From Poseidonia sp. (GTDB taxonomy: Archaea > Thermoplasmatota > Poseidoniia > Poseidoniales > Poseidoniaceae): 64,000 nucleotides of DNA. The stretch's first letter is position 1, and each line of letters opens with the position of its first letter. Made by a program: the position numbers and the translations under genes. This document shows, in pieces, positions 1 through 64,000 of this stretch. The DNA lies in the NCBI GenBank assembly GCA_965661285.1, contig CBFIDD010000003.1:128001-192000 (forward strand), given 5' to 3'. The notes beneath the pieces were generated by a model that worked only from the letters and a program-made list of their open reading frames with translations, did not search any database and was not told the DNA's origin.

Positions 1-1681
1 CGTAAATGGCCAGACCGATGATGAGGCAGCCAACGCCAAGGAGCATGGCTGCAGCGTACGGCGTTAATTCAAGCACACTCTGGTCGGAGGTGAGGAAGCC
101 ATAGATGTGGAGGGTGCCAGCCACGAGGATGATCATCCAGCTGCCTTTTTCGAAGAAAGCGGCCAAGAAACCGTGGGCACGAGCCACGTTGATGAAGCCG
201 AGAATGAAGCCGAACATCAGGTGAGCGATGCCCAAGTACACCGAGAGCAAAACGTACTCCGTAATGGAGCTCGTTGCTCGGTGGAACGGAATGTGCGTGT
301 AGTCCATTCGCAGCGTATCGGTGATGAACGCAGGGAAGTGGATGTTGTTGTATGTCCAGTCATAAAATGCTGCGAGAGGCGATGCGTCTCCCATCTGTCC
401 GGTGTTGTCCCATACGAAACCAAAGCCTTCTGCAAACAAAAAGCCCCAAATCATGCACCAAATGCCCATCCACTTGAGGATGGTGACGCCGTTTTTGGCC
501 ACGGGGTCGGCTGCGAACGGAAGCGTGCCCATCCACGTACCCAAGAGGAAGATAAGGAAACCATAGCCGAAGTCACCCAGTATGAGTCCGTAGATCATGG
601 GGAAGGTCATCATCAAGAAGAAGGTCGGGTCGAACGTCCCGTAGGCAGGGCGGCCGACCAAGCCGACAAGGAGCTCGAACGGCCGGGAGACGGTTCCGTT
701 TTCCAAGGCGACGGGAGGCGTTGGCTCATCGTGGTGGTCATCGTGGTCGTCGTGATGGTGATGGTCGTCCACAAAGGTTTCAATTTCGATGTGCGAAGCC
801 TTAGACTTCAGCGCTGATCGGACGCTCTCAGCCTTGCTGGACGGCACCCAAGCATCAAGCGCAAAGGCTTGGCCAGAGACCGCAAGTTGGGTCGGTGCCG
901 TGTGAATCTCGTCTTCTTTTGTGAGGTATTCGTGGATGGCCAGGATGTTTCGCCCGTTGTTGCGAGCCCATCGTTGAGCGTCCTCGGACGCCGAGAACAT
1001 GGTGCCTTCGACCTTGCTTCGCTTCGCCAGGAGGGATTTGAGTGCTTCATCGGGCGTTCCCCCCATGTTCGGGATTTGAACGGGCTTTCCACCGAGTTCG
1101 CCCAGAGCCATCTGAACTTCAGCGCCGTCCGATGGCAGGCAGGCAACAGCAACAATACCTGGCGCTGCAGCGAGTTCGACATTCTGTGCGAGCGACCCGA
1201 ACACCGTGCGGGCCTTGCTGGACTTCTTGGTCTCGGCCACGTAGACTTCAACACGGCTCGAGCCTGCGAGGAGGTCGAGGTCCATGTTGAGAGGAGCAAG
1301 GCGGCGCAGCAAGTGAATTTGCTCGTCAAGAACGGCCAATTCAGCTTCGGAATCTCGGTGCGTGTCGAGGAGGTCGAGCCCCTTTTGGAGTTCATCGGCG
1401 AAGGAGCCCTCGAGCAGTTCCTTGACACGGCGAAGAGGAACGGGGCCATCGGTGTTCACGGGATTGAAGGCCGAAATGGCTGCTCGAACCTTGGCCAGCA
1501 AGGAACTGATGCGGTTGGCCTCCTCGGAGGTGCTCGCATGGCCGACATTGACGCCGTCTTCGAAGTTGGTGTAGGACTCGATGTGGACGCATCCCAACTC
1601 GGTGCAGGTCCGAAGCACGTCCGCCATACGGTCAACAGGTGCTGCGACCGTAAGACGAGACATGGCGACCGTGTCAAACAT
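1..1681 (-). CDS. atpI: A/V-type ATP synthase subunit I (a), 3' end runs off the window
   Basis: Not in the ORF track. Manual translation from ATG 1681 gives MFDTVAMSRLTVAAPVDRMADVLRTCTELGCVHIE; later PPVALENGTVSRPFELLVGLVGRPAYGTFDPT followed by TM helices, typical of NtpI/AtpI. Follows subunit H. Confidence 0.9.
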   Translation of the reverse strand, partial: MFDTVAMSRLTVAAPVDRMADVLRTCTELGCVHIESYTNFEDGVNVGHASTSEEANRISSLLAKVRAAISAFNPVNTDGPVPLRRVKELLEGSFADELQKGLDLLDTHRDSEAELAVLDEQIHLLRRLAPLNMDLDLLAGSSRVEVYVAETKKSSKARTVFGSLAQNVELAAAPGIVAVACLPSDGAEVQMALGELGGKPVQIPNMGGTPDEALKSLLAKRSKVEGTMFSASEDAQRWARNNGRNILAIHEYLTKEDEIHTAPTQLAVSGQAFALDAWVPSSKAESVRSALKSKASHIEIETFVDDHHHHDDHDDHHDEPTPPVALENGTVSRPFELLVGLVGRPAYGTFDPTFFLMMTFPMIYGLILGDFGYGFLIFLLGTWMGTLPFAADPVAKNGVTILKWMGIWCMIWGFLFAEGFGFVWDNTGQMGDASPLAAFYDWTYNNIHFPAFITDTLRMDYTHIPFHRATSSITEYVLLSVYLGIAHLMFGFILGFINVARAHGFLAAFFEKGSWMIILVAGTLHIYGFLTSDQSVLELTPYAAAMLLGVGCLIIGLAIY

Positions 1682-1690
1682 GGTATCGCC

Positions 1691-2008
1691 TCATTGGGAT
1701 GAAAGTGCGTCGATGACGAGTTGGACAGCGGCGTCCTGGTTGCTGGCGGAGTTGGATTCAATGCTGCTCACATCTCCAGCCCCTTTGGCTTTGACTTGGT
1801 CGGCTTCCCCTTGGGCATTGGCCCGGGCATCATCAAGGATTTTCTGCGTCATGGCGACGGTTTCATCAGCTGCGTCTTGAACCATTTCAGAGGCCTTTCG
1901 ACGGGCGTCTGCCAAGATTTTCGAGGCTTCTTCTTGGGCTTCGGAAAGACGCTTTTCTGCGTCTCGTTCCGCTGTTTTGATGCTTCGAAGGACCTCAGAC
2001 ATACCCAT
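1691..2008 (-). CDS. atpH: A-type ATP synthase subunit H (peripheral stalk)
   Basis: About 105 aa charged coiled coil (SEVLRSIKTAERDAEKRLSEAQEEASKILADARRKA), directly upstream of subunit I. Confidence 0.8.
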   Translation of the reverse strand: MGMSEVLRSIKTAERDAEKRLSEAQEEASKILADARRKASEMVQDAADETVAMTQKILDDARANAQGEADQVKAKGAGDVSSIESNSASNQDAAVQLVIDALSSQ

Positions 2009-2044
2009 GAAGAACACCTAGTGATTTTCGCACTGGAAGGGGGT

Positions 2045-2854
2045 TTAAGAGTCTAACGGGATGCTTGCTTGGGCTTCCTTTTCGGGCTTGGTGCCACGGA
2101 AGCGACTGGCCATGCCAAAAGGATACAGAAGACGCCCTTGCACGTTTTGAAATCCAACGTTTTTCATCATGGCACGGTAGTATCCGTTGGTCCCGTAATG
2201 TGTGTAACTGCGGGCGAGTCCTTTCCAGGGGTGATCTTTCTCGCCGGTGATGATACGGGCCAAGACTTGAACCACGCTGTTCATCCAGAGGTAGCCGAAG
2301 AAACCGTGCAATTTGTTGGCCTTTCCAGCGTCGCAAATGACCAAGCGCCCGCCAGGTTTCAACACCCGATAAATCTCACGAAGACCTTGTTCTTTGTCTT
2401 TGAAGTCGCGGAACGAGAACAGACAAAACACCATGTCGAAGGCATCATCTGGCAGAGGAATATCTTCAGCGATGGCTTCGACATAGGTCGCAGGACCCTC
2501 ACCCCGCTTGGCGCGGGCACCGTCAACCCGAGGCTGAGCCGTTGCCAGCATCTCTGGCGATGGGTCGAGACATGTCAACTCCATACCGACCAAATCCTCT
2601 GCGAAGGAACCTGGACCGCAGCCGACCTCGAGGACCTTCATTCCGGGTTTGGCGTGGTTTCTGATGTTCCTTCTCCAGCGCTTATCCTGTCCGAACGTCA
2701 TCCATTTGTTGACGCGGTCGTAGTTGGGGATGGTCGCCTCAAGTTGTCCCTCGAGTTCCTCCCATGCATCAGCGTCAATGCCGGACGGGTCGTATCCTCC
2801 GGTGGCAGCGCGCTTCCCCATGGAGGGTTGCGCACGCCCGACCGTTTTGGACAT
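2045..2854 (-). CDS. UbiE/MenG-family SAM-dependent methyltransferase
   Basis: YDRVNKWMTFGQDKRWRR, VLEVGCGPG SAM motif, EIYRVLKPGG. Start moved to ATG 2854. Confidence 0.8.
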   Translation of the reverse strand: MSKTVGRAQPSMGKRAATGGYDPSGIDADAWEELEGQLEATIPNYDRVNKWMTFGQDKRWRRNIRNHAKPGMKVLEVGCGPGSFAEDLVGMELTCLDPSPEMLATAQPRVDGARAKRGEGPATYVEAIAEDIPLPDDAFDMVFCLFSFRDFKDKEQGLREIYRVLKPGGRLVICDAGKANKLHGFFGYLWMNSVVQVLARIITGEKDHPWKGLARSYTHYGTNGYYRAMMKNVGFQNVQGRLLYPFGMASRFRGTKPEKEAQASIPLDS

Positions 2855-2876
2855 GTCGTTTGCGCCACAGCGCACA

Positions 2877-3680
2877 TCAAGCGATACGTTCCACGGTTTC
2901 TGGCGTAATGCCTTCTTCGGGTGTAACACGGAAGACGAGGATCTTCAGATTCTCCGGAGCGTTGCGGAATTTTGAGACGATCATTGAGTTCTCAAAGTCC
3001 GTACCGATGGTTCGAACCTTGAACGAGAGCACCATGTCGGCGATGGAGGACAATTCTTGTTTCACGACCGGGTCAAGACCGTCGGTCGAAACCGAGATCA
3101 TCAACAGACCTCGCACCATTTGGGCGTGTGCTTGAAGCATACGGACCATGGAGATGACCCGAGCAGGGTCCTCACGCTGGAGAAAGAAATCGAGGTTGTC
3201 AACGACAGCCCGGAAGTATGGGCCAAGGCCCATGATTTCGTTGGTGACTTCGGTCAGGTAATCCTGGCTGCTGTCATCCACAAATCGGGTCTGCGCCAAT
3301 CGTTGAATGTCGGCAAGTTGGAATCCCTCAAGGCGATACCTGCTTGCAAGAAGATCACGCTCCAAAACGTTCGCATTGTATTCCTCGCCGATGGTTCGGA
3401 CATTGATATCAAGCGGCCAGCCGTATTTCTTGAAGATTCGAATAATCTCCTGCTGCCCTTCGTCGGTCGCGATGTAGAGCGTGTTTTCGGGCTCCTCGGC
3501 CGGCGAGGTGAATTGTTTGGCGAACAGCTCGCTGCCCGAACCTGTTTCGGTGAAGGCGATCATCGTGAAACCACGAGGGACACCGCCGCGCATTTCGTTG
3601 TCGAACTTCGGAACACCAAACGAGCCAACGCTGCCAAAAAACTCCTCGTCCTCTGGGTCAAATGTCATCTTTCTTGCCAT
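2877..3680 (-). CDS. RAD55/KaiC-like RecA-fold protein with degenerate Walker A
   Basis: GVPKFDNEMRGGVPRGF, TETGSGSE in place of GxxGxGKT, IADMVLSF, VSKFR; GAGGTGA SD upstream. Confidence 0.75.
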   Translation of the reverse strand: MARKMTFDPEDEEFFGSVGSFGVPKFDNEMRGGVPRGFTMIAFTETGSGSELFAKQFTSPAEEPENTLYIATDEGQQEIIRIFKKYGWPLDINVRTIGEEYNANVLERDLLASRYRLEGFQLADIQRLAQTRFVDDSSQDYLTEVTNEIMGLGPYFRAVVDNLDFFLQREDPARVISMVRMLQAHAQMVRGLLMISVSTDGLDPVVKQELSSIADMVLSFKVRTIGTDFENSMIVSKFRNAPENLKILVFRVTPEEGITPETVERIA

Positions 3681-3691
3681 GCATCATCACC

Positions 3692-4276
3692 TCAGAGCAG
3701 GACCACCTGGCCACGATCGATCAAATCGGTGCAATATGTGTCGAGATTCGCAAGGACCAGCGGAGGCGTTTGGTCGGGGACATTGAGCATCACCGAAAGC
3801 ACCTCGCGTTGACGGAACGTGTTGATGAAGGTGTGAAGATACTCTGCGAGCATCCGGTCGTCGTTGTAAATAGCGAGCGCATTGACGCTGTCGAGGAAGA
3901 CGAAGTTGCGTGCGTTGCTGACCGTTCGCAGCGTGTAGAGGCTGCGCAACAAAATACTCTCGAGCATGATGGGGCTGTCGATGAAGGTGATGTTCGAATA
4001 GGGCACATCGGTTCCACCAAGCACACCTGATGACACCAAATCGAGGAAATGAATGCCCGAGACATCCACACCGATGGACTCGAAGGCCTGAATGATTTCC
4101 ACTGCGCCCCGGCTCGCCGAAATGTACACGCCGCCCATCTCAAACATCTGCATAAGAGGAATCATGGTGCTTGCGGTAACAGCAAAGGAATTACTCGCAC
4201 TCATTCGGACCTGAACAGAACTCCCCAAGGAGACCTGCGTCAGTTGCTCTGCGATTTGCTGGTCAAGTTCGAACAT
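3692..4276 (-). CDS. Small, probably inactive RecA/KaiC-like fold protein
   Basis: GVYISASRG, IHFLDLVS, FVFLDSVNAL (Walker-B-like), no Walker A; lies between two KaiC-like genes. Confidence 0.55.
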   Translation of the reverse strand: MFELDQQIAEQLTQVSLGSSVQVRMSASNSFAVTASTMIPLMQMFEMGGVYISASRGAVEIIQAFESIGVDVSGIHFLDLVSSGVLGGTDVPYSNITFIDSPIMLESILLRSLYTLRTVSNARNFVFLDSVNALAIYNDDRMLAEYLHTFINTFRQREVLSVMLNVPDQTPPLVLANLDTYCTDLIDRGQVVLL

Positions 4277-4278
4277 GT

Positions 4279-5070
4279 TCACTGCCCCCATCTGGATGTC
4301 GTATCGGCTGATGCGCCCCATTTGAGCATCGGAATGAGCATGACGCCCAATGGCGTCAGTTCAATGGCGTGTTTTGCCCGACTGTGAGACGTCCCTCGCA
4401 TCTTGACCACCTGCAAAAATCGGAGAAGGTGACCCATCCGTTCGGAGTCACCCATGACGATGATGCCGTCAGCGATGGCTTCTTCAACACCAAACGAGGA
4501 CCAGTGGGCGTTTTCGGTCGCCGAGGTGATCTCCGAGATGAGGATGGTCGTGCAACCAAGCGTAGCCAATTTTTTACCCAGCGTGAACAAGAAATCACGA
4601 ATCAGTTGCTCAGACTTAATTTTGTAACACAGGGTGGTCACCGAATCGATCACCAGGCGCGTTACACCGATGGTGTTGACAATGTCGACAATTGATTTGA
4701 TGAGGGCGTGAACGTCGTCAAGGTCAAACGATGCTTTCTCAAGACCCAACCAAGAATAAAGAACGTCCATGTCAAAGACGTTGATGAGGCCAGAATCCAC
4801 CATGTTCATGTCAAAAAAGGCATACTGGCGGATGTTTTCAAGCAATTTCACAGAGGGTTCGGTCGCCGTAAAATGGGCGCAAGCCTCGCCTGCAAGGGCG
4901 CCACGAACCAAGAATTCCATTGCGAGCGTGGTTTTCCCAGAACCGCACGTTCCAGCAGCCAGCACGGTCGAGCCGTACGGAATGCCGCCGCGCAAAATCT
5001 CATCCAGTCCATGGATGCCCGTCACGCATCGGTCTCGGGTGTAAACGCTCGTCGGTTGCATGGGGAACAT
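4279..5070 (-). CDS. KaiC-like single-domain ATPase (RAD55/KaiC family)
   Basis: TGIHGLDEILRGGIP, Walker A GTCGSGKT, RLVIDSVT, GVEEAIADGII, VVKMRG. Start at ATG 5070 or 5061. Confidence 0.88.
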   Translation of the reverse strand: MFPMQPTSVYTRDRCVTGIHGLDEILRGGIPYGSTVLAAGTCGSGKTTLAMEFLVRGALAGEACAHFTATEPSVKLLENIRQYAFFDMNMVDSGLINVFDMDVLYSWLGLEKASFDLDDVHALIKSIVDIVNTIGVTRLVIDSVTTLCYKIKSEQLIRDFLFTLGKKLATLGCTTILISEITSATENAHWSSFGVEEAIADGIIVMGDSERMGHLLRFLQVVKMRGTSHSRAKHAIELTPLGVMLIPMLKWGASADTTSRWGQ

Positions 5071-5132
5071 ACCGAAGGAACAGGCTTGGGTTGATGAAGT
5101 GTGCGGAAAGCACGAGACAGTCCCTTCCCGAT

Positions 5133-6212
5133 TCAAGCGGTGTGTTCCCCTGGACTCGGTTCGTCCTCCAAGGACCACGAGGTGGCGGCGAAACGGTCCT
5201 CTCCGTCCCAAATGAGCGTCTGCCCCGTGACCATGAACAGCTGGGTGTCGCCTCCCCACTCAACACGCACCACATCGGAGGGTGTAATTTCATCCAGTTG
5301 CGTGTAGCGTAGGCTCAGCATCCCTCGCCCGTTGGCCAAACCGTCGAGTTGACCCACACCGAGAAAGCCCAGAGAGCCCAGGTCGATGACGTGCGTGGCG
5401 TTTCCAACATCCTGTGAAGAAGCGTCGCCGGTGAACAGGGAGAGCGATTGGCCGGAAAGGACGCCGGACTGCAGCAACACATTGCTGGATGAGGAACCGG
5501 AGGTGTGGTTGAACGACCACCCCTTCAAGGCGACAGCAAAGTCGTTTGGGTTTTCCACTTCAATCCACTCCGGTCCGCTTGACGAAGGACGAGCCATCAC
5601 TTCGGTGATATGGAGCACGTTGCTTTTCCGACCGCCGTCGTGCACTTCCAAAATTACTCGAATCAATTCTCCGTCTTGTTGGAAGGAGCGGTACGCCGTG
5701 GACGAGGAAGGCGCCGTGCCGCGTTGTGTTCCACCTTCAAATAAGGCGAGGGAGGTGCGGTTTTCTTGCGTGCTCTGAGCGACCACGATGGTCAAGTGAA
5801 GACTCATGTCGGCATCAAGGCCAAGCCCAGCAGCCATGCCGTCCTCCGTCACGTTGTGAAGGGCATTCACTCGGTCCATATCCAATCGTTGGTCAACAAC
5901 CAACCCCGGTTGGACCCTGCCCTCATGAAGGGCTTCAGCGGACACCGTGTGCCAATTCGCTGAGGCATTGCTGTAATCCAATCCGTCCGAATAGGGTACG
6001 AACCAACCCTCTCCCGACGTCAGCCGATCAAGCCCCAAGGAGGCCGCACGGTCGAGCCGGTCGACGGCGGGATCGTTGGAACCCATTTGGAGTTGGGCGA
6101 GGGAGAGGAACGCCGTGAGAATCATGAGGAAGAGCGTGAAGGCGGAGAGGAACTCGATCACGGCCGTGAGGGCGCCTTCTTCCCGTTCACGATGAAGGGA
6201 ACTTCGGCGCAT
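5133..6212 (-). CDS. Lamin-tail-domain protein with pilin-like (class III signal-like) N-terminus
   Basis: REEGALTAVIEFLSAFTLFLMILTAFLSLA at the N-terminus; LTD signature LHITEVMARP...PEWIEVENP...LKGWSF. Start moved to ATG 6212. Confidence 0.65.
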   Translation of the reverse strand: MRRSSLHREREEGALTAVIEFLSAFTLFLMILTAFLSLAQLQMGSNDPAVDRLDRAASLGLDRLTSGEGWFVPYSDGLDYSNASANWHTVSAEALHEGRVQPGLVVDQRLDMDRVNALHNVTEDGMAAGLGLDADMSLHLTIVVAQSTQENRTSLALFEGGTQRGTAPSSSTAYRSFQQDGELIRVILEVHDGGRKSNVLHITEVMARPSSSGPEWIEVENPNDFAVALKGWSFNHTSGSSSSNVLLQSGVLSGQSLSLFTGDASSQDVGNATHVIDLGSLGFLGVGQLDGLANGRGMLSLRYTQLDEITPSDVVRVEWGGDTQLFMVTGQTLIWDGEDRFAATSWSLEDEPSPGEHTA

Positions 6213-6368
6213 GCACTGACCACGCCTGCACAATTCATGAGGTTGCCGCATGAAACAGCGGCCCGCTCCCCAACTGCTCTTCCCCTGCCAACTCCCAAAC
6301 CCGGGAGAAACACTCGGAGAAGGGCCATGGGAAGCGATGAGTCTTTGAATCACGGATGGAAGGACATT

Positions 6369-9323
6369 ATGATGACCGAGCGAAAGCAACGCGAGATTTC
6401 CCACCGCAGAACCAGCCTTGGTTTCGTGTTCATGCTGTTGTTATCCACGCTTGGCGTTCTCTCGACCGTACCCACCTCAAGCGCCAACTTGACCGGCTCA
6501 CTAAGCGTTTCGAGCAGCTCATCCCCTCTACCAGATGCGTGGTATTCATCCTTTGAGAGCATCGGTTTTGAAGCCCAGGTCACCAACAATTACGCAAGTC
6601 CTTCGGGAGCCTCCCGCACCCTGATGTGGTACGCCTGCGAGGGGAACATTTCGGTTGCATCGTGCAAATCCGTGTATGAGGCAACGGGTCAGTTCAATTT
6701 AGGTGATATCCAAGGTCAATCCACAACGTCGGTAACCTCACCGGCATTGTGGATTCCTGGCCAAGGCGCTGAAGGCATTTTCACCATCGTTTTCAGCTTC
6801 AATCAAAACGACCAATCTCCAGCCGATGACCAGTACCGATTTAACATAAACATCACCAATGACTTTGTTGACATCATCGCCGACACTGGCCACAACCCAC
6901 TGGAACACCTGCAGAACCTTGCCGTCTACGATGGTGAAAGCGTCTTGAACACCGGAACGGAATATGTCTTCAAAGCCAAAGGCCAGTCCACGCTGTGCGG
7001 GCTGTGCGCATTCTCAGGCGAGTTTGGTTGGCAGTTGTGGGACGCAAACGAAGCCATGATGCTCAAGGAAGCCTACACCACGGTCTCCAACCTACCCGCC
7101 TGGGGCGGTTATGACCCATACAACATCAACCTCCCTGCGTTCAGCCACGCACAAGAGGGTCGTTATGTCCTAAGGTTTGGGCTGTTCAGCAGCACCGGGA
7201 ACCCGTACGGTGATCTTAACCCGGGCAACAACTTGGCCACGTTCGACATCGTGCTCAACGATAACATTGATCTCAAAATAGTGGATGTGTTCCCGAGCCA
7301 CAACCCTGAATCGACGCAATTCTACTACGGCTCTGAAAGGGTTGTCGCCTCCTTTGCCAACCTCGGAAACATGTCTGTGGAAAACATCACGGTTTCTTAC
7401 GATGTTTACGACGGGCAATTCACGCTTGAAGTCGAGGACAGTTGTGACATCAACGTTCTGCATCCAGGAGAAACCGTGGACTGTAAATTCAACATGACGA
7501 CGACCGGAAGTGATCGATTGATTCGCATTCAAATGCCCACCATCTACCAAAACGGAGAGGACGTACGAATGGGCGACAACCTCTACACGCTTGATGTTGA
7601 TGTGCAAGTGGGTGCCATCAATCCAACGATCCAGACGAACGCAGTTGACAACCTGTACCTCACCAGCGATGATGTTGAACTGGTGGGCCGTTTCAGCACG
7701 ATTGCTTCCCAACCGCTCAACTACACCTGGCGAGAAGGTTTCTACATTTGGGGCTACGGCCAGGTATTGAACCGAACTGGAGAGGCGTTCGGACTTGGAC
7801 ACCACAATCTGACTTTGATAGTCTCCGACCCGTGGGGCGAAACCGAAGTCGCCTACGTAGAATTTGATGTTTTGAATTCGATCAATCTCACATTGGATCC
7901 GTTCTTCACGGGCGTCGCCATTACCGAGGAAGAGGCAGGTTTCACGCATGACATCTTTCTCCCCCAACTTGGCAAAAATTACGGCATCGGGGGAGGTGAT
8001 TCCCCTCTCATGCTGATCTCTGTCGATGTGCAGGCACTCACAGCAGAGGACCCGGGGCTACGTATGCTGGACTTGAATCTGAATTTGTCAGCCATTCTTC
8101 CAGATAACATTGACCTGACCACCGTCGACCTCCGCTACCTCCCCACAACCGAGAGCGTGACGTGGGAATTCCTCGATGGCGTGGACAGCTACACCTTTGG
8201 ACCGGACTCAGAGCGTGTCGAGATTTCAATGACCAAAGACGGTGTTATCATGCTCATCGGCGTGCTTCCGACCACCAACGTCACGGCCGAGGATGTTGCG
8301 TGGACACAACTTAGGGACGGCCAGATTCAACTGGATTGGACGCCTGCTGGCGACATCAACAACCCCTACGTGGGCGGATGGAACATCTACAAGATAGCAG
8401 GCATTACTGGCACGACGGTCTTCCCCGAAACGGCTGGCGGCGTGAACGAGAACATCTGGGAGGAATTGACCCTTGACAGTCTTGTCACCACGTTGCCCCT
8501 CACCGACCAGACATGGCTTGACCCCGACCGCTTGGAAACTGGCATTTGTGCCTCCTATGCCATCATTCCCATCGATCGCGAGGGCAACGCGAACCTCCAA
8601 ATGGCCAACATCACCCGTGTGGACGGAGTAGCAGGCCAGCTGTGCGGCGACGCCATTCCGCCCTCGACGTCCTTGGTTGACCTCACCCACACCTGGACGT
8701 TTACCAACAGCACCGACTGCTATGAACAAGAGCAGGATTGGTCCGTCTGCTACGCGGTCGACCTTTCGTGGACGTGGCCCCCCCACGAGGCACAAGGCAA
8801 CGTGACATGGAACCTCTACCGTATTGAAATGCGACCCGACAATGTCGACCTGCGATTTATTGAACCGATTCTCGAAGGCATCGAAGGTGTACCTGGCGAA
8901 ACGGGAAGACTCACGCAAACCGGACTTGAACGCAACGGCGTGCAACCCTACCGCACCTACTACTACGTCTTCACACCCATCGATAGCGTCGGCAATGAAT
9001 TGGTGACTGCCGATTACCCCTCCGAAAACATCGAGCGTGTCCACATCGACGACGATTGGTGGTCCTACAACCAACACCTCATCCCACCCGAGCCCGAGCC
9101 GCCCGAGCCACCCTTGGGTATTGACTGGCTTCAGGATTTAAACGATGCCATGCAGGTCTCGGAATTCCAAACGGCTGGTTATGTCCTCTTGGCGACCATT
9201 GTCCTCAACTTCCTTCTGCTTCCGCTCCTTCTCAAACAACGCAAGCGACTCAAGCGAATCCTTGACGCCAGAAAGCGCAACAGCGCCGCTGCAATGAACG
9301 AGTTTGACGACTTCTTCGAGTGA
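6369..9323 (+). CDS. Large secreted, C-terminally anchored surface protein (CARDB/FN3-like domains)
   Basis: Signal peptide, NLGN CARDB-like segment, two FN3-like units (QLDWTP..WNIYK..YAIIPIDREGN; DLSWTW..WNLYR..YVFTPIDSVGN), PEPEPPEPP linker, TM helix and basic tail. Confidence 0.65.
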   Translation: MMTERKQREISHRRTSLGFVFMLLLSTLGVLSTVPTSSANLTGSLSVSSSSSPLPDAWYSSFESIGFEAQVTNNYASPSGASRTLMWYACEGNISVASCKSVYEATGQFNLGDIQGQSTTSVTSPALWIPGQGAEGIFTIVFSFNQNDQSPADDQYRFNINITNDFVDIIADTGHNPLEHLQNLAVYDGESVLNTGTEYVFKAKGQSTLCGLCAFSGEFGWQLWDANEAMMLKEAYTTVSNLPAWGGYDPYNINLPAFSHAQEGRYVLRFGLFSSTGNPYGDLNPGNNLATFDIVLNDNIDLKIVDVFPSHNPESTQFYYGSERVVASFANLGNMSVENITVSYDVYDGQFTLEVEDSCDINVLHPGETVDCKFNMTTTGSDRLIRIQMPTIYQNGEDVRMGDNLYTLDVDVQVGAINPTIQTNAVDNLYLTSDDVELVGRFSTIASQPLNYTWREGFYIWGYGQVLNRTGEAFGLGHHNLTLIVSDPWGETEVAYVEFDVLNSINLTLDPFFTGVAITEEEAGFTHDIFLPQLGKNYGIGGGDSPLMLISVDVQALTAEDPGLRMLDLNLNLSAILPDNIDLTTVDLRYLPTTESVTWEFLDGVDSYTFGPDSERVEISMTKDGVIMLIGVLPTTNVTAEDVAWTQLRDGQIQLDWTPAGDINNPYVGGWNIYKIAGITGTTVFPETAGGVNENIWEELTLDSLVTTLPLTDQTWLDPDRLETGICASYAIIPIDREGNANLQMANITRVDGVAGQLCGDAIPPSTSLVDLTHTWTFTNSTDCYEQEQDWSVCYAVDLSWTWPPHEAQGNVTWNLYRIEMRPDNVDLRFIEPILEGIEGVPGETGRLTQTGLERNGVQPYRTYYYVFTPIDSVGNELVTADYPSENIERVHIDDDWWSYNQHLIPPEPEPPEPPLGIDWLQDLNDAMQVSEFQTAGYVLLATIVLNFLLLPLLLKQRKRLKRILDARKRNSAAAMNEFDDFFE

Positions 9324-9324
9324 T

Positions 9325-9411
9325 TGGCGCGGCAGGGGAGATTCGAACTCCCGAGGTGAGACACCACTGGATTAGCAATCCAGCGCAATGGCCAGGCTAT
9401 GCGACTGCCGC
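9325..9411 (-). tRNA. tRNA-Ser(GCT), CCA encoded
   Basis: Reverse complement GCGGCAG...CTGGA-TTGCTAA-TCCAG, long variable arm, GTTCGAATC T-loop, CTGCCGC-G-CCA; acceptor stem pairs perfectly. Confidence 0.96.
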
Positions 9412-9487
9412 TCGCATCTCGCCCACCTGCGGTCTTCTCATGAAGATGACGGTGCTCGATGGCGGGCTGTTCACCAGCACAATCGTA

Positions 9488-10501
9488 TCACAGCGGGCCC
9501 ATGAAGCCGAGCCATGAAGGCGGGATGAATGAGATGATGACCAGCGAGAGGAACATCCACCCGAGGTAGAACAGACTCCTGAAGAAGGATTTGGCTGCCT
9601 TCGGCATACGGCCGTTTTCATCAAACGGTTCGTTCGGGTCAATCGCCCACACGGAAGCAGCGTACCACAGCGTGAAGCCGCCCGAGACAAAGGCCCACAG
9701 CAACGGGAGACCGGATTCCGGCCAAAAGCAAGGCACAGAACCCAACATCAACAGCAACACGCAGTAGACTTTGGATTGGAGTACGGTGTGTTCAGCACCC
9801 TTGACTTCGTTGAGCATCGGGATGTTCACCTTGCCGTATTCTCCAGACCTGTACAAGGCCAAGGCCCAGAAATGAGGCGGGGTCCAAAGGAAGATGAGGA
9901 AAAACAGCATCCACGGCACAGGGGAGCCAAGGTCAAGCATGTTGGCGTTGGCGATGGAATCACCGGCGGCCGCCGCCCAGCCGATGAGCGGGGGTGTGGA
10001 ACCAGCAATGCCCCCGATCACGATGTTTTGGGGCGTACGGCGCTTGAGCCACATGGAGTAGACGAGCACGTAAAACAAAACGGAAAAGGCCGACCAAAAA
10101 GCAGCTTTTACGCTGACCAGGAGGAACAACGCAGAGCCCAACACTGCGATGGTCGAGCCGAACAACAGCGCAAAGCGTGGTGTAGCGTGCCCCAGCGGGA
10201 TGGGGCGGTTCATGGTCCGTCGCATGTGGGGGTCAATATCCGCATCGTACCACATGTTGATGGCGTTCGAACCGCCGGCGGAGAGGGTTCCACCCACGAC
10301 GGTAATGAGCATGGCACGAACGGTATCGCCCCATGTGCGCTCAATGTCCATGACATCGTATCGGGCAAAGGTGTCGTGGACGAGAATGGCGCAGATGGCG
10401 GTAATTTGCAACAACACGATAACGCGTAATTTCATCAGTTGGGTCATCACCTTCAGCAGGCCCGGATACCCCGAAGAAGAAGCATCGGCCAGCGCACTCA
10501 T
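9488..10501 (-). CDS. ctaB: Protoheme IX farnesyltransferase (heme O synthase)
   Basis: NMWYDADIDPHMRRTMNRPIP, LKRRTPQNIVIGGIAG, WTPPHFWALA. Confidence 0.95.
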   Translation of the reverse strand: MSALADASSSGYPGLLKVMTQLMKLRVIVLLQITAICAILVHDTFARYDVMDIERTWGDTVRAMLITVVGGTLSAGGSNAINMWYDADIDPHMRRTMNRPIPLGHATPRFALLFGSTIAVLGSALFLLVSVKAAFWSAFSVLFYVLVYSMWLKRRTPQNIVIGGIAGSTPPLIGWAAAAGDSIANANMLDLGSPVPWMLFFLIFLWTPPHFWALALYRSGEYGKVNIPMLNEVKGAEHTVLQSKVYCVLLLMLGSVPCFWPESGLPLLWAFVSGGFTLWYAASVWAIDPNEPFDENGRMPKAAKSFFRSLFYLGWMFLSLVIISFIPPSWLGFMGPL

Positions 10502-11574
10502 TCAGCCTCACCCGAACCGATGATATCGCTGGGGTGATGGCGACTAAACCGCATCGCAAACATGAGGAAAACAGCTGAGAGGAAAGCGCCGACACCCACC
10601 ACCAAATGCAGGAGAGAAAGCCACTCCGGGAAATCACCAACCTTGGCAAACACGATGTATGAACCGCCGACCATCACATTGAGCAGCCAAACACCGGTCG
10701 TCATTTCTGCAAATCGAACGAGTTCGGCACTTCCGGGTGCTTGTTGTGAGGACATGCGGAGGTTGCTGACGCCCAACACCAGCACCAAACCGACCAGCAA
10801 TGCGCCGAATCGATGAATCATCTGGATGAACACACCCGGGCCGTCCAGTGAAGGCAAGATGGAACCCTGACATTTTGGCCACCCATCGGGAAATCCAACC
10901 GAGCAACTCTGGTTGTATTGACCACCTGCCGAGGATGAAACCCACGCCCCCAAGACAAGGAGTAAACCCACAGCAGCCGTCATGGAATGGATACGTCTTG
11001 AGTGGGCATCAACGAATGATCTTGGTGCGTCGAGAAAGGACCAGTCGGCTCCTTCCGTGATTCTCATGGACATGTACTGCCACAGCAAGCCGGCCGTGAA
11101 GATACAAGCCAACGAGAGGTGAAGGGCAACGGTCCAATCGGCGTTATCGTAGCGTACGGTGATGTAGCCTGCTGTGGCCTGAACGAGCAGCAGAACTGCA
11201 GAGAATTGGGACGCCCGTTCAACCGGTACGCCGTACCGGTCGCGCCGGCGACGAGTGAAGAACACGTTGAGTACGATGGGGACGGCGATAACCCCCACGA
11301 GCATGCGATGGAACCATTCAACGAAGATCTGGAATACGGTGTACCGATGGTCTTCTCCTCTGGAATCGATTTGGTCGGGATTGGCTTCCCAGTAGGCTGC
11401 CTGCTCGGCTTCAGAGACGGCAAAATGCCAGGTGCCGAAGCAGGTTGGCCATTCGGGGCACGATTCCCCGGCATCGTTGATGCGGATGGAGCCACCCACG
11501 ATGACGATAAGCAAAGCCATCACGGCCAGAATCATCGGAAGAGTGGATGGACGGCGCCACCACGATTGTTCCAT
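10498..11574 (-). CDS. ctaA: Heme A synthase (CtaA/COX15)
   Basis: CPEWPTC, EWFHR, second Cys pair CSVGFPDGWPKC, QMIHR; overlaps the ctaB start. Confidence 0.92.
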   Translation of the reverse strand: MEQSWWRRPSTLPMILAVMALLIVIVGGSIRINDAGESCPEWPTCFGTWHFAVSEAEQAAYWEANPDQIDSRGEDHRYTVFQIFVEWFHRMLVGVIAVPIVLNVFFTRRRRDRYGVPVERASQFSAVLLLVQATAGYITVRYDNADWTVALHLSLACIFTAGLLWQYMSMRITEGADWSFLDAPRSFVDAHSRRIHSMTAAVGLLLVLGAWVSSSAGGQYNQSCSVGFPDGWPKCQGSILPSLDGPGVFIQMIHRFGALLVGLVLVLGVSNLRMSSQQAPGSAELVRFAEMTTGVWLLNVMVGGSYIVFAKVGDFPEWLSLLHLVVGVGAFLSAVFLMFAMRFSRHHPSDIIGSGEAE

Positions 11575-11607
11575 GAACAACGGTGAGAGCAGACCCCTTT
11601 TGAACAA

Positions 11608-12528
11608 ATGCCTCCACCCCCATGCATGGCATCCACACCTTGGCCGGCCGTCGTGCTGTTGCTCTTGGTGATCAATACGGGCGTTGTATCGGCCAACCAA
11701 AACGAAACAACCGAGGAAGAAGGGCGTTTGTTGGATGTCCGAACGTTCACACATGCGTGCTTTGAAAACGCCTCGTGCGAGCCATCACAACCAACTCACC
11801 TCGTTGAATATTTCAGTGCTGATTGGTGCGAACCCTGCGTCCAGGTTGGCGAGCAGTTGGACAACCTCAGCGACGAGAAGGTCGTCGTGTTACAGCACCA
11901 TGCCTCGCCACAAGACGCCACGTTTCTTTCAGCTTCCAAACTGAAATACGACCAAGAGTTCAGGCTCCTGTTTTATCCCTCCGTGGTGGTAAATGGAAAG
12001 CACTTGCTGACCGGAAGCCGCCAAGCCTTGGACCTTGAGAGCGTGATGGAGAACAACACACCCAGGTGGGACGGACTTGAGTCCTTGATGGTCGAGAATC
12101 AAACCATGACGTGGAATGCATCACATGAAGGGACGGTTTCTGTTTGGCTCCTCGCCCCGACGCCCCATCAGACATCAGGAAAAATCCACCATGCCGTAGC
12201 TTACGAACGCCTCGAGGTGGACGCCGGGGCGGGTACGTTGACCATCGATTCGGACCAACTTCGAGCGAACACCTCGTTCGTTGTGTTGCTTGAGGAGCCC
12301 GGTCGACGAACATTGAGCGTAGCCTCCCTCGCTCCTACAGGCCCGGTGGACATCAGCGAGGGAGGAGAGGTTTCGACCTCCCCCGGCACGGGTTGGTTCG
12401 ACCGAGAGATGGCCATGATGGTCGGCTTGGTGCTGGTTCTTGCCTTGGCCCCTGCTTTTATCATTCATCGCGAACTCATGACCGGCGCCCAACCGCAAAA
12501 GCATCCTATTGAAGACGGCAATGAGTGA
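11608..12528 (+). CDS. Exported, membrane-anchored thioredoxin-fold protein
   Basis: Signal sequence, VEYFSADWCEPC, YPSVVVNG cis-Pro loop, C-terminal TM helix. Confidence 0.7.
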   Translation: MPPPPCMASTPWPAVVLLLLVINTGVVSANQNETTEEEGRLLDVRTFTHACFENASCEPSQPTHLVEYFSADWCEPCVQVGEQLDNLSDEKVVVLQHHASPQDATFLSASKLKYDQEFRLLFYPSVVVNGKHLLTGSRQALDLESVMENNTPRWDGLESLMVENQTMTWNASHEGTVSVWLLAPTPHQTSGKIHHAVAYERLEVDAGAGTLTIDSDQLRANTSFVVLLEEPGRRTLSVASLAPTGPVDISEGGEVSTSPGTGWFDREMAMMVGLVLVLALAPAFIIHRELMTGAQPQKHPIEDGNE

Positions 12529-12588
12529 GTTAGGTTCAAAAAGAGTTGCCATGTGGCTCGCATGCGAATCTCTCGCAGTTGATGACTT

Positions 12589-12840
12589 ATGGTGAAGCCA
12601 GCACGCCAACACACCCGCTTTGAACGCGCTCGAATCATTGGTGCCCGTGCACTCCAAATCGGGATGGGCGCACCGCTCTACGCCACCGAAGAAGTCCTCC
12701 GTGACCAATTCAAGGACGAACTCGTCTCCCTCTACGGTCTTGAAGAAGCAAGCATCCGCTTCGTCCTCGACCCGTTGAAAATCGCGCTTTACGAGTACGA
12801 GAACCACCTGATTCCCATTGACGTTGACCCTCACGAGTGA
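12589..12840 (+). CDS. rpoK: DNA-directed RNA polymerase subunit K (Rpo6/omega)
   Basis: [21 protein letters not shown]...DPLKIALYE...IPI. Confidence 0.95.
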
Positions 12841-13934
12841 GTCAAGTCGCTGGTAAACCCGTAGAATTCAGCGTTGGCCAAACCAGGCAGCGCCTCGCGC
12901 TTGACCAGAAGCGTGCGAACCGCCCACAAATCAACAAACACTCGGTATTTCGTCGTGGCGTCCAAATAATCCACGCCGCTTGAGCCACCGGTGCCCATTC
13001 GCCGACCGATCATCCGCTCAACCATCCGGGCGTGATGCGTTCTGAAAAGCAGCATTGACTGCTCCAGTTCAACAAAACTGTCCACCAGACGGCGGGGCCA
13101 GGAAAGCAAAGGCAACTCCCGGTACGATTCGATGAACAAAAGACCCGCACGACTTCGTATGGGTTCCCCGTCATCGAGGAGGAAACGCTCGGCACCGGCG
13201 ATACCCGCCTCAATGCGTGGGCGGATGGTCGCTTCATCGCCATGACCGATGGCGACCATGTGAGCGATGACCTCCTCGCCATGGGCCCGCATGGCATCGA
13301 GGTGATGGTCAACATACGCTCGTACCGTCGATGCATCGTCTTCTGACCCGGGTGATGAGCCGTGAATGGGCGTTCTTGCCAACCAAGCGTTGAGCACGTC
13401 GTTGAGGGAGGGCTCCGATGCCGTAGCCTCAACGTCGGCAAGGGCTTGTGTTGGAACCTTACCCTGTTGAGCGAGTTGTTTCATGTGGTTGAGCGGGTCC
13501 ATGCCGCCGACCCGCTGATCGTTCTCCAAGCCCAGCAACACCTCGAGTTCACGCATTTGCCACGATTCAAACCCTGAAGAGGTCCCCAGCCTGTCCCGAA
13601 ACGCCAGAAAATCCTGTGGAGAGAGGGTTTCCATGACCTTCCACTGGTCGGCAAGGAGGCGGAAAATCTCACTCACGCGCTCAAGATGGTGAACCACTTT
13701 CGGAATGGTCGCTTCTTCAATGCGCACTTGATTCATCAATTGGCGGGCCTCTTTGAGTTCACGAAGAATCAGTTTGAACCACAGTTCAAACGTTTGATGG
13801 ACGATAATAAAATGAAGCTCATCGTTGGACGGGGGCGGCGTGTAGCCCTCCGGGCCGTCCTGTAAAGCCAGCAATTCTTCGAGGCGAAGGTATCCCCCGT
13901 AGGTGATACGAGCGGCTGGAGCGTCGGTTGCCAT
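12831..13934 (-). CDS. kynA: Tryptophan 2,3-dioxygenase
   Basis: [61 protein letters not shown]. Confidence 0.93.
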
Positions 13935-14095
13935 ACCGTTTCCATGTCGAACAACCCCATGAATCCTTCACCCGCAAGGCGGTCCAACGCCTCGTTTCTC
14001 GGCAGCGATTCGGGTGTGGAAGAAACCGAGCCAGAGGGCGCATCTACATTCTTCACTGACATAATACTCATAGAGCGATTACGAAACCCCTCCAT

Positions 14096-15208
14096 ATGGG
14101 CGTACCACTCTCTACGGTGCAGGAATGGCTTCAGGGCTATGACAAAGAAGCCATCACCGTCGGCGTTGTGGCCTCTCACTCCTCGCTTCAAATCCTCCAC
14201 GGTGCACGACAAGAAGGCTTTCGCACCCTCGGGATTGCTGTGGGAGAGAACCGGCGTCGCTTCTACAAGGCCTTCCCGGGAGCCGAGCCCGATGAATGGT
14301 TGATGCTGGACGATTACCGTGAAATGCTCGACCACGCCGAGTGGTTCCGCGAAAAGAACGTCATCATCGTCCCTCACGGCTCGCTGGTGGAGTATCTTGG
14401 AGCCAACAATTTCAGAAATCTCGAAGTTCCAACCTTCGGCAACAGAAACATCCTGCACTGGGAGAGCAGCCGTGCGCTTCAACGCCAGTGGCTTGAGGAC
14501 GGTGGCTGCACGATGCCAAAGGTGGTGGAAGACCCGCACAACATCGACGGCCCCGTCATTGTCAAATATGCTGGAGCAAAAGGCGGACGAGGGTACTTTA
14601 TCGCTCGAGACTACCGTGATTTCCGACGCAACGTGGACATTGAGGAGGAATTTACCATCCAAGAATACGTGCTCGGGTGCCGATATTACCTGCATTTCTT
14701 CTTCGACCCCACGGCGGAGGATGGATTCCAAGTCCAGGGCCGCGGCGCCCACGCCGGCAAAAACCTTGGTCGACTGGAACTCCTCTCCATGGACCGGCGC
14801 GATGAGAGCAACGTTGACGAATTCTACAAACTGGGTTCGCTGCGCGACCTTCGTGAAATGTCCCTTGAACCGTCCTTCGTGGTGACCGGCAACCAACCCG
14901 TTGTCATCAGGGAATCCCTTCTCCCGCGTGCCTTCGAAATGGCCGAAGGCACCGTGGCCGCCTCCTACGAGCTTGAAGAGGGCTCTCGGGGCATGCTCGG
15001 TCCGTTTTGCTTAGAGACCATCGTCACGGACAAATTGGAATTCAAGGTGTTTGAGATCAGCGCTCGAATCGTCGCAGGATCAAACCCCTTCGTCGGCGGT
15101 TCACCTTACTCTGACATCAACGAGCCGTTCATGTCGACCGGGCGTCGAATTGCACGTTCCATTCGCAAAGCGCTGGACGCTGATCGCCTCGACGACATCA
15201 TTTCGTGA
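14096..15208 (+). CDS. purP: Formate--phosphoribosylaminoimidazolecarboxamide ligase (ATP-grasp)
   Basis: ASHSSLQILHGARQEGF, IVPHGS, GAKGGRGYF, VVTGN.PVVIRESLL, GPFCLE, FEISARIVAG. Confidence 0.93.
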   Translation: MGVPLSTVQEWLQGYDKEAITVGVVASHSSLQILHGARQEGFRTLGIAVGENRRRFYKAFPGAEPDEWLMLDDYREMLDHAEWFREKNVIIVPHGSLVEYLGANNFRNLEVPTFGNRNILHWESSRALQRQWLEDGGCTMPKVVEDPHNIDGPVIVKYAGAKGGRGYFIARDYRDFRRNVDIEEEFTIQEYVLGCRYYLHFFFDPTAEDGFQVQGRGAHAGKNLGRLELLSMDRRDESNVDEFYKLGSLRDLREMSLEPSFVVTGNQPVVIRESLLPRAFEMAEGTVAASYELEEGSRGMLGPFCLETIVTDKLEFKVFEISARIVAGSNPFVGGSPYSDINEPFMSTGRRIARSIRKALDADRLDDIIS

Positions 15209-15210
15209 AC

Positions 15211-16989
15211 TCAATCTTCGCTCAATGCGTCAAGATCGGGGGCACCGGGCAGGTCTGCCATATTATCGTGACCATCGGGTTCTTGCTCCCCATCCTCAAT
15301 GGCTTCAGGAGCCTCGGATTCATCTGAGGGCGCTTCAGAGGAAGGCGATTCAATGGCTGCAGAGGTCGCTTTGATCTCAGCCTCAAGTTCGGCCCTTCGA
15401 GCCTCGCGCTCCTCGGCAGATGGCAGGTCAAATTCTGCGACCAGCATGATGGGGTCACCGCTGGAGAGTTCACCGTTGTATTCCAAGGGTTCACCGCCGG
15501 GGTTGACGATGACTTGGAACTTCGTTGGGTCCTTACTCCTGCGCTTTTGGTGCTTTTTGTAGTGGTGGACGTAGACCTGATACTTTCCTGAGGGAGCCTT
15601 GCCTTCCTCCCAGAAGACGTTCTCGACCGGTTTCCGGGTTTCGGCTCGAACGTTGGCATCAACGTCAAGTTCGCCACCACAGGCGGATTTCTTGTTGCCA
15701 CCGTGAATGCGCTCGCCAGATGGACAAACAACATGCAGGTCCAAATCGTTGTAGTTGTTCCACATCAGTGAGATTTGAACGTCCGACGACTGGGCTCCCT
15801 CGCGCTCGAGGCGAGCCTTGAGTTCGGACATGGCTCGCTGAGCCGCCTCTTTGGACTCGAGGACCTCCTGTTCTCGTGCAGCCTCAATTTCGGCAAGGCG
15901 TTCGGCCTCGGCCGCTTCAAGTTCAGCTTGCCGATTCTCCTCGGCCTCTGAAATTGCAGCCTCGGCCTCGGGGACATCCATTCCAGCAGCACGCAGCTCT
16001 TCTTCCAACGCCCTTCGGCGAGCGGCCCGTTCTTCGGGGGATGGCAGGTTGAATTCTGCGACGAGCATGATGGGGTCGCCCATCGAAAGCTCGCCGTTGT
16101 ATTCGCGAGGATCACCGCCCTCATTAATGATCACCTGGAATTTGGTCGGGTCTTTGCTACGGCGCTTCTTGTGCTTCTTGTAGTAGTGGACATAGACCTG
16201 ATACCTGCCTGCAGGTGCTTTTCCATCTTCCCAAAACACGTTTTCCACAGGCTTTCGGGTTTCGGCCCGAACGTTGGCGTCAACATCGAGTTCACCGCCA
16301 CACGCTGAAATTTTGTTACCACCGTGAATCCGTTCGCCAGAAGGACACACAACATGGAGGTCAAGGTCGTTGTAGTTGTTCCACATCAAAGAGATCTGCA
16401 CGTCCGAAGATTGTGCACCTTCTCGTTCAAGGCGAGCACGAAGTTCGGACATGGCTCGCTGAGCCGCTTCTCTGGACTCCAACTTCTCCTGTTCACGCGC
16501 CGCCTCAATTTCTGCAAGGCGTTGCTCTTCCGCATCAGCGAGTTCGGCTTGTCGCGCTGCCTCTCGTTCGGCAGCGAGCCGAGCTTCTTCTGCATCGCGT
16601 TCCGCAGCTCGCTGGGCCGCCTCTTCCTCTTCGCGTCGGCGGGCTTCTTCGAGTTCAGAACGGTGTTGTTCTTCCTGAAGTTCCCGTTGGCGACGGGCTT
16701 CTTCCTCAGCGCTGGCTTGTTCCTGGCGACGACGGTTGAACCGTTCCTCTGCAAGTTGCCGGTCACCCTGATTTTGCTGTCGCAGGAGGTCTTGAATGGT
16801 GGCGAGCTTTCGGTCAAGGTTTTTTTTGGCTTTTCCGAAGCCCATGCCCGATTGCTGTTGCAACAATCCTTCAGCGCTCATCCCGCTCTGAAGGTTGACT
16901 TGGGCTTCCCGGCGCATGACGATGAACATCAAGCCGAGCATGAATGCGCCTCCCAGTGCAATGGTGAGGACATAATCGGCCAATTCCAT
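15211..16989 (-). CDS. Membrane-anchored coiled-coil protein with two tandem YfaP/DUF2135-like domains
   Basis: N-terminal TM, E/A/R coiled coil, two copies of VQISLMWNNYNDLDLHVVCPSGE...LDVDAN...PVENVFW...GxYQVYVH. Confidence 0.7.
   Translation of the reverse strand: MELADYVLTIALGGAFMLGLMFIVMRREAQVNLQSGMSAEGLLQQQSGMGFGKAKKNLDRKLATIQDLLRQQNQGDRQLAEERFNRRRQEQASAEEEARRQRELQEEQHRSELEEARRREEEEAAQRAAERDAEEARLAAEREAARQAELADAEEQRLAEIEAAREQEKLESREAAQRAMSELRARLEREGAQSSDVQISLMWNNYNDLDLHVVCPSGERIHGGNKISACGGELDVDANVRAETRKPVENVFWEDGKAPAGRYQVYVHYYKKHKKRRSKDPTKFQVIINEGGDPREYNGELSMGDPIMLVAEFNLPSPEERAARRRALEEELRAAGMDVPEAEAAISEAEENRQAELEAAEAERLAEIEAAREQEVLESKEAAQRAMSELKARLEREGAQSSDVQISLMWNNYNDLDLHVVCPSGERIHGGNKKSACGGELDVDANVRAETRKPVENVFWEEGKAPSGKYQVYVHHYKKHQKRRSKDPTKFQVIVNPGGEPLEYNGELSSGDPIMLVAEFDLPSAEEREARRAELEAEIKATSAAIESPSSEAPSDESEAPEAIEDGEQEPDGHDNMADLPGAPDLDALSED
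15380..16551. repeat. Intragenic tandem duplication, period 621 nt (207 codons)
   Basis: Copies at about 16000-16551 and 15380-15930; for example ccacatc at 16381 and 15760. The protein copies are near-identical with many synonymous changes. Confidence 0.9.
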
Positions 16990-17090
16990 GACATCCCCAT
17001 GACAAACTACCTCTTGAAACATCCGTTTGGGTATTCACACCCTGTTATCATCACCAAAGAGCATAACAAGGTGAAAGAAGAGCGAAGACC

Positions 17091-17723
17091 ATGAGAGAGG
17101 TCTCCGCAGCGTGGGACAGGGAGGCGCTCGCCAACACCGACCTCTCACTGCTCGACGGGGTCGTTCAGCGGCTCTCATTTCTGGGGAATCTTCTCATCAC
17201 CCCGGAAGGCGTTCGCCAAATCATCCTCCCGGAATACAGAGACGGGAAATCCCGAGCGGACCTCGAAGCCATCCCGTACATCACGGTGGAGCAGGTGCTC
17301 AACGAGCGAGAAGGAGGGGCGCTGGTCGTGTGGAACACGCATGCACTGGTGTGTTTGGCCTCAACCACAGAGAACATCTACATCACACTCCCCACGGAGT
17401 ATGAAAACGGCACGCTGACCCTCACTTTCCGTGGGATACCGCAAGCCATTTCCTCCTTTGTCAAATTGAGCAAGATTGTTTTGCCTCCAGCTCAAATCCG
17501 CGTGCGGGACATCAGAGAAGACGGCCATGCCCTCATCGATGTCTTGACCCAACGGCAACATGAGTGCTACGCGCTGGCCATTGAGCACGGCTACTACAAG
17601 GAGCCCAGAGCCATCACCATCCAAGCGCTCGCCGACCTTTTGGGCATCGCGCGCTCGACCTTCCAAGAGCACTTACAAACGGCTGAAGTCGAGGTGCTCA
17701 ACTGGGCTGGAACCCAGTTGTGA
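17091..17723 (+). CDS. Bat/HTH_10-family transcriptional regulator
   Basis: C-terminal LTQRQHECYALAIEHGYYKEPRAITIQALADLLGIARSTFQEHLQTAE. Confidence 0.85.
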   Translation: MREVSAAWDREALANTDLSLLDGVVQRLSFLGNLLITPEGVRQIILPEYRDGKSRADLEAIPYITVEQVLNEREGGALVVWNTHALVCLASTTENIYITLPTEYENGTLTLTFRGIPQAISSFVKLSKIVLPPAQIRVRDIREDGHALIDVLTQRQHECYALAIEHGYYKEPRAITIQALADLLGIARSTFQEHLQTAEVEVLNWAGTQL

Positions 17724-17775
17724 GGAAGGTTTTCGCCATACAAACCTTTGATGAAGACGGCGCTCTCCGACACGC

Positions 17776-18573
17776 ATGGACAAGGCACAGCGCCTGGCGG
17801 CACTTCTGCCCAATGGGAGAGGGGTCTGGATCCCCATCGACCACGGTGCTTCTGATTACCCCAACCCCGGCCTTGAGAACGTTGAAGGCCTGATTCTGTC
17901 CCTCATCGACGCAGGCGTGAATGCCATCGTAGCGCAAAAAGGGTTGGTCACCAAATACGCCCACCTGTGCGAAGGCACATCAACGGCCATGGTGATTCAC
18001 TACTCCGTCTCAACACGACACGCCGGACCTCAAGCGAACAACAAGGTCATCGTCGGTCATGCGGATGAAACCCTTCCAAGAGGCGGTATTGGCGTCTCAA
18101 GCCAGGTGAACATGGGGAGCGAGCATGAGCCCCAAATGATTGAACGCATGGGAGAATTGAATCGCCAAGCCTTCCATGCAGACCTCCCTGCGTTCGGGAT
18201 GGTTTACGCTCGCGGGCCGAATCTCAACCATCAGTCCAACGACGAAACACAATCCCAAGCCCACGCCGTGAGGTTGGCCTTCGAGTTGGGTTGTGACGCA
18301 GCGAAATGCGTCTGGACCGGCGATGAATCCTCTTTTTCACAGGTCGCCAAGAGTGCACCGATTCCGCTACTTATGGCCGGTGGACCCTCCACCGGTGATT
18401 CAACGGCCGTCCTCACGATGGTTGAATCCGCCCTCAAGGCCGGGGCGAGCGGCGTGTGCATGGGTCGGCAGGTGTTCGCACATCCTGACCCCGGAGCGAT
18501 GGCTAAGGCGCTGGTGCTGATGGTCCACGAAGGCCATTCCGCCACAGCGGCCATGAACGCCTGTGGTTTGTGA
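17776..18573 (+). CDS. aroA': 2-amino-3,7-dideoxy-D-threo-hept-6-ulosonate synthase (AroA', DhnA-type aldolase)
   Basis: IPIDHG, YARG, LGCDAAK (Schiff-base Lys), AGGP, MGRQVF; adjacent to DHQ synthase II. Confidence 0.85.
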   Translation: MDKAQRLAALLPNGRGVWIPIDHGASDYPNPGLENVEGLILSLIDAGVNAIVAQKGLVTKYAHLCEGTSTAMVIHYSVSTRHAGPQANNKVIVGHADETLPRGGIGVSSQVNMGSEHEPQMIERMGELNRQAFHADLPAFGMVYARGPNLNHQSNDETQSQAHAVRLAFELGCDAAKCVWTGDESSFSQVAKSAPIPLLMAGGPSTGDSTAVLTMVESALKAGASGVCMGRQVFAHPDPGAMAKALVLMVHEGHSATAAMNACGL

Positions 18574-18582
18574 GTTGGTGGC

Positions 18583-19614
18583 ATGGAAATTTGGCTACGC
18601 ACGAACGAAAGAGAAGTCACCTCCTCCGCCGAAGGTGTAGACCGAATATTTTCCAAACAAACATCAGACCAATCTCTTCGTTCAGAGAACGGCGTGCTCT
18701 ACGCCGGCGAGGACATCATCGGCGCCCACGTCTTCATCAGCGACGGAACAACGCAACATGCCGGCATCGCTCATCTTGGCACAGTTGACTGGATCATGGT
18801 TGAATGTGAAACATGGTCGATGATTCCACTGGAGAATTTAATCGCCCATCGTAGCGGAAGCCACACCAAAATCGCTGCCGTGATTCGAACACCGCTAGAG
18901 GCACAAGGGGCCGGTTTTGCTTTGGAGCAGGGCGTTGATGCGCTCGTGGTTTCCCAGGATGCTTCCCTGCTGGATGCAGCGTTTAGCGTGAAGGCACAAC
19001 GCCTTGAGCAAACAGCACCTTTGGAAGCGATTCAATCTACGAAAACCGACCAACTCAACCTTACTCCTTTCGAGATTGCATCGGTTGAGGAAGCTGGGCT
19101 TGGCGACCGTTACTGTTTGGATTTCCTTACACGTTTCCGCGAGCACGAAGGCTTGCTGGTGGGCTCAAGCGCTCAAGCGCTGTTTTTGGTCCACAGCGAA
19201 ACCATCCCGTCCACCTTCGTTCCCACCCGGCCCTTTCGAGTGAACGCAGGTGCGCCACACGCGTATGTGATGATGGCCGACGGCACGACAAAATACATGA
19301 CCGAGCTTGAGGCAGGAAACGAGCTTCTTGCGGTTGATGTCACCGGAGCAACCCGACCTGTTGTCCTCGGCCGCATCAAGATTGAACAGCGCCCAATGTT
19401 GAAAATTGTCGGAAAAGCGAAGAAAAAAGGCGAACAAAACGATAATACATCACATGTTTTCATGCAGCAAGCAGAAACCGTTCGCCTTCTATCCGATGAG
19501 CCAAACGCCGTGTCAGTCACCGACCTTTCCTCGACCAAGATCGTGCTCGGATGGGTCGGTCATGCTGCCCGGCACGTTGGCTTGCCGGTCCAAGGGGGCA
19601 TTGAAGAAAGGTGA
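18583..19614 (+). CDS. aroB': 3-dehydroquinate synthase II
   Basis: WSMIPLENLIA, LEQGVD, GDRYCLD, RPFRVNAG, GRIKIEQRP, QQAETVRL, ARHVG. Confidence 0.93.
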   Translation: MEIWLRTNEREVTSSAEGVDRIFSKQTSDQSLRSENGVLYAGEDIIGAHVFISDGTTQHAGIAHLGTVDWIMVECETWSMIPLENLIAHRSGSHTKIAAVIRTPLEAQGAGFALEQGVDALVVSQDASLLDAAFSVKAQRLEQTAPLEAIQSTKTDQLNLTPFEIASVEEAGLGDRYCLDFLTRFREHEGLLVGSSAQALFLVHSETIPSTFVPTRPFRVNAGAPHAYVMMADGTTKYMTELEAGNELLAVDVTGATRPVVLGRIKIEQRPMLKIVGKAKKKGEQNDNTSHVFMQQAETVRLLSDEPNAVSVTDLSSTKIVLGWVGHAARHVGLPVQGGIEER

Positions 19615-19618
19615 TGAC

Positions 19619-20512
19619 ATGGCCGTCCTAGGTAAAGGAAATGCACATGGCGCATGCAGTTTGCTTCATGCCGCTGCGCTCGGCTACGGTGCCGGCATTG
19701 CATTGGACCTTCCGGTGACGGTTCGCCTTCTCGACCGGCCAAGCAAGCGAGAAGTCAGAGACGATGACGGCGTTTTGGAAGCCCTTCTTACGGCTTGGAT
19801 GGACGCGGGCCATCCGCTTCCAGAAGGTTTTGAGCGCGAGGACCTTCATTGGGGTGTCAATTCAAAAATTCCAAAAAAGCAAGGGCTGAAATCTTCGGCT
19901 GCGACCTGCATCGCTGCACTCCGAGCGCTTTGTTCCGCCACCGACACGACACTTCAGCCCCTCGAGATGGTTAGCCTCGCCGCAGAGGCCCAAACCTCAG
20001 CAGGCGTCTCGCTCACCGGCTCAATCGACGATGCGTGGGCCTGCATGACGCCCGGGTGGAAACTTGTGGATGTTCAGGCCCCCATCGCTGAGGGTGTGCT
20101 CATGGACCAACCGGGACTGTCTGAAGAAGACTGGACGGTGTTGCTGGTGCTTCGAGGCCCTCGGTCCCAGCAACCGACACTGGAGGATTTTGCGTCCCAG
20201 GTGACGGCGTTCCAACAGGCTCTGGTGGCTCTTCAGGAAAACAACCCATTGGTGGCCATGACGTGGAACGGACGCGGGACGGTCGCAGCACTTCGGGACG
20301 CCGAAGGAAGAAAAATGGCAAATGATTCCTTCATGAACAGCGCTCGAGCCGCCGGAGTCTCCGGTTCCGGACCGGCCCTCGTGATCGTCGTTCCAGCCCA
20401 ACAAACACCAACAATTGAGCGGATAAAATCGTGGTACAGCACACGGTTTCCCGACGCAAAGATTGTCGAAACAACCTTCTTATCAACCGAAATTGAAGAC
20501 GAACTTGAGTGA
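19619..20512 (+). CDS. aroK: Archaeal shikimate kinase (GHMP family)
   Basis: IPKKQGLKSSAA, GVSLTGSIDD, GVSGSGP; within the aro operon. Start ATG 19619. Confidence 0.88.
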   Translation: MAVLGKGNAHGACSLLHAAALGYGAGIALDLPVTVRLLDRPSKREVRDDDGVLEALLTAWMDAGHPLPEGFEREDLHWGVNSKIPKKQGLKSSAATCIAALRALCSATDTTLQPLEMVSLAAEAQTSAGVSLTGSIDDAWACMTPGWKLVDVQAPIAEGVLMDQPGLSEEDWTVLLVLRGPRSQQPTLEDFASQVTAFQQALVALQENNPLVAMTWNGRGTVAALRDAEGRKMANDSFMNSARAAGVSGSGPALVIVVPAQQTPTIERIKSWYSTRFPDAKIVETTFLSTEIEDELE

Positions 20513-20554
20513 ACACCTTCTAAAAGGGCCGCTTGGTGGTCATCTTGTTGAATC

Positions 20555-21637
20555 ATGCAGATGCGTCTCGGTGAGGCTTTGCGTATAACCCTGCGAGGTT
20601 CAAGCCACGGCCCCTTTGTCGGTGCACTTGTGGAGGGCATGCCAAGTGGCATCGCGGTGGATGAGAACCAAGTCCAAGAGGCCATGGCGTTACGAAAAAC
20701 CGGAGGAACCTACAGCAGCAAACGGAAGGAAACCGACCGTGTTGAGTGGAGAACAGGTGTGGCAGACGGCATCACCACCGGTGAAACCATTGAGGTTCAC
20801 ATCGCCAATAACGATGTCCGCTCATCAGACTACAGTTTTCTTCCCGACCACCCCCGGCCGGGGCACCAAGACATGGTGATGATGAAGCGAACAAAAGGAG
20901 AAGCCGATCTTCGGGGAGGGGGCACGTCAAGCGCTCGAATGACGGCCCCCTTGGTGGCCGTCGCCGCCGTTCTTCGCCCGTGGCTCTCCGCTCGAGGCGT
21001 GACCGTTGAAGCCCATCTCGGTGCGATTGGAGGTGTTGAAGCCGCCCCCATGGACACCTGCCCTGAGCGATGGGCTGACGAAACGTGCAGGGCCCTCCGT
21101 TGCAGAGACCCCGCCGCTGCTGGCTTGATGGCGGCGTTGGTGGAACGCACCCGCAAGGAACGAGATTCCATCGGGTCAAGGGTTGACCTGCAAGTTCATG
21201 GCTTGCCACTCGGCCTTGGCGAGCCGTGGTTTGACGGTCTTGAACCCGCCTTGGCACGGGCGATGATGGCGATTCCCGCTGCGCGCGGTGTGGAGATCGG
21301 CCACGGTTTTAGCGTACAGACCATGCGAGGAAGCGAACACAACAGCCCGTGGGGTGGTACCTCGGAGAACCCGATGCTCCAGGGCGAACGTCCTGATGGT
21401 GCTCTGGCAGGGTTGTCAACCGGTGCTCCCGTCCATCTGAGGGTGGCCTTCAAACCTCCATCGAGCATTCCACAAGTCCAGCACACCCTCAATCTCAAGA
21501 CCAACCAGCAGGAACCGCTGGTTGTGAAGGGCCGACACGACCCTGTGCTCGGACCGAGAGCCGTTGCCGTGGTGGAAGCGATGGCCATCCTGGTCATCGG
21601 GGACCTGGTAATTCGAGGGGGTTTTGATGATGAATGA
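20555..21637 (+). CDS. aroC: Chorismate synthase
   Basis: GSSHG, PRPGHQD, RGGGTSSAR, FKPPSSI, GRHDP. Confidence 0.95.
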   Translation: MQMRLGEALRITLRGSSHGPFVGALVEGMPSGIAVDENQVQEAMALRKTGGTYSSKRKETDRVEWRTGVADGITTGETIEVHIANNDVRSSDYSFLPDHPRPGHQDMVMMKRTKGEADLRGGGTSSARMTAPLVAVAAVLRPWLSARGVTVEAHLGAIGGVEAAPMDTCPERWADETCRALRCRDPAAAGLMAALVERTRKERDSIGSRVDLQVHGLPLGLGEPWFDGLEPALARAMMAIPAARGVEIGHGFSVQTMRGSEHNSPWGGTSENPMLQGERPDGALAGLSTGAPVHLRVAFKPPSSIPQVQHTLNLKTNQQEPLVVKGRHDPVLGPRAVAVVEAMAILVIGDLVIRGGFDDE

Positions 21638-22943
21638 ACTCCCTGTGATTCACAAGTTTGGAGGTTCCTGTCTGCGCGACAGTTCTGACTTGGAACACAT
21701 TGCCGACATCATTGCAAAAGCCAACCAACCGGTCGTTTTGGTCGTTTCAGCGCTCTGGGGAACCACCGACCGCTTGATGCGAGCGGCTCAAGAGCCTCGC
21801 TACGCAGGTCGTTTGGTCAATGACCTGGCCAGCCATCACCTACGATTTTCACCTACACTCATCGAATCCCCGCTTTACGAGGTCTTCCAGCGCGTCCTCG
21901 ACGGTATTGAGGAGGCCTTGACGGCGTTGGCAACGGACCGTGAAGATCGTCGGGCCTACAACCAATTGCTCGCCTCAGGCGAACGCCTCTCCGCTCTGGT
22001 CATCGCCCATGCCTTGTCCATTCGGGGCTTTGATGCTCACCCACTCGGTTCAGAAGACATCGGGCTCCAACTCGATGGCGAAGGAACAGCGACGCAGGTC
22101 GACCTCCTCGCGTCACAAAAAAACCTCGACCGCGACGCCTTTCACGGCGTTCCTGTGGTCACCGGATGGTTTGGTGAGGGGACCGATGGCAACATCGCTT
22201 TGCTCGGTCGAGGTGGAAGCGACCACTCCGCGACCGCCCTTGCAGCGCTTCTTCACGCCCAACGGGTCGTTTTGTGGAAGGACGTCCTGGGCATCTATCC
22301 CGTCAACCCTCGTTGGGGTGTGCAATCCGCACCCATCCCCTACCTCGGCTACGCAGAGGCGATTGAATTTTCGAATGCCGACGCCACGATTCTCCACCCC
22401 GCAACGGTTGAGCCCGTGTATGAGATGGGGATACCTATCGAAATTCGCCACTTGGCACGATACAAAGAGAACGGCCTGAAAACCGTCATCGGACCCGACA
22501 TTGAAGCCGATCCCAACATCAAGGGCATCGCCTGTATCCCCAGAGTGGCCTGCGTCAATGTGGAGGTGCGCTACGCCCAAGATGCTGCCCTTGAGCTCAG
22601 CGACCTGCTTCAAGAGTTGAACGAAGCGAACATCCGAATTTGCTCATTTGAGACCACGAATGCACAGTGGCGGTTTGTGTTTCCACAACATGAGGTCTCT
22701 CGTGGGGTTCAGATCATCAAAAAACGTTGCAAGGCAGTGAATTACGAATATTTTGCTGCCATGCTTTCCTTTATTGGTTGCAGGGACATGGGGTACTTCA
22801 AAGAAAAACTCGCTGACCACGACGGCATCAGTGAGAGCCACCTCTACCAGTCAGCCACCTCAATCCACATGCTTTCAAACAGGACGGACATCTCAAGGAT
22901 GCTCGATGAAATGATGGCCATCGTTTCACAAAACGACGATTGA
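21627..22943 (+). CDS. lysC: Aspartate kinase
   Basis: HKFGGS, VVSA..GTTD, SGERLS, LGRGGSDHSA, WKDV.GI, ILHP; ACT-like C-terminus. Confidence 0.88.
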   Translation: MMNELPVIHKFGGSCLRDSSDLEHIADIIAKANQPVVLVVSALWGTTDRLMRAAQEPRYAGRLVNDLASHHLRFSPTLIESPLYEVFQRVLDGIEEALTALATDREDRRAYNQLLASGERLSALVIAHALSIRGFDAHPLGSEDIGLQLDGEGTATQVDLLASQKNLDRDAFHGVPVVTGWFGEGTDGNIALLGRGGSDHSATALAALLHAQRVVLWKDVLGIYPVNPRWGVQSAPIPYLGYAEAIEFSNADATILHPATVEPVYEMGIPIEIRHLARYKENGLKTVIGPDIEADPNIKGIACIPRVACVNVEVRYAQDAALELSDLLQELNEANIRICSFETTNAQWRFVFPQHEVSRGVQIIKKRCKAVNYEYFAAMLSFIGCRDMGYFKEKLADHDGISESHLYQSATSIHMLSNRTDISRMLDEMMAIVSQNDD

Positions 22944-22944
22944 A

Positions 22945-23868
22945 TCAGTCGGCTTGTCGCTCTCGGAAGCGCTGAAGGTGGGTTGGAAGGTTAAGTCCGA
23001 ACAAGATGCCGACGGTGATGAACACAAACATCGTACCCAGGGCCACACCGTAGACCGATGTCAACTCAACGGATTCTCGCATCCGGTTGGCGGTATCGCC
23101 CGAAAAGATGCCAACAATCCACGGAAGGATGGTGTTGGCCGACAGCACGAACCACGCCAAGAGCGTGGCGAGAACGGGGTTGATGATCAGTGAGCGATGG
23201 TATTTGGAAACGATCTTCTTTGGATTCATGACGTAGACTTCGTTGGTGCGAATGCTTGTGTCAAGCATGGAATAGCGAATAACACCGTTGCTCAACTCGA
23301 AATACATGATGAGCAGTACGGCGTAAACCACGACGAGGACAGAGAGCATGGTCGGATTGTCCTGAAGGTTGAACAGGTTGTTGGACAGCGAAGTGGTCGA
23401 TGAGGCGAATCGCAGGATAGCCAAGATGAACAAGAGATTGCTGCCCAAAGACAAGCGAGCATCACGCTTGAACGTGCCCATGAAACCGAGGACTGTAGCC
23501 GCTGCGATGATGGTTAACTGCATGATGTTCGCCAAACCGAGACTACCGGTGAGGATGTACCAAACAGTTCCCTGCGGGGGCGAGATGATGTAGGTAAGGA
23601 AGGCCAGGGCCACCAAAATTCCATACACGGCATTCTGCAAGTTTTGCACCATCTTGTCAGGTGGCAAGAACTTCATTTTCGGGACGAGCGGTCCACCCAG
23701 CAGGCTTTCGATGAACGTCGGAATCTCCACTGTTGGAATCGCATCCTTGGGGATATCGCTACCCGCACCGACTTGACCTGCAGCCTTCTTTCGTGAAGGG
23801 GCGGACGAGCGAACGGTCTTCCCGTCGTAGAGGTGGGAGGTATCGGCTGATGGTCGATTGATGGCCAT
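22945..23868 (-). CDS. Multi-pass membrane protein, last gene of the MoxR operon
   Basis: About 6 hydrophobic helices; GAGGTGA SD. Confidence 0.7.
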   Translation of the reverse strand: MAINRPSADTSHLYDGKTVRSSAPSRKKAAGQVGAGSDIPKDAIPTVEIPTFIESLLGGPLVPKMKFLPPDKMVQNLQNAVYGILVALAFLTYIISPPQGTVWYILTGSLGLANIMQLTIIAAATVLGFMGTFKRDARLSLGSNLLFILAILRFASSTTSLSNNLFNLQDNPTMLSVLVVVYAVLLIMYFELSNGVIRYSMLDTSIRTNEVYVMNPKKIVSKYHRSLIINPVLATLLAWFVLSANTILPWIVGIFSGDTANRMRESVELTSVYGVALGTMFVFITVGILFGLNLPTHLQRFRERQAD

Positions 23869-23877
23869 GACTTCACC

Positions 23878-25191
23878 TCAGAATCCTCGTGCTCCTGCCA
23901 GAGCGGTGGAGAGCAGCATATCGGGCTCCCAATCCATGATGTTCACACCGAGTCCACGAAGTTCGCCGATGAGGACGTCCCGTTCGGTCTTCATCACTTC
24001 GTATCCGGTTCGGTCGATGCGCTTGGCATCAAACTCGAATTCGAGCGATGAGGGTGAAAGCACGGTAACATCGAAATCACGCGCTCGGAAATCCCGAAGC
24101 GCATTGACGATGGTTGGGTCGTCTTCCAAGTTCGAGAGGAAGATGATTGGGCTTCCCTTGTTGATGTGAGGCAGAATGCGATTCACGACCACCTGAAGCG
24201 GGATGTTGCCGCGGGCAACTGCCCCGGCCAACTTGGTCAAGATGACGTAGAGTTGCTTCTTTCCTGTGTCTCGGTCAACGCTGACGACCTCATCACCATA
24301 GACGATGACACCCACCGAGTCCCGACGGCCAAGGAAATACTTGGCAAGCGATGCGGCAGCCCGGGTGGAATACACCAACGCGTTTCGAGAGACGGGGCCG
24401 GTTTCAGCGACAGCACGTGAATCAACAATGATGATCACGTCCGACACGGCATCTCGCTCACGCTCGTTCACCATCAACTTGCCAGAGCGAGCGTACGCCG
24501 ACCAGTTGATGGCACGGAACGAATCGCCTTCGAAGTACTCACGAAGCGAGTAGAACTCCGAACCAGGACCTGGCTGGCGAATGTTGACGGCACCTGTGAA
24601 GATCTTCGGAACGCGAGATTTCACGAAGGTTTCCTTGAGGTCCTCCATCTTGGGGAACACAAGGAAGTCGTTGTAAACGTGCAGTTCCTTTTCCTTGTGG
24701 AACAAGCCGAACGCGTCTTGAATACGGACGGTGACAGGTCCAAGGCTGTAAAATCCACGCAGCGGACACTCAACGGTGTATTCGATGAACGTCTCACGAC
24801 GTGGACCCAATTCCATGAGGATGTAATTGGCACCTTCTTTGATTCGCATCACTTCCGGAACACGATCTCGCACTTCCAGGATCTTGGGAAGTGACGAGGT
24901 GTTTTGCATTCGCAATGTCACGTTTAATTCTCCGTCCTCAAACATGCGAGCACTGGACAGCTTTCGCATAGCGACGACATTGCCCAAGGCAACGCCTTCC
25001 TCACCACTCCATTCTTCTGCACGACGACCGCTCGATGCAACATCCGCATGGTTCCCAATGAGTGCAGCCCATGTTAGGAACACGAAGATAACCACGGCAA
25101 TCGTGACGAGTTGGGTGTTTCGGAGCGTCAAGCCAAGCAAGTACATGGCAACAGCTAGGCTGCCAAGCATGGCTGACTTGCGACTCCACAT
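23878..25191 (-). CDS. DUF58-family (VWA-like) MoxR partner
   Basis: EFYSLREYFEGDSFRAINWSAYARSGKLMVNE, N-terminal TMs, follows MoxR. Confidence 0.9.
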   Translation of the reverse strand: MWSRKSAMLGSLAVAMYLLGLTLRNTQLVTIAVVIFVFLTWAALIGNHADVASSGRRAEEWSGEEGVALGNVVAMRKLSSARMFEDGELNVTLRMQNTSSLPKILEVRDRVPEVMRIKEGANYILMELGPRRETFIEYTVECPLRGFYSLGPVTVRIQDAFGLFHKEKELHVYNDFLVFPKMEDLKETFVKSRVPKIFTGAVNIRQPGPGSEFYSLREYFEGDSFRAINWSAYARSGKLMVNERERDAVSDVIIIVDSRAVAETGPVSRNALVYSTRAAASLAKYFLGRRDSVGVIVYGDEVVSVDRDTGKKQLYVILTKLAGAVARGNIPLQVVVNRILPHINKGSPIIFLSNLEDDPTIVNALRDFRARDFDVTVLSPSSLEFEFDAKRIDRTGYEVMKTERDVLIGELRGLGVNIMDWEPDMLLSTALAGARGF

Positions 25192-25225
25192 GTTTGATTC
25201 ACCTCAGAGTGTTTCGCTACCGGTT

Positions 25226-26353
25226 TCAAACCGTTGGCACAGGGACTTCGCGGAGAATGGACTGAATGACCTCTCCGGCTTCGAGACCCTTGATTTGGTG
25301 CTCTGGTTTCAAAATGATACGGTGGGCGATGGCGAGTTCTGCGATGGCCTTGACGTCGTCTGGAGTGACGAAGTCGCGACCTCGCAAAGCAGCGGCGGCT
25401 CGGGAGGTCTTCAACAAAGCCTGGGAACCACGAGGCGAAGCGCCGACGAGAACACGTGGGTCCTCACGGGTGCGGGAAACGACTTCGACCATGTACATGC
25501 GCAGGGCTGGGTCGACGTAGACGTCTTCACAGGCTTGTTGCATGGCGATCACACGAGCGGGGTCGGTGATGACATCGACATCGACGGCGTCCTTTCCGCG
25601 GCTGATACGGCGGGCGAGGATTTCGTCTTCGTCTGCACGGTCGGGGTAGCCGACGGACATCTTGAACATGAAACGGTCAAGTTGTGCTTCGGGCAGTGGG
25701 TAGGTGCCTTCCTGCTCGACCGGGTTTTGGGTGGCCATAACAATGAACGGTGCTGGCAACTTGTGGGTCACCGTACCGATGGTCACCTGCTTCTCCTGCA
25801 TAGCCTCAAGCAGTGCAGCTTGGGTCTTGGGAGGTGCACGGTTGATCTCGTCAGCGAGGAGGAGATTGCAGAACAACGGACCGGGCTTGAACGTAAATTC
25901 GCCCTTCTTGGCGTCGTAAATGTTGGTACCGGTGATATCAGCAGGGAGCAAGTCAGGCGTGAACTGAACACGCTTGAAATCACAACCCAGGGCGTCAGCG
26001 AAGGTGTTGGTCATCAACGTCTTGGCCAGACCGGGGTAATCTTCGAAGAGAAGGTTCCCGTTGGACAGGATGTTGATCAGCACGTTGTCGATGACGTGTG
26101 ACTTACCGATAATGACCTTCTGGACTTCGGCTGAAATCGCTTGAGCGATTGCACCGACGGCCTTGAGGCGCTCTCGGACTTCTGGGGTACTCTGGTGCTT
26201 CGGCTGGGCCGGAGCGGCCGGTGCTGCAGGTGCAACAGGTGCGGCGGGTGCGGCAGGTGCCGCTGGTGCGGCAGGTGCTGCAGGGGCCACTGGTGCTGCT
26301 GGCGCTGCAGGTACAGGCGCGGGCGGGGCTGCTGGGGGGGTTGGGGGTTGCAT
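25226..26353 (-). CDS. moxR: MoxR-family AAA+ ATPase with Pro/Ala-rich N-terminus
   Basis: PGLAKT, RVQFTPDLLPADITG, LLADEINRAPPKTQAALLEAMQE, ATQNPVEQEGTYPLPEAQLDRF. Confidence 0.95.
   Translation of the reverse strand: MQPPTPPAAPPAPVPAAPAAPVAPAAPAAPAAPAAPAAPVAPAAPAAPAQPKHQSTPEVRERLKAVGAIAQAISAEVQKVIIGKSHVIDNVLINILSNGNLLFEDYPGLAKTLMTNTFADALGCDFKRVQFTPDLLPADITGTNIYDAKKGEFTFKPGPLFCNLLLADEINRAPPKTQAALLEAMQEKQVTIGTVTHKLPAPFIVMATQNPVEQEGTYPLPEAQLDRFMFKMSVGYPDRADEDEILARRISRGKDAVDVDVITDPARVIAMQQACEDVYVDPALRMYMVEVVSRTREDPRVLVGASPRGSQALLKTSRAAAALRGRDFVTPDDVKAIAELAIAHRIILKPEHQIKGLEAGEVIQSILREVPVPTV
26204..26344 (-). repeat. Degenerate 9-nt coding repeat encoding (PAA)n
   Basis: PAAPPAPVPAAPAAPVAPAAPAAPAAPAAPAAPVAPAAPAAPAQP. 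Confidence 0.85.
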
Positions 26354-26370
26354 TTTTTATCCTCCTTGTT

Positions 26371-27948
26371 TCAATTTCCCCAACGACGTATCTGAGGAAT
26401 CAACTCCCTCAGTTCTTCGTTGGAGTAGACACGGTTCGAACTCACCAGTTCGACCAATCGGGGTTCGCGGACCATTTGCATGACCTCGGCGGGGGACTTG
26501 CGCGCAAATTCATCACGCGTCAGGTCGTTGAAGTTGCGAACCTTGGCCAAAAAGGCCTCTCGGGTTCGCCGCTGGTATTGAGAGGGGTCCAACTTTGTGG
26601 GACGCTCTCTGAAACGAGTAAGGTCAAAGACGTGCCGCCAGTTCTCTTTCTCTGGGACCACCATGATGGCGATGGCCAGTAGCGCAAAGAGGTTGAGGAT
26701 AATGAGCCACTTGAGCACACCATCGCTGGTCAACAGAACGATGGCGCCCATGGCTTCGGTAAACGGCATGGAAAGGCTGCCCGAGACGTGTCGGCTCTCG
26801 TCAAAGACGATGTTGAACGAGCCGGTGTTTCGTGCGATGGTTGCCGAGAGTTCGGTGTTGTCAAACTCCATCATGTCGTTGATGAGGGCGGTGAAGAATG
26901 CCTCGTTGCCCCGCCAGGTCGTGTCGCCAAGTCCTGCGTTGAGTCCCTCGGAGTCGGTGTCCCAGCACATATGGCCAAACTGAATGTACAACTCGGATTC
27001 GCATTGCTGCTTTCCGGTTTCCTCGGCGAAGTCTTGGTCCCAAAGGTGGTTGGCCAACACCGAGTGGTCGGAAACAAACACGATGCTTCCCGTGGCGCTG
27101 ATTTCACCCATGTCGCCGCCTAGATCGAGCGAACGCTGGTCGAGAACGGTTTGATCGGGGTAGTCAATTCGAATGATCAAACCGGTTTCTCCCTCACCCA
27201 GTGTGGGGTTGGATTCGCCCTTCCCTGCATCGATTTCAGCAGAGGTTGAAGCTGCAGCGAGAACATGGATGGCTCGGCCTTCATCGGCTTGCTCATCGAG
27301 CACCTGAATAGCCGTGGGACGGTGAAAGAGCACCGGAATTCTGCAATTCTCAACGTTTTCTTGGTTCACGTCGTCTTCGCTGCAGGGTACCGATTTCTCA
27401 TCACCCATGGTGCTGATATCACGGGTGACGCTGGCCACCGACCAGAGTTTCTTGGTATCGGGGCTAATACGCTCTCCGTTGTCGTTGGTGACCTCGTAGT
27501 AGCGGCCTGTGCTGATGTCGTCTCGGACCGGGGCGTCAAAGTACTTCACACCAAATTCTTCGGCCACCAGTTGGGCATTGGTTGAGTTTGATGCGAGGAT
27601 GACCTTGCCGGCTCGCTCGGTCACAAAGTCGTGGATGGCAGCTGCTTCTGCGGCATCAAAGGGCTTCTCAGGTGCGGCGATAACGAGCATGGTGCGGTGT
27701 GGGTTCTGCCAGTCGTTGACCAACATGGGCGTGGACATGGTGTTGGCCACAGTGAAATCTTCGAGACTGTCTCGCATCAACGTCAACTGCTGCTCGTCGT
27801 ATTCAGAGCCGTTTTCATAGGGGGAAAAGACCGTCGTTTTCCCGGCAGAGACGATGGCGATGACAGCTGTGGAAAGGACAACGGAAACCAGCAGACCAAT
27901 CATGAGCCATGCTTCAAGGCTCAGATTGCTTTTTTCGGCTTCTGCCAT
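26371..27948 (-). CDS. DUF4350-like membrane protein, first gene of the MoxR operon
   Basis: N-terminal TM, LVIAAPEKPF..EAAAIHDFV..GKVILA, IVFVSDHSVLAN, IVFDESRH, second TM. Confidence 0.65.
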   Translation of the reverse strand: MAEAEKSNLSLEAWLMIGLLVSVVLSTAVIAIVSAGKTTVFSPYENGSEYDEQQLTLMRDSLEDFTVANTMSTPMLVNDWQNPHRTMLVIAAPEKPFDAAEAAAIHDFVTERAGKVILASNSTNAQLVAEEFGVKYFDAPVRDDISTGRYYEVTNDNGERISPDTKKLWSVASVTRDISTMGDEKSVPCSEDDVNQENVENCRIPVLFHRPTAIQVLDEQADEGRAIHVLAAASTSAEIDAGKGESNPTLGEGETGLIIRIDYPDQTVLDQRSLDLGGDMGEISATGSIVFVSDHSVLANHLWDQDFAEETGKQQCESELYIQFGHMCWDTDSEGLNAGLGDTTWRGNEAFFTALINDMMEFDNTELSATIARNTGSFNIVFDESRHVSGSLSMPFTEAMGAIVLLTSDGVLKWLIILNLFALLAIAIMVVPEKENWRHVFDLTRFRERPTKLDPSQYQRRTREAFLAKVRNFNDLTRDEFARKSPAEVMQMVREPRLVELVSSNRVYSNEELRELIPQIRRWGN

Positions 27949-28130
27949 ACTACTTCCCCGATTCCTGTGACAAAATGCACAGATTTACATCCTTCGGAGA
28001 CACATTCCACACATAATAGTTGCTCAACGATGGGCATGACTATCGGTTGAATGTTGAGATTCAGTCAAACAAAACCAACGCTCAAAAATGCCGCCAAAAA
28101 CCGAAAAATTACACTTTTCCCAACCGGGCT

Positions 28131-29075
28131 TCAAACACGTCGCCAGCGGGCGACAAGAAGAGCAAGCAGCACGACCATCACAACATCGTAGAGCGAAACC
28201 CAAGGCAGCGAGGAGGCATCTGGACGTGCGGGTTCATCCTCGTCATCCTCAACCTCGCTGGTCGTTTCTTCGACCGAAGGAGCGACGACGTTCACATCGA
28301 TGGTGCTTGAGCGCTGAGATTTATCCCCTTCGGATTCGATGGCGATGGACACCTCACAGGTGCGTTCTTGATGGCTCGTACTCGCCTCCAATCGAAGCGT
28401 GAACTGCACGGCATTCTCGCCGTTGGCGTTGGTCACCTGAACCACCGTGTTCTCGAGTTGGTCAAGGCCCGCCACGGAGAGGTGGGGGCAACTGCGAATG
28501 CTTGCTTCGCCCATCGTGATGGCGTCTTGGGTGTTGCCGAGATTGCTGACCTCGAGCGTGAAATCAACCCAAGAACCCGAGAACAAGGTATCGGAGGGCT
28601 CGATGAGGTTTGGAATCAAGCGGTACATCCGGGGCACCGTCACATCGGCCGCAACTTCCTGAGAACGAAGCGTTGAATCGCCCACCTTTTCTTCGCCAAG
28701 AACGGTGAACTCAATGCTTGAAGATGGGGAAAACGAACGAACGGTTTGAGCGTCTTCTCCGCTGATGCTGATGGTGAACGTGTCGTTTGTGTTTCCTGCG
28801 ACCTCGATGTCTTCGGGGCCGTCAAAGGAAAACGGACTGTCCTCATCATAATCGTAAGAGAGCGCCAAATTGAGGGCAGCAGGGCCTTCGTTGGATACAT
28901 AGACGACCAACTCACCCGTCAAATCCCAATCCTCTTCCAAATCGACGAGGTATTTCGGGTCAACATCGGTCACCCAACCCATCTCCCATGACGGGCCTTG
29001 CATGTCCTGCGCATGTGTTGTGGGAAAGCCCATGAAGAACAAGAGGGCTACAAGAAGCGTGACTTTTGCCTTCAA
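28131..29075 (-). CDS. Secreted beta-sandwich protein with archaeosortase-like C-terminal sorting signal
   Basis: TTG start with GAGGTGA SD, signal peptide, VSNLGNTQD, acidic linker, LPW-hydrophobic-RWRR tail. Confidence 0.6.
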   Translation of the reverse strand: MKAKVTLLVALLFFMGFPTTHAQDMQGPSWEMGWVTDVDPKYLVDLEEDWDLTGELVVYVSNEGPAALNLALSYDYDEDSPFSFDGPEDIEVAGNTNDTFTISISGEDAQTVRSFSPSSSIEFTVLGEEKVGDSTLRSQEVAADVTVPRMYRLIPNLIEPSDTLFSGSWVDFTLEVSNLGNTQDAITMGEASIRSCPHLSVAGLDQLENTVVQVTNANGENAVQFTLRLEASTSHQERTCEVSIAIESEGDKSQRSSTIDVNVVAPSVEETTSEVEDDEDEPARPDASSLPWVSLYDVVMVVLLALLVARWRRV

Positions 29076-29084
29076 CTCATCACC

Positions 29085-30050
29085 TCAATTAAGTATGCCG
29101 CGAAGGGCGCGCTTGGTCAGTGTCTTCACCATCGCTCGACGGTATCGAGGAGGGAGCGCAGTATTGTTGACCGGTTTGACCGATTTTTGTACGATTTTGG
29201 CCAGCGTAAGCGGTTCAAGCTCTCCCGATGCGAGGTGTTCCTCAACCTGTTCGTTGTGCAGACGAGGAATGGATTCAAGCGCCGTGCTGGCAACCAGCAA
29301 TGTCGAAGCATCTCCAGGAACCCATGAGGCAGCAACACCCGCCTCCGGGAAATCCCATGAGTCGCGAACGCGGAGTTTCTGGTAGCACCCTTTGCGTTGG
29401 GCCGCTTGGTCAGGAAGCACCACCTTCAGAAGGAATTCGCCGGTTTTGAGAACGTTTTTCTTCATGCCATCCAACTCGTAAAACTCTGAGAGCGGCATCG
29501 TCCGCTCGCCTTCGGGTCCAATGAGCACAACGGAGGCCCCAAGGACCATGAAATTGGGCGCCATATCGCCTTGGTAGGTGGCCACACAAAGCGTGTTCTG
29601 GTTGGGAATGACACGGCAATCCGCACCCGTTCCGCAGTCTGCTTTGTGACACCAATCAATGGATCTGCGCCAGTCCTCGCTCTGGTTGTACCAGAAGCAT
29701 CGCGTATCAAGGCAGAGGTTGCCCCCTACGGTTGCGCTCTTACGAATCAAAGAAGAAGCCACTTTGGAGGCGGCTTGAACCAGCAACGGGTGGACATCGT
29801 TCTCCGATGTGAGGGATGAAAGGGGGACCATGCAGCCCAACTCGTGAGGCGTCAGAACATGGGCCTCCTCGATGCCCGCCAATGAGATGACGTGGGGTTT
29901 TGGATTGATGCGCCACTTGTAGTTGGGCAGCACATCCGTACCTCCAGCAACCCAGTCAAACGATTCCCCGTTGGCCATGATGGAGGCAGCGAGGTCAACG
30001 GCTTGTTCAACCGATGTTGGATGATGAAGTTCGAACGGAGGCATCAGCAT
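29085..30050 (-). CDS. Xanthine-dehydrogenase-family FAD subunit with extra [4Fe-4S] insert (HcrB-like)
   Basis: AGGTD, ATVGGNLCLDTRCFWYNQSEDWRRSIDWCHK...C...CVATYQGD, KLRVRDSWDFP. Confidence 0.88.
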   Translation of the reverse strand: MLMPPFELHHPTSVEQAVDLAASIMANGESFDWVAGGTDVLPNYKWRINPKPHVISLAGIEEAHVLTPHELGCMVPLSSLTSENDVHPLLVQAASKVASSLIRKSATVGGNLCLDTRCFWYNQSEDWRRSIDWCHKADCGTGADCRVIPNQNTLCVATYQGDMAPNFMVLGASVVLIGPEGERTMPLSEFYELDGMKKNVLKTGEFLLKVVLPDQAAQRKGCYQKLRVRDSWDFPEAGVAASWVPGDASTLLVASTALESIPRLHNEQVEEHLASGELEPLTLAKIVQKSVKPVNNTALPPRYRRAMVKTLTKRALRGILN

Positions 30051-32851
30051 CAATCATCACCTCCCATATGTCGCTGTTCTTTTTTCAGCCAGGCTCGCCC
30101 TGCAAACCCGAGTTCGGCCAACTGTTCCGGCAAGGGCTCATCGGCTTCTCGCCATCCATCCACCTGTTCGGCCAGAGGGCGGTCGGGGTCAAAACCAAAC
30201 AAAACGCCGTTGACATACGCCGAGGTGTCTTCGCTTCGCTGGCGCAAGCGGTCCCGCTCCCGGTGTTCATCGCTGCGCGAGACGAGGACCTTTTGCAGTG
30301 GACCGTGCTTGAGGCGAGGAGGCGCAATCGCCTCTTCATCTTCCAAACCGTGCTGTTTGAGGTGCTTCTGAATGCCCGCATAGACCACATCGGGGGTGAG
30401 CGGCAGGTCTCGCAATCGGATACCGATAGCGTCGTAGACGGCGTTCACCACAGCAGGCAAAATGGGCAGGAGTGGACCTTCACCCGCTTCTTTCGCACCA
30501 AACGGCCCTTCTGGGTCGCTTGATTCCACGATGATGGCCTCAACATTCGGCATTTCGTGAACGCTTGGGATCTTGTATTCGAGGAGGTTGGCGTTTTGGA
30601 GATGACCGGTGCGACCGTAGACCATCTTCTCGGTCAAGACTTGACCCAGGCCCATGTGGCACGACCCGATGATTTGCCCCTTCACCGCAAGCGGATTGAG
30701 CGCCTTACCACAATCGTGGGCCGCCCAAACATTGGTGCAGGAGACCAAACCGGTTTCCACATCGACATCCACCTCAGCGACATAAGCCGAAAAGGAATAG
30801 GCGGGAGCAAGACCTGCGGCTGCACCTTTGTGAACGCCACCCATGGGCGGGGAGCGGTACGCCCCCCGGGCGATGAGCGCACCGGTATCGGCTTGCGCTT
30901 TGTGAAGAGCCTCAAGGTACGACACACCGATGGCAGGGTCGTGCTTGTAGTAGATACGACGGTCGTTGAGGACCAGAACGTTTGGATGGTAGCCCAGAAT
31001 TTCCCATGCAGCCTTGAGCAGCTGGTCTCGAATGCCAATGGCAGCACGGATGGCAGCGTTGGCATTCATGAAGGTGACGCGACTGGAATAGGAACCGAGG
31101 TCAACGGGACTCGTGTCGCTTTCGTGGCTGCGAACATGAATCAGTTCAATGGGGAGAGCGAGTACCTCTGCGACCACCTGAGCCACGGCCGTGGTGGAGC
31201 CTTGACCAATATCGGCAGCGCCGGTGTGGACCGTCACACCGCCGTCCATGTCAACTTGAATGTGAACCGTGGCGTGTGGGAAGTTCTTGGGGTCCCAGTG
31301 GATTGGGAGCCCGGAACCGGAGATGAAGAAACCACAGCCGATACCGATGCCCTTTCCGAGCGGGAGTTGGCGGAATTTGCTGTCCCACTGTGAACCCTCT
31401 CGAACCCGTTCAAGCGCCTCACGCATGCCGTTTGAGGTGATACGGAAGCCGCTGATGGTCCGGCTGTGAGGGGGCAGCAGATTGGCAAGGCGAAGGTCGA
31501 TGGGGTCGACGTTCATGGATTCGGCCATCTCGTCAAGGCCCACTTCAACAGCGCATCGCGTGTTGACGGCCCCGTGGCCTCGCATGGCACCGGAGGCTGG
31601 TTTGTTGGTCCAAACCCTTGCACCCGTGTAGTGGAAGGAGCCCAACTCGTACGGTGCTGTTGCGAGAACGCCGTTGTAGTACGAAGTGACGTGTCCAAAG
31701 GAGGCGAATCCGCCGCCGTCGATCAGCGCATCGATGTCAAATCCAGAGATGCGGCCCTCGTCATCGGCGGTCATCTTCACGTCGATATGACTGGGGTGGC
31801 GGCCACGGTTGATCCAATAGACTTCCTCGCGGTCAAACGTGATGCGAACTGGACGCCCTGCTTTTCGCGCCAACAGGGCAGCACACATTTCGTGTGGGAA
31901 CGGGTCCGATTTACCACCAAATCCACCGCCGACAAAGGTTCGCACGACGTTGATTTGATGCATCGGGACATCCAAGACCGTTGAAAGCGCCCGGTGCGTG
32001 TAGTGGGGCACTTGTTGTGGCGTGTAGAGTTGGAGACGCCCGTTCGGGTCCCAATGGGCCACCACCGCATGGGGTTCTGTGAAACCGTGATGAACTCCCA
32101 TCATGGTCCACGAGCCGTGGGACGAGGCGTGGGGCGTCTTGACCAGCGAGCGGTCGCCAAATTCCTGGAACACGCGCTTTTGCACGTTGGTGCGAGCGAG
32201 GTGGTACTTTCCGCGCCAATGAATGGGCTCGTCGTGGTCCTCAAGGCCCTTTTTCGGGTCGAAGACCGGTTCCAACTCTTCCCATTCGATGTCGAACAAC
32301 GAGAGGGCTTCGATGGCGGTGGCTTCGTCCACAGCAGCCACGCAAGCGACCAAATCTCCGACGTGGCGGACTTTCTCAACCGCCATGGCATGCTCGTCCT
32401 TGGTCACGGGAAGCACACCGAATCGGTTGGGTGCGTCCTCACCGGTCGAGACGGCAATGACGCCAGGCAGGGCTTCCACCCGGCTGGTGTCGATGGATTT
32501 GATGCGAGCATAGTGGTGCGGTGAACGGAGGATTTTACCAATCAGTTCACCGGGGAGACGAACATCATCGCCATACCACGCCTGTCCGGTGACTTTGGCG
32601 TTGGAATCAACCAGCGGTATCGATTTCCCAACCACCGTGCCGGTTCGGTCACGGTCGTGGATGTGGTCGCCAGCAGGTTTGGCCTCTTTTCCACCCACGG
32701 TTTCGGGAATGAAGTCCAAATCCCTCGGGCGCATGACGGGTTCGCTCCCGCCGGAACCTGGAGGCGGGAAGACCTGTTTTCCTGCCACCCGCTTCCCGTC
32801 CTTGCGCACCTCTGAGGAGGAGGCCCCTGGTTGTTGACGATAGCTTCCCAT
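30050..32851 (-). CDS. Xanthine-dehydrogenase-family molybdopterin subunit (HcrA-like)
   Basis: KVTGQAWY, QVPH, GGGFGGK, GAMRGHG, DIGQGS, LGSYSSRVT, GPFGAKEAGE. Confidence 0.9.
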   Translation of the reverse strand: MGSYRQQPGASSSEVRKDGKRVAGKQVFPPPGSGGSEPVMRPRDLDFIPETVGGKEAKPAGDHIHDRDRTGTVVGKSIPLVDSNAKVTGQAWYGDDVRLPGELIGKILRSPHHYARIKSIDTSRVEALPGVIAVSTGEDAPNRFGVLPVTKDEHAMAVEKVRHVGDLVACVAAVDEATAIEALSLFDIEWEELEPVFDPKKGLEDHDEPIHWRGKYHLARTNVQKRVFQEFGDRSLVKTPHASSHGSWTMMGVHHGFTEPHAVVAHWDPNGRLQLYTPQQVPHYTHRALSTVLDVPMHQINVVRTFVGGGFGGKSDPFPHEMCAALLARKAGRPVRITFDREEVYWINRGRHPSHIDVKMTADDEGRISGFDIDALIDGGGFASFGHVTSYYNGVLATAPYELGSFHYTGARVWTNKPASGAMRGHGAVNTRCAVEVGLDEMAESMNVDPIDLRLANLLPPHSRTISGFRITSNGMREALERVREGSQWDSKFRQLPLGKGIGIGCGFFISGSGLPIHWDPKNFPHATVHIQVDMDGGVTVHTGAADIGQGSTTAVAQVVAEVLALPIELIHVRSHESDTSPVDLGSYSSRVTFMNANAAIRAAIGIRDQLLKAAWEILGYHPNVLVLNDRRIYYKHDPAIGVSYLEALHKAQADTGALIARGAYRSPPMGGVHKGAAAGLAPAYSFSAYVAEVDVDVETGLVSCTNVWAAHDCGKALNPLAVKGQIIGSCHMGLGQVLTEKMVYGRTGHLQNANLLEYKIPSVHEMPNVEAIIVESSDPEGPFGAKEAGEGPLLPILPAVVNAVYDAIGIRLRDLPLTPDVVYAGIQKHLKQHGLEDEEAIAPPRLKHGPLQKVLVSRSDEHRERDRLRQRSEDTSAYVNGVLFGFDPDRPLAEQVDGWREADEPLPEQLAELGFAGRAWLKKEQRHMGGDD

Positions 32852-32856
32852 GGTGA

Positions 32857-33486
32857 TCACTTCGCATGGCCAGGCGGCATCGTGGGCTCTCCTGGACCCG
32901 AAGGATGCGGGTCAGGATGGGGATGGCTGGCCGGTTCGCTCGGGGCGACATCGCCACGGTGGATGGCTGCGGCTGCTTCGATGGAATCGATGATTTGTTG
33001 GTAGCCCGTGCAACGACAGAGATTGCCTTCAATGGCACAGGCAATTTCTTCTCGCGTCGGGTTGTCGTTTTCGTTGAGCAGGGCCTGAGATGCCACCAAG
33101 AATCCCGGGGTGCAGAATCCGCACTGAGAACCTCCGTGCGTGGCGAAACACGTCTGTATGGGTGCAAGATGAGCGCCGTCGGAAAGGCCCTCAACCGTGA
33201 TGATGTCAGCGCCCTGAACTTGACCTGCGAGGGTGAGGCACGAGAGTTTTGGCACTCCGTCGATCATCACGGTGCAGCATCCACAGGTGCCCAAGTCACA
33301 TCCACGCTTGACGCCGAGGGTGCCGACCTTATCGCGGAGCACATCGAGGAGGACGGCATTGCTCGGTGCGAGGACTTCATGAGGCCGACCGTTGACGGTT
33401 GCTGACCACCGTTTGCCCTCCGGCGCAGGAATCATCGAAACGTGCTCTTCACCCACCATGGTCGCCCCTGTTTGGCCGTAGGCCAT
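32857..33486 (-). CDS. Xanthine-dehydrogenase-family 2x[2Fe-2S] subunit (HcrC/CoxS-like)
   Basis: GCDLGTCGCCTV, QCGFCTPG, GNLCRCTGY. Confidence 0.93.
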   Translation of the reverse strand: MAYGQTGATMVGEEHVSMIPAPEGKRWSATVNGRPHEVLAPSNAVLLDVLRDKVGTLGVKRGCDLGTCGCCTVMIDGVPKLSCLTLAGQVQGADIITVEGLSDGAHLAPIQTCFATHGGSQCGFCTPGFLVASQALLNENDNPTREEIACAIEGNLCRCTGYQQIIDSIEAAAAIHRGDVAPSEPASHPHPDPHPSGPGEPTMPPGHAK

Positions 33487-33518
33487 TGACTCTTTGATGA
33501 TTGGGGGGCTGTGGCCTC

Positions 33519-34580
33519 TTATTCTTCCTCAGACGATGTACCGATGAGGTCGTTTTCTGCATATTCGATGGCGTTGCGAAGAACCAGCCCGTGATAGACG
33601 CGAATGTTGCGCTGTTTGACTGCATCATTGACCTCCGTCTCGATTTTTCTCAACACATCGGAGTCCTCCGCCTCCTCAATTTCTTGAAGCAGACGGTTGA
33701 ACTCACGTCGCCGAGCAAAGAAAACGGCGAAGTAAACGGGCACCAAAAGCAACGGAATAACCAATTCTTCAAACACGATTTCGCTGACAAAGGAAAGCGA
33801 AAATTCTGAATAATCGGAATCGTACTCAAAACTGAACGAACCGGGTCCAAGGCCACCGGTGTAGAAGATGCCGGTATTGGCACCAAAATACATGGTAAAC
33901 GGCGTTTCGTCCTCGTCAAAGATATCCGAACCCCGGTCGATTTCGATGTAGTCGGGCCAGCCGTCGTTGTCGTTGTCCGGGTCGAGGACATCCGGGATGG
34001 TGTCCTGGTCGGCGTCGGGTGGGGTGGAGTCCGGATTGTACGGGTCATAGAGAACGGTACCCGAGGAGGCCGAACGCTCCATTTCGTTGCGAATGCCATC
34101 ACCGTCGGCATCGTCGTCGTATTCGTCGGGCAGGAAATCCCCGTCAATGTCGGAACATCCTATCAGCCGAATCTTGCTCTTTCCGTAGATGTTCGGGCAG
34201 TTATCACTGAGCGAATGAAGGCCTTGGTCAGCATAGCCATCGCCATCGGTATCGGACCAAATCATCCCGTCCTCGGGCCAAACATCAACCTCGTCCAGCG
34301 AACCGTCGCCGTCCATGTCCGGGTCGGCAACATCGCCAAGACCGTCACCGTCGAGATCGCGATGCTCAGAAGCGTTGTCGGGAAAAGCATCGGCCCCCAT
34401 GCTTTCGTTCCATCCCTCATCAGGGTCCGACCATCCGTCGCCGTCCGAGTCGAGGCACCCCTGCCGATCCTCGGTCGATGAGCCGGCAACGCACGGTGCA
34501 CCTTGATCCTCCTGTGCTGAAACAGGCATCAGAAGGCAGATGGCGAGCAGCATGGTGAAGGCGAGGCATCGTTCACCCAT
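33519..34580 (-). CDS. Thrombospondin type-3 (DxDxDG) repeat membrane protein
   Basis: Signal peptide, many DSDGDG/DLDGDG/DTDGDG Ca-binding repeats, C-terminal TM and helical tail. Confidence 0.8.
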   Translation of the reverse strand: MGERCLAFTMLLAICLLMPVSAQEDQGAPCVAGSSTEDRQGCLDSDGDGWSDPDEGWNESMGADAFPDNASEHRDLDGDGLGDVADPDMDGDGSLDEVDVWPEDGMIWSDTDGDGYADQGLHSLSDNCPNIYGKSKIRLIGCSDIDGDFLPDEYDDDADGDGIRNEMERSASSGTVLYDPYNPDSTPPDADQDTIPDVLDPDNDNDGWPDYIEIDRGSDIFDEDETPFTMYFGANTGIFYTGGLGPGSFSFEYDSDYSEFSLSFVSEIVFEELVIPLLLVPVYFAVFFARRREFNRLLQEIEEAEDSDVLRKIETEVNDAVKQRNIRVYHGLVLRNAIEYAENDLIGTSSEEE

Positions 34581-34699
34581 GCCTACTCCACCCAGCGTGC
34601 ACTAATGGCTTTTTTTCAACAAAAGGTCGGCGGGCAACCATGCTGTTGAGGTGACATTCCATCCAAGGTTTGAAAAAGAAACCCGCCGTATTTTACCAT

Positions 34700-35233
34700 A
34701 TGCAAAAGTTCACCGTGATGTTGACGCTCATGCTTCTTCTTTTCCCGCTTACGGGTTGCACGGCTGACGAGGAGACCGAACGCCAAGCCTTCCCTTCCTT
34801 TTCTGCCGTAGCCGACGACAACCAAACCTACGACAATGCGCGAATGGCCGGAAGTGCCTTCATCGTTGTGTTTTCTGCGGAATGGTGCAACAGCCCCTGT
34901 CACACCACGATGCACGCAATTTGGGATGCAAAAGCCGGACTCCCCGTTCTGGTCATGTCCACCGACCCCGCAGAAAACGCAGGGAGCATGACACTGAGCG
35001 ATTGGCATGCTTCGGCCAACGCACACGACGACGAGGAGGGCGATACAGGCGTCGACCTCACAACGTATGCGTTCATGAAGGGCAGTGAGGTGGCGGCCGA
35101 ACTCGATATCACACGGCCCGGTTCGCTGGCGTTCGTTAACGGAGAGGGTGAAATCACCTATCTTCACGAAGGTCGTTTGGACGACATTGCAGAGATCCTC
35201 GCAAAGTGGAACGAAGCCAATGGAACGGCTTGA
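34700..35233 (+). CDS. Redoxin-fold lipoprotein with WCNSPC motif
   Basis: Lipobox LTGC, FPSFSAVADD, VVFSAEWCNSPC, PGSLAFVNGEGEI. Confidence 0.7.
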   Translation: MQKFTVMLTLMLLLFPLTGCTADEETERQAFPSFSAVADDNQTYDNARMAGSAFIVVFSAEWCNSPCHTTMHAIWDAKAGLPVLVMSTDPAENAGSMTLSDWHASANAHDDEEGDTGVDLTTYAFMKGSEVAAELDITRPGSLAFVNGEGEITYLHEGRLDDIAEILAKWNEANGTA

Positions 35234-35238
35234 ACGAA

Positions 35239-37218
35239 TCACTCCACCAGTTTGGCGTCGTCAACGACGGCTGCAATATCAGCGTCGTTCTTCGTCCAGT
35301 CGATGACTTCAACGTGAGCTGAACCCTCAGCCTTGTTGAGAACGATCATCGCCGTAATGAGCAAGAGCACCAGGAGCAGCACGATGCTCGGTGCCACCCA
35401 TCCGGGGAGGTCGCCAAACAAGCCGTCGTCATCACCGTTTGCAAAGGTCTTCGCATTGGCCGTGTCCATCAGCATCACGTTCACGGAGACGAGGGAAGTG
35501 GCAGAATGCCCGCCGCTTTCGTTGGCGGCCAAACCTCGCAGAGAAAGCGTATGGTTCCCTTCCACCTCAATCCCGGGAAGGTGTTCGAGTTGGTGAACGA
35601 TGGTGGTCAAGTCAAGCGTGGCTTTCTCGTCGCCTTCGTCAAACGTGTGAAGGTTCGCCCAGTCGTCCCTCAGATGGTTGCTGCGCCACTGTACGGTGTC
35701 AAGATAGCCGTTGAGGTCAATTTCAATCTCATCGCCTGGCATGAGGTGAATGCGGTCGTCAACGCCAACTTCGGTGGTCACCGTCAACGCAACGGAGGCA
35801 TCGAGTTGGTAATCGCGCTGAGCGGCCTCCATCACGGCAGCAAGGGCCTCAACATGGCCGTGGCCGTACACGTTGTTTTGACGGTTTTTCGGAATCTGAT
35901 CCTCCAAACAAGGTTCGTTGGCCAGCATGTAATGACATTCTCGGTAAGTGGCTGTTTCTTGGAGAATGTTTCGAACGTCAAACGGTGAAAGGTCCGGATT
36001 GGCCTGCAACATCAAGGCCACCGTTCCGGCCACACCGGGTGTGGCCATGCTCGTGCCGCTGAAGGCCACGTACCCGTCGCCAGAATTGTGCTGTGCGGAC
36101 ATGACGTCCGAGCCAACAAAGGCCACATTCGGTTTGACCCGGCCTTCTTCCGTTGGCCCCTGACTGCTGTACACGGCGATGGCTGTGTTCTTGTCCAGGG
36201 CGCCCACCGTGATGACATCCTCTGCGGAACCCGGGGTGCCAATTTGAGCGGAGGCGAAACTGTTTCCGGCAGCGATGAGCATGGTGATACCGGCGCGAAC
36301 CATCTCGTTGGCGTAGCGGTTCACGCTGTCCTCCTCAGCGGATGTCCATTCAATGGGACCCGGACCGCCCAAACTCATGGAGGCTGCGCGGATGTTGAAT
36401 TCATAGCGGTGGTCGACCGTCCACTGCATGCCGGCCATGACGGTAGCAAAGCTTCCTGAACCGTCGGCGTCGAGGACTTTCACGCCCACCAAAAACGCCT
36501 GAGGCGCCATACCCGGGTGTTCAAAGGTCGGAGCACCCGTCCCCGCTACGGTTCCAGCGCAATGCGTGCCGTGCCCTTGGTCGTCATACGCTTGAATTTC
36601 GGTGCCGTTGGTTTTGTCTGGATTGTTGACGGCGTCGTAGAAGGCGATGACCTTCGGGTCCATCGTGCTGTTGTCGTCGTCCAAGTCATCAAGGCCGACG
36701 TGGAGACTGTCAATGCCGGTGTCGATGACGGCGACCGTTACACCCGAGCCATCATAGCCGGTTTGCTGCTGAGCGAGATCCACTTCGTGAATGACGGCAG
36801 CATCGCCGTTCTGCACCTCAAGCATACCGTCAAGTTCCAGCATGACAACACCCGGAAGGGTGGTCGTTTCGAGGATCATGTTGTGAGGAATACGACCGGC
36901 AACAGCATCGATAAGCGGGAGGTTCCACTGGTGGACGTAGCCCACTTCACGCTCAAGCATGGCGATGTCCGACTCGGTGGGGGTGTGGTCGAAATCAACG
37001 ATGAGCGGGAGGGTGCTGGCCTCGTCAAGGAAAAGAGGGTGGTCGTGGTATTTCTCAACCATGTCCGCAATGTTGTTGCGGTTCTTGTCCATGGAGGTGG
37101 TGTGCCACCACGCCTCTTCCGAGGGCGACGGCTCCCCTGCGTGGACCGGCATGGCCAAGGCCAAGACCGGCGTGAGCATCAGGCAAAAACACAGCACACT
37201 GAGCAGGGGACGCATCAT
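35239..37218 (-). CDS. Membrane-anchored S8 subtilisin-like serine protease
   Basis: Catalytic triad motifs VIDTGID, HGTHCAG, SGTSMATP; AAGN oxyanion; signal peptide and C-terminal TM. Confidence 0.95.
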   Translation of the reverse strand: MMRPLLSVLCFCLMLTPVLALAMPVHAGEPSPSEEAWWHTTSMDKNRNNIADMVEKYHDHPLFLDEASTLPLIVDFDHTPTESDIAMLEREVGYVHQWNLPLIDAVAGRIPHNMILETTTLPGVVMLELDGMLEVQNGDAAVIHEVDLAQQQTGYDGSGVTVAVIDTGIDSLHVGLDDLDDDNSTMDPKVIAFYDAVNNPDKTNGTEIQAYDDQGHGTHCAGTVAGTGAPTFEHPGMAPQAFLVGVKVLDADGSGSFATVMAGMQWTVDHRYEFNIRAASMSLGGPGPIEWTSAEEDSVNRYANEMVRAGITMLIAAGNSFASAQIGTPGSAEDVITVGALDKNTAIAVYSSQGPTEEGRVKPNVAFVGSDVMSAQHNSGDGYVAFSGTSMATPGVAGTVALMLQANPDLSPFDVRNILQETATYRECHYMLANEPCLEDQIPKNRQNNVYGHGHVEALAAVMEAAQRDYQLDASVALTVTTEVGVDDRIHLMPGDEIEIDLNGYLDTVQWRSNHLRDDWANLHTFDEGDEKATLDLTTIVHQLEHLPGIEVEGNHTLSLRGLAANESGGHSATSLVSVNVMLMDTANAKTFANGDDDGLFGDLPGWVAPSIVLLLVLLLITAMIVLNKAEGSAHVEVIDWTKNDADIAAVVDDAKLVE

Positions 37219-37330
37219 GGAATTCTCCTCGTATCTCGCCACTCCTCGGCAGGTTTTCAATTCATTGGAGGCTTGTGAGGCCCCGCAGAGACACCACGCT
37301 CCACGAGAGAGTCTATTCCTCGGGTGCCGC

Positions 37331-37346
37331 GGGTATAATATTAAGT
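37331..37346 (+). promoter_or_regulatory. Putative TATA box upstream of the giant membrane-protein gene
   Basis: AT-rich TATAATATTAAG in a GC-rich divergent intergenic region. Confidence 0.5.
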
Positions 37347-37376
37347 GGAGAAGCAGGAGATTCCACCGCGATTCCG

Positions 37377-40300
37377 ATGGCAGCCCCAAAGAGAAGAGCC
37401 GCACCTGTACGAGCCAAAGCACAACCCGCTGGAACCCCAGCCCTCTCCGGCGGACTGGTGGCTGGCATGGAAACTCCGCAAGAAAGCATCACCTTGGTAC
37501 GCCCGAACCAAAATCTCAACCGAGACGATTTGCTGTTGATGAAGCTCTCGCAAATCGTCATGATGGGCATTGGGTTTCTTTCCATTTGGGGAGGCGTTTT
37601 CAGTGTCGCCTTTGATGAGGACGCAACGAATCAAAATTTCCTCGTTCTGTTCGTAGGCGGCCTCGCCTCGTTTTTGGTCTCAATCTTTTTGATTGAAGTT
37701 CAATCAAAGAAAAATGACTACAGGCTGAAAGACATTCAGAATTATTTCCTCGGTATCGCATTTTTCTTTTCCACCGTCGGCGTGTTGTGGGGAACCCGTT
37801 TCATGATGGGGTATGCAACAGGCACGCTCGAGCTTGATTGGTTTGGCTCGCCAGACGCCTACACCGAAGTGGACTGGTCGCCAAACGCCAACGGCATTTA
37901 CGCACAGACGGTCACGTGTTTGCTGCTCACGTTCGGTCATTTCTTGCTGCTTAAGCGCTACAGTGGCGATACCAGTTTCGGCTGGGGTGTGGCAACCTAT
38001 GCTCCCATGGCCGTCCTCATCGCCGGGGTTGGCCCTTGGATTCGCTGGTCGGAGAACCTGGTAAGTTGGGAACTTGGCGTCGCTATTGTGCTGATCTCCT
38101 TCGTCTCCATGGAGATGGCCCTTCGCTCAAACCGCGCCCTCAATTTTGTCGTGGTGGCGGTTGCAGCCTGTATCGTCCCCATCATCTACGAAGTCCTGAA
38201 CAGCGAAGCCCCTGATGACGGCATTGGCGGGGCCCTCTCCCTGATGGTCTTCATCATCGCCATGCAGGGCTACTATGCGTCTCGTCAAGACCTGCGCAAG
38301 GAAGTCATGGAGCGAGCCTCGGCGGTGCTCATCGGCACCGTCGTTGTCGCTATCGCCCTGGCCCGAACCGAGCCCGATTTCAACCTCATTCTCGGGCCGT
38401 TCCGAGCGGGCGATTATCCAGAACTCGCCTCCTATCTCAACATCCCCGTAGCGCTGTGGATTACGGTCCTGTTGGCCTATTTCCCCGCTGTCCTCCAGCA
38501 GCGTGTCCCATGGATGCCCGTTGGACTTGCGGTGGCCCTGGCGGTGCTGCCTCCCGAAGCCTCCACGGTCCCTTGGGTGCTGAGCATGGTGATGATTCCC
38601 TACATGGTGTTCATCTCAAAGGTCGCACGCCCGTGGGTGGTCAACATCACCATATTGGCCTTCAGCGGTGCTTACCTGCTGACGGATTGGGCGGGCATTG
38701 CTGCCGACTTGACCGCCAAGGAAACGTACGGTGGAACCTGGCTCCACGTCTTGCTCCCCGTCTTTATGGTGGCTGTTTCGGAAGCAGGCCGACGAACGGA
38801 GAAACTCGAAACGAGCACGAGTCTGGCCTTGCTCGGTGCGGTTGTGCTCTCCAGAGCCGTGCTTGACCCCGAATGGTTCCTGCCCTGGCTCTTGGTGGCC
38901 TACATGGCGTTCATGAGCTACAGCATGTTGCTCCAGTACCCTTCTCCGACCGTGAAACAACGAAAGGACATCACCCTTGCACTCATTGTGACATCCCTCA
39001 CCGTGCTGCTGCTCGCTGCTCTTGATAATCTCAAATTACCGCCCAGTTCAGCCTTTGACAGCATCGTGGACATGGGGATGCGACCGCAGTTCTTTGTGGT
39101 CAGCATCGTCCTGTATCTTCTCGCAGCAAAGGCGGCAGGGAAAGAGTTCGATGTTGGTTCCATCTTTTCCTGGTTCGGCCAAGGCAACCAAGACGAACTT
39201 GTTTACAACACGGCATCGAATGCGTGGGAAGTTCAGGACATCAGTAAGTTGGACCGCGACGCACTCATCGCATCGGCCGAACTCACCCCGCTTGCGCGAT
39301 TCAGTTTGCTGTCGTCCTTGGTGATGTTTACCTTCTCCATCAGCGATGTGAACGCCACCACGTGGGCCGACCAGCCCGCTCTTGTGTTGCTCATGGTGAT
39401 TCCAGTTGGTATGCTGATTCGAGAAGTCCTTGCCATGGACAGCATCAGTTCAGCCACCCGGGCCACGGCCGTGACCCTGCTGGTGCTCATCGCTGCACCG
39501 CTGTCAATCTCTCTGGGAGAGAATGTTTGGGGGACATCCGCGGACATTCAAACCTCTAACATCTTGCTTGACGGCATTCTGGTGAGCGCACCCCTCATCG
39601 TCAACGCCGTCATTGCGAGGCGAGGACTGGACAAGGGTGAATTGGACAGAAACAGCGACGGAGTGGCCTACATTATGCTGCTTCTTCTTGGGATGCTCGA
39701 TACGTCCGGGGGCTTGCTCCTGCTGCCCATCCTGCTGTTGGTCACCGCCCGACTCGTTCAGTTCAGGTTCTACCTCCTGCTTTCGTTCACGCCGCTTGCC
39801 CTCGTCTTCCTGGGCTCCGGATGGTACTCACACGGCCTGTTCAACGCCTTTTTGGACACCCTGCCAGCGAGTTTCCAAGATTACCTTCTCGACCGGCATG
39901 CTGGACCCTTCCCCGCCTTTATTGGATTGCTGGTCGGCACGCAGATGCTCTTCGGGCTGTCCCGCCTCTACACCTCTGATGAAGATGAGCTGGAATCGAG
40001 CTTGACGATGTTGTTGATGGCGCTTTGGCTGATCATTTCACTGTTCAGCAGCGTTCCTGATGGCTATTGGCTGCCCACGTTGGCGTGTGTGGTTTTGTTG
40101 CCGTATTTCTGGTACACCAACAACAGCCAAACCTTCCCCTACATGCTCGGCGCCCTGTTTGTTTCGCTTTACATTGGATTCTCCCTCAGCGAAACCTTCC
40201 AACCCATCACCGAAGCCGACGCCATCGGCTGGAGCGGGATGCTCACGGGCCTCACCGGTAGTGGAATGGGTCTCATGCATCAACGAGGCATCCTGTTTCG

Positions 40301-41519
40301 GTCCCCACCCGAGACCGATGACGACATCAAACTGGCCGACTCCACCGCCTCGCTCGCCCTCCAACTCGGAGCGCTCGGTTATGTTGGTGGCTACTCGGTG
40401 TTCTTTGGCATCGGCCCTGTCATTGGATTGGTCCTGCTCGGGCGGTCTGCGCTCAAGGACGGACGTCCGAACAGCATCATCGCTTTGCCAATTTTGTTGA
40501 CCTTCAGCATCGTGAACATGTTGGTTCAAGCGGACATCGGAACCGATGACCAACGCCAGACCATCACCGGGTTGACGCTTGCCGTGCAGGGCATCATGCT
40601 CACGTTGCTCTCAGCTAGGGACGACATGGTCTACGATTACAAGGCGTTGAAGTGGGACTCGGATGAGTCCTTCTTTGCGTTCATGGACCGCTTGGGCGTG
40701 AGCGGTGCATTTTATTCCATCATCGGGTTCTTCATCGCCTTTGACAGTGTTAATCTCGACTCTGTTGCCTACTTGCTGACCACGGTGTATCTGGTCGTCA
40801 TCGGCATCCAAGGCTTTAGCGACGAGGCCGATGCCCGTTGGCGTCGTGGGATTGGTGGCTACGGTTCGATTCTCACGGCGTTCCTGTTCGCTAACTCCTT
40901 GGACAGCGTGTTGTACAGTGCCATCGGCATCGTCATGACCGGTATGGTTGCGCTTGGATTTGGATTCCTGTTCATGCAGAGAATGAACGAAGAAGATGGC
41001 ATCTATGAAATGAGCGAGGCTCTGCCTCTGCCTCCATCGGATGATGAACCAGAAGACATCCCTGCCATGGTTGACCTTGACGATGCCGTAGAGGAATCCG
41101 ATGACGACGAGACGATTGATGGGGACGGACCTGTAGACGTCCAAGACGAGGAAGAAGACGCGTTTGATTTCGAGGATTTGGAGGACATCGAAGACGAGGA
41201 AGAAGACGACTCCGACATTGAGCTGGTCGATGAACCTGAGGAGGATGAAGCGGTTGAAGAAGTCAAGGAGGTCATCCCCGAACCTGTTGAAAAGAAGGAA
41301 ACAAAACCAGCCGCTCAAGCAAAACCAAAACCTCAGAAGACCCACAGTGGACTGTTGGACACCGGCGAAGGATTTGCTCTGCGGCTGCCAAAGGACGCGG
41401 TTCAAAACATTCTGAGTTCACTCGACCAAACACCCCACGAGGGGTATGTTCCGGTCGTGGCCTTTGGACCGAACGGTCAGATCATGCTGACGTTTGAATC
41501 CGAGAACACCAATGCATGA
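37377..41519 (+). CDS. Very large polytopic membrane protein (~1380 aa) with acidic tail
   Basis: Roughly 30 or more hydrophobic segments by eye, D/E-rich linker, small C-terminal domain; no family recognised. Confidence 0.8.
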   Translation: MAAPKRRAAPVRAKAQPAGTPALSGGLVAGMETPQESITLVRPNQNLNRDDLLLMKLSQIVMMGIGFLSIWGGVFSVAFDEDATNQNFLVLFVGGLASFLVSIFLIEVQSKKNDYRLKDIQNYFLGIAFFFSTVGVLWGTRFMMGYATGTLELDWFGSPDAYTEVDWSPNANGIYAQTVTCLLLTFGHFLLLKRYSGDTSFGWGVATYAPMAVLIAGVGPWIRWSENLVSWELGVAIVLISFVSMEMALRSNRALNFVVVAVAACIVPIIYEVLNSEAPDDGIGGALSLMVFIIAMQGYYASRQDLRKEVMERASAVLIGTVVVAIALARTEPDFNLILGPFRAGDYPELASYLNIPVALWITVLLAYFPAVLQQRVPWMPVGLAVALAVLPPEASTVPWVLSMVMIPYMVFISKVARPWVVNITILAFSGAYLLTDWAGIAADLTAKETYGGTWLHVLLPVFMVAVSEAGRRTEKLETSTSLALLGAVVLSRAVLDPEWFLPWLLVAYMAFMSYSMLLQYPSPTVKQRKDITLALIVTSLTVLLLAALDNLKLPPSSAFDSIVDMGMRPQFFVVSIVLYLLAAKAAGKEFDVGSIFSWFGQGNQDELVYNTASNAWEVQDISKLDRDALIASAELTPLARFSLLSSLVMFTFSISDVNATTWADQPALVLLMVIPVGMLIREVLAMDSISSATRATAVTLLVLIAAPLSISLGENVWGTSADIQTSNILLDGILVSAPLIVNAVIARRGLDKGELDRNSDGVAYIMLLLLGMLDTSGGLLLLPILLLVTARLVQFRFYLLLSFTPLALVFLGSGWYSHGLFNAFLDTLPASFQDYLLDRHAGPFPAFIGLLVGTQMLFGLSRLYTSDEDELESSLTMLLMALWLIISLFSSVPDGYWLPTLACVVLLPYFWYTNNSQTFPYMLGALFVSLYIGFSLSETFQPITEADAIGWSGMLTGLTGSGMGLMHQRGILFRSPPETDDDIKLADSTASLALQLGALGYVGGYSVFFGIGPVIGLVLLGRSALKDGRPNSIIALPILLTFSIVNMLVQADIGTDDQRQTITGLTLAVQGIMLTLLSARDDMVYDYKALKWDSDESFFAFMDRLGVSGAFYSIIGFFIAFDSVNLDSVAYLLTTVYLVVIGIQGFSDEADARWRRGIGGYGSILTAFLFANSLDSVLYSAIGIVMTGMVALGFGFLFMQRMNEEDGIYEMSEALPLPPSDDEPEDIPAMVDLDDAVEESDDDETIDGDGPVDVQDEEEDAFDFEDLEDIEDEEEDDSDIELVDEPEEDEAVEEVKEVIPEPVEKKETKPAAQAKPKPQKTHSGLLDTGEGFALRLPKDAVQNILSSLDQTPHEGYVPVVAFGPNGQIMLTFESENTNA

Positions 41520-41571
41520 ACGACGTGAGCATCGGCGAAGAATCAAGACCCTTCGCCCTTAACGGTCGTGC

Positions 41572-42120
41572 ATGGACAAGCGAGAGCAACGCATGGTTTG
41601 GATTGACCTTGAAATGACCGGCCTTGACCTCAGCAAAGAGTCCATCATCGAAATCGCCACCGTCGTGACCGACAGCGAGTTGAACGTGCTCGCCACCGGC
41701 CCAAACCTCGCCATCACCGTGGATGAATCCTTGATTGAAGGGATGGACGAATGGAACACGAGGCATCATCATCGCAGCGGACTTGTGGACCGCATTCGCA
41801 ACGAAGGTGTGAGCGTGCAAGAAGCCGAACAGGCCACCCTTGCGTTCCTCAATCAGTGGGTGGATGAAAACAAAGCGCCGCTGTGTGGCAACAGCGTTTG
41901 GAACGACCGCCAATTCCTCGCCAAGGAAATGCCCGAACTGTTGGCGTTCCTTCACTATCGCATGGTCGATGTTTCAACCATCAAAGAACTGAGCAGGCGC
42001 TGGTACACGGGTCTGCCACGATTTCCCAAAAAAGGCGCCCATCTGGCCCTTGACGACATTTTGGAATCCATTGAGGAGTTGAAGTACTTCAGGGCGCACG
42101 TTTTCGTTGCTCAAGCTTGA
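41572..42120 (+). CDS. orn: Oligoribonuclease (DEDDh)
   Basis: WIDLEMTGL, MDEWNTRHH..SGL, LCGNSV..DR.FL, HYRMVDVSTIKEL, HLALDDILESIEELKY. Confidence 0.95.
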   Translation: MDKREQRMVWIDLEMTGLDLSKESIIEIATVVTDSELNVLATGPNLAITVDESLIEGMDEWNTRHHHRSGLVDRIRNEGVSVQEAEQATLAFLNQWVDENKAPLCGNSVWNDRQFLAKEMPELLAFLHYRMVDVSTIKELSRRWYTGLPRFPKKGAHLALDDILESIEELKYFRAHVFVAQA

Positions 42121-42983
42121 CGCCACGTCGCCTCAAGAGGGTCAACCCCTTTGTGAAGGGCCATGATTTGAGCCACCACGGCGACGGCGATTTCCTCGGG
42201 TGATTGCGCACCGATGTTGAGACCGATGGGGCAGATCACCTGGTCCAGCAGGGGTTGAGGTAACCCTTCATCGCGACATGCTTTCTCAAACGCTTGCCAT
42301 TTGGAACGGCTGCCGATCACACCGATTCTTGGCGCCCTCGTACCGTCGAGTGAAACCTCAGGTGTGTTCAGCCGGTGAAGCAGACCAAGCAGTCGTTCCT
42401 GATCTTCGGCCCAATCGTGCCCGAGGAGAATGACGTCGGAAAACCGCTGAAGTGACGTCGTGGTTTCTTCACTGAGCCAGTCGAGAATGGCAGCCGATGA
42501 GCGCTCGACGGCGTGGGGGTATTTATCAGAAGAAACATACGCTTCGCGGGTGTCGTGGACAGAATAACGCCAGCCAAGGCTGTGAAAGGTCGCCGCCAGC
42601 GCCTCGCCGCAATGACCGCCCCCCATGATGTGAACGTGTGGCATGGGAATCATCACCTCGATGGCGATCGACACCCGACCGCCGCAAAGAGAATCAAGCG
42701 GCGTTACCTCATAGCCCTTCGCACCTTTGTTCAAGCCGAAGTTCAGCACCTCCGCAAAGGGTTGGTTGGCCTCACTGAGGAGACGGCGACATCGCTCGAG
42801 CACCTTGTGCTCAAGCCCGGCCCCGCCCACCGTTCCGGTCCAGGATTCTTCATTGGACGACATCGCAAGACGAGCGCCCGTTTTTCCCGGAACACTCCCC
42901 GAGGTGTTCAACACCGTGGCCATGACAACCTTGCGTTGCGAAGCGAGTTCGCTCAGGACCCAATGGAGAACGTGAGCGGTCAT
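42111..42983 (-). CDS. xdhC: XdhC/CoxI-family Moco insertion chaperone
   Basis: GSVPGKTGA, GTVGGAGLE, CGG, GGGH, IGVIGSRSK, PIGLNIGAQSPEEIAVA. Confidence 0.9.
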   Translation of the reverse strand: MTAHVLHWVLSELASQRKVVMATVLNTSGSVPGKTGARLAMSSNEESWTGTVGGAGLEHKVLERCRRLLSEANQPFAEVLNFGLNKGAKGYEVTPLDSLCGGRVSIAIEVMIPMPHVHIMGGGHCGEALAATFHSLGWRYSVHDTREAYVSSDKYPHAVERSSAAILDWLSEETTTSLQRFSDVILLGHDWAEDQERLLGLLHRLNTPEVSLDGTRAPRIGVIGSRSKWQAFEKACRDEGLPQPLLDQVICPIGLNIGAQSPEEIAVAVVAQIMALHKGVDPLEATWRQA

Positions 42984-43006
42984 GGAGGGTCCTCAACGGG
43001 TGGCCC

Positions 43007-43618
43007 TCATATCCCTTCGCTTTGAGAAAAACAAGCGGAAAGATGTGGACCGGTGGACCTCAATTGGTCGACGTCGTCCTGCGCATCAATGTTCATGTGC
43101 AACCACGGGGCATCGAAAGCGACACCGGTAAACGATACGATGTCGCGAAGCCGCCGGTCTTGGCCTGCATGACGCACGGCATCCACGGCCTCAGCATCCA
43201 ACACAACCGGATGCCCTTTTCGCTCCAAGGCCATAGGCGCCGTATTCCCATGATGACGAAGCAAGGTTTGGAGGAGGTCCACATCCCAACACGGACGGTC
43301 GACCGGCACCATCACCACGCGCGACAGCGAACTCCCAAAAACCTCCAAGAGGTGATGAAGGCCGAGTTGCAGCGACCCGGTCCGTCCCGCATCCGGATGG
43401 GGATTCACCACGATGGAGGCTTCGGGGAGCCGTTGGCGAACATCGGTTTCAATCGCAGCGTTCACCACCACCACCGGCCTGCATCCTGCGCTTCGTAGTC
43501 GATGATACGCCCACTCGACCAACGTTTTCCCGTTGACCGATACCAGTGCCTTCGGCCTGCCGAGACGGCGGCTGTGGCCGGCTGCAAGGACCACCGCCGG
43601 CACGAGCGTCGTATCCAT
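43007..43618 (-). CDS. MocA/MobA-like molybdenum cofactor nucleotidyltransferase
   Basis: VLAAGHSRRLGRPKAL, PVDRP, GHPV, NIDA; next to xdhC. Start ATG 43618. Confidence 0.82.
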   Translation of the reverse strand: MDTTLVPAVVLAAGHSRRLGRPKALVSVNGKTLVEWAYHRLRSAGCRPVVVVNAAIETDVRQRLPEASIVVNPHPDAGRTGSLQLGLHHLLEVFGSSLSRVVMVPVDRPCWDVDLLQTLLRHHGNTAPMALERKGHPVVLDAEAVDAVRHAGQDRRLRDIVSFTGVAFDAPWLHMNIDAQDDVDQLRSTGPHLSACFSQSEGI

Positions 43619-43694
43619 GAAGCGAAGAATGGACCTCCGTCCTTTGGGTTTACGCCCCTTTGAACTTGATATATACTTGAGCAATCAACACCGC

Positions 43695-44465
43695 ATGGTC
43701 GCATGGACACCGCCCGGACACTGGTTAAGCGCCAGCCGTGACGCCTACAAACGTTCCATGGAATTTCTACAGGGCATCGTAACGGGTTCACCGCATATGG
43801 AACTCAAAGAGAACGTGCAATCACTCCCAAAAATCACCGTCCAAGGCACATCAAGACGTTGGTACAGCATCAACACGCGAGCGCACTACATTGAGGACTA
43901 CATCGAAGTTGAAGGCGACTACCGTGAAGTCAAGGAAGTGCATTGGAACATCAGTATCCTCGGCGCCGCATGGAAAACAGACCTCGACCACGAAACGCCG
44001 TTTGCGGTTTCACTGTGCATCAATCCCCGGTCCGAATCAAGAGGCTTGCCCGTGGGCGACCAAGTGGCTGCGCTTGCGCTTGCCCTGCGCAACGACAAGA
44101 CCACGGCAATGCGGATACCGCTGCTCGCTCAGTTCATTGTTTCACCACGGAATGCGCTGCGTGGCGTCTATCAGTTCAGCGAGGAAGGCGTGGTCATGGA
44201 AGACGATGTATTCATGGAACCCCCCGATGAATTTGAGATTGAGGACCTCGACGAATACGCTGACATCCCACAGGATTGGCCAGGCGTCGGCGTGTTCGAG
44301 CCTTTTGAATTCGAACATTTTGCATCCGAAATTGAAGACCGCCAACTCGACTCCTGGATGGAAAAGCAGGAAGAGCGCGCCTCGCGAAGCAGCAGGTCAC
44401 CTTGGCATCATGACGAGGATCGAATCTGGGAGATGGAGGACAATCTCCGAAAAGGCCGCCGCTAA
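43695..44465 (+). CDS. Hypothetical protein with acidic C-terminus
   Basis: Open frame preceded by TTGATATATA about 23 nt before ATG 43695; divergent from the mocA-like gene. Confidence 0.7.
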   Translation: MVAWTPPGHWLSASRDAYKRSMEFLQGIVTGSPHMELKENVQSLPKITVQGTSRRWYSINTRAHYIEDYIEVEGDYREVKEVHWNISILGAAWKTDLDHETPFAVSLCINPRSESRGLPVGDQVAALALALRNDKTTAMRIPLLAQFIVSPRNALRGVYQFSEEGVVMEDDVFMEPPDEFEIEDLDEYADIPQDWPGVGVFEPFEFEHFASEIEDRQLDSWMEKQEERASRSSRSPWHHDEDRIWEMEDNLRKGRR

Positions 44466-45614
44466 TCAAAGCCCTTTGGTGATTTCTCGACCGATGATCA
44501 TCCGCTGAACTTGGGAAGAGCCTTCGTAAATCTGCATGACCTTGGCCCCTCGCATCAAACGAGCAACGGGGTATTCCTCAGAGTAGCCGTAGCCGCCGTA
44601 AATTTGCACCGCATCGGTGGCGACCTGCATGGCCATATCGGCAGAGAATCGCTTGGCGTGGGCTGCAGATTCGGTGTTGCGCACCCCTGCGTCGTATTCT
44701 GCCGCAGATTTCCAGGTCAGCATTCGTGAAGCCTCGATGTTGGTTTTCATGTCGGCGAGCATGAATTGGATGGCTTGATGTTGATGAAGCGGCTTTCCGA
44801 ACGTCTGGCGCTCATTGGCGTATTGGAGCGCATGTTCGTAGGCTGCACGAGCAAGACCCGTGGCATGGGCTGCGATGTTGGGTCTGCTCATGTCGAAGGC
44901 CTTCATGGCGTTCATCCAACCGCCCGATTCAGAACCACCGATCAAGTGGTCCGCAGGCACCCGAACATCGTCGAAGGAAATTGAGCGCGTGTCCGAGCAG
45001 CGTTGCCCCATGTTGGTTTCTTTCTTACCGAGGGAGAAGCCGGGCGTGTCCTTTTCGACCACAAAGCCCGACATGCCGCGATAACCTGCATCGGGGTCGG
45101 TCTTGGCCAAGACAAAGAAGAAATCTGCGTGGCCGGCACCGGTGATCCACATCTTCGAGCCGTTGATGACATAGTCATCGCCGTCTTTGATGGCGGTGGT
45201 TTTGCAGGCGGCAACGTCCGAGCCTGCGCCCGGTTCGGTGACGGCATAGGAAGCGAGCGCTCCCTCTTCTGCAATTTTTCCCAACCAGTGTTCTTTCTGC
45301 TCCTCCGTAGCACCGGTGATGATGGGCGCACTGGCGAGGGCCGTAGCGTAGGCGGCCGTGGCAAATCCAGGGTCGCCCCAAGCCAGTTCTTCGTTAACGA
45401 GCACTTCCTCAAAAGAACCGAGTCCAGCGCCACCATAGGCTTCAGGAATGTGGAGGTTCAGCAACCCCATCTCATGAGCGGCTTGGATGGTTTCTTTCGG
45501 GTAGTGGGCGGATTCGTCCCAGTGTTCGGCCTTGGGTCGTATTTCGTCTTGGGCAAACTCATGAGCGAGTTCCTTCAACATGGCTTGCATCTCATCGAGT
45601 TGGAAGTCCACCAT
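44466..45614 (-). CDS. Acyl-CoA dehydrogenase (medium/short-chain-like)
   Basis: YAVTEPGAGSD, NGSKMWIT, RQTFGK, QIYGGYGY, IYEGSSQVQR. Confidence 0.95.
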   Translation of the reverse strand: MVDFQLDEMQAMLKELAHEFAQDEIRPKAEHWDESAHYPKETIQAAHEMGLLNLHIPEAYGGAGLGSFEEVLVNEELAWGDPGFATAAYATALASAPIITGATEEQKEHWLGKIAEEGALASYAVTEPGAGSDVAACKTTAIKDGDDYVINGSKMWITGAGHADFFFVLAKTDPDAGYRGMSGFVVEKDTPGFSLGKKETNMGQRCSDTRSISFDDVRVPADHLIGGSESGGWMNAMKAFDMSRPNIAAHATGLARAAYEHALQYANERQTFGKPLHQHQAIQFMLADMKTNIEASRMLTWKSAAEYDAGVRNTESAAHAKRFSADMAMQVATDAVQIYGGYGYSEEYPVARLMRGAKVMQIYEGSSQVQRMIIGREITKGL

Positions 45615-45700
45615 GCTACGGCGAAGCATCGCTCCCTTAAGAGCGATGAGTTTGGCACCTCACCTCTTGATTCACCATCAATTGAAAAGGGCCGGGTCGA

Positions 45701-46831
45701 TTAGAGCACGAGGTAGCCTTGGTGTTCAGCAGCGAGGAACGCCAAGAAAATCAAGTAAATCAGGATGAGCACGACGCCCTCCCATCGCTTGAATTCGTAT
45801 TCTGAACGCATCATCAAAAGCGCCACGCCCGTGCCGACAAAGGTGGCCGGAATGATGAGGTAGGCCGTCAGGGCAAAGCTCGCTGAGGTGAGTGCAAGCG
45901 GGTGGACAACAGCGGCAAAGCCGATGGAGAGGAGCGGGTCGGTGATGTTTGAACCGATGAGCGTGCCGATGGCGACGCCCTGGCTACGCTTGGCTGCGAG
46001 GAAGGCGATGGTCAATTCAGGAAGCGACGTGCCAAGGCCGGAAACCGTCGTGCCGATGACAGCGTGTGGAACGTTGAACGCGTAGGCCATGTCGCTGGCG
46101 ACGTTGACCAGATGGTGGGCAGCAAACAAGGCGAGCAACAAGCCGCTGGTGACCATGAACGCATAGGAAGCGGTGGTGCGTGTGACTTTTCGCTCAACGT
46201 GTTCACCTCCACTGAGTTCTTCTTCGAGAATCTCGTCCCTGTGGGATAAGAGCCAGTAGATGTAGGCGATGTACAACGACATCAAAAAGGCCCCCTCGAG
46301 ACGACTGAGGCCATCGCCCGTGAACAAGAAGAGCGTCAGGAGACCGATGGATGCGAACATGATGAAACCGTCTCGCTTGAGCCATGACGGTCGGACTTTG
46401 ACGCCACGAAACGCCACCACAACCCCCAGAATTAGGGTGATTTGAACAAGAATGGAACCGAAGATACCACCGATGGCCAAGTCACCGATTTCGGGGTTGT
46501 TGGGGATGTCCGCAGCGGCCGTGGAGGTGACCAAGATCTCGGGGAGCGACGTCCCGATGGAAACGATGGTCAGTCCGATGACAACTTCAGGTAAGCCAGC
46601 CCGATAGGCCAATCCTTTGGCCCCTTCGATGAACACATCAGCCGATTTGATGAGCAACGCAAGCGCCATAGCGAGCAGCGCAAACGACAACCAATTATTG
46701 TTGATGCTTGAGTCCTCAACGACGGTGTGAAGGGCCAAAATACCCAAAAAAAGCGCACCGTTGAGAACCAGCGTGTTACTAAAGACAAATTGGGGAATGC
46801 CGCTTTCGTTCGAAGCCGCTTCTTCACCCAT
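45701..46831 (-). CDS. Ca2+/Na+ antiporter (CaCA/YrbG family)
   Basis: Two alpha repeats GTSLPE...G...GS(N). Confidence 0.92.
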   Translation of the reverse strand: MGEEAASNESGIPQFVFSNTLVLNGALFLGILALHTVVEDSSINNNWLSFALLAMALALLIKSADVFIEGAKGLAYRAGLPEVVIGLTIVSIGTSLPEILVTSTAAADIPNNPEIGDLAIGGIFGSILVQITLILGVVVAFRGVKVRPSWLKRDGFIMFASIGLLTLFLFTGDGLSRLEGAFLMSLYIAYIYWLLSHRDEILEEELSGGEHVERKVTRTTASYAFMVTSGLLLALFAAHHLVNVASDMAYAFNVPHAVIGTTVSGLGTSLPELTIAFLAAKRSQGVAIGTLIGSNITDPLLSIGFAAVVHPLALTSASFALTAYLIIPATFVGTGVALLMMRSEYEFKRWEGVVLILIYLIFLAFLAAEHQGYLVL

Positions 46832-46931
46832 GTCGTGCGGTGAGGCATCCACTTCTTGACGGTTACCTCCCAGCGAGAGTGAAGAAGGCGTCTTAGCGAT
46901 ACTTTTCAACTACCGATTGGTGGTTGCAGCG

Positions 46932-47540
46932 ATGCGGAAGGCGTTCGCCGGAGAGTTTCTCGGTACCGCCTTCATGGTCGCCGTTGGATGCGGCAGTGTT
47001 GCCCTTGGCGCCAGTCATGTGATGGTCTCGCTCGCCTTCGGCGCCGCCGTGACGGTGGCCATCATCGCCTTCGGCGCCATGAGCGGCGCTCATATCAACC
47101 CGGCCGTGAGCATCGCTTTTTGGAGGGACGGACAGTTGGAGGGGAGGCTGCTTCCCACCTACATCCTGGCGCAATGCCTTGGCGGAATAACGGGAGCGCT
47201 CCTGGTCAGCGGTGCAGCCCCGACCACGGTCGCCCCTTCCTTGACGCTGGTTGAGGGATTCGGAATTGAAATCGCCATCACGGCCGCCCTCATGGCCAGC
47301 ATCCTTCTCATCGTTCAGCGCTCTTCTTCAAGGCCCGTCATCGCCGTTTGGGTCGGCGCAACGGTGGCCCTCCTGGCGTTCCTGGCCGGACCCTCCACCG
47401 GTGCAAGCATGAATCCTGCCCGCACCCTGGGGCCCAATGTACTCAACAGCATGTGGGCGTCGTTGCCCATTTACCTGGTTTCAACCACGCTCGGTGCCTG
47501 GTTTGCTTGCGACATCAAGCATCGGTTCTTTCCCGATTGA
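46932..47540 (+). CDS. Aquaporin (MIP family)
   Basis: EFLGT, SGAHINPAVS, GASMNPAR. Confidence 0.93.
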   Translation: MRKAFAGEFLGTAFMVAVGCGSVALGASHVMVSLAFGAAVTVAIIAFGAMSGAHINPAVSIAFWRDGQLEGRLLPTYILAQCLGGITGALLVSGAAPTTVAPSLTLVEGFGIEIAITAALMASILLIVQRSSSRPVIAVWVGATVALLAFLAGPSTGASMNPARTLGPNVLNSMWASLPIYLVSTTLGAWFACDIKHRFFPD

Positions 47541-50144
47541 TCACGCATCAACGGAAGTTCGCAGCATCGCTGCAACGTGCTCCAACGATGGAATGGTGTG
47601 GTTTTCGAGCGGTGGAGCAAACGGGACCGGGGTGTCGAGCGCACCAATCACCGTAGGAGCAGATTCCAGTTCGTAGAAGCAATCTTCCATGATCCGTGAT
47701 TGAACCGTGTGGCCCAGTCCGCCGGCCCACTGGCCCTCTTGGAGAACGACCAAGCGTCCGGTTCGCTGGACAGAAGCAATGCAGGTCTCCGCATCAAACG
47801 GAAGCAGGGTGCGCAAGTCGACCACTTCAACCTCGATGTTCTCGTGTGCGAGAAGGTCAGCTGCTTGGAGAGCGATATGAACCATGGCGCCCCACGTCAC
47901 CAGTGTAATGTCCCGGCCGCCGCGAATGATCTCAGCCTTGCCGAGTTTGTATCGCTCACCCTTTTCGATATGCGTTGTGACGGTCTCGGTGTCAACGCGT
48001 TGGTTGATGTTCATGCCCCACCCCGTAAGGCCTCCACGAAGCCCGTACAAGCCGATGTGCTCGAGCATGAGAACGGGGTCGGGCAGTTGGGCGCCCTCCA
48101 TCAGCAAATCGTAGGCGTCCTGCGGTGTGCCTGGAGCCATCACCACCAGGCCCGGGTCGTTGGCAAACCAGGATTCAATCATGTTCGCATGAAACGGTCC
48201 GGAGCGTGTGCGAGCGCCCAATGGAATGCGAACCGTCATCGGGCAGTCGGCACCCCATCGCCAACGCAACATGGCGGCATTGTTGACCAGTGCGTTGAAT
48301 CCGAGGGCGGCAAAACCGCCGAATTGAATTTCAACCATGGGCTTCATTCCAGAGAGGGCTGCGCCAACACCGGTGTGAACGATCACGGCTTCGCACAAGG
48401 GCATGTCGATGAGTTTGTCGGTATGCCCTGCATTTTTCAGCGCCATGTTCATGCCGAATGCCCCGGCGACTTCCATGTCTTCTCCGATGAACACACAGTC
48501 CTCTCCATGCATGGTCGCAATGTCGGCCATGGCTTGTTGGATGGCTCGAGCGTAGGTCCATCCGCCTTTCTCGGCATACGACCATGCATGCTCGCCCACC
48601 GCCAAAGGAGCGGAGGTGTTGCGAGGTGGTTGCTGGCCTGAAAAGCGCTGCAGATGGTCCTCGTGGGTGTCGGCATCGTGCAATGTTGTGATCCCCTTGG
48701 TCACGGTTTCGGGTTCTGGCCACGCCATGGCAAGAAGTTCGGCCCTGGCGGCCTCAACCGCTTCCATCTCTTCTGCCTCCATCGCTTCGAGCAGGGATTC
48801 GTCAACACCCATGTCGACCAGCAGTGTCCGATGTGTTGGAATGGGGTCTTTTTGTTCCCAATATTCCAAAAGTTCCCGGTCAACATAGCCTGAGGGGGTT
48901 CCGCTTGGATTGCCAAGGTAGAGGTCGTCGTGGTGGTGCGCATGACCACACCCGCGCATGGTTTCGACATGGATAAGGGTCGGACCGCCACCGGCCATGG
49001 CAAATTCTCGTGCCACGGCCGTTGAAGCATGCCAGGCCGCGGGGTCGGAGCCGTCGATGGTCCAGGCCGGGAAGCCCATGGCGCCGGCCTTGTCGGCCCA
49101 TACCTCAACACCGGACTGTTTTGCTGGCGGCGTATCGAGAGCGATTTGGTTGTTCTGAAGGATGTAGGTGATAGGCAAGCCCCGGGCGCCGGCGAGGTTC
49201 ATGGCTTCCCAAAATTCTCCAGATGAGGAAGCACCTTCTCCGATACAAGCCACGTGGAACCGGTCGAGTGATTGGCGCCAAGCTGCAAAGGCGAGACCGG
49301 TCATGGTTGCGCTGGCGATGGGCAGCGGGGCAGTGGGTGGAAGCACGCCCACGTGCCATGCACCCACGTGAAGGTCGCGACCCCCAGCATCGTCCCAACC
49401 GCCGTTTTGGTTGGAACCGGCTTTTCCAAGATTCGCAGCCATGACGTCAAGCGGCGTATCGCCCATCGCAAGACCAAGGCCAACATCTCGAATCATCGGA
49501 GCGACCAGGTCGCCATCATAACCCTCTCCGGGATGTGCGTCCCGAGGCGCGTCGGGTTGGCGCTTGAGTGCCGTAGCGACCGCCACCACGCCCTCCTGCC
49601 ATGTGGAACGGAAGCCTTTGCCCCCAAATCGCCCACCGTCTGGCGTCTCGACACCATCGGTGAAGATCTCTTTCAGCGCACCGTCCAAGCATCGTGTTCG
49701 GGTCATCAGGCGTTGCCATTCAAGCCGTTGTTCAACGGTGACCGCCATATAATGTGCCAAGCGACGCAGCATCAGTCGCATGTCAACAAGAAAGTGCGTT
49801 CGTCGCCGTTCAAGCATGAGCTCCATGCTACGGCGAGGGATGACCTCCCGTTCGAGGTCATCGCCGAGGGTGGATTTCATCTGTTTTTTCAAGCCGCGCT
49901 CAAGACCGTCAACGAACCGTGTTGCGAACGTGTTCCACGAAGCCCCTTCAAAGGTTTCAGGCTCGCCGTCCACCAAGTGGTCCCAAACATTAGCGACGAG
50001 GAAGAGATGGGCGTCGTGTCGCTGAGCCACAAAGGTGAGGACCTCCGTGCGAGCGGCATCTTTGGGAAGCGGTTGGACAAACATCAGGGGCTGGTCCGCT
50101 CGCCAATCTTGGCCAAAGATTTCCGGAAGGTCTCCCTGCGACAT
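47541..50144 (-). CDS. Fused E1 alpha/beta 2-oxoacid dehydrogenase (TPP) with N-terminal extension
   Basis: GEGASSSGEFWEAMN...QNNQ TPP motif, IGED, EIQFGGF, GPFH, EVVDLRTLLP. Confidence 0.88.
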   Translation of the reverse strand: MSQGDLPEIFGQDWRADQPLMFVQPLPKDAARTEVLTFVAQRHDAHLFLVANVWDHLVDGEPETFEGASWNTFATRFVDGLERGLKKQMKSTLGDDLEREVIPRRSMELMLERRRTHFLVDMRLMLRRLAHYMAVTVEQRLEWQRLMTRTRCLDGALKEIFTDGVETPDGGRFGGKGFRSTWQEGVVAVATALKRQPDAPRDAHPGEGYDGDLVAPMIRDVGLGLAMGDTPLDVMAANLGKAGSNQNGGWDDAGGRDLHVGAWHVGVLPPTAPLPIASATMTGLAFAAWRQSLDRFHVACIGEGASSSGEFWEAMNLAGARGLPITYILQNNQIALDTPPAKQSGVEVWADKAGAMGFPAWTIDGSDPAAWHASTAVAREFAMAGGGPTLIHVETMRGCGHAHHHDDLYLGNPSGTPSGYVDRELLEYWEQKDPIPTHRTLLVDMGVDESLLEAMEAEEMEAVEAARAELLAMAWPEPETVTKGITTLHDADTHEDHLQRFSGQQPPRNTSAPLAVGEHAWSYAEKGGWTYARAIQQAMADIATMHGEDCVFIGEDMEVAGAFGMNMALKNAGHTDKLIDMPLCEAVIVHTGVGAALSGMKPMVEIQFGGFAALGFNALVNNAAMLRWRWGADCPMTVRIPLGARTRSGPFHANMIESWFANDPGLVVMAPGTPQDAYDLLMEGAQLPDPVLMLEHIGLYGLRGGLTGWGMNINQRVDTETVTTHIEKGERYKLGKAEIIRGGRDITLVTWGAMVHIALQAADLLAHENIEVEVVDLRTLLPFDAETCIASVQRTGRLVVLQEGQWAGGLGHTVQSRIMEDCFYELESAPTVIGALDTPVPFAPPLENHTIPSLEHVAAMLRTSVDA

Positions 50145-50179
50145 GGCCTGTCCCCGACCCTCCCAAGGGATGGGTGGTT

Positions 50180-51484
50180 TCAATCCTCTTCTTGTCCGAT
50201 TTGCAGGTGTGCTTCAGCAACCGAATGGATTGATTTTCGTTTCGTGATTTCTTCCTCGTAGCATTCGTGAAGCAATTCCCGGTTGGTCAAGGTCAACACC
50301 AGCGCACCAATTGCAGGAAGAGCAAGCCCCCCAAGCGCAAGTGCCCAGGACCCAAACACATCGAACACGGGGCCCACCAACAACGGCCCAACAATGGTGC
50401 CAGCAGCCCATGCAGCACCGAAGACGCCGAAGGCAAGCCCGGGGTTACCCTCTCCAAGGGCACGGTTTGTGGCGGTGTCGATCATCGGGAGCATCGGTAT
50501 TTGTGCGGCGGCGATGAAAAATTGGAACGAGCCCAGGAGCAGAATCATGCCCAAGATGGCCATCTGACCGGACAAGATGTAGCCGACCAAGCCGACGCCC
50601 AGAAGCGAGACGACGACGAAGGACCAACCGATGAGCATGTACCTCGTCGGGCCGTTTCGGTCAACCCATCGGCCCCAAACCACCGAGCCGAGCCCCTGCA
50701 TCAAGACCATGACCAAAAGAACGCCTCCAATGGCCGCCGAAGAGAGACCGAGGGCGTCATCAAGGAAGAGAGGAACACCCGCTTCAAGCGCCCCGGTGGC
50801 CAGGGTGGTGATGGCCAACAGCACACCGACTCGAAACAAAATCCGGTCGGTGAAGAACACGCGAATCGACACCGCAGAAGACGTGTGTTCACGCGGTCCA
50901 CCCACCACTTCCCTGGACGTCCACATCAACGGGCAGACCAACCCCGTCAGCAACGCCAACACGGTGAAGGCTGAAGCCTCGCCCCAGGTGAATAAAACGC
51001 CGCCAAGCACCGGTCCGAACAGCCCACCGATGGCTGCCATGCCGAGGAGTTTGCCCGCTTGCTCACCAAATTTCGTCGGCCACAGTTGTGAGGCTGCAGC
51101 TAAGCCTGCGGTCATGATGGTGGCGCCGGATGCACCGTGCACCATCCGAGCAAAAGCGAGCAACAGAAACGGTCGGCCCACCCATTCGTTGGTCGCCACC
51201 ACGTACAGGCCGCTTGACAAGGTCAGGAGCACCAAACTGACGAACACCGTACGGCCTGCGCCAAAGCGGTCGGTGATGCGACCGGTCAGTGGGCCAAAGA
51301 GGAGCAACGGGACCGCCCAAAGCGACACTAAAAGGGTGGCCTGGGTGGCGTTGAGGTCAAACTGTGTTTGCCAGGATGGTAAAATGGGGACGATGAACGC
51401 ATAACCGAGAAAGTTGACGAAAAAGGCCAGCAGAAGCGCCAGAAAGGCTCGCTGGAGTCGTCGCTCCACCTCATGGGCATTCAC
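50180..51484 (-). CDS. MFS transporter
   Basis: About 12 TM helices, motif A GRITDRFG and GRWVDRNG. Confidence 0.9.
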   Translation of the reverse strand: MNAHEVERRLQRAFLALLLAFFVNFLGYAFIVPILPSWQTQFDLNATQATLLVSLWAVPLLLFGPLTGRITDRFGAGRTVFVSLVLLTLSSGLYVVATNEWVGRPFLLLAFARMVHGASGATIMTAGLAAASQLWPTKFGEQAGKLLGMAAIGGLFGPVLGGVLFTWGEASAFTVLALLTGLVCPLMWTSREVVGGPREHTSSAVSIRVFFTDRILFRVGVLLAITTLATGALEAGVPLFLDDALGLSSAAIGGVLLVMVLMQGLGSVVWGRWVDRNGPTRYMLIGWSFVVVSLLGVGLVGYILSGQMAILGMILLLGSFQFFIAAAQIPMLPMIDTATNRALGEGNPGLAFGVFGAAWAAGTIVGPLLVGPVFDVFGSWALALGGLALPAIGALVLTLTNRELLHECYEEEITKRKSIHSVAEAHLQIGQEED

Positions 51485-52575
51485 TCTTCTTCCTCCGTTG
51501 CGGGAAGGGCATCAAGCATGTCCGCCGCAAGGGTGCTTGCATCCTCAACTTGGGTGAGCAAGGTCAAATCAGAAAGCGCTCCGGGGCGCTTCAACGCCTC
51601 CATCAAGTCCAAGAGAACCTCTGCGGTCAAGCGTGTGAGCGCCAGGGCCTCGGGGTCGATGCCCACCTGCTGGGTTTCTTCGAGCAGGGAGACGTAATCG
51701 GGTTCCTCGGAGAGAATACCCTCCATCTCCGCTTCCACTTGACGGGCAATGTCCTGTGCCTGACGTTCGAGAATGTCCTCCATCGAGGAGCGCGGGCCGG
51801 ATGCAAGGGTTGGTGTTGCCCCCTCACCGAGCGTGGTACCTTTTTTGAGGTCCTTGAAGGAAGGAACGTTGGTCGATGCCTGCTGTTGCGGGGCTTTATC
51901 GCCTTGTACGACCGGTTCAGGACCGGGGGGTGGCCCAGAGCCAACCAGCCGGTTGAGAGCCAAACGCACCATCGTCGTCATGACTTCAGCGGAGAGACCG
52001 CCCTCGTCCTCGTCGGGGTGGTCCTCGCCCATCTCTTCGCGTATGGAAGCGATGAACGTGTCATCGATGTTTCCACCCTCAACCAAGCGCTGGAGCATCG
52101 GAAGGGCCCACTGACTGTCGTTCATCGCCATGCCGACTTCAAAACGCTGACCGCCCAATCCCCCGCCGCCCGAGCCAGCGGAAACATCGGCTGGCGGCGG
52201 CACGAATTGCTTGGCAGCGTGTCGCCCGATTTGGCCGATGAGTTGGTTCATGTCAACCGGCTTTCCAATCACCTCTGCCACGCCAGCCAAAGCAGCTGAC
52301 GAAAGAAATTCCGGGGCGGTGGTGCGAGAGAGGATGACGGTTCGGGTTGCAGAACGAAAGCGCGGTTGGCCGGCCAGGGATTGGCATACGTCCATCACGC
52401 TTCCTTGCCCCCATTCGCCCTCCAACAAGAGAACATCGGGAAGGACAGCACCCGCCGTCGCTTCGGTTTGGGCAAGCGTGCTCAGCCGGGTCACTTCGTA
52501 CCCCTCACGCTCGAAGGTGTTGGCCAGAAGGTTGCGTCGACCTTCGTTTTCGTCGGCGATGATGATGCTTGGCGT
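51481..52575 (-). CDS. Atypical receiver (REC) domain protein, likely ACG start
   Basis: The frame stays open upstream of the GTG at 52494, giving PSIIIADENEGRRNLLANTFEREGYEV...PDVLLLEGEW...VIGKP; GGAGG lies 8 nt before ACG 52575. Confidence 0.7.
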   Translation of the reverse strand, partial: TPSIIIADENEGRRNLLANTFEREGYEVTRLSTLAQTEATAGAVLPDVLLLEGEWGQGSVMDVCQSLAGQPRFRSATRTVILSRTTAPEFLSSAALAGVAEVIGKPVDMNQLIGQIGRHAAKQFVPPPADVSAGSGGGGLGGQRFEVGMAMNDSQWALPMLQRLVEGGNIDDTFIASIREEMGEDHPDEDEGGLSAEVMTTMVRLALNRLVGSGPPPGPEPVVQGDKAPQQQASTNVPSFKDLKKGTTLGEGATPTLASGPRSSMEDILERQAQDIARQVEAEMEGILSEEPDYVSLLEETQQVGIDPEALALTRLTAEVLLDLMEALKRPGALSDLTLLTQVEDASTLAADMLDALPATEEEE

Positions 52576-52689
52576 CCTCGTCCCCTCCGTGGTGAAAGGA
52601 GGGACTCAGCGCCTTTGAATCTCACCCCGAGCGGGTCCACCATTGGCGGTGTTTTGGTCGACCAAGCGAGGGTGCGCGTGCGTGGGCGT

Positions 52690-53856
52690 TCACTCTACGT
52701 CGCTCGGCACTGCGGCCGCCCAACCCATGATGCCGCCGTCAAGGTTGTACAGGTGGTCGGCCTTCCAACCCGCTTGAATCAAGGTCATGGCCGCCAGTTG
52801 AGAGCGCATGCCGCTCTTGCAATGGATGAGAATATCGGTTTTTTTGGGAAGCCGCTCAAGAACGGACAACACGTCGGTGTGGGGCACGTGGACGTCACAG
52901 CTCTTGGCGCGTAACTCTGCATATTCTGCATCCGAACGAACATCAAGGATGAACGGCGCCCAACCGTTTTCTCGCCGGTCAAGGAAATCTGCAACGGAGA
53001 CATGGTGAAACATTACTTCGGCTGAGGGGGCCTCGGATTTTTGTTCTTGCGGCGCTCTTTCGACGGCTGTAGAGACCGTGCACCATGCTTCTTCGCTCAA
53101 CATGGCGGCTGCGTTGGAGAGGTCAACCACCGGCTCCCGGTCATTATCGGCGCTGAAATTGAGCGTGTCGAAGGCCATGGATTGTGCGTCATACAGCAGC
53201 AGTTTTCCGCTAAGGGAGACCGGCATATCGGTCAGGAGTTTGATGGCCTCGGTGGCCTGGAGCAGACCGATCACACCGGGAAGCACACCGAACACACCCG
53301 CCTCGGCGCAGGTCGGGACGGCTTCGGGTGGCGGAGGGTCGGGGAACAAATCTCGATAACACGGACCGCCGTTGTGGTTGAACAGCGAGACTTGGCCCTC
53401 GAAGCGAAACACGGAACCGTAGACCCACGGAAGACCGAGCAAAGAGCACGCATCGTCGATGAGGTAGCGGGTGGGAAGGTTATCGGTGCCGTCGATAACG
53501 AGGTCCCAACCCTCCATGATGTCCATGGCGTTGTTGGGATTGAGACGCTCGTGGAACACCTCAACGCTCACGTTCGGGTCCAGAGCGTGGAGGCGCGCCT
53601 TCGCAGAAGCCACCTTGGGTTGACCGACATCGGGCGTGGCGTGCAAGATTTGACGCTGAAGATTGCTCACATCAACGGTGTCGTTGTCCACCAACCCCAA
53701 ACGACCGACCCCTGCGGCGGCCAGATACAACGCTGCGGGGGAGCCCAGTCCACCCGCCCCGATGATCAGGACACTCGCTTGATTCAACTTCCGCTGGCCT
53801 TCAACCCCAACATTGGGCAGGCTGATATGACGAGCATGCCGTGTGACATCAACCAT
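52690..53856 (-). CDS. moeB: MoeB/ThiF adenylyltransferase with C-terminal rhodanese domain
   Basis: GAGGLGS, SNLQRQ, GTDN, PCYRDLFP, TCAEAGV; rhodanese HCKSGMRS. Confidence 0.92.
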   Translation of the reverse strand: MVDVTRHARHISLPNVGVEGQRKLNQASVLIIGAGGLGSPAALYLAAAGVGRLGLVDNDTVDVSNLQRQILHATPDVGQPKVASAKARLHALDPNVSVEVFHERLNPNNAMDIMEGWDLVIDGTDNLPTRYLIDDACSLLGLPWVYGSVFRFEGQVSLFNHNGGPCYRDLFPDPPPPEAVPTCAEAGVFGVLPGVIGLLQATEAIKLLTDMPVSLSGKLLLYDAQSMAFDTLNFSADNDREPVVDLSNAAAMLSEEAWCTVSTAVERAPQEQKSEAPSAEVMFHHVSVADFLDRRENGWAPFILDVRSDAEYAELRAKSCDVHVPHTDVLSVLERLPKKTDILIHCKSGMRSQLAAMTLIQAGWKADHLYNLDGGIMGWAAAVPSDVE

Positions 53857-53895
53857 GCACCGGCCAAACCGCCGGTCCTCATCAAGGAAACGGCT

Positions 53896-54825
53896 TCAAT
53901 GGACGTTCTCTTCAAGCCACTTTTCAACGTCCATGGCCGCAGAACACCCCATCCCAGCGGCGGTGATGGCCTGCTTGTAGCGCGTGTCAACCACGTCGCC
54001 CGCTGCAAAGACACCGGGAACCGAGGTCATCGTGTGCTCTTTGTGAAGGATGTAGCCGTTCTCATCGGTCTCCACCTGACCCCCGAGGAAATCGGTGATG
54101 GGTGTGTGTCCGATGGCGATGAAGGCACCGGTGGCTTCGATGGTTTCGGTGCTGCCGTCTTGCGTGTTTTCGAGCACGGCGCCGGTCAGGCCTTTGTCGT
54201 CGGACAGCCATTCCTTAATTTGGCGGAAGGTGCGAATCTCAATTTTCGGGTTGTTGGCCGCTCGCTCGTACATGATGGTCGAGGCTTTGAACACATCACG
54301 GCGGTGGATGAGCGTGACCTTGCTTGCAAATCGGGTCAGGAAGGTCGCTTCCTCACAAGCGGAATCACCGCCGCCGATGACCAGCACGTGTTCGTTGCGG
54401 AAGAACGCCCCGTCGCAGGTCGCACAGGTGGAAATGCCTCGTCCCTTTTGCTCGGCCTCACCGGGCGCATCAAGCCACAACGATTCAGCACCGGTGCAGA
54501 CGATGATGGAATGCGCGCGGAAGGTCTCGCCTTCGACCGTAACCTTGTACGGTCGCTCGCTGAGGTCCACTTCGTCGACGTTTTTGTCCTCAACATCCAA
54601 ACCAAAGCGCTCGGCTTGTTCGCGGAGTTGCATCATCATCTCGGGCCCGGCAATGCCTTCGGGGTAGCCGGGGAAATTTTCGATGTCGCTGGTGAGCATC
54701 AACTGGCCTCCCGACATGTAGCCGGCGAACATGAGCGGGTTGAGCATGGCTCGTCCAGCGTAGAGTCCAGCGGTGTAGCCTGCAGGTCCGGAACCGATGA
54801 TGATGACGTTTCGTACTTCGGACAT
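53896..54825 (-). CDS. trxB: Thioredoxin-disulfide reductase
   Basis: GSGPAG, IENFPG, CATCDG, GGGDSA, FAAGD, QAITAAG. Confidence 0.95.
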   Translation of the reverse strand: MSEVRNVIIIGSGPAGYTAGLYAGRAMLNPLMFAGYMSGGQLMLTSDIENFPGYPEGIAGPEMMMQLREQAERFGLDVEDKNVDEVDLSERPYKVTVEGETFRAHSIIVCTGAESLWLDAPGEAEQKGRGISTCATCDGAFFRNEHVLVIGGGDSACEEATFLTRFASKVTLIHRRDVFKASTIMYERAANNPKIEIRTFRQIKEWLSDDKGLTGAVLENTQDGSTETIEATGAFIAIGHTPITDFLGGQVETDENGYILHKEHTMTSVPGVFAAGDVVDTRYKQAITAAGMGCSAAMDVEKWLEENVH

Positions 54826-54928
54826 GTGACTCTCCAAGCATCGGTGAAGAGCGGTGGTGTTTGAAGATTCGCCCGAAAGCCCCTTGGAGAGCAAAAAGGT
54901 AGAGATACCCTGCGAGGATGCCCCCGTT

Positions 54929-55126
54929 ATGGTCAATCAACTCGCTGCGGCTGCCGGCATGGGCGTTTACGTGCCTCTGGTGCTCTGAGCCACCAAACTC
55001 CCGTACACGATGATGGTCAACCGCGGCATGGCGCACATTCGAGCCGTCGACGACAACCGAAAAATCGTCCACATGTTCGCCGGCGGTGTAGGCTCACTCG
55101 GCGTGCCCTTCGGTCCGCTCCTCTAG
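54929..55126 (+). pseudogene. Disrupted 5' fragment of a dolichol/phytol-kinase-like membrane protein gene
   Basis: MVNQLAAAAGMGVYVPLVL*ATKLPYTMMVNRGMAHIRAVDDNRKIVHMFAGGVGSLGVPFGPLL*; in-frame TGA at 54986 and an RKxxH motif. Confidence 0.6.
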
Positions 55127-55140
55127 CGGGAGCCCGAAGG
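55107..55140. terminator. GC-rich hairpin between convergent units
   Basis: CCTTCGG...CCGAAGG outer stem, CCGCT...AGCGG inner stem; no U-tract. Confidence 0.3.
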
Positions 55141-55143
55141 CGT

Positions 55144-55488
55144 TCACTGGCCGATGAGCTTGTAGTCGTCGCTGAGCGGCGTTGCACCGGTCTCGACATG
55201 GACGATCTTGCCGTCTTGGTAGCGGTAGAAGGCCAGCACGGCCTCAGAGTCCGAGCCGTTGGCAAAGTGTGCGATGGAGTGGGCGACGCCAACTTCATCG
55301 TTCTCGAACAAGATGCGGTGGGCTTCGCTGCGAACCATATCGGTGCCTGCGAAGGCCATGATGTCGCTCTTGGTCATGACGGCCCCGCCGACGTGGGGGT
55401 AAAACTTGCAGTCGTCGTGAATGACAGCGTCAAGCAATTCTTTGTCTCCGGATGTAAAGGCTTCTTCGTATTTGGCTAGGATGCTCAT
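55144..55488 (-). CDS. NTF2/SnoaL-like protein
   Basis: 114 aa, YEEAFTSGD...IHDD...DGKI pattern. Confidence 0.75.
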   Translation of the reverse strand: MSILAKYEEAFTSGDKELLDAVIHDDCKFYPHVGGAVMTKSDIMAFAGTDMVRSEAHRILFENDEVGVAHSIAHFANGSDSEAVLAFYRYQDGKIVHVETGATPLSDDYKLIGQ

Positions 55489-55589
55489 GGTTCGTGGCTA
55501 GGCCGGAACCACATAATGACTTCCTCTGTTGTCTATGGAGAACGGAGGTGAAGGGAAACCTTTGAATCCCGTTTCCCAAAGTTGATTTC

Positions 55590-56582
55590 ATGAGGGTGCA
55601 CTGCCTTGGTGGCGGCTTGGTCGGCTCTTTTGTGACCCGAAAACTGTACGAAGCAGGGTTTGAGGTCCACCTGTTCGACATTGAACCGCGCGAAACACCC
55701 GCCACCTTCCATTTGGGTGATGCTGCATCCGCCGACCACAGCGGTGCGGACATCATCGTCAACATGGTCCCCGGCGACATTGGCCACGCCGTCTTGCAAG
55801 CCCTCCAACCTCACGGCCATCGCATCGTTGACCTTTCGTTCAGCGAAACCACCCCCGACCGCCTGCCCGAAGGGGCCAGCACCGTCCTGTGGGACGTTGG
55901 CATCGCTCCTGGGCTCTCCAACATGCTCGTCGCGTTGGCTCATCGAGAACTCGGCGCCCTCGACAGCGTGAGCATCAAGGTGGGCGGCAACCCTTCCCGT
56001 CCCGACGATGCCTGGTCGTACATGGCACCCTTTTCACCGCACGACGTCATCGCCGAGTACACGCGCCCCGTACGGGTTGTTCGAGACGGCACCGTCGTCA
56101 CCCTGCCCGCCATGTCAGAACTTCACAGCATCGATGCCAACGGCAGAGCCATGGAAGCCTTCCTGACCGACGGGTTGCGCTCGCTCATCAATGTGCCAGC
56201 CAGCACCATGGGTGAATACACCGTCCGTTGGCCCGGACACATCCAACGCTACCAATCCACCGACCTCGGACCCGAAAATCTTGTCGAAGCCTGGCGTTTT
56301 GACCCCACGCGCCCCGAGTTTACCTGGATGGAGGTGCGGGTTGAAGGCGGCGGCAAGACCCGTGTCTGGACGGTAGAGGATAACGGAAAGGACGGGGATT
56401 CGAGCATGGCAAGGACGACGGGCCTGGTGACCTATGCCTGCGTGGTCGCTTGGAGCCAGCACGAACTGTTCACAGAGGGCATCCATCCTCCCGAGGACCT
56501 CCCCTCTGAGGTCATTCACGACGTGATTCAAACGCTTGAGGACGAAGGCGTACGTATCGAGCATCAAACGGGGCATGAGTGA
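55590..56582 (+). CDS. Saccharopine/lysine 6-dehydrogenase-family oxidoreductase
   Basis: GGGLVG, VDLSF, GIAPGLSN, VIAEYTRP, EAFLTDGLRSL, TVRWPGH, SSMARTTG. Confidence 0.88.
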   Translation: MRVHCLGGGLVGSFVTRKLYEAGFEVHLFDIEPRETPATFHLGDAASADHSGADIIVNMVPGDIGHAVLQALQPHGHRIVDLSFSETTPDRLPEGASTVLWDVGIAPGLSNMLVALAHRELGALDSVSIKVGGNPSRPDDAWSYMAPFSPHDVIAEYTRPVRVVRDGTVVTLPAMSELHSIDANGRAMEAFLTDGLRSLINVPASTMGEYTVRWPGHIQRYQSTDLGPENLVEAWRFDPTRPEFTWMEVRVEGGGKTRVWTVEDNGKDGDSSMARTTGLVTYACVVAWSQHELFTEGIHPPEDLPSEVIHDVIQTLEDEGVRIEHQTGHE

Positions 56583-56644
56583 AGGTCGGCGAGGGATGAT
56601 TTAGAAGCGGGAACAAATAAGAACTAAACCATTAACCCCGGCCC

Positions 56645-57187
56645 ATGAAGGGCATTGTTTTCCGAGAGTTCATGGAGATGGTTGAGTCCACGTTTGGCGA
56701 TGAAATGACGGAAAAATTGGTTCAAGACAACGACCTGGTAAGCGGCGGAGTCTACACCGCCGTTGGGACGTACGACCACCAAGAACTCGTGGCGATGGCC
56801 ATCACACTCTCAAAAGAGACCGACTTACCCGTGGAGGCTCTTGTCGAGGCGTTTGGAAACTATTTGTTCGGGCGTTTCTTGGAGTTGTTCCCTGTGTTCT
56901 TTGATCACAAAACCTCATTTGAATTCCTCGACACCATCCATGATGTGGTTCACGTTGAAGTTTTGAAGCTTTACCCCGAAGCAACCCTTCCCGATTTCGT
57001 CAGTGAAATCAAAGACGACGGAAGAACCCTGCACTTTGAGTATCACAGCCCGAGGCATTTCGCCGATTTAGCAGTTGGACTGATGAAAGGCGCGTTTGAC
57101 CACTGGAACGAAACGGTGGAGATGACACGGGAAGACAAGGTCGTTGATGGAAATCAAGTCACCTTGTTCATCTGCACGTTGGTCTGA
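56645..57187 (+). CDS. Stand-alone H-NOX (heme NO/O2-binding) protein
   Basis: MKGIVF start, YTAVGTYD, FG..LF, proximal His in VHVEVLKLYP, conserved Pro in LPDF, YxSxR as YHSPR, GLMKG. Confidence 0.93.
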   Translation: MKGIVFREFMEMVESTFGDEMTEKLVQDNDLVSGGVYTAVGTYDHQELVAMAITLSKETDLPVEALVEAFGNYLFGRFLELFPVFFDHKTSFEFLDTIHDVVHVEVLKLYPEATLPDFVSEIKDDGRTLHFEYHSPRHFADLAVGLMKGAFDHWNETVEMTREDKVVDGNQVTLFICTLV

Positions 57188-57202
57188 TGACGAGGACTCG
57201 CG

Positions 57203-57829
57203 ATGGATTTCAAAGAACTGGCAAAAATCGCCGCTGCAAGAAAAAAAGCATCAACCTCTACGCCCGAAGAGGAGATTCAACGCCTCAAGAAGACCGTTGA
57301 GCGGGAAAAAGCAGCACGGCGACAAGCTGAGGAAACCATTGAGGAGAGTTCGCGCCGTTTGTACCTGGCCAACCAAGAAGCCGCTGCATTGAACAAGGAA
57401 CTGGAATCAACCCTTCAAGACCTCAACGAGACACTGGGGGCCCTCACCAGTGCGAAAGCAAAACGAATTGCGACGTTCATCACATTGGTGCTGGCAACCT
57501 TTCTGTTCTTTCTCACCGAGTTTGCACTCGAGCCAATTCTTGAAGAAAAAATAGAGAGTAGTTTCTTCCTTATTCTCGCCAAGGGTATGATTTTTGCGAC
57601 GCTCATTCCTGTTGAGATCATTGGCTCACGTCTCGCAGAGCGAAATCTTACCGAGTCAGGCAAAATCAACGAATCGATTTACAGGGATTTACTCCTCGCT
57701 GCCTATGAGGATGGCATCATCACAGAAATGGAACGCACATTGCTCAATTCATCTGCTCGACAACTCGGTATCAACAAAACACAAGCAAAACGGATTGAAC
57801 AAGAACTTGCTGATGGGCAAGCGCAATGA
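57203..57829 (+). CDS. H-NOX partner: coiled coil, two TM helices and TerB-like C-terminus
   Basis: REKAARRQAEETIEESSRRLYLANQE; two TM helices; YRDLLLAAYEDGIITEMERTLLNSSARQLGI. Confidence 0.75.
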   Translation: MDFKELAKIAAARKKASTSTPEEEIQRLKKTVEREKAARRQAEETIEESSRRLYLANQEAAALNKELESTLQDLNETLGALTSAKAKRIATFITLVLATFLFFLTEFALEPILEEKIESSFFLILAKGMIFATLIPVEIIGSRLAERNLTESGKINESIYRDLLLAAYEDGIITEMERTLLNSSARQLGINKTQAKRIEQELADGQAQ

Positions 57830-58092
57830 TGGGACGAAGGCGACCACATCCACCTGACTTCAAAGCGGGAGGCTCGTGCCGTGGTCACAGAAGGCAACTC
57901 TTGAGGCATTAATCCGAAGAGGACGGAAAAATCTTCATGATAATTCCGTGAGAGAGAACAGCCATTCCTGCCTCGGCATCGGACGACATTCTGTCCAAGT
58001 CCAGGCTGCTCAGGCAACGCATCGAGGCGCGAAACAACCCTCCACCACCGCATGCCGCACCTCGCAAGACAGCATCCCCCCATCGGGACGAA

Positions 58093-58356
58093 ATGGTGGT
58101 GGTGGTTGCTGAGAAACCAAAGCGAAGCCCATTCCTAACCCTCGCTTATGCGACGGTCGCGTTGATCGTGTTCAATCTCCCGTATTTTCTGTATCAAGCC
58201 AACGCTGAACCAGACGTCAACTATCCGTTTGCTGGATTTGATGAAGCCATCATCACGCTGATTTGCTTCGTCCCCCTGATGATCGTCTCGGTGGTTTTTT
58301 GGTGGTCTGCAGTCCTTCATATCATCATTCAACTGGTCAGCCGTGCACGCCGTTGA
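58093..58356 (+). CDS. Small two-TM membrane protein (frame open upstream to 57952)
   Basis: Two hydrophobic helices; possible lost or non-canonical start at ATT 57964. Confidence 0.55.
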   Translation: MVVVVAEKPKRSPFLTLAYATVALIVFNLPYFLYQANAEPDVNYPFAGFDEAIITLICFVPLMIVSVVFWWSAVLHIIIQLVSRARR

Positions 58357-58614
58357 CTCTGATGTCTACGTGTTCAACGGTAGGGTTGTGAAGGGCCCAC
58401 TGAGAGCCTTTGTAAACGGGTAAATTGTACATATGGGTGTTTCGTTCTTGTGGGCGAGCACCTTGAGTCGGAGGAATTCAAGCGCTGCATGAAGAGAGAG
58501 AAGCAGTGGGTTGAGGGAAATACTGTGGTGGGTTTTCCTTGAGATGCGATGAATGTGATAAATCTCCCGTGCGTCGGAAGAACAGATATAAACAAGAAAT
58601 GAGAAGTACGTCTC

Positions 58615-58878
58615 ATGTTCTCAAGCTTAATTCTTATTTTTGAGGAATATCCGGCGCTTTTGACCATCCTTTCTGGGATGGTGATTCTCGGAGCGATCGG
58701 GTTCGTTCTGATGATGGCCTTTAACATCAAATCCTTCCTGACTTACCGAAAACGGAAAGCCGATGACAAAAATGAAGAAGTGGAAAAGGAGCATTCAACA
58801 CTCTTTTGGGCCGTTGATGGGTTTTTCACATTCGCCTTATCTTTGGACTTCCTGTCGATTTTTCTCATTTTAATTTAG
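58615..58878 (+). CDS. Small AT-rich membrane protein
   Basis: TM-charged loop-hydrophobic tail; ATATAAA ends 23 nt before the ATG. Confidence 0.6.
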   Translation: MFSSLILIFEEYPALLTILSGMVILGAIGFVLMMAFNIKSFLTYRKRKADDKNEEVEKEHSTLFWAVDGFFTFALSLDFLSIFLILI

Positions 58879-58919
58879 AATACGACCCACTGCAAACCGT
58901 TGTGAACGTCATATCTGTG

Positions 58920-59000
58920 CACAAGGGCAACCCTCGTAGCCGTATACATCTACAACCGTACCCTAGAGTACACCCCCATACACAAGGGCCTCCCTCGTGG
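58920..59000. repeat. Two ~20-nt imperfect direct repeats, each a hairpin
   Basis: CACAAGGGCAACCCTCGTAG at 58920 and CACAAGGGCCTCCCTCGTGG at 58981; period 61 nt. Confidence 0.55.
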
Positions 59001-59038
59001 AGGCTGAGTTTCGATTCGGGTTCAGGGATGATGCACCG

Positions 59039-61219
59039 TCATGCGCTTCTTCGTCGCAGAACGACCAATGCACCAGCTGCAGCCACCATGGAGAGGTTGA
59101 CGCCAAAGCCAGGAAGTGCGCCGTCATTGTCTCCATCTGCGTCGTTGGACGTCTCATTTCCGCTCGTCTCGTCCGTGGTGTTGCTGGGTGTGCTTTCCAC
59201 GTAGGCACCGTCCACGCACGTCCCTGTACCTACGACGAGGTCGTTGCGTGTTTGCGAGAGAACGGTGGCGTTGGCCGCATCGATGTTGAAATCGTCCTGT
59301 TGATAGAGCGAAGTCTCGAGAACGTAGCATCCCGGCTGGAGAGAAAAGGTCCGGTTGTACTGTTCTCCGCTTGAGGTGATGTCGTTCCATAACCACACGC
59401 CTCGGTTGTCGCCGTTGTTCGTCGTGCTCACAAGAACGATCGCCGTGTAGGACTGACCAGATTGAAGTTCACTGACCTCTGCTTGATATTCGAACGTCCA
59501 CGGAGAAGTGCTGTTTGAGGACATGGTGGTTGCCTCGATGCTGTTGACGGTGATGTTTTCTCTGCTGACGATGGGGGCGTCGGGGTCCTGCCACAGCCAA
59601 ACCATGTTGTTCTCGTGTTTCCCGGTGTCCTCACCAACGAGCACACGCCCGTCGTCGAGCACCAGCAGGTTGTCGGGTCCAGCAAGGTTGTTGATGTCGC
59701 ATTCGTACCGGTCCGATGAGGTGTAAGGCCCACCGATGATGGCCGGCTCAATCCTGTCGACGTTCCACGGTGAGGTCATCGTCATTCGGTAAACGATGCC
59801 GCAGTAATTCTGAGTAAGCGCAATGTCGCCTTGACCGTCGGTCATGCCGTTGGCGATGTTTGACATGGCCAGGTAAAGGGTATCGGGAACCTTGGGATTG
59901 AAGGCCACGCCCTCCATCTTGTTCCATTCGTCGCTCGCCCCCAAGGCAGCCGCGGCTTTTCGAGATTCGAGGAACGCCACGCGGTCGTCTACAGCGGTGC
60001 CAATCACGCCGTCGCCGTTGAGGTCGTCGTTGCGTTTGGCTTCGGCCCAATCGTTGATTTCCTCGTCCGAGATGTAGGAGGATTCGCCGTTGACAAAGTC
60101 CGCTGTGGTGATGCCGTCGTACTCGTCAATCCAGGCTTGGATTTCTCGTGAGGATGAAGAAGCGAGTTCGATCCAATCAACATCAAATCCAGTGGTGGCG
60201 GAATCGGTGCCCCCGTCCTGTTCCACATGCGCAGCGTACAGCGTTCCTGCGCTCAAATCGCCGGCCGTTTCAGCAACGAACTTGAACAGAACCGTTTCGT
60301 AGCCGTCGTCGGTCAGATAGACGGTTTTCTCATCGGGCATGACGTTCGCATTTTCATGCGAGAAACGACCCATGGTGTAGTGGCGAGTCAAGTCCGGCTC
60401 ACCGGATGCAGCGTTTTCCAGTTCAATGATGTAGCCGTAGTCGTAAGGATTTGGATAATATCCGAGGTAGTCGGCGAGGCGGGTCTGGTCGGTGTGATAT
60501 CGGAAGGTCTCGTCGTTCCATCGCTCGGTGTTGTCGAAATACAGTTCCTCGGAGAACAGCGGCGAGCCCCACGGGCTGATGCTGCCAAAGCACAACACCC
60601 ACCCGCCGTTGATCGCACTCAAGTTGAGCATGCTGCTCTTCAAGACGTCCCACTGCGAAGCCTTTGCATTCCATTGAATCTCCATTTGACTGATGCCCGC
60701 TGGTCGGTCCTCCCAAGCGGTGTAGAGGAAACCATGCAAGCCGTCGTTGCTGGCGGGCACGTAGGCGTTGTAATCGGGCTTCTGGCTCAGTTTGAGTTGG
60801 GCGCCGTCGTCCGCTGCGTAAATGCCCCCTGCAAGGCCGCCTTCGGTCAGAACATCCCCCGCCTGCAGCAGCACTTGATACTCACCGTATGACGTCCGGA
60901 TGCCGTGCCAGACATCCTCGGGACTGCTCGATGCGTCCAAAGCGGGAACCGTTTCGGGAAGCGCATGCCAATCAACGCCGTGAACAACCCCCACCGTGGC
61001 CTTGTAGCGGTCGGTGTCGGGATGCATGGCGTTCACGAAGAAATGGCCGTTGCCGTCAACATGCATGCCCGTGACTTCAGCCTCGGGCGGTAACATCATG
61101 ATGCGGGTGATTTCATCGCCAAAGGCCGTCTCATCGCTTTGGGCGACGGCCACAGGAAAGGTCGTGAGCGCCAGCAGCATCCCAACGGAGCACAGCAGCA
61201 TCAACCCTTTCCGGCTCAT
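59039..61219 (-). CDS. phoX: PhoX-family (DUF839) alkaline phosphatase with PGF-CTERM anchor
   Basis: LCFGSISPWGSPLFSEE, YGYIIE, MGRFSHEN, YLTDD, KMEG, PDNL..GED; tail LPGF-hydrophobic-RRR. Confidence 0.85.
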   Translation of the reverse strand: MSRKGLMLLCSVGMLLALTTFPVAVAQSDETAFGDEITRIMMLPPEAEVTGMHVDGNGHFFVNAMHPDTDRYKATVGVVHGVDWHALPETVPALDASSSPEDVWHGIRTSYGEYQVLLQAGDVLTEGGLAGGIYAADDGAQLKLSQKPDYNAYVPASNDGLHGFLYTAWEDRPAGISQMEIQWNAKASQWDVLKSSMLNLSAINGGWVLCFGSISPWGSPLFSEELYFDNTERWNDETFRYHTDQTRLADYLGYYPNPYDYGYIIELENAASGEPDLTRHYTMGRFSHENANVMPDEKTVYLTDDGYETVLFKFVAETAGDLSAGTLYAAHVEQDGGTDSATTGFDVDWIELASSSSREIQAWIDEYDGITTADFVNGESSYISDEEINDWAEAKRNDDLNGDGVIGTAVDDRVAFLESRKAAAALGASDEWNKMEGVAFNPKVPDTLYLAMSNIANGMTDGQGDIALTQNYCGIVYRMTMTSPWNVDRIEPAIIGGPYTSSDRYECDINNLAGPDNLLVLDDGRVLVGEDTGKHENNMVWLWQDPDAPIVSRENITVNSIEATTMSSNSTSPWTFEYQAEVSELQSGQSYTAIVLVSTTNNGDNRGVWLWNDITSSGEQYNRTFSLQPGCYVLETSLYQQDDFNIDAANATVLSQTRNDLVVGTGTCVDGAYVESTPSNTTDETSGNETSNDADGDNDGALPGFGVNLSMVAAAGALVVLRRRSA

Positions 61220-61275
61220 GGTTTGGTCTCAAGGACGAGCGGGAAAAACGTTCCTGCATGCGTGATGTCAGCGGT

Positions 61276-61665
61276 TCACGCGTCGAGGACCGCTCGAATC
61301 GCTGCACGAGCATGCGGTTCAAGCCGAGGTTCGATGTGTTTGGGCTTTGCACCCGGGCCAATAATGCCCAGACCAATCGGCTTGTCGTGCTTGAGTTGAA
61401 GTTCAAGAATGGTTTTAATGACGGCTTGGCCCATCGCCAATCCATGTTGCGTCTCGCCCTTTTCGATGATGCCCAGGCACGCTGCAGCGTCGTGGTCGGC
61501 GAGCAAACGGTCCAGTGCTAACGGGACTTCCATCGAACCTGGCACCCACACGACATCACCGATGCTCAACCCGAGGTGCTCAGCCTCCTCGCTTGCGAAG
61601 GCCAACATCCGGTCAACCTCGTCCTTGTGAAAGGAACCGCAAACCAGTCCGACGCGCTTGGTCAT
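61276..61665 (-). CDS. ribH: 6,7-dimethyl-8-ribityllumazine synthase
   Basis: VPGSMEVP, LGIIEKGETQH, KPIGLGI. Confidence 0.92.
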   Translation of the reverse strand: MTKRVGLVCGSFHKDEVDRMLAFASEEAEHLGLSIGDVVWVPGSMEVPLALDRLLADHDAAACLGIIEKGETQHGLAMGQAVIKTILELQLKHDKPIGLGIIGPGAKPKHIEPRLEPHARAAIRAVLDA

Positions 61666-62279
61666 GCCCTCGCCTCCTTGTTCTCCTCTTTCATCATTCG
61701 CTCAACCGTGGCGACGATGGTTTGGGTCATGGCGTCGATTTCGATGTTGATGCGATCGCCTTCGCTCGCCGAGCCAAAGGTGGTGAGGCTCAGTGTTTCG
61801 GGGATGAGGTGAATGTTGAATCGAGTCTCGTTGACCTCACCGATGGTGAGCGAGGCCCCATTCAGTCCGATGTAGCCCTTTTCATGGATGAATTTCATCA
61901 TGAACGCCGGCGCTTCAATGGTCATGTCAACGCCTTCTCCGACCTCTTGCCGGCGTGTGATTTCACCCAGGCCCATGATGTGGCCAGAGAGGAGGTGGCC
62001 ACCCAATTCATCGCCCATCTTGAGCGAGCGTTCCACGTTGACCTCGTCGCCTTCGTTCAGCGACGAAAGATTGGTTCGTTCAAGACTTTCTTGAATCACG
62101 TCAAAGGCCACGTGCTCGCCCTCGATGACGGTGGCGGTCAGACAAACGCCGTTGATGGCAACGCTGGCGCCCCGTTGAAGGCCGGAGATGTTTGGAAGCG
62201 AGATGTGGAAGGTCCAGACGGCGTTTTCCTTTTCTATAGAAGAGATGGTTCCTCGCCCTTGAACGATGCCAGTGAACAT
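61662..62279 (-). CDS. ribE: Riboflavin synthase, bacterial-type alpha chain
   Basis: MFTGIV, SVAINGVCLT, VNVER..GGHLLSGH, KGYIGLNGASLT. Confidence 0.95.
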   Translation of the reverse strand: MFTGIVQGRGTISSIEKENAVWTFHISLPNISGLQRGASVAINGVCLTATVIEGEHVAFDVIQESLERTNLSSLNEGDEVNVERSLKMGDELGGHLLSGHIMGLGEITRRQEVGEGVDMTIEAPAFMMKFIHEKGYIGLNGASLTIGEVNETRFNIHLIPETLSLTTFGSASEGDRINIEIDAMTQTIVATVERMMKEENKEARA

Positions 62280-62281
62280 CT

Positions 62282-62722
62282 TCAGGCCCCCTGCTTTTCG
62301 GCACGTTCGAGAATACGTGCGATGATTTTTCTCGTCCCGTCGAGGTCGTCGCTCAAGCCTTCCACACGCACCACCTGAATATCGCCGTGACCCCGTTCTT
62401 GGAGGGCTTTCCGGATGTTTTCCTCGGCGTGTTCTTGGTCGTAGCCAAGAGCGATGACATGGGGGTTGATGGAGGGGAGGATGTCGAAGATGGGCACTTC
62501 GGGAGGATTACCGATAACGACGACATCCACCGGTTTCAGACCTTCGACCATGCGTCGGCGGAGATCTTGGTTGGTCACCGGTTCGTGTTTTCGCTTGCGC
62601 ACCGTGTCGTCGTGGGCAACCACGACCGTGAGATGGTCGCCCAAAGCTTTGGCCTGTTCCAAGTAATGGAGGTGGCCGGCATGAAGGAGGTCAAACACAC
62701 CAACAGCAAGAATGCGCTTCAT
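62282..62722 (-). CDS. ribL: Archaeal FAD synthase (cytidylyltransferase-like)
   Basis: GVFDLLHAGH, LKPVD, LGYDQ; within the rib operon. Start ATG 62722. Confidence 0.88.
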   Translation of the reverse strand: MKRILAVGVFDLLHAGHLHYLEQAKALGDHLTVVVAHDDTVRKRKHEPVTNQDLRRRMVEGLKPVDVVVIGNPPEVPIFDILPSINPHVIALGYDQEHAEENIRKALQERGHGDIQVVRVEGLSDDLDGTRKIIARILERAEKQGA

Positions 62723-62753
62723 AGGACCACCAATTGCGGGTTGGGCTGTTGCT

Positions 62754-63482
62754 TCATGAGGATGACGGTGAAGACGCGACGCCAAGAGCAGCGACGACAT
62801 CTGCGCCCTCGAGGAACGGAATTTCCCGTGCTTCTGCCCACGCACGGGCGTGGTCGACCGAAAGCGCATGGTCGCCGTCTGGCTGAAGCATTTCAGCACC
62901 GATGACCACCGGAGCGGTGCCTGAGAGGCGAGCAAGTCCGACGGCGAGTTCAGTATGACCTTGACGCACCTCCAATCCACCCTTGGCTTCCCTGCATACC
63001 GGAATGTGGCCCGGCGTTCGGAATTCTGCACCAAGTCGCTCCATAGCGGGCTGGCCAACGACGCTTTCGTCCAAGCAAGCGGTTGCTAACTCGGCGAATC
63101 GACGGGTCGTCAGTGCACGGTCATGGTCGGTGATGCCGGTGTAGGTGTCGCGATGGTTGATGGAGAGGGTGAAGGCCGAGCGGGCGTCGTAGCGAAGGTC
63201 GTTGGTGACAAGGTGGTTCAACACCGGATTTCGCTCGACGGCATCGGGGGTCGTGTGGAGGTCTTGGAGGAAGGGAAGGCCGAAGCACTCGCCAACCTCG
63301 TCGCCGATGGCGAGGAAGAGCAAACCTCCGCAGTCTTGTCGCAATTGGCGCATCGTCGCAGGCTCAGCCAAGGCGGCTGGAAAGAGGAGGTCGGTTTCCC
63401 CCTCTCGCTTTTCCGAGTCAAACAAGCATACTGGATGCCCCTTTTGGAACGCTTCAACAGCTCGTTGCACATGGGCCTCCAT
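62754..63482 (-). CDS. ribB: 3,4-dihydroxy-2-butanone-4-phosphate synthase (archaeal type)
   Basis: FDSEKREGETD, YDARSAF, TGITDHDRA, PGHI, RQGHTE, EML. Confidence 0.93.
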   Translation of the reverse strand: MEAHVQRAVEAFQKGHPVCLFDSEKREGETDLLFPAALAEPATMRQLRQDCGGLLFLAIGDEVGECFGLPFLQDLHTTPDAVERNPVLNHLVTNDLRYDARSAFTLSINHRDTYTGITDHDRALTTRRFAELATACLDESVVGQPAMERLGAEFRTPGHIPVCREAKGGLEVRQGHTELAVGLARLSGTAPVVIGAEMLQPDGDHALSVDHARAWAEAREIPFLEGADVVAALGVASSPSSS

Positions 63483-63625
63483 GGTCCCCGCTCTGGCCTC
63501 ACCTTCATGAAGAGTCGTATCACATCACTCTTGAACACCACCCGAGGCGACCGATTTTGCGGACAGCCAACAGAAAGGGATTATCATGTGATGTCCCTTG
63601 GATCGGTTTCGGGGGGAGGACACGA

Positions 63626-64000
63626 ATGGGAATTAAACTCGGACCGGCCGGCGTTCCACTCTCCTGCAAAGGACGAACCATCGTTGAAGGGATGGACGAC
63701 ATCATCTCCTTGGGATTGGAAACCATGGAGGTCCAAACCGTTCGTATGGTCGCACCGCAGCACTTTGAACAATATTGGCAAGCCGGCGTGCTGGCCAACA
63801 AAACCGATTTCGAGATGAACATCCACGGACCGTACTACTCCGAGTTGTTGGGTGGAAAGGTCGAACGAGGACGCTCGTTGGCCAAAATTGAGGCCACCCT
63901 GCAGGCAGCCCGAACCATCAACGCCCGCCACATCACCCTCCATACGGGTCATTATGGCGACTTCGGACGGGGCCAGGCAGCCAACCAGCAAGTGGCAAAT
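63626..64000 (+). CDS. Endonuclease IV-like TIM barrel (AP endonuclease family 2), partial
   Basis: Not in the ORF track. MGIKLGPAGVPLSCKGRT...MEVQ...IHGPYY...LHTG; GGAGG SD; runs off the window. Confidence 0.85.
   Translation, partial: MGIKLGPAGVPLSCKGRTIVEGMDDIISLGLETMEVQTVRMVAPQHFEQYWQAGVLANKTDFEMNIHGPYYSELLGGKVERGRSLAKIEATLQAARTINARHITLHTGHYGDFGRGQAANQQVAN

What the first reader, a model, noticed from the sequence alone, without database searches (positions are those of the whole stretch)
56645..57829. Archaeal H-NOX gas sensor coupled to a kinase-less membrane effector with a TerB-like tail
Seen: an intact stand-alone H-NOX (proximal His in VHVEV, conserved Pro, YHSPR). The residue five positions after the YxSxR Arg, which is the distal Tyr of O2-binding H-NOX, is Leu here. 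A 208-aa gene starts 16 nt downstream with REKAARRQAEETIEESSRRLYLANQE, then two TM helices, then YRDLLLAAYEDGIITEMERTLL..ARQLGI. Established: bacterial stand-alone H-NOX genes sit in operons with histidine kinases or c-di-GMP enzymes, and those lacking the distal Tyr are NO-selective. From memory, those kinases begin with a similar RERxARxxAExxLExKSRxLY coiled coil; a DGxIxxxE helical motif is TerB-like. Inference: this is an NO-sensing module in a planktonic archaeon in which the H-NOX docking helix has been grafted onto a non-enzymatic membrane output. I know of no description of this architecture. It is my best candidate for a new system in the window.
Basis: partly seen in the sequence, partly recalled or inferred. 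Interest (0 to 1): 0.82.

Follow-up and report, generated by a model that had tools for sequence, protein, structure and literature searches.

The report
Archaeal NO sensor with membrane-hairpin partner
A marine planktonic archaeon carries a bacterial-type haem gas sensor next to a small membrane protein that keeps the sensor-associated helix of the usual bacterial kinase partner but replaces the kinase with an uncharacterised membrane hairpin, which points to a way of turning a gas signal straight into a membrane response.

Summary
Window 56645-57187 encodes an intact stand-alone H-NOX (Pfam HNOB, E 4.7e-38) with His103, Pro116, Y133-S135-R137 and Leu142 at the distal-Tyr position. A 208-aa gene follows after a 15-nt spacer.

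The genome is a Poseidoniaceae (Marine Group II) MAG. The pair is a conserved two-gene cassette: 22 of 23 H-NOX genes found in 301 Poseidoniales genomes have a partner-family gene directly downstream, and the flanks differ between genomes.

The partner has three modules:
- **N-terminal helix (residues ~24-60).** It is homologous to the N-terminus of the histidine kinases encoded beside related bacterial H-NOX genes (14 of 30 loci). In 5 of 5 whole bacterial genomes the only strong match lies beside H-NOX.
- **Coiled-coil plus two-TM hairpin.** It is homologous (hhalign 99.3%) to an unnamed module. That module ends REC, REC-PAS and TPR proteins, and takes the place of kinase, GGDEF or cyclase domains behind another shared N-terminal helix region in bacteria.
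- **Tail.** It is one TerB-type repeat, supported only transitively.

The genome shows no HisKA or GGDEF. The best reading is an NO-responsive H-NOX that docks on the helix and controls a membrane effector. What that effector does is inferred, not shown. I rate it a new variant of H-NOX signalling, with an undescribed output module.

The parts
56645..57187 (+). Stand-alone H-NOX (haem NO/O2-binding) gene, 180 aa
   Evidence: Pfam HNOB E 4.7e-38, profile positions 1-162 of 163. The best PDB sequence matches are bacterial stand-alone H-NOX: 6ocv/6wqe at 9.5e-34 and 6bde at 1.1e-32.
56951..56953 (+). Codon of His103, the predicted proximal haem ligand (VHVEV)
   Evidence: It aligns with the His of 'ihvev'/'hvev' in the PDB H-NOX chains and is kept in 18 of 19 Poseidoniales H-NOX. 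The His-to-Pro116 spacing of 13 matches the Tt H-NOX His102/Pro115 spacing, which I recall rather than tested.
57041..57055 (+). Y133-H-S135-P-R137, the YxSxR haem-propionate motif
   Evidence: Y133, S135 and R137 are invariant in 19 of 19 sequences.
57068..57070 (+). Codon of Leu142, at the position of the distal Tyr of O2-binding H-NOX (Arg+5)
   Evidence: Leu in 18 of 19 and Val in 1 of 19, never Tyr. The closest PDB homologues also have a non-Tyr residue here. A passage in PMC8738867 states that a distal Tyr is required for O2 binding.
57188..57202 (+). 15-nt intergenic spacer with GAGGA (57192-57196)
   Evidence: Read directly from the sequence. It suggests one transcript and coupled translation, which is an inference.
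57203..57829 (+). Partner gene, 208 aa: stalk helix, coiled coil, 2TM hairpin, TerB-type tail
   Evidence: ORF. 147 relatives. AF2 model has mean pLDDT 79.4.
57272..57382 (+). Residues 24-60: H-NOX-associated stalk (docking) helix, RLxxxxEREkAARxxAExxIEExSRxLYLAN
   Evidence: R34, A38, R39, A42, E43 and E47 are invariant across 3 archaeal partners and 13 bacterial H-NOX-adjacent kinase N-termini. Specificity was shown.
57353..57637 (+). Residues 51-145: coiled-coil plus two-TM hairpin output module, with conserved T/S-E106, E110-P111, E114, K127 and P136-x-E138
   Evidence: hhalign against 25 bacterial stand-alone module proteins gives probability 99.3%, E 2.1e-20 over 95 columns. In the AF2 model the helix at residues 21-116 is continuous from the stalk into TM1.
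57653..57823 (+). Residues 151-207: cytoplasmic tail of three short helices, one TerB-type repeat unit (YxxLLxAAYxDGIITxxERxLL...LGI)
   Evidence: Direct hits are weak: TerB 0.26, DUF533 0.19, DjlA 0.22. The profile matches up to 8 tandem copies in proteins that Pfam calls TerB.

Best explanation
This is a two-gene, kinase-free gas-sensing cassette of Poseidoniaceae (Marine Group II archaea).

**Shown:**
- Gene 1 is an intact H-NOX of the class that lacks a distal Tyr.
- Gene 2 begins with the same conserved helix that begins the histidine kinases encoded beside the related bacterial H-NOX subfamily.
- In the model, that helix runs without a break through a coiled coil into the first of two membrane helices.
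- The coiled-coil/2TM hairpin is homologous to a module that ends bacterial REC, REC-PAS and TPR proteins. The same module stands where HisKA/HATPase, GGDEF or cyclase domains stand behind one shared N-terminal region, in proteins encoded beside SiaC.
- The tail is a single TerB-type repeat.
- No HisKA or GGDEF domain was found in the genome.

**Inferred mechanism:**
1. Cytoplasmic haem-bound H-NOX sits on the partner's N-terminal stalk helix. This resembles SiaC binding the stalk of SiaD, and H-NOX binding HnoK.
2. NO binding changes the H-NOX surface.
3. That change alters the packing or oligomeric state of the long stalk/coiled coil.
4. The change is passed directly into the membrane hairpin, which is itself the output.

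My preferred guess for the output (about 0.3) is a change in cation permeability through an oligomer of hairpins. The basis is the strictly conserved acidic loop (E106, E110, E114) and the intramembrane K127 and E138. The TerB-type tail would be a cytoplasmic ligand- or partner-binding accessory.

The cassette was probably assembled after transfer of a bacterial H-NOX plus the 5' end of its kinase gene into a host that lacks the downstream phosphorelay or c-di-GMP machinery.
For: **H-NOX identity and ligand-pocket residues:**

**Host:** titles.

**Pair conservation:** 21 of 22 genome loci with a near-full-length partner have H-NOX immediately upstream, and the 22nd starts at a contig end. Counting from the H-NOX side, 22 of 23 H-NOX genes in 20 of 301 Poseidoniales genomes have a partner-family gene directly downstream on the same strand. 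None of the 6 window flank genes I tested is shared with other loci.

**Stalk homology and specificity:**
- 14 of 30 bacterial H-NOX loci carry the motif at the N-terminus of the downstream gene, at E 3e-11 to 9e-6.
- These 14 are exactly the loci whose H-NOX is 30.6-49.7% identical to the window's. None of the 16 loci with more distant H-NOX has the motif at E<1e-3.
- The 10 downstream genes scanned carry PAS domains, most with HisKA and/or HATPase_c in the stretch held.
- Genome-wide, there is one hit at E<=1e-9 in each of 5 genomes, always beside H-NOX.
- Metagenomic kinases P0182 and P0197 start with the same motif.
- An orphan partner paralogue with no H-NOX beside it has a degenerate motif (L081).

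**Complex prediction (weak support):** score 0.58, best of 3 controls 0.01. The mark was reached by 58 of 80 solved complexes and 2 of 110 mismatched pairs. At 0.60 or under it was reached by only 7 of those 80, and by both mismatches that passed. The runs agree in at least 96% of contacts and partner pLDDT is at least 84.

**Continuous helix 21-116:**

**Output module:**
- hhalign 99.3%.
- It lies C-terminal to REC-PAS (P0152, P0186, P0188), REC (P0265, P0253) and TPR (P0170, P0174, P0183, P0247, P0260) proteins.
- Stand-alone forms lie beside SiaC plus DUF6272 genes in 2 of 3 loci. Their N-terminal region recurs on HK, GGDEF and cyclase proteins.
- 7 of 25 stand-alone forms weakly match SiaD.
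- SiaC binds SiaD stalks (PMC8457831, abstract).

**Cis version:** a paralogue with a GAF-like N-domain, long helix, 2TM and tail.

**Host lacks the usual outputs:** no HisKA or GGDEF match in a 93%-complete genome.

**Selection:** dN/dS 0.028 and 0.043.

**Signs of acquisition:** GC 0.486 against 0.59 in the flanks, and H-NOX in only one of the three families sampled in the order (19 of 149, against 0 of 149 and 0 of 2).
Against: - Nothing here shows haem binding, NO response or physical docking. The complex prediction is only a weak pass.
- No RNA data were available.
- No family, fold or motif match says what the hairpin does. There is no Pfam or NCBIfam family for it, and there were 0 PDB fold matches at E<=0.001.
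- The pore idea rests only on conserved charged residues.
- TerB membership fails Pfam's own threshold.
- The system looks dispensable and patchy. It is present in 20 of 301 genomes. One H-NOX has no partner beside it (L104), one partner paralogue has no H-NOX beside it (L081), and one partner copy is split over two frames (L035/L101).
Confidence: 0.55

Rival explanations
1. The sensor and docking are as above, but the hairpin has no activity of its own. It binds and regulates another integral membrane protein, for example the PR-like rhodopsin or a transporter, much as two-TM transducers bind sensory rhodopsins.
For: - The GAF-bearing paralogue lies directly upstream of a PR-like rhodopsin in 5 of 5 genomes checked.
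- That rhodopsin has Thr where green proteorhodopsin has its donor Glu (PR numbering recalled).
- In L025 and L029 the H-NOX pair lies beside that rhodopsin.
- One bacterial stand-alone module gene is followed by a sodium:solute symporter (L082).
Against: - The H-NOX pair has no conserved membrane-protein neighbour. In the window's genome the rhodopsin is about 86 kb away.
- The same polar hairpin residues are conserved from Bacteroidota to archaea, whatever the neighbouring genes are. That fits an intrinsic activity better than many different partners.
Confidence: 0.25
2. The partner is only a membrane tether or scaffold. It places H-NOX at the membrane, for instance for local NO buffering or haem handling, and has no signalling output.
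For: - No enzymatic or DNA-binding domain is present.
- The fold search found nothing.
Against: - In REC-only proteins (P0265, P0253) the coiled-coil/2TM module is the only thing behind the receiver.
- Behind one shared N-terminal region, the module stands where kinase, GGDEF and cyclase domains stand. That is the position of an output.
- A plain anchor would not keep E106, P111, E114, K127, P136 and E138 invariant.
Confidence: 0.1
3. The H-NOX here responds to something other than NO: O2, CO, or a haem-independent redox signal as described for Vibrio cholerae H-NOX.
For: - Ligand specificity was not measured.
- These archaea live in oxic surface water.
- Haem-free redox sensing through a Cys-ligated zinc site is described for Vc H-NOX (PMC7108781, passages).
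Against: - There is no distal Tyr in any of the 19 sequences, and a distal Tyr is required for O2 binding (PMC8738867, passage).
- The protein has a single Cys (Cys177), so a multi-Cys zinc site is not possible.
Confidence: 0.08
4. The cassette is a decaying remnant of a transferred bacterial H-NOX/kinase operon and has no function.
For: - Distribution is patchy.
- GC is low.
- One copy is frameshifted and there are orphan copies.
Against: - The ORFs are intact across at least 5 genera.
- dN/dS is about 0.03-0.04.
- The partner is not a truncated kinase. It is a full protein ending in a different conserved module.
Confidence: 0.02

Closest known systems
Bacterial H-NOX / HnoK (H-NOX-associated histidine kinase) operons
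   Same: - A stand-alone H-NOX without a distal Tyr is followed directly by its partner gene.
- The partner starts with the same conserved helix (R34, A38, R39, A42, E43, E47).
- The archaeal H-NOX is 31-50% identical to the bacterial H-NOX of these operons.
   Different: - The partner has no PAS, HisKA or HATPase_c.
- Its output is a coiled-coil/2TM hairpin plus a TerB-type repeat.
- The host is an archaeon in which no HisKA or GGDEF was found.
SiaC-SiaD partner-switch control of a diguanylate cyclase (Pseudomonas aeruginosa; PMC8457831, abstract read)
   Same: - The logic is the same: a small soluble protein binds conserved motifs on the N-terminal stalk helices of an effector and controls it through its oligomeric state.
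- Bacterial relatives of the hairpin module are encoded beside SiaC genes and weakly match SiaD.
   Different: - The sensor here is H-NOX, not SiaC.
- The stalk motif is different.
- The output is a membrane hairpin, not a GGDEF domain.
TerB (PF05099) / DUF533 / DjlA N-terminal domain
   Same: - The tail carries the xDGxIxxxE helix-turn-helix unit.
- The partner profile finds tandem copies of this unit in proteins that Pfam scores as TerB (7 of 12 sampled).
   Different: - Only one unit is present, matching profile positions 83-117 of 118.
- Direct scores are below the cut-off.
- It is not a complete TerB domain.
Sensory rhodopsin / two-TM transducer (Htr) pairs of haloarchaea (recalled, not tested)
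   Same: A two-TM protein with long cytoplasmic helices is encoded directly upstream of a rhodopsin that lacks the carboxylate donor. This applies to the paralogue, not to the window gene.
   Different: There is no HAMP or MCP signalling domain, and no sequence relation was shown. The comparison is by analogy only.

Membership tests
H-NOX (Pfam HNOB, PF07700) | Full-length HNOB domain above the curated cut-off | tested here: met
   131.1 bits against a cut-off of 25.5, profile positions 1-162 of 163.
H-NOX (Pfam HNOB, PF07700) | Proximal His, conserved Pro 13 residues later, and the YxSxR motif | tested here: met
   His103, Pro116 and Y133/S135/R137 are present. P116, Y133, S135 and R137 are invariant and His103 is kept in 18 of 19. 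They align with the same residues in solved H-NOX chains.
H-NOX (Pfam HNOB, PF07700) | Binds haem b and a diatomic gas | not testable with these tools
   This needs purified protein and spectra.
NO-selective H-NOX class | No Tyr at the distal position (Arg of YxSxR plus 5) | tested here: met
   Leu142 here; Leu in 18 and Val in 1 of 19. The rule comes from a passage in PMC8738867. The Tt H-NOX numbering is recalled.
H-NOX-associated histidine kinase (HnoK type) | Encoded directly beside H-NOX on the same strand | tested here: met
   15-nt spacer. 22 of 23 H-NOX genes in the order have a partner-family gene downstream.
H-NOX-associated histidine kinase (HnoK type) | N-terminal conserved helix shared by kinases next to H-NOX | tested here: met
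H-NOX-associated histidine kinase (HnoK type) | HisKA and HATPase_c catalytic core | tested here: not met
   No such hit at E<=1. The partner is therefore not a kinase and is not filed as one.
H-NOX-associated histidine kinase (HnoK type) | Physical, ligand-dependent binding of H-NOX | tested here: inconclusive
   Complex prediction gave weak support: score 0.58, best control 0.01. The mark was reached by 58 of 80 solved complexes and 2 of 110 mismatched pairs; at 0.60 or under, by only 7 of those 80 and by both mismatches that passed.
TerB (PF05099) | Pfam TerB score above the cut-off over the whole domain | tested here: not met
   12.0 bits against 24.4, covering profile positions 83-117 only. 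Among 16 family members, TerB appears at E<=1 in 2 and DUF533 in 3.
TerB (PF05099) | Repeat unit homologous to the units that make up TerB domains | tested here: met
   The partner profile hits 2-8 tandem stretches in long proteins. 7 of 12 of those scanned are TerB above the cut-off.
Coiled-coil/2TM hairpin output module (unnamed; not in Pfam or NCBIfam) | Profile-profile homology over the coiled coil, TM1, acidic loop and TM2, with the SE...EP..E / K / P.E signature | tested here: met
   hhalign probability 99.3%, E 2.1e-20, 95 columns, 32% identity. No curated family covers it.
Coiled-coil/2TM hairpin output module (unnamed; not in Pfam or NCBIfam) | Sits in the output position of signalling proteins | tested here: met
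   It lies C-terminal to REC, REC-PAS and TPR proteins. It alternates with HisKA/HATPase, GGDEF and cyclase domains behind one shared N-terminal region.

The most novel reading that the evidence does not exclude
The coiled-coil/two-TM hairpin is a previously unrecognised class of signalling output domain, shared by Bacteroidota and Marine Group II archaea. It acts directly in the membrane, most simply as a gated cation path. Different sensors would then be wired to membrane permeability with no kinase, second messenger or transcription factor: H-NOX in trans, GAF in cis beside a rhodopsin, and REC, PAS, TPR or SiaC-type switches in bacteria. On this reading the window holds an archaeal NO-gated membrane effector, and a sister light-linked system lies elsewhere in the same genome.
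Probability: 0.25. Interest if true: 0.9.

Novelty: new variant of a known kind. Interest (0 to 1): 0.76.

Why it matters
- **New host domain for the literature I could search.** The H-NOX papers I read describe only bacterial and animal systems, with kinase, c-di-GMP or chemotaxis outputs (passages in PMC9500659, PMC7108781 and PMC8738867). I found no paper that holds both 'H-NOX' and 'Poseidoniales', or both 'H-NOX' and 'TerB'.
- **Ecology.** A conserved H-NOX cassette in Marine Group II, among the most abundant planktonic archaea, suggests that these uncultured organisms may sense NO. NO is a phytoplankton stress and bloom-decline signal (recalled, not tested).
- **A docking determinant.** The work isolates a short, specific helix that travels with one H-NOX subfamily across kinases and this membrane protein. 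That gives a concrete candidate docking site to mutate.
- **An undescribed output module.** The hairpin module occupies the output slot of several kinds of signalling protein and has no curated family. Learning what it does would fill a gap in signal-transduction censuses.

Tried and rejected
- **Fold search of the partner model against PDB:** 25 matches at E<=10 and none at E<=0.001. It was not informative.
- **Profile of the partner against PDB sequences:** only tropomyosin (29.9 bits, coiled-coil bias) and Tic110 at 0.017 on the tail. I rejected these as evidence.
- **MCU- or CorA-like channel idea** (coiled coil, TM, acidic loop, TM): no Pfam or PDB sequence hit supports it. I keep it only as an analogy from memory.
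- **ESM Atlas:** the protein's own archaeal cluster scored 0.96. Next was a 183-aa Bacteroidota cluster auto-named 'Holin of 3TMs' at 0.81, below the level the tool treats as evidence. Pfam did not confirm a holin family for 25 such proteins.
- **Expression:** The look-up of sequencing runs listed no RNA holder. Five runs of unstated kind (listed '?') from two studies hold 93-95% of the sampled words.
- **Mobile-element signs:** no tRNA in 50000-64000 and no meaningful flanking repeats. No relative was found in viral contigs (33 pattern matches, 0 confirmed).
- **Conserved third gene:** none of the 6 window flank genes I tested recurs beside the pair in the 23 related loci searched, L014-L036. 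The 6 were the thioredoxin-reductase-like gene (named from its sequence, not scanned), SnoaL, the saccharopine-dehydrogenase-like gene, two small TM ORFs, and the 726-aa secreted protein.
- **dN/dS:** dS was saturated (returned -1) in 7 of 12 comparisons. Only the five with a finite dS are usable.
- **Row left out of the script HMM:** one row of A1 (P0071), whose N-terminus diverges as if frameshifted, was left out of the HMM.
- **Overlapping locus sets:** L003-L012 (genome search) and L014-L035 (search for related loci) largely repeat the same contigs, with identical identities. I counted them once.
- **Literature:** searches listed no paper joining H-NOX with Marine Group II terms, but their ranking makes them weak tests. 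Searches are the strict ones. Supplementary files were not consulted.
- **Not held in the library:** Guo et al. 2018 on the H-NOX/HK interface, Plate & Marletta 2013, and Iyer et al. 2003. What is known about the kinase-side interface is therefore not checked here.
Full report
**1. What is there**

The H-NOX gene is at 56645-57187 (180 aa) and the 208-aa partner gene is at 57203-57829. They are separated by 15 nt that contain GAGGA 6 nt before the ATG.

The first protein is a complete HNOB domain: E 4.7e-38, profile positions 1-162 of 163. Its best solved relatives are bacterial stand-alone H-NOX proteins, 6ocv/6wqe at 9.5e-34 and 6bde at 1.1e-32. His103 (VHVEV), Pro116 and Y133-x-S135-x-R137 are present, and the residue five after the Arg is Leu142. 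In 19 Poseidoniales H-NOX sequences, P116, Y133, S135 and R137 are invariant. His103 is kept in 18. Position 142 is Leu in 18 and Val in 1, never Tyr. A distal Tyr is required for O2 binding (PMC8738867, passage), so by sequence this belongs to the O2-excluding, NO-type class. The protein has a single Cys, so the multi-Cys zinc redox site described for Vibrio cholerae H-NOX (PMC7108781, passages) cannot exist here.

**2. Host and conservation**

The window is contig 3, 128001-192000, of a 1.98-Mb genome that is 93% complete with 0.08% contamination. Related loci carry Poseidoniales, Poseidoniaceae or Poseidonia titles.

The partner has 147 relatives at E<=1e-3 among 700 candidates, down to about 53% identity among the 120 listed. 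Among 22 genome loci with a near-full-length partner, 21 have H-NOX immediately upstream, and the 22nd begins at a contig end. The loci largely repeat these contigs.

Counting from the other side, HNOB was found in 20 of 301 Poseidoniales genomes. That is 19 of 149 in the window's family, 0 of 149 in the other large family and 0 of 2 in a third. Of the 23 H-NOX genes in those genomes, 22 have a partner-family gene directly downstream. Three of the 22 are of a long form. One of those was read as a 419-aa ORF that starts at the H-NOX stop, with a repeat-rich N-terminal extension; the other two I infer from the same spacing. One H-NOX is an orphan (L104). One partner copy is split over two frames (L035/L101).

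None of the window's flanking genes I tested recurs beside the pair elsewhere. The pair has GC 0.486 against 0.59 upstream. For the closest unsaturated comparison, dN/dS is 0.028 for H-NOX and 0.043 for the partner. This is a selected, mobile two-gene cassette. It is not a one-off truncation or an assembly chimera: five runs from two studies hold 93-95% of the sampled words of the stretch.

**3. The partner is three modules**

A profile search of 1.84 billion representatives gave 490 hits at E<=1e-3. They fall into three groups by the region they match.

(i) *N-terminal helix.* Two cytoplasmic kinases, P0182 and P0197, match profile positions 18-90 with their very first residues. P0182 has HisKA and HATPase_c, and P0197 has HATPase_c. 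Both show the same RLER.vEREkAAR.eAE.llEEksR.LYLA motif.

Among 401 genomes of a bacterial phylum, 29 have HNOB, and I obtained 30 loci. The centre genome of that phylum sample holds L039, which is titled Bacteroidetes. An HMM of partner residues 20-88 hits the N-terminus of the ORF directly downstream of H-NOX in 14 of the 30 loci, at E 3e-11 to 9e-6. The 10 ORFs scanned carry PAS domains, most with HisKA and/or HATPase_c in the stretch held. The 14 are exactly the loci whose H-NOX is 30.6-49.7% identical to the window's. None of the other 16 has the motif at E<1e-3; the best of them scores 0.21.

Searched against five whole bacterial genomes of 4-7 Mb, the helix profile finds one hit at E<=1e-9 in each, always beside H-NOX. 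The next best hit is 0.065. R34, A38, R39, A42, E43 and E47 are invariant between archaeal partners and bacterial kinases. An orphan partner paralogue with no H-NOX beside it has a degenerate motif. The helix is therefore a specific companion of one H-NOX subfamily. Docking is the obvious reading, but it is an inference.

The single complex prediction (H-NOX alignment, haem, partner 1-92) gave weak support. The score was 0.58 and the best of 3 controls 0.01. The mark was reached by 58 of 80 solved complexes and 2 of 110 mismatched pairs, but at 0.60 or under by only 7 of those 80 and by both mismatches that passed. The runs agree in at least 96% of contacts, and partner pLDDT is at least 84.

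(ii) *Coiled-coil/2TM hairpin.* AF2 (mean pLDDT 79.4) models residues 21-116 as one unbroken helix running from the stalk into TM1. TM2 is at 120-148. Both flanks are basic and the loop is acidic, so both ends should face the cytoplasm, where H-NOX is (positive-inside rule; inference).

The region 51-145 is homologous to about 180-aa bacterial proteins: hhalign 99.3%, E 2.1e-20, 95 columns. The same module ends REC-PAS (P0152, P0186, P0188), REC-only (P0265, P0253) and TPR proteins (P0170, P0174, P0183, P0247, P0260). In 2 of 3 bacterial genome loci the stand-alone form lies beside SiaC (PF09345) and DUF6272 genes. Its own N-terminal 80 residues recur in front of HisKA/HATPase (L086, L091), GGDEF (L095) and a nucleotide cyclase (L085). 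Seven of 25 stand-alone forms weakly match SiaD.

SiaC is known to bind conserved motifs on the stalk helices of the cyclase SiaD and to control its oligomeric state (PMC8457831, abstract). So the hairpin sits where catalytic outputs sit, behind interchangeable stalks. No Pfam or NCBIfam model covers it.

(iii) *Tail.* Direct hits are weak: TerB 0.26, DUF533 0.19, DjlA 0.22. Among 16 family members, TerB appears at E<=1 in 2 and DUF533 in 3. However, the profile matches 2-8 tandem stretches in long proteins, and 7 of 12 of those scanned are Pfam TerB above the cut-off. The tail is one TerB-type repeat unit, not a TerB domain.

**4. A cis-sensor sister in the same genome**

About 86 kb upstream on the same contig, outside the window, a 336-aa paralogue has a GAF-like N-domain. 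Its fold search gave 164 PDB matches at E<=0.001, and nearly all of the top-listed ones are GAF domains. A long helix, the hairpin and the tail follow. It lies directly upstream of a proteorhodopsin-like gene in 5 of 5 genomes checked. That rhodopsin keeps the retinal Lys but has Thr where green proteorhodopsin has its donor Glu (numbering recalled). In one genome this pair is the divergent neighbour of the H-NOX pair (L025). The module family is thus repeatedly tied to sensors.

**5. Why the kinase is gone**

The genome has no HisKA and no GGDEF match. It has three REC-like matches, and three HATPase_c matches in open frames of 660-700 aa. These are probably not sensor kinases, but I did not check that. 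A transferred H-NOX/kinase operon would have had nothing to talk to.

**6. Mechanism and rivals**

Three things are shown: the sensor class, the shared stalk, and the output-slot module. The inferred chain is as follows. H-NOX sits on the stalk. NO changes its surface. In bacteria, HDX work places the kinase interface on helices alphaA-alphaC and alphaF (PMC7108781, passage). The continuous helix then carries the change into the hairpin.

What the hairpin does is open. I favour an intrinsic membrane activity, namely cation permeability of an oligomer. The reason is that E106, P111, E114, K127, P136 and E138 are invariant in the 16 archaeal partners, and E106, K127 and P136 are also invariant in the 25 bacterial proteins, whatever the neighbouring genes are. 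I put this at about 0.3. Regulation of another membrane protein, such as the rhodopsin, is the main rival.

**7. Novelty**

The papers I read describe kinase, c-di-GMP or chemotaxis partners in bacteria (PMC9500659 and PMC8738867, passages). No paper in the library holds both 'H-NOX' and 'Poseidoniales', or both 'H-NOX' and 'TerB'. I file this as a new variant of H-NOX signalling. Its output module appears to be undescribed.

As a result, earlier scan notes, public names, and the context of the metagenomic proteins could not be checked.

Noticed in passing
L043:1583-3621 (G000 contig 3, 98083-100121; outside the window): A 336-aa paralogue (GAF-like domain, long helix, 2TM hairpin, TerB-type tail) lies 6 nt upstream of a 340-aa proteorhodopsin-like gene. 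That rhodopsin has Thr at the position of green PR's donor Glu. The pair is kept in 5 of 5 genomes checked. A second rhodopsin (L048:1468-2325) has Lys at that position, read by eye. This may be a light-sensing system.
   Followed up: partly
L082:502-2013 and L083:334-1980 (bacterial genomes G513, G529): Operons of DUF6272, SiaC (PF09345) and a roughly 180-aa coiled-coil/2TM hairpin protein. The hairpin protein's N-terminal 80 residues recur on HK, GGDEF and cyclase proteins (L086, L091, L095, L085). This suggests SiaC-type switches also drive the hairpin module.
   Followed up: partly
L033:1-486, L104:1365-1907: A second H-NOX type in Poseidoniaceae is 47-51% identical to the window's. It has 'FHQLEV' in place of 'VVHVEV', so the His is shifted by one position. 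It occurs once with a 308-aa partner and once as an orphan. Whether it binds haem is unclear.
   Followed up: no
L096:871-2130 (-): A long-form partner of 419 aa starts at the H-NOX stop. It carries three copies of a PSLxDLFGKAS-like motif, which is single in the window protein (MDFKELAKIAAARKKAS, residues 1-17). The role of this motif is unknown.
   Followed up: no
window 56645-59038: A low-GC island (about 0.49 against 0.57-0.61 around it) extends beyond the pair. It covers two 87-aa predicted membrane ORFs (58093-58356 and 58615-58878) with no Pfam family over the cut-off (one has no hit, one a single hit at E 0.7), and no counterpart beside the pair in other genomes.
   Followed up: partly
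window 59039-61219 (-): A 726-aa secreted protein has a signal peptide and a C-terminal PGF motif followed by a TM helix and RRR. This resembles an archaeosortase PGF-CTERM sorting signal (recalled, not tested).
   Followed up: no
window 51481-52566 (-): One of only three receiver-domain (PF00072) matches in the genome lies about 4 kb upstream of the H-NOX gene (35.7 bits, open frame of 374 aa). No HisKA was found in the genome, so its phosphodonor is unclear.
   Followed up: no
L035 / L101: The partner match is split over two reading frames (residues 1-124 and 132-200). This is either a frameshifted copy or an assembly error in that MAG.
   Followed up: no
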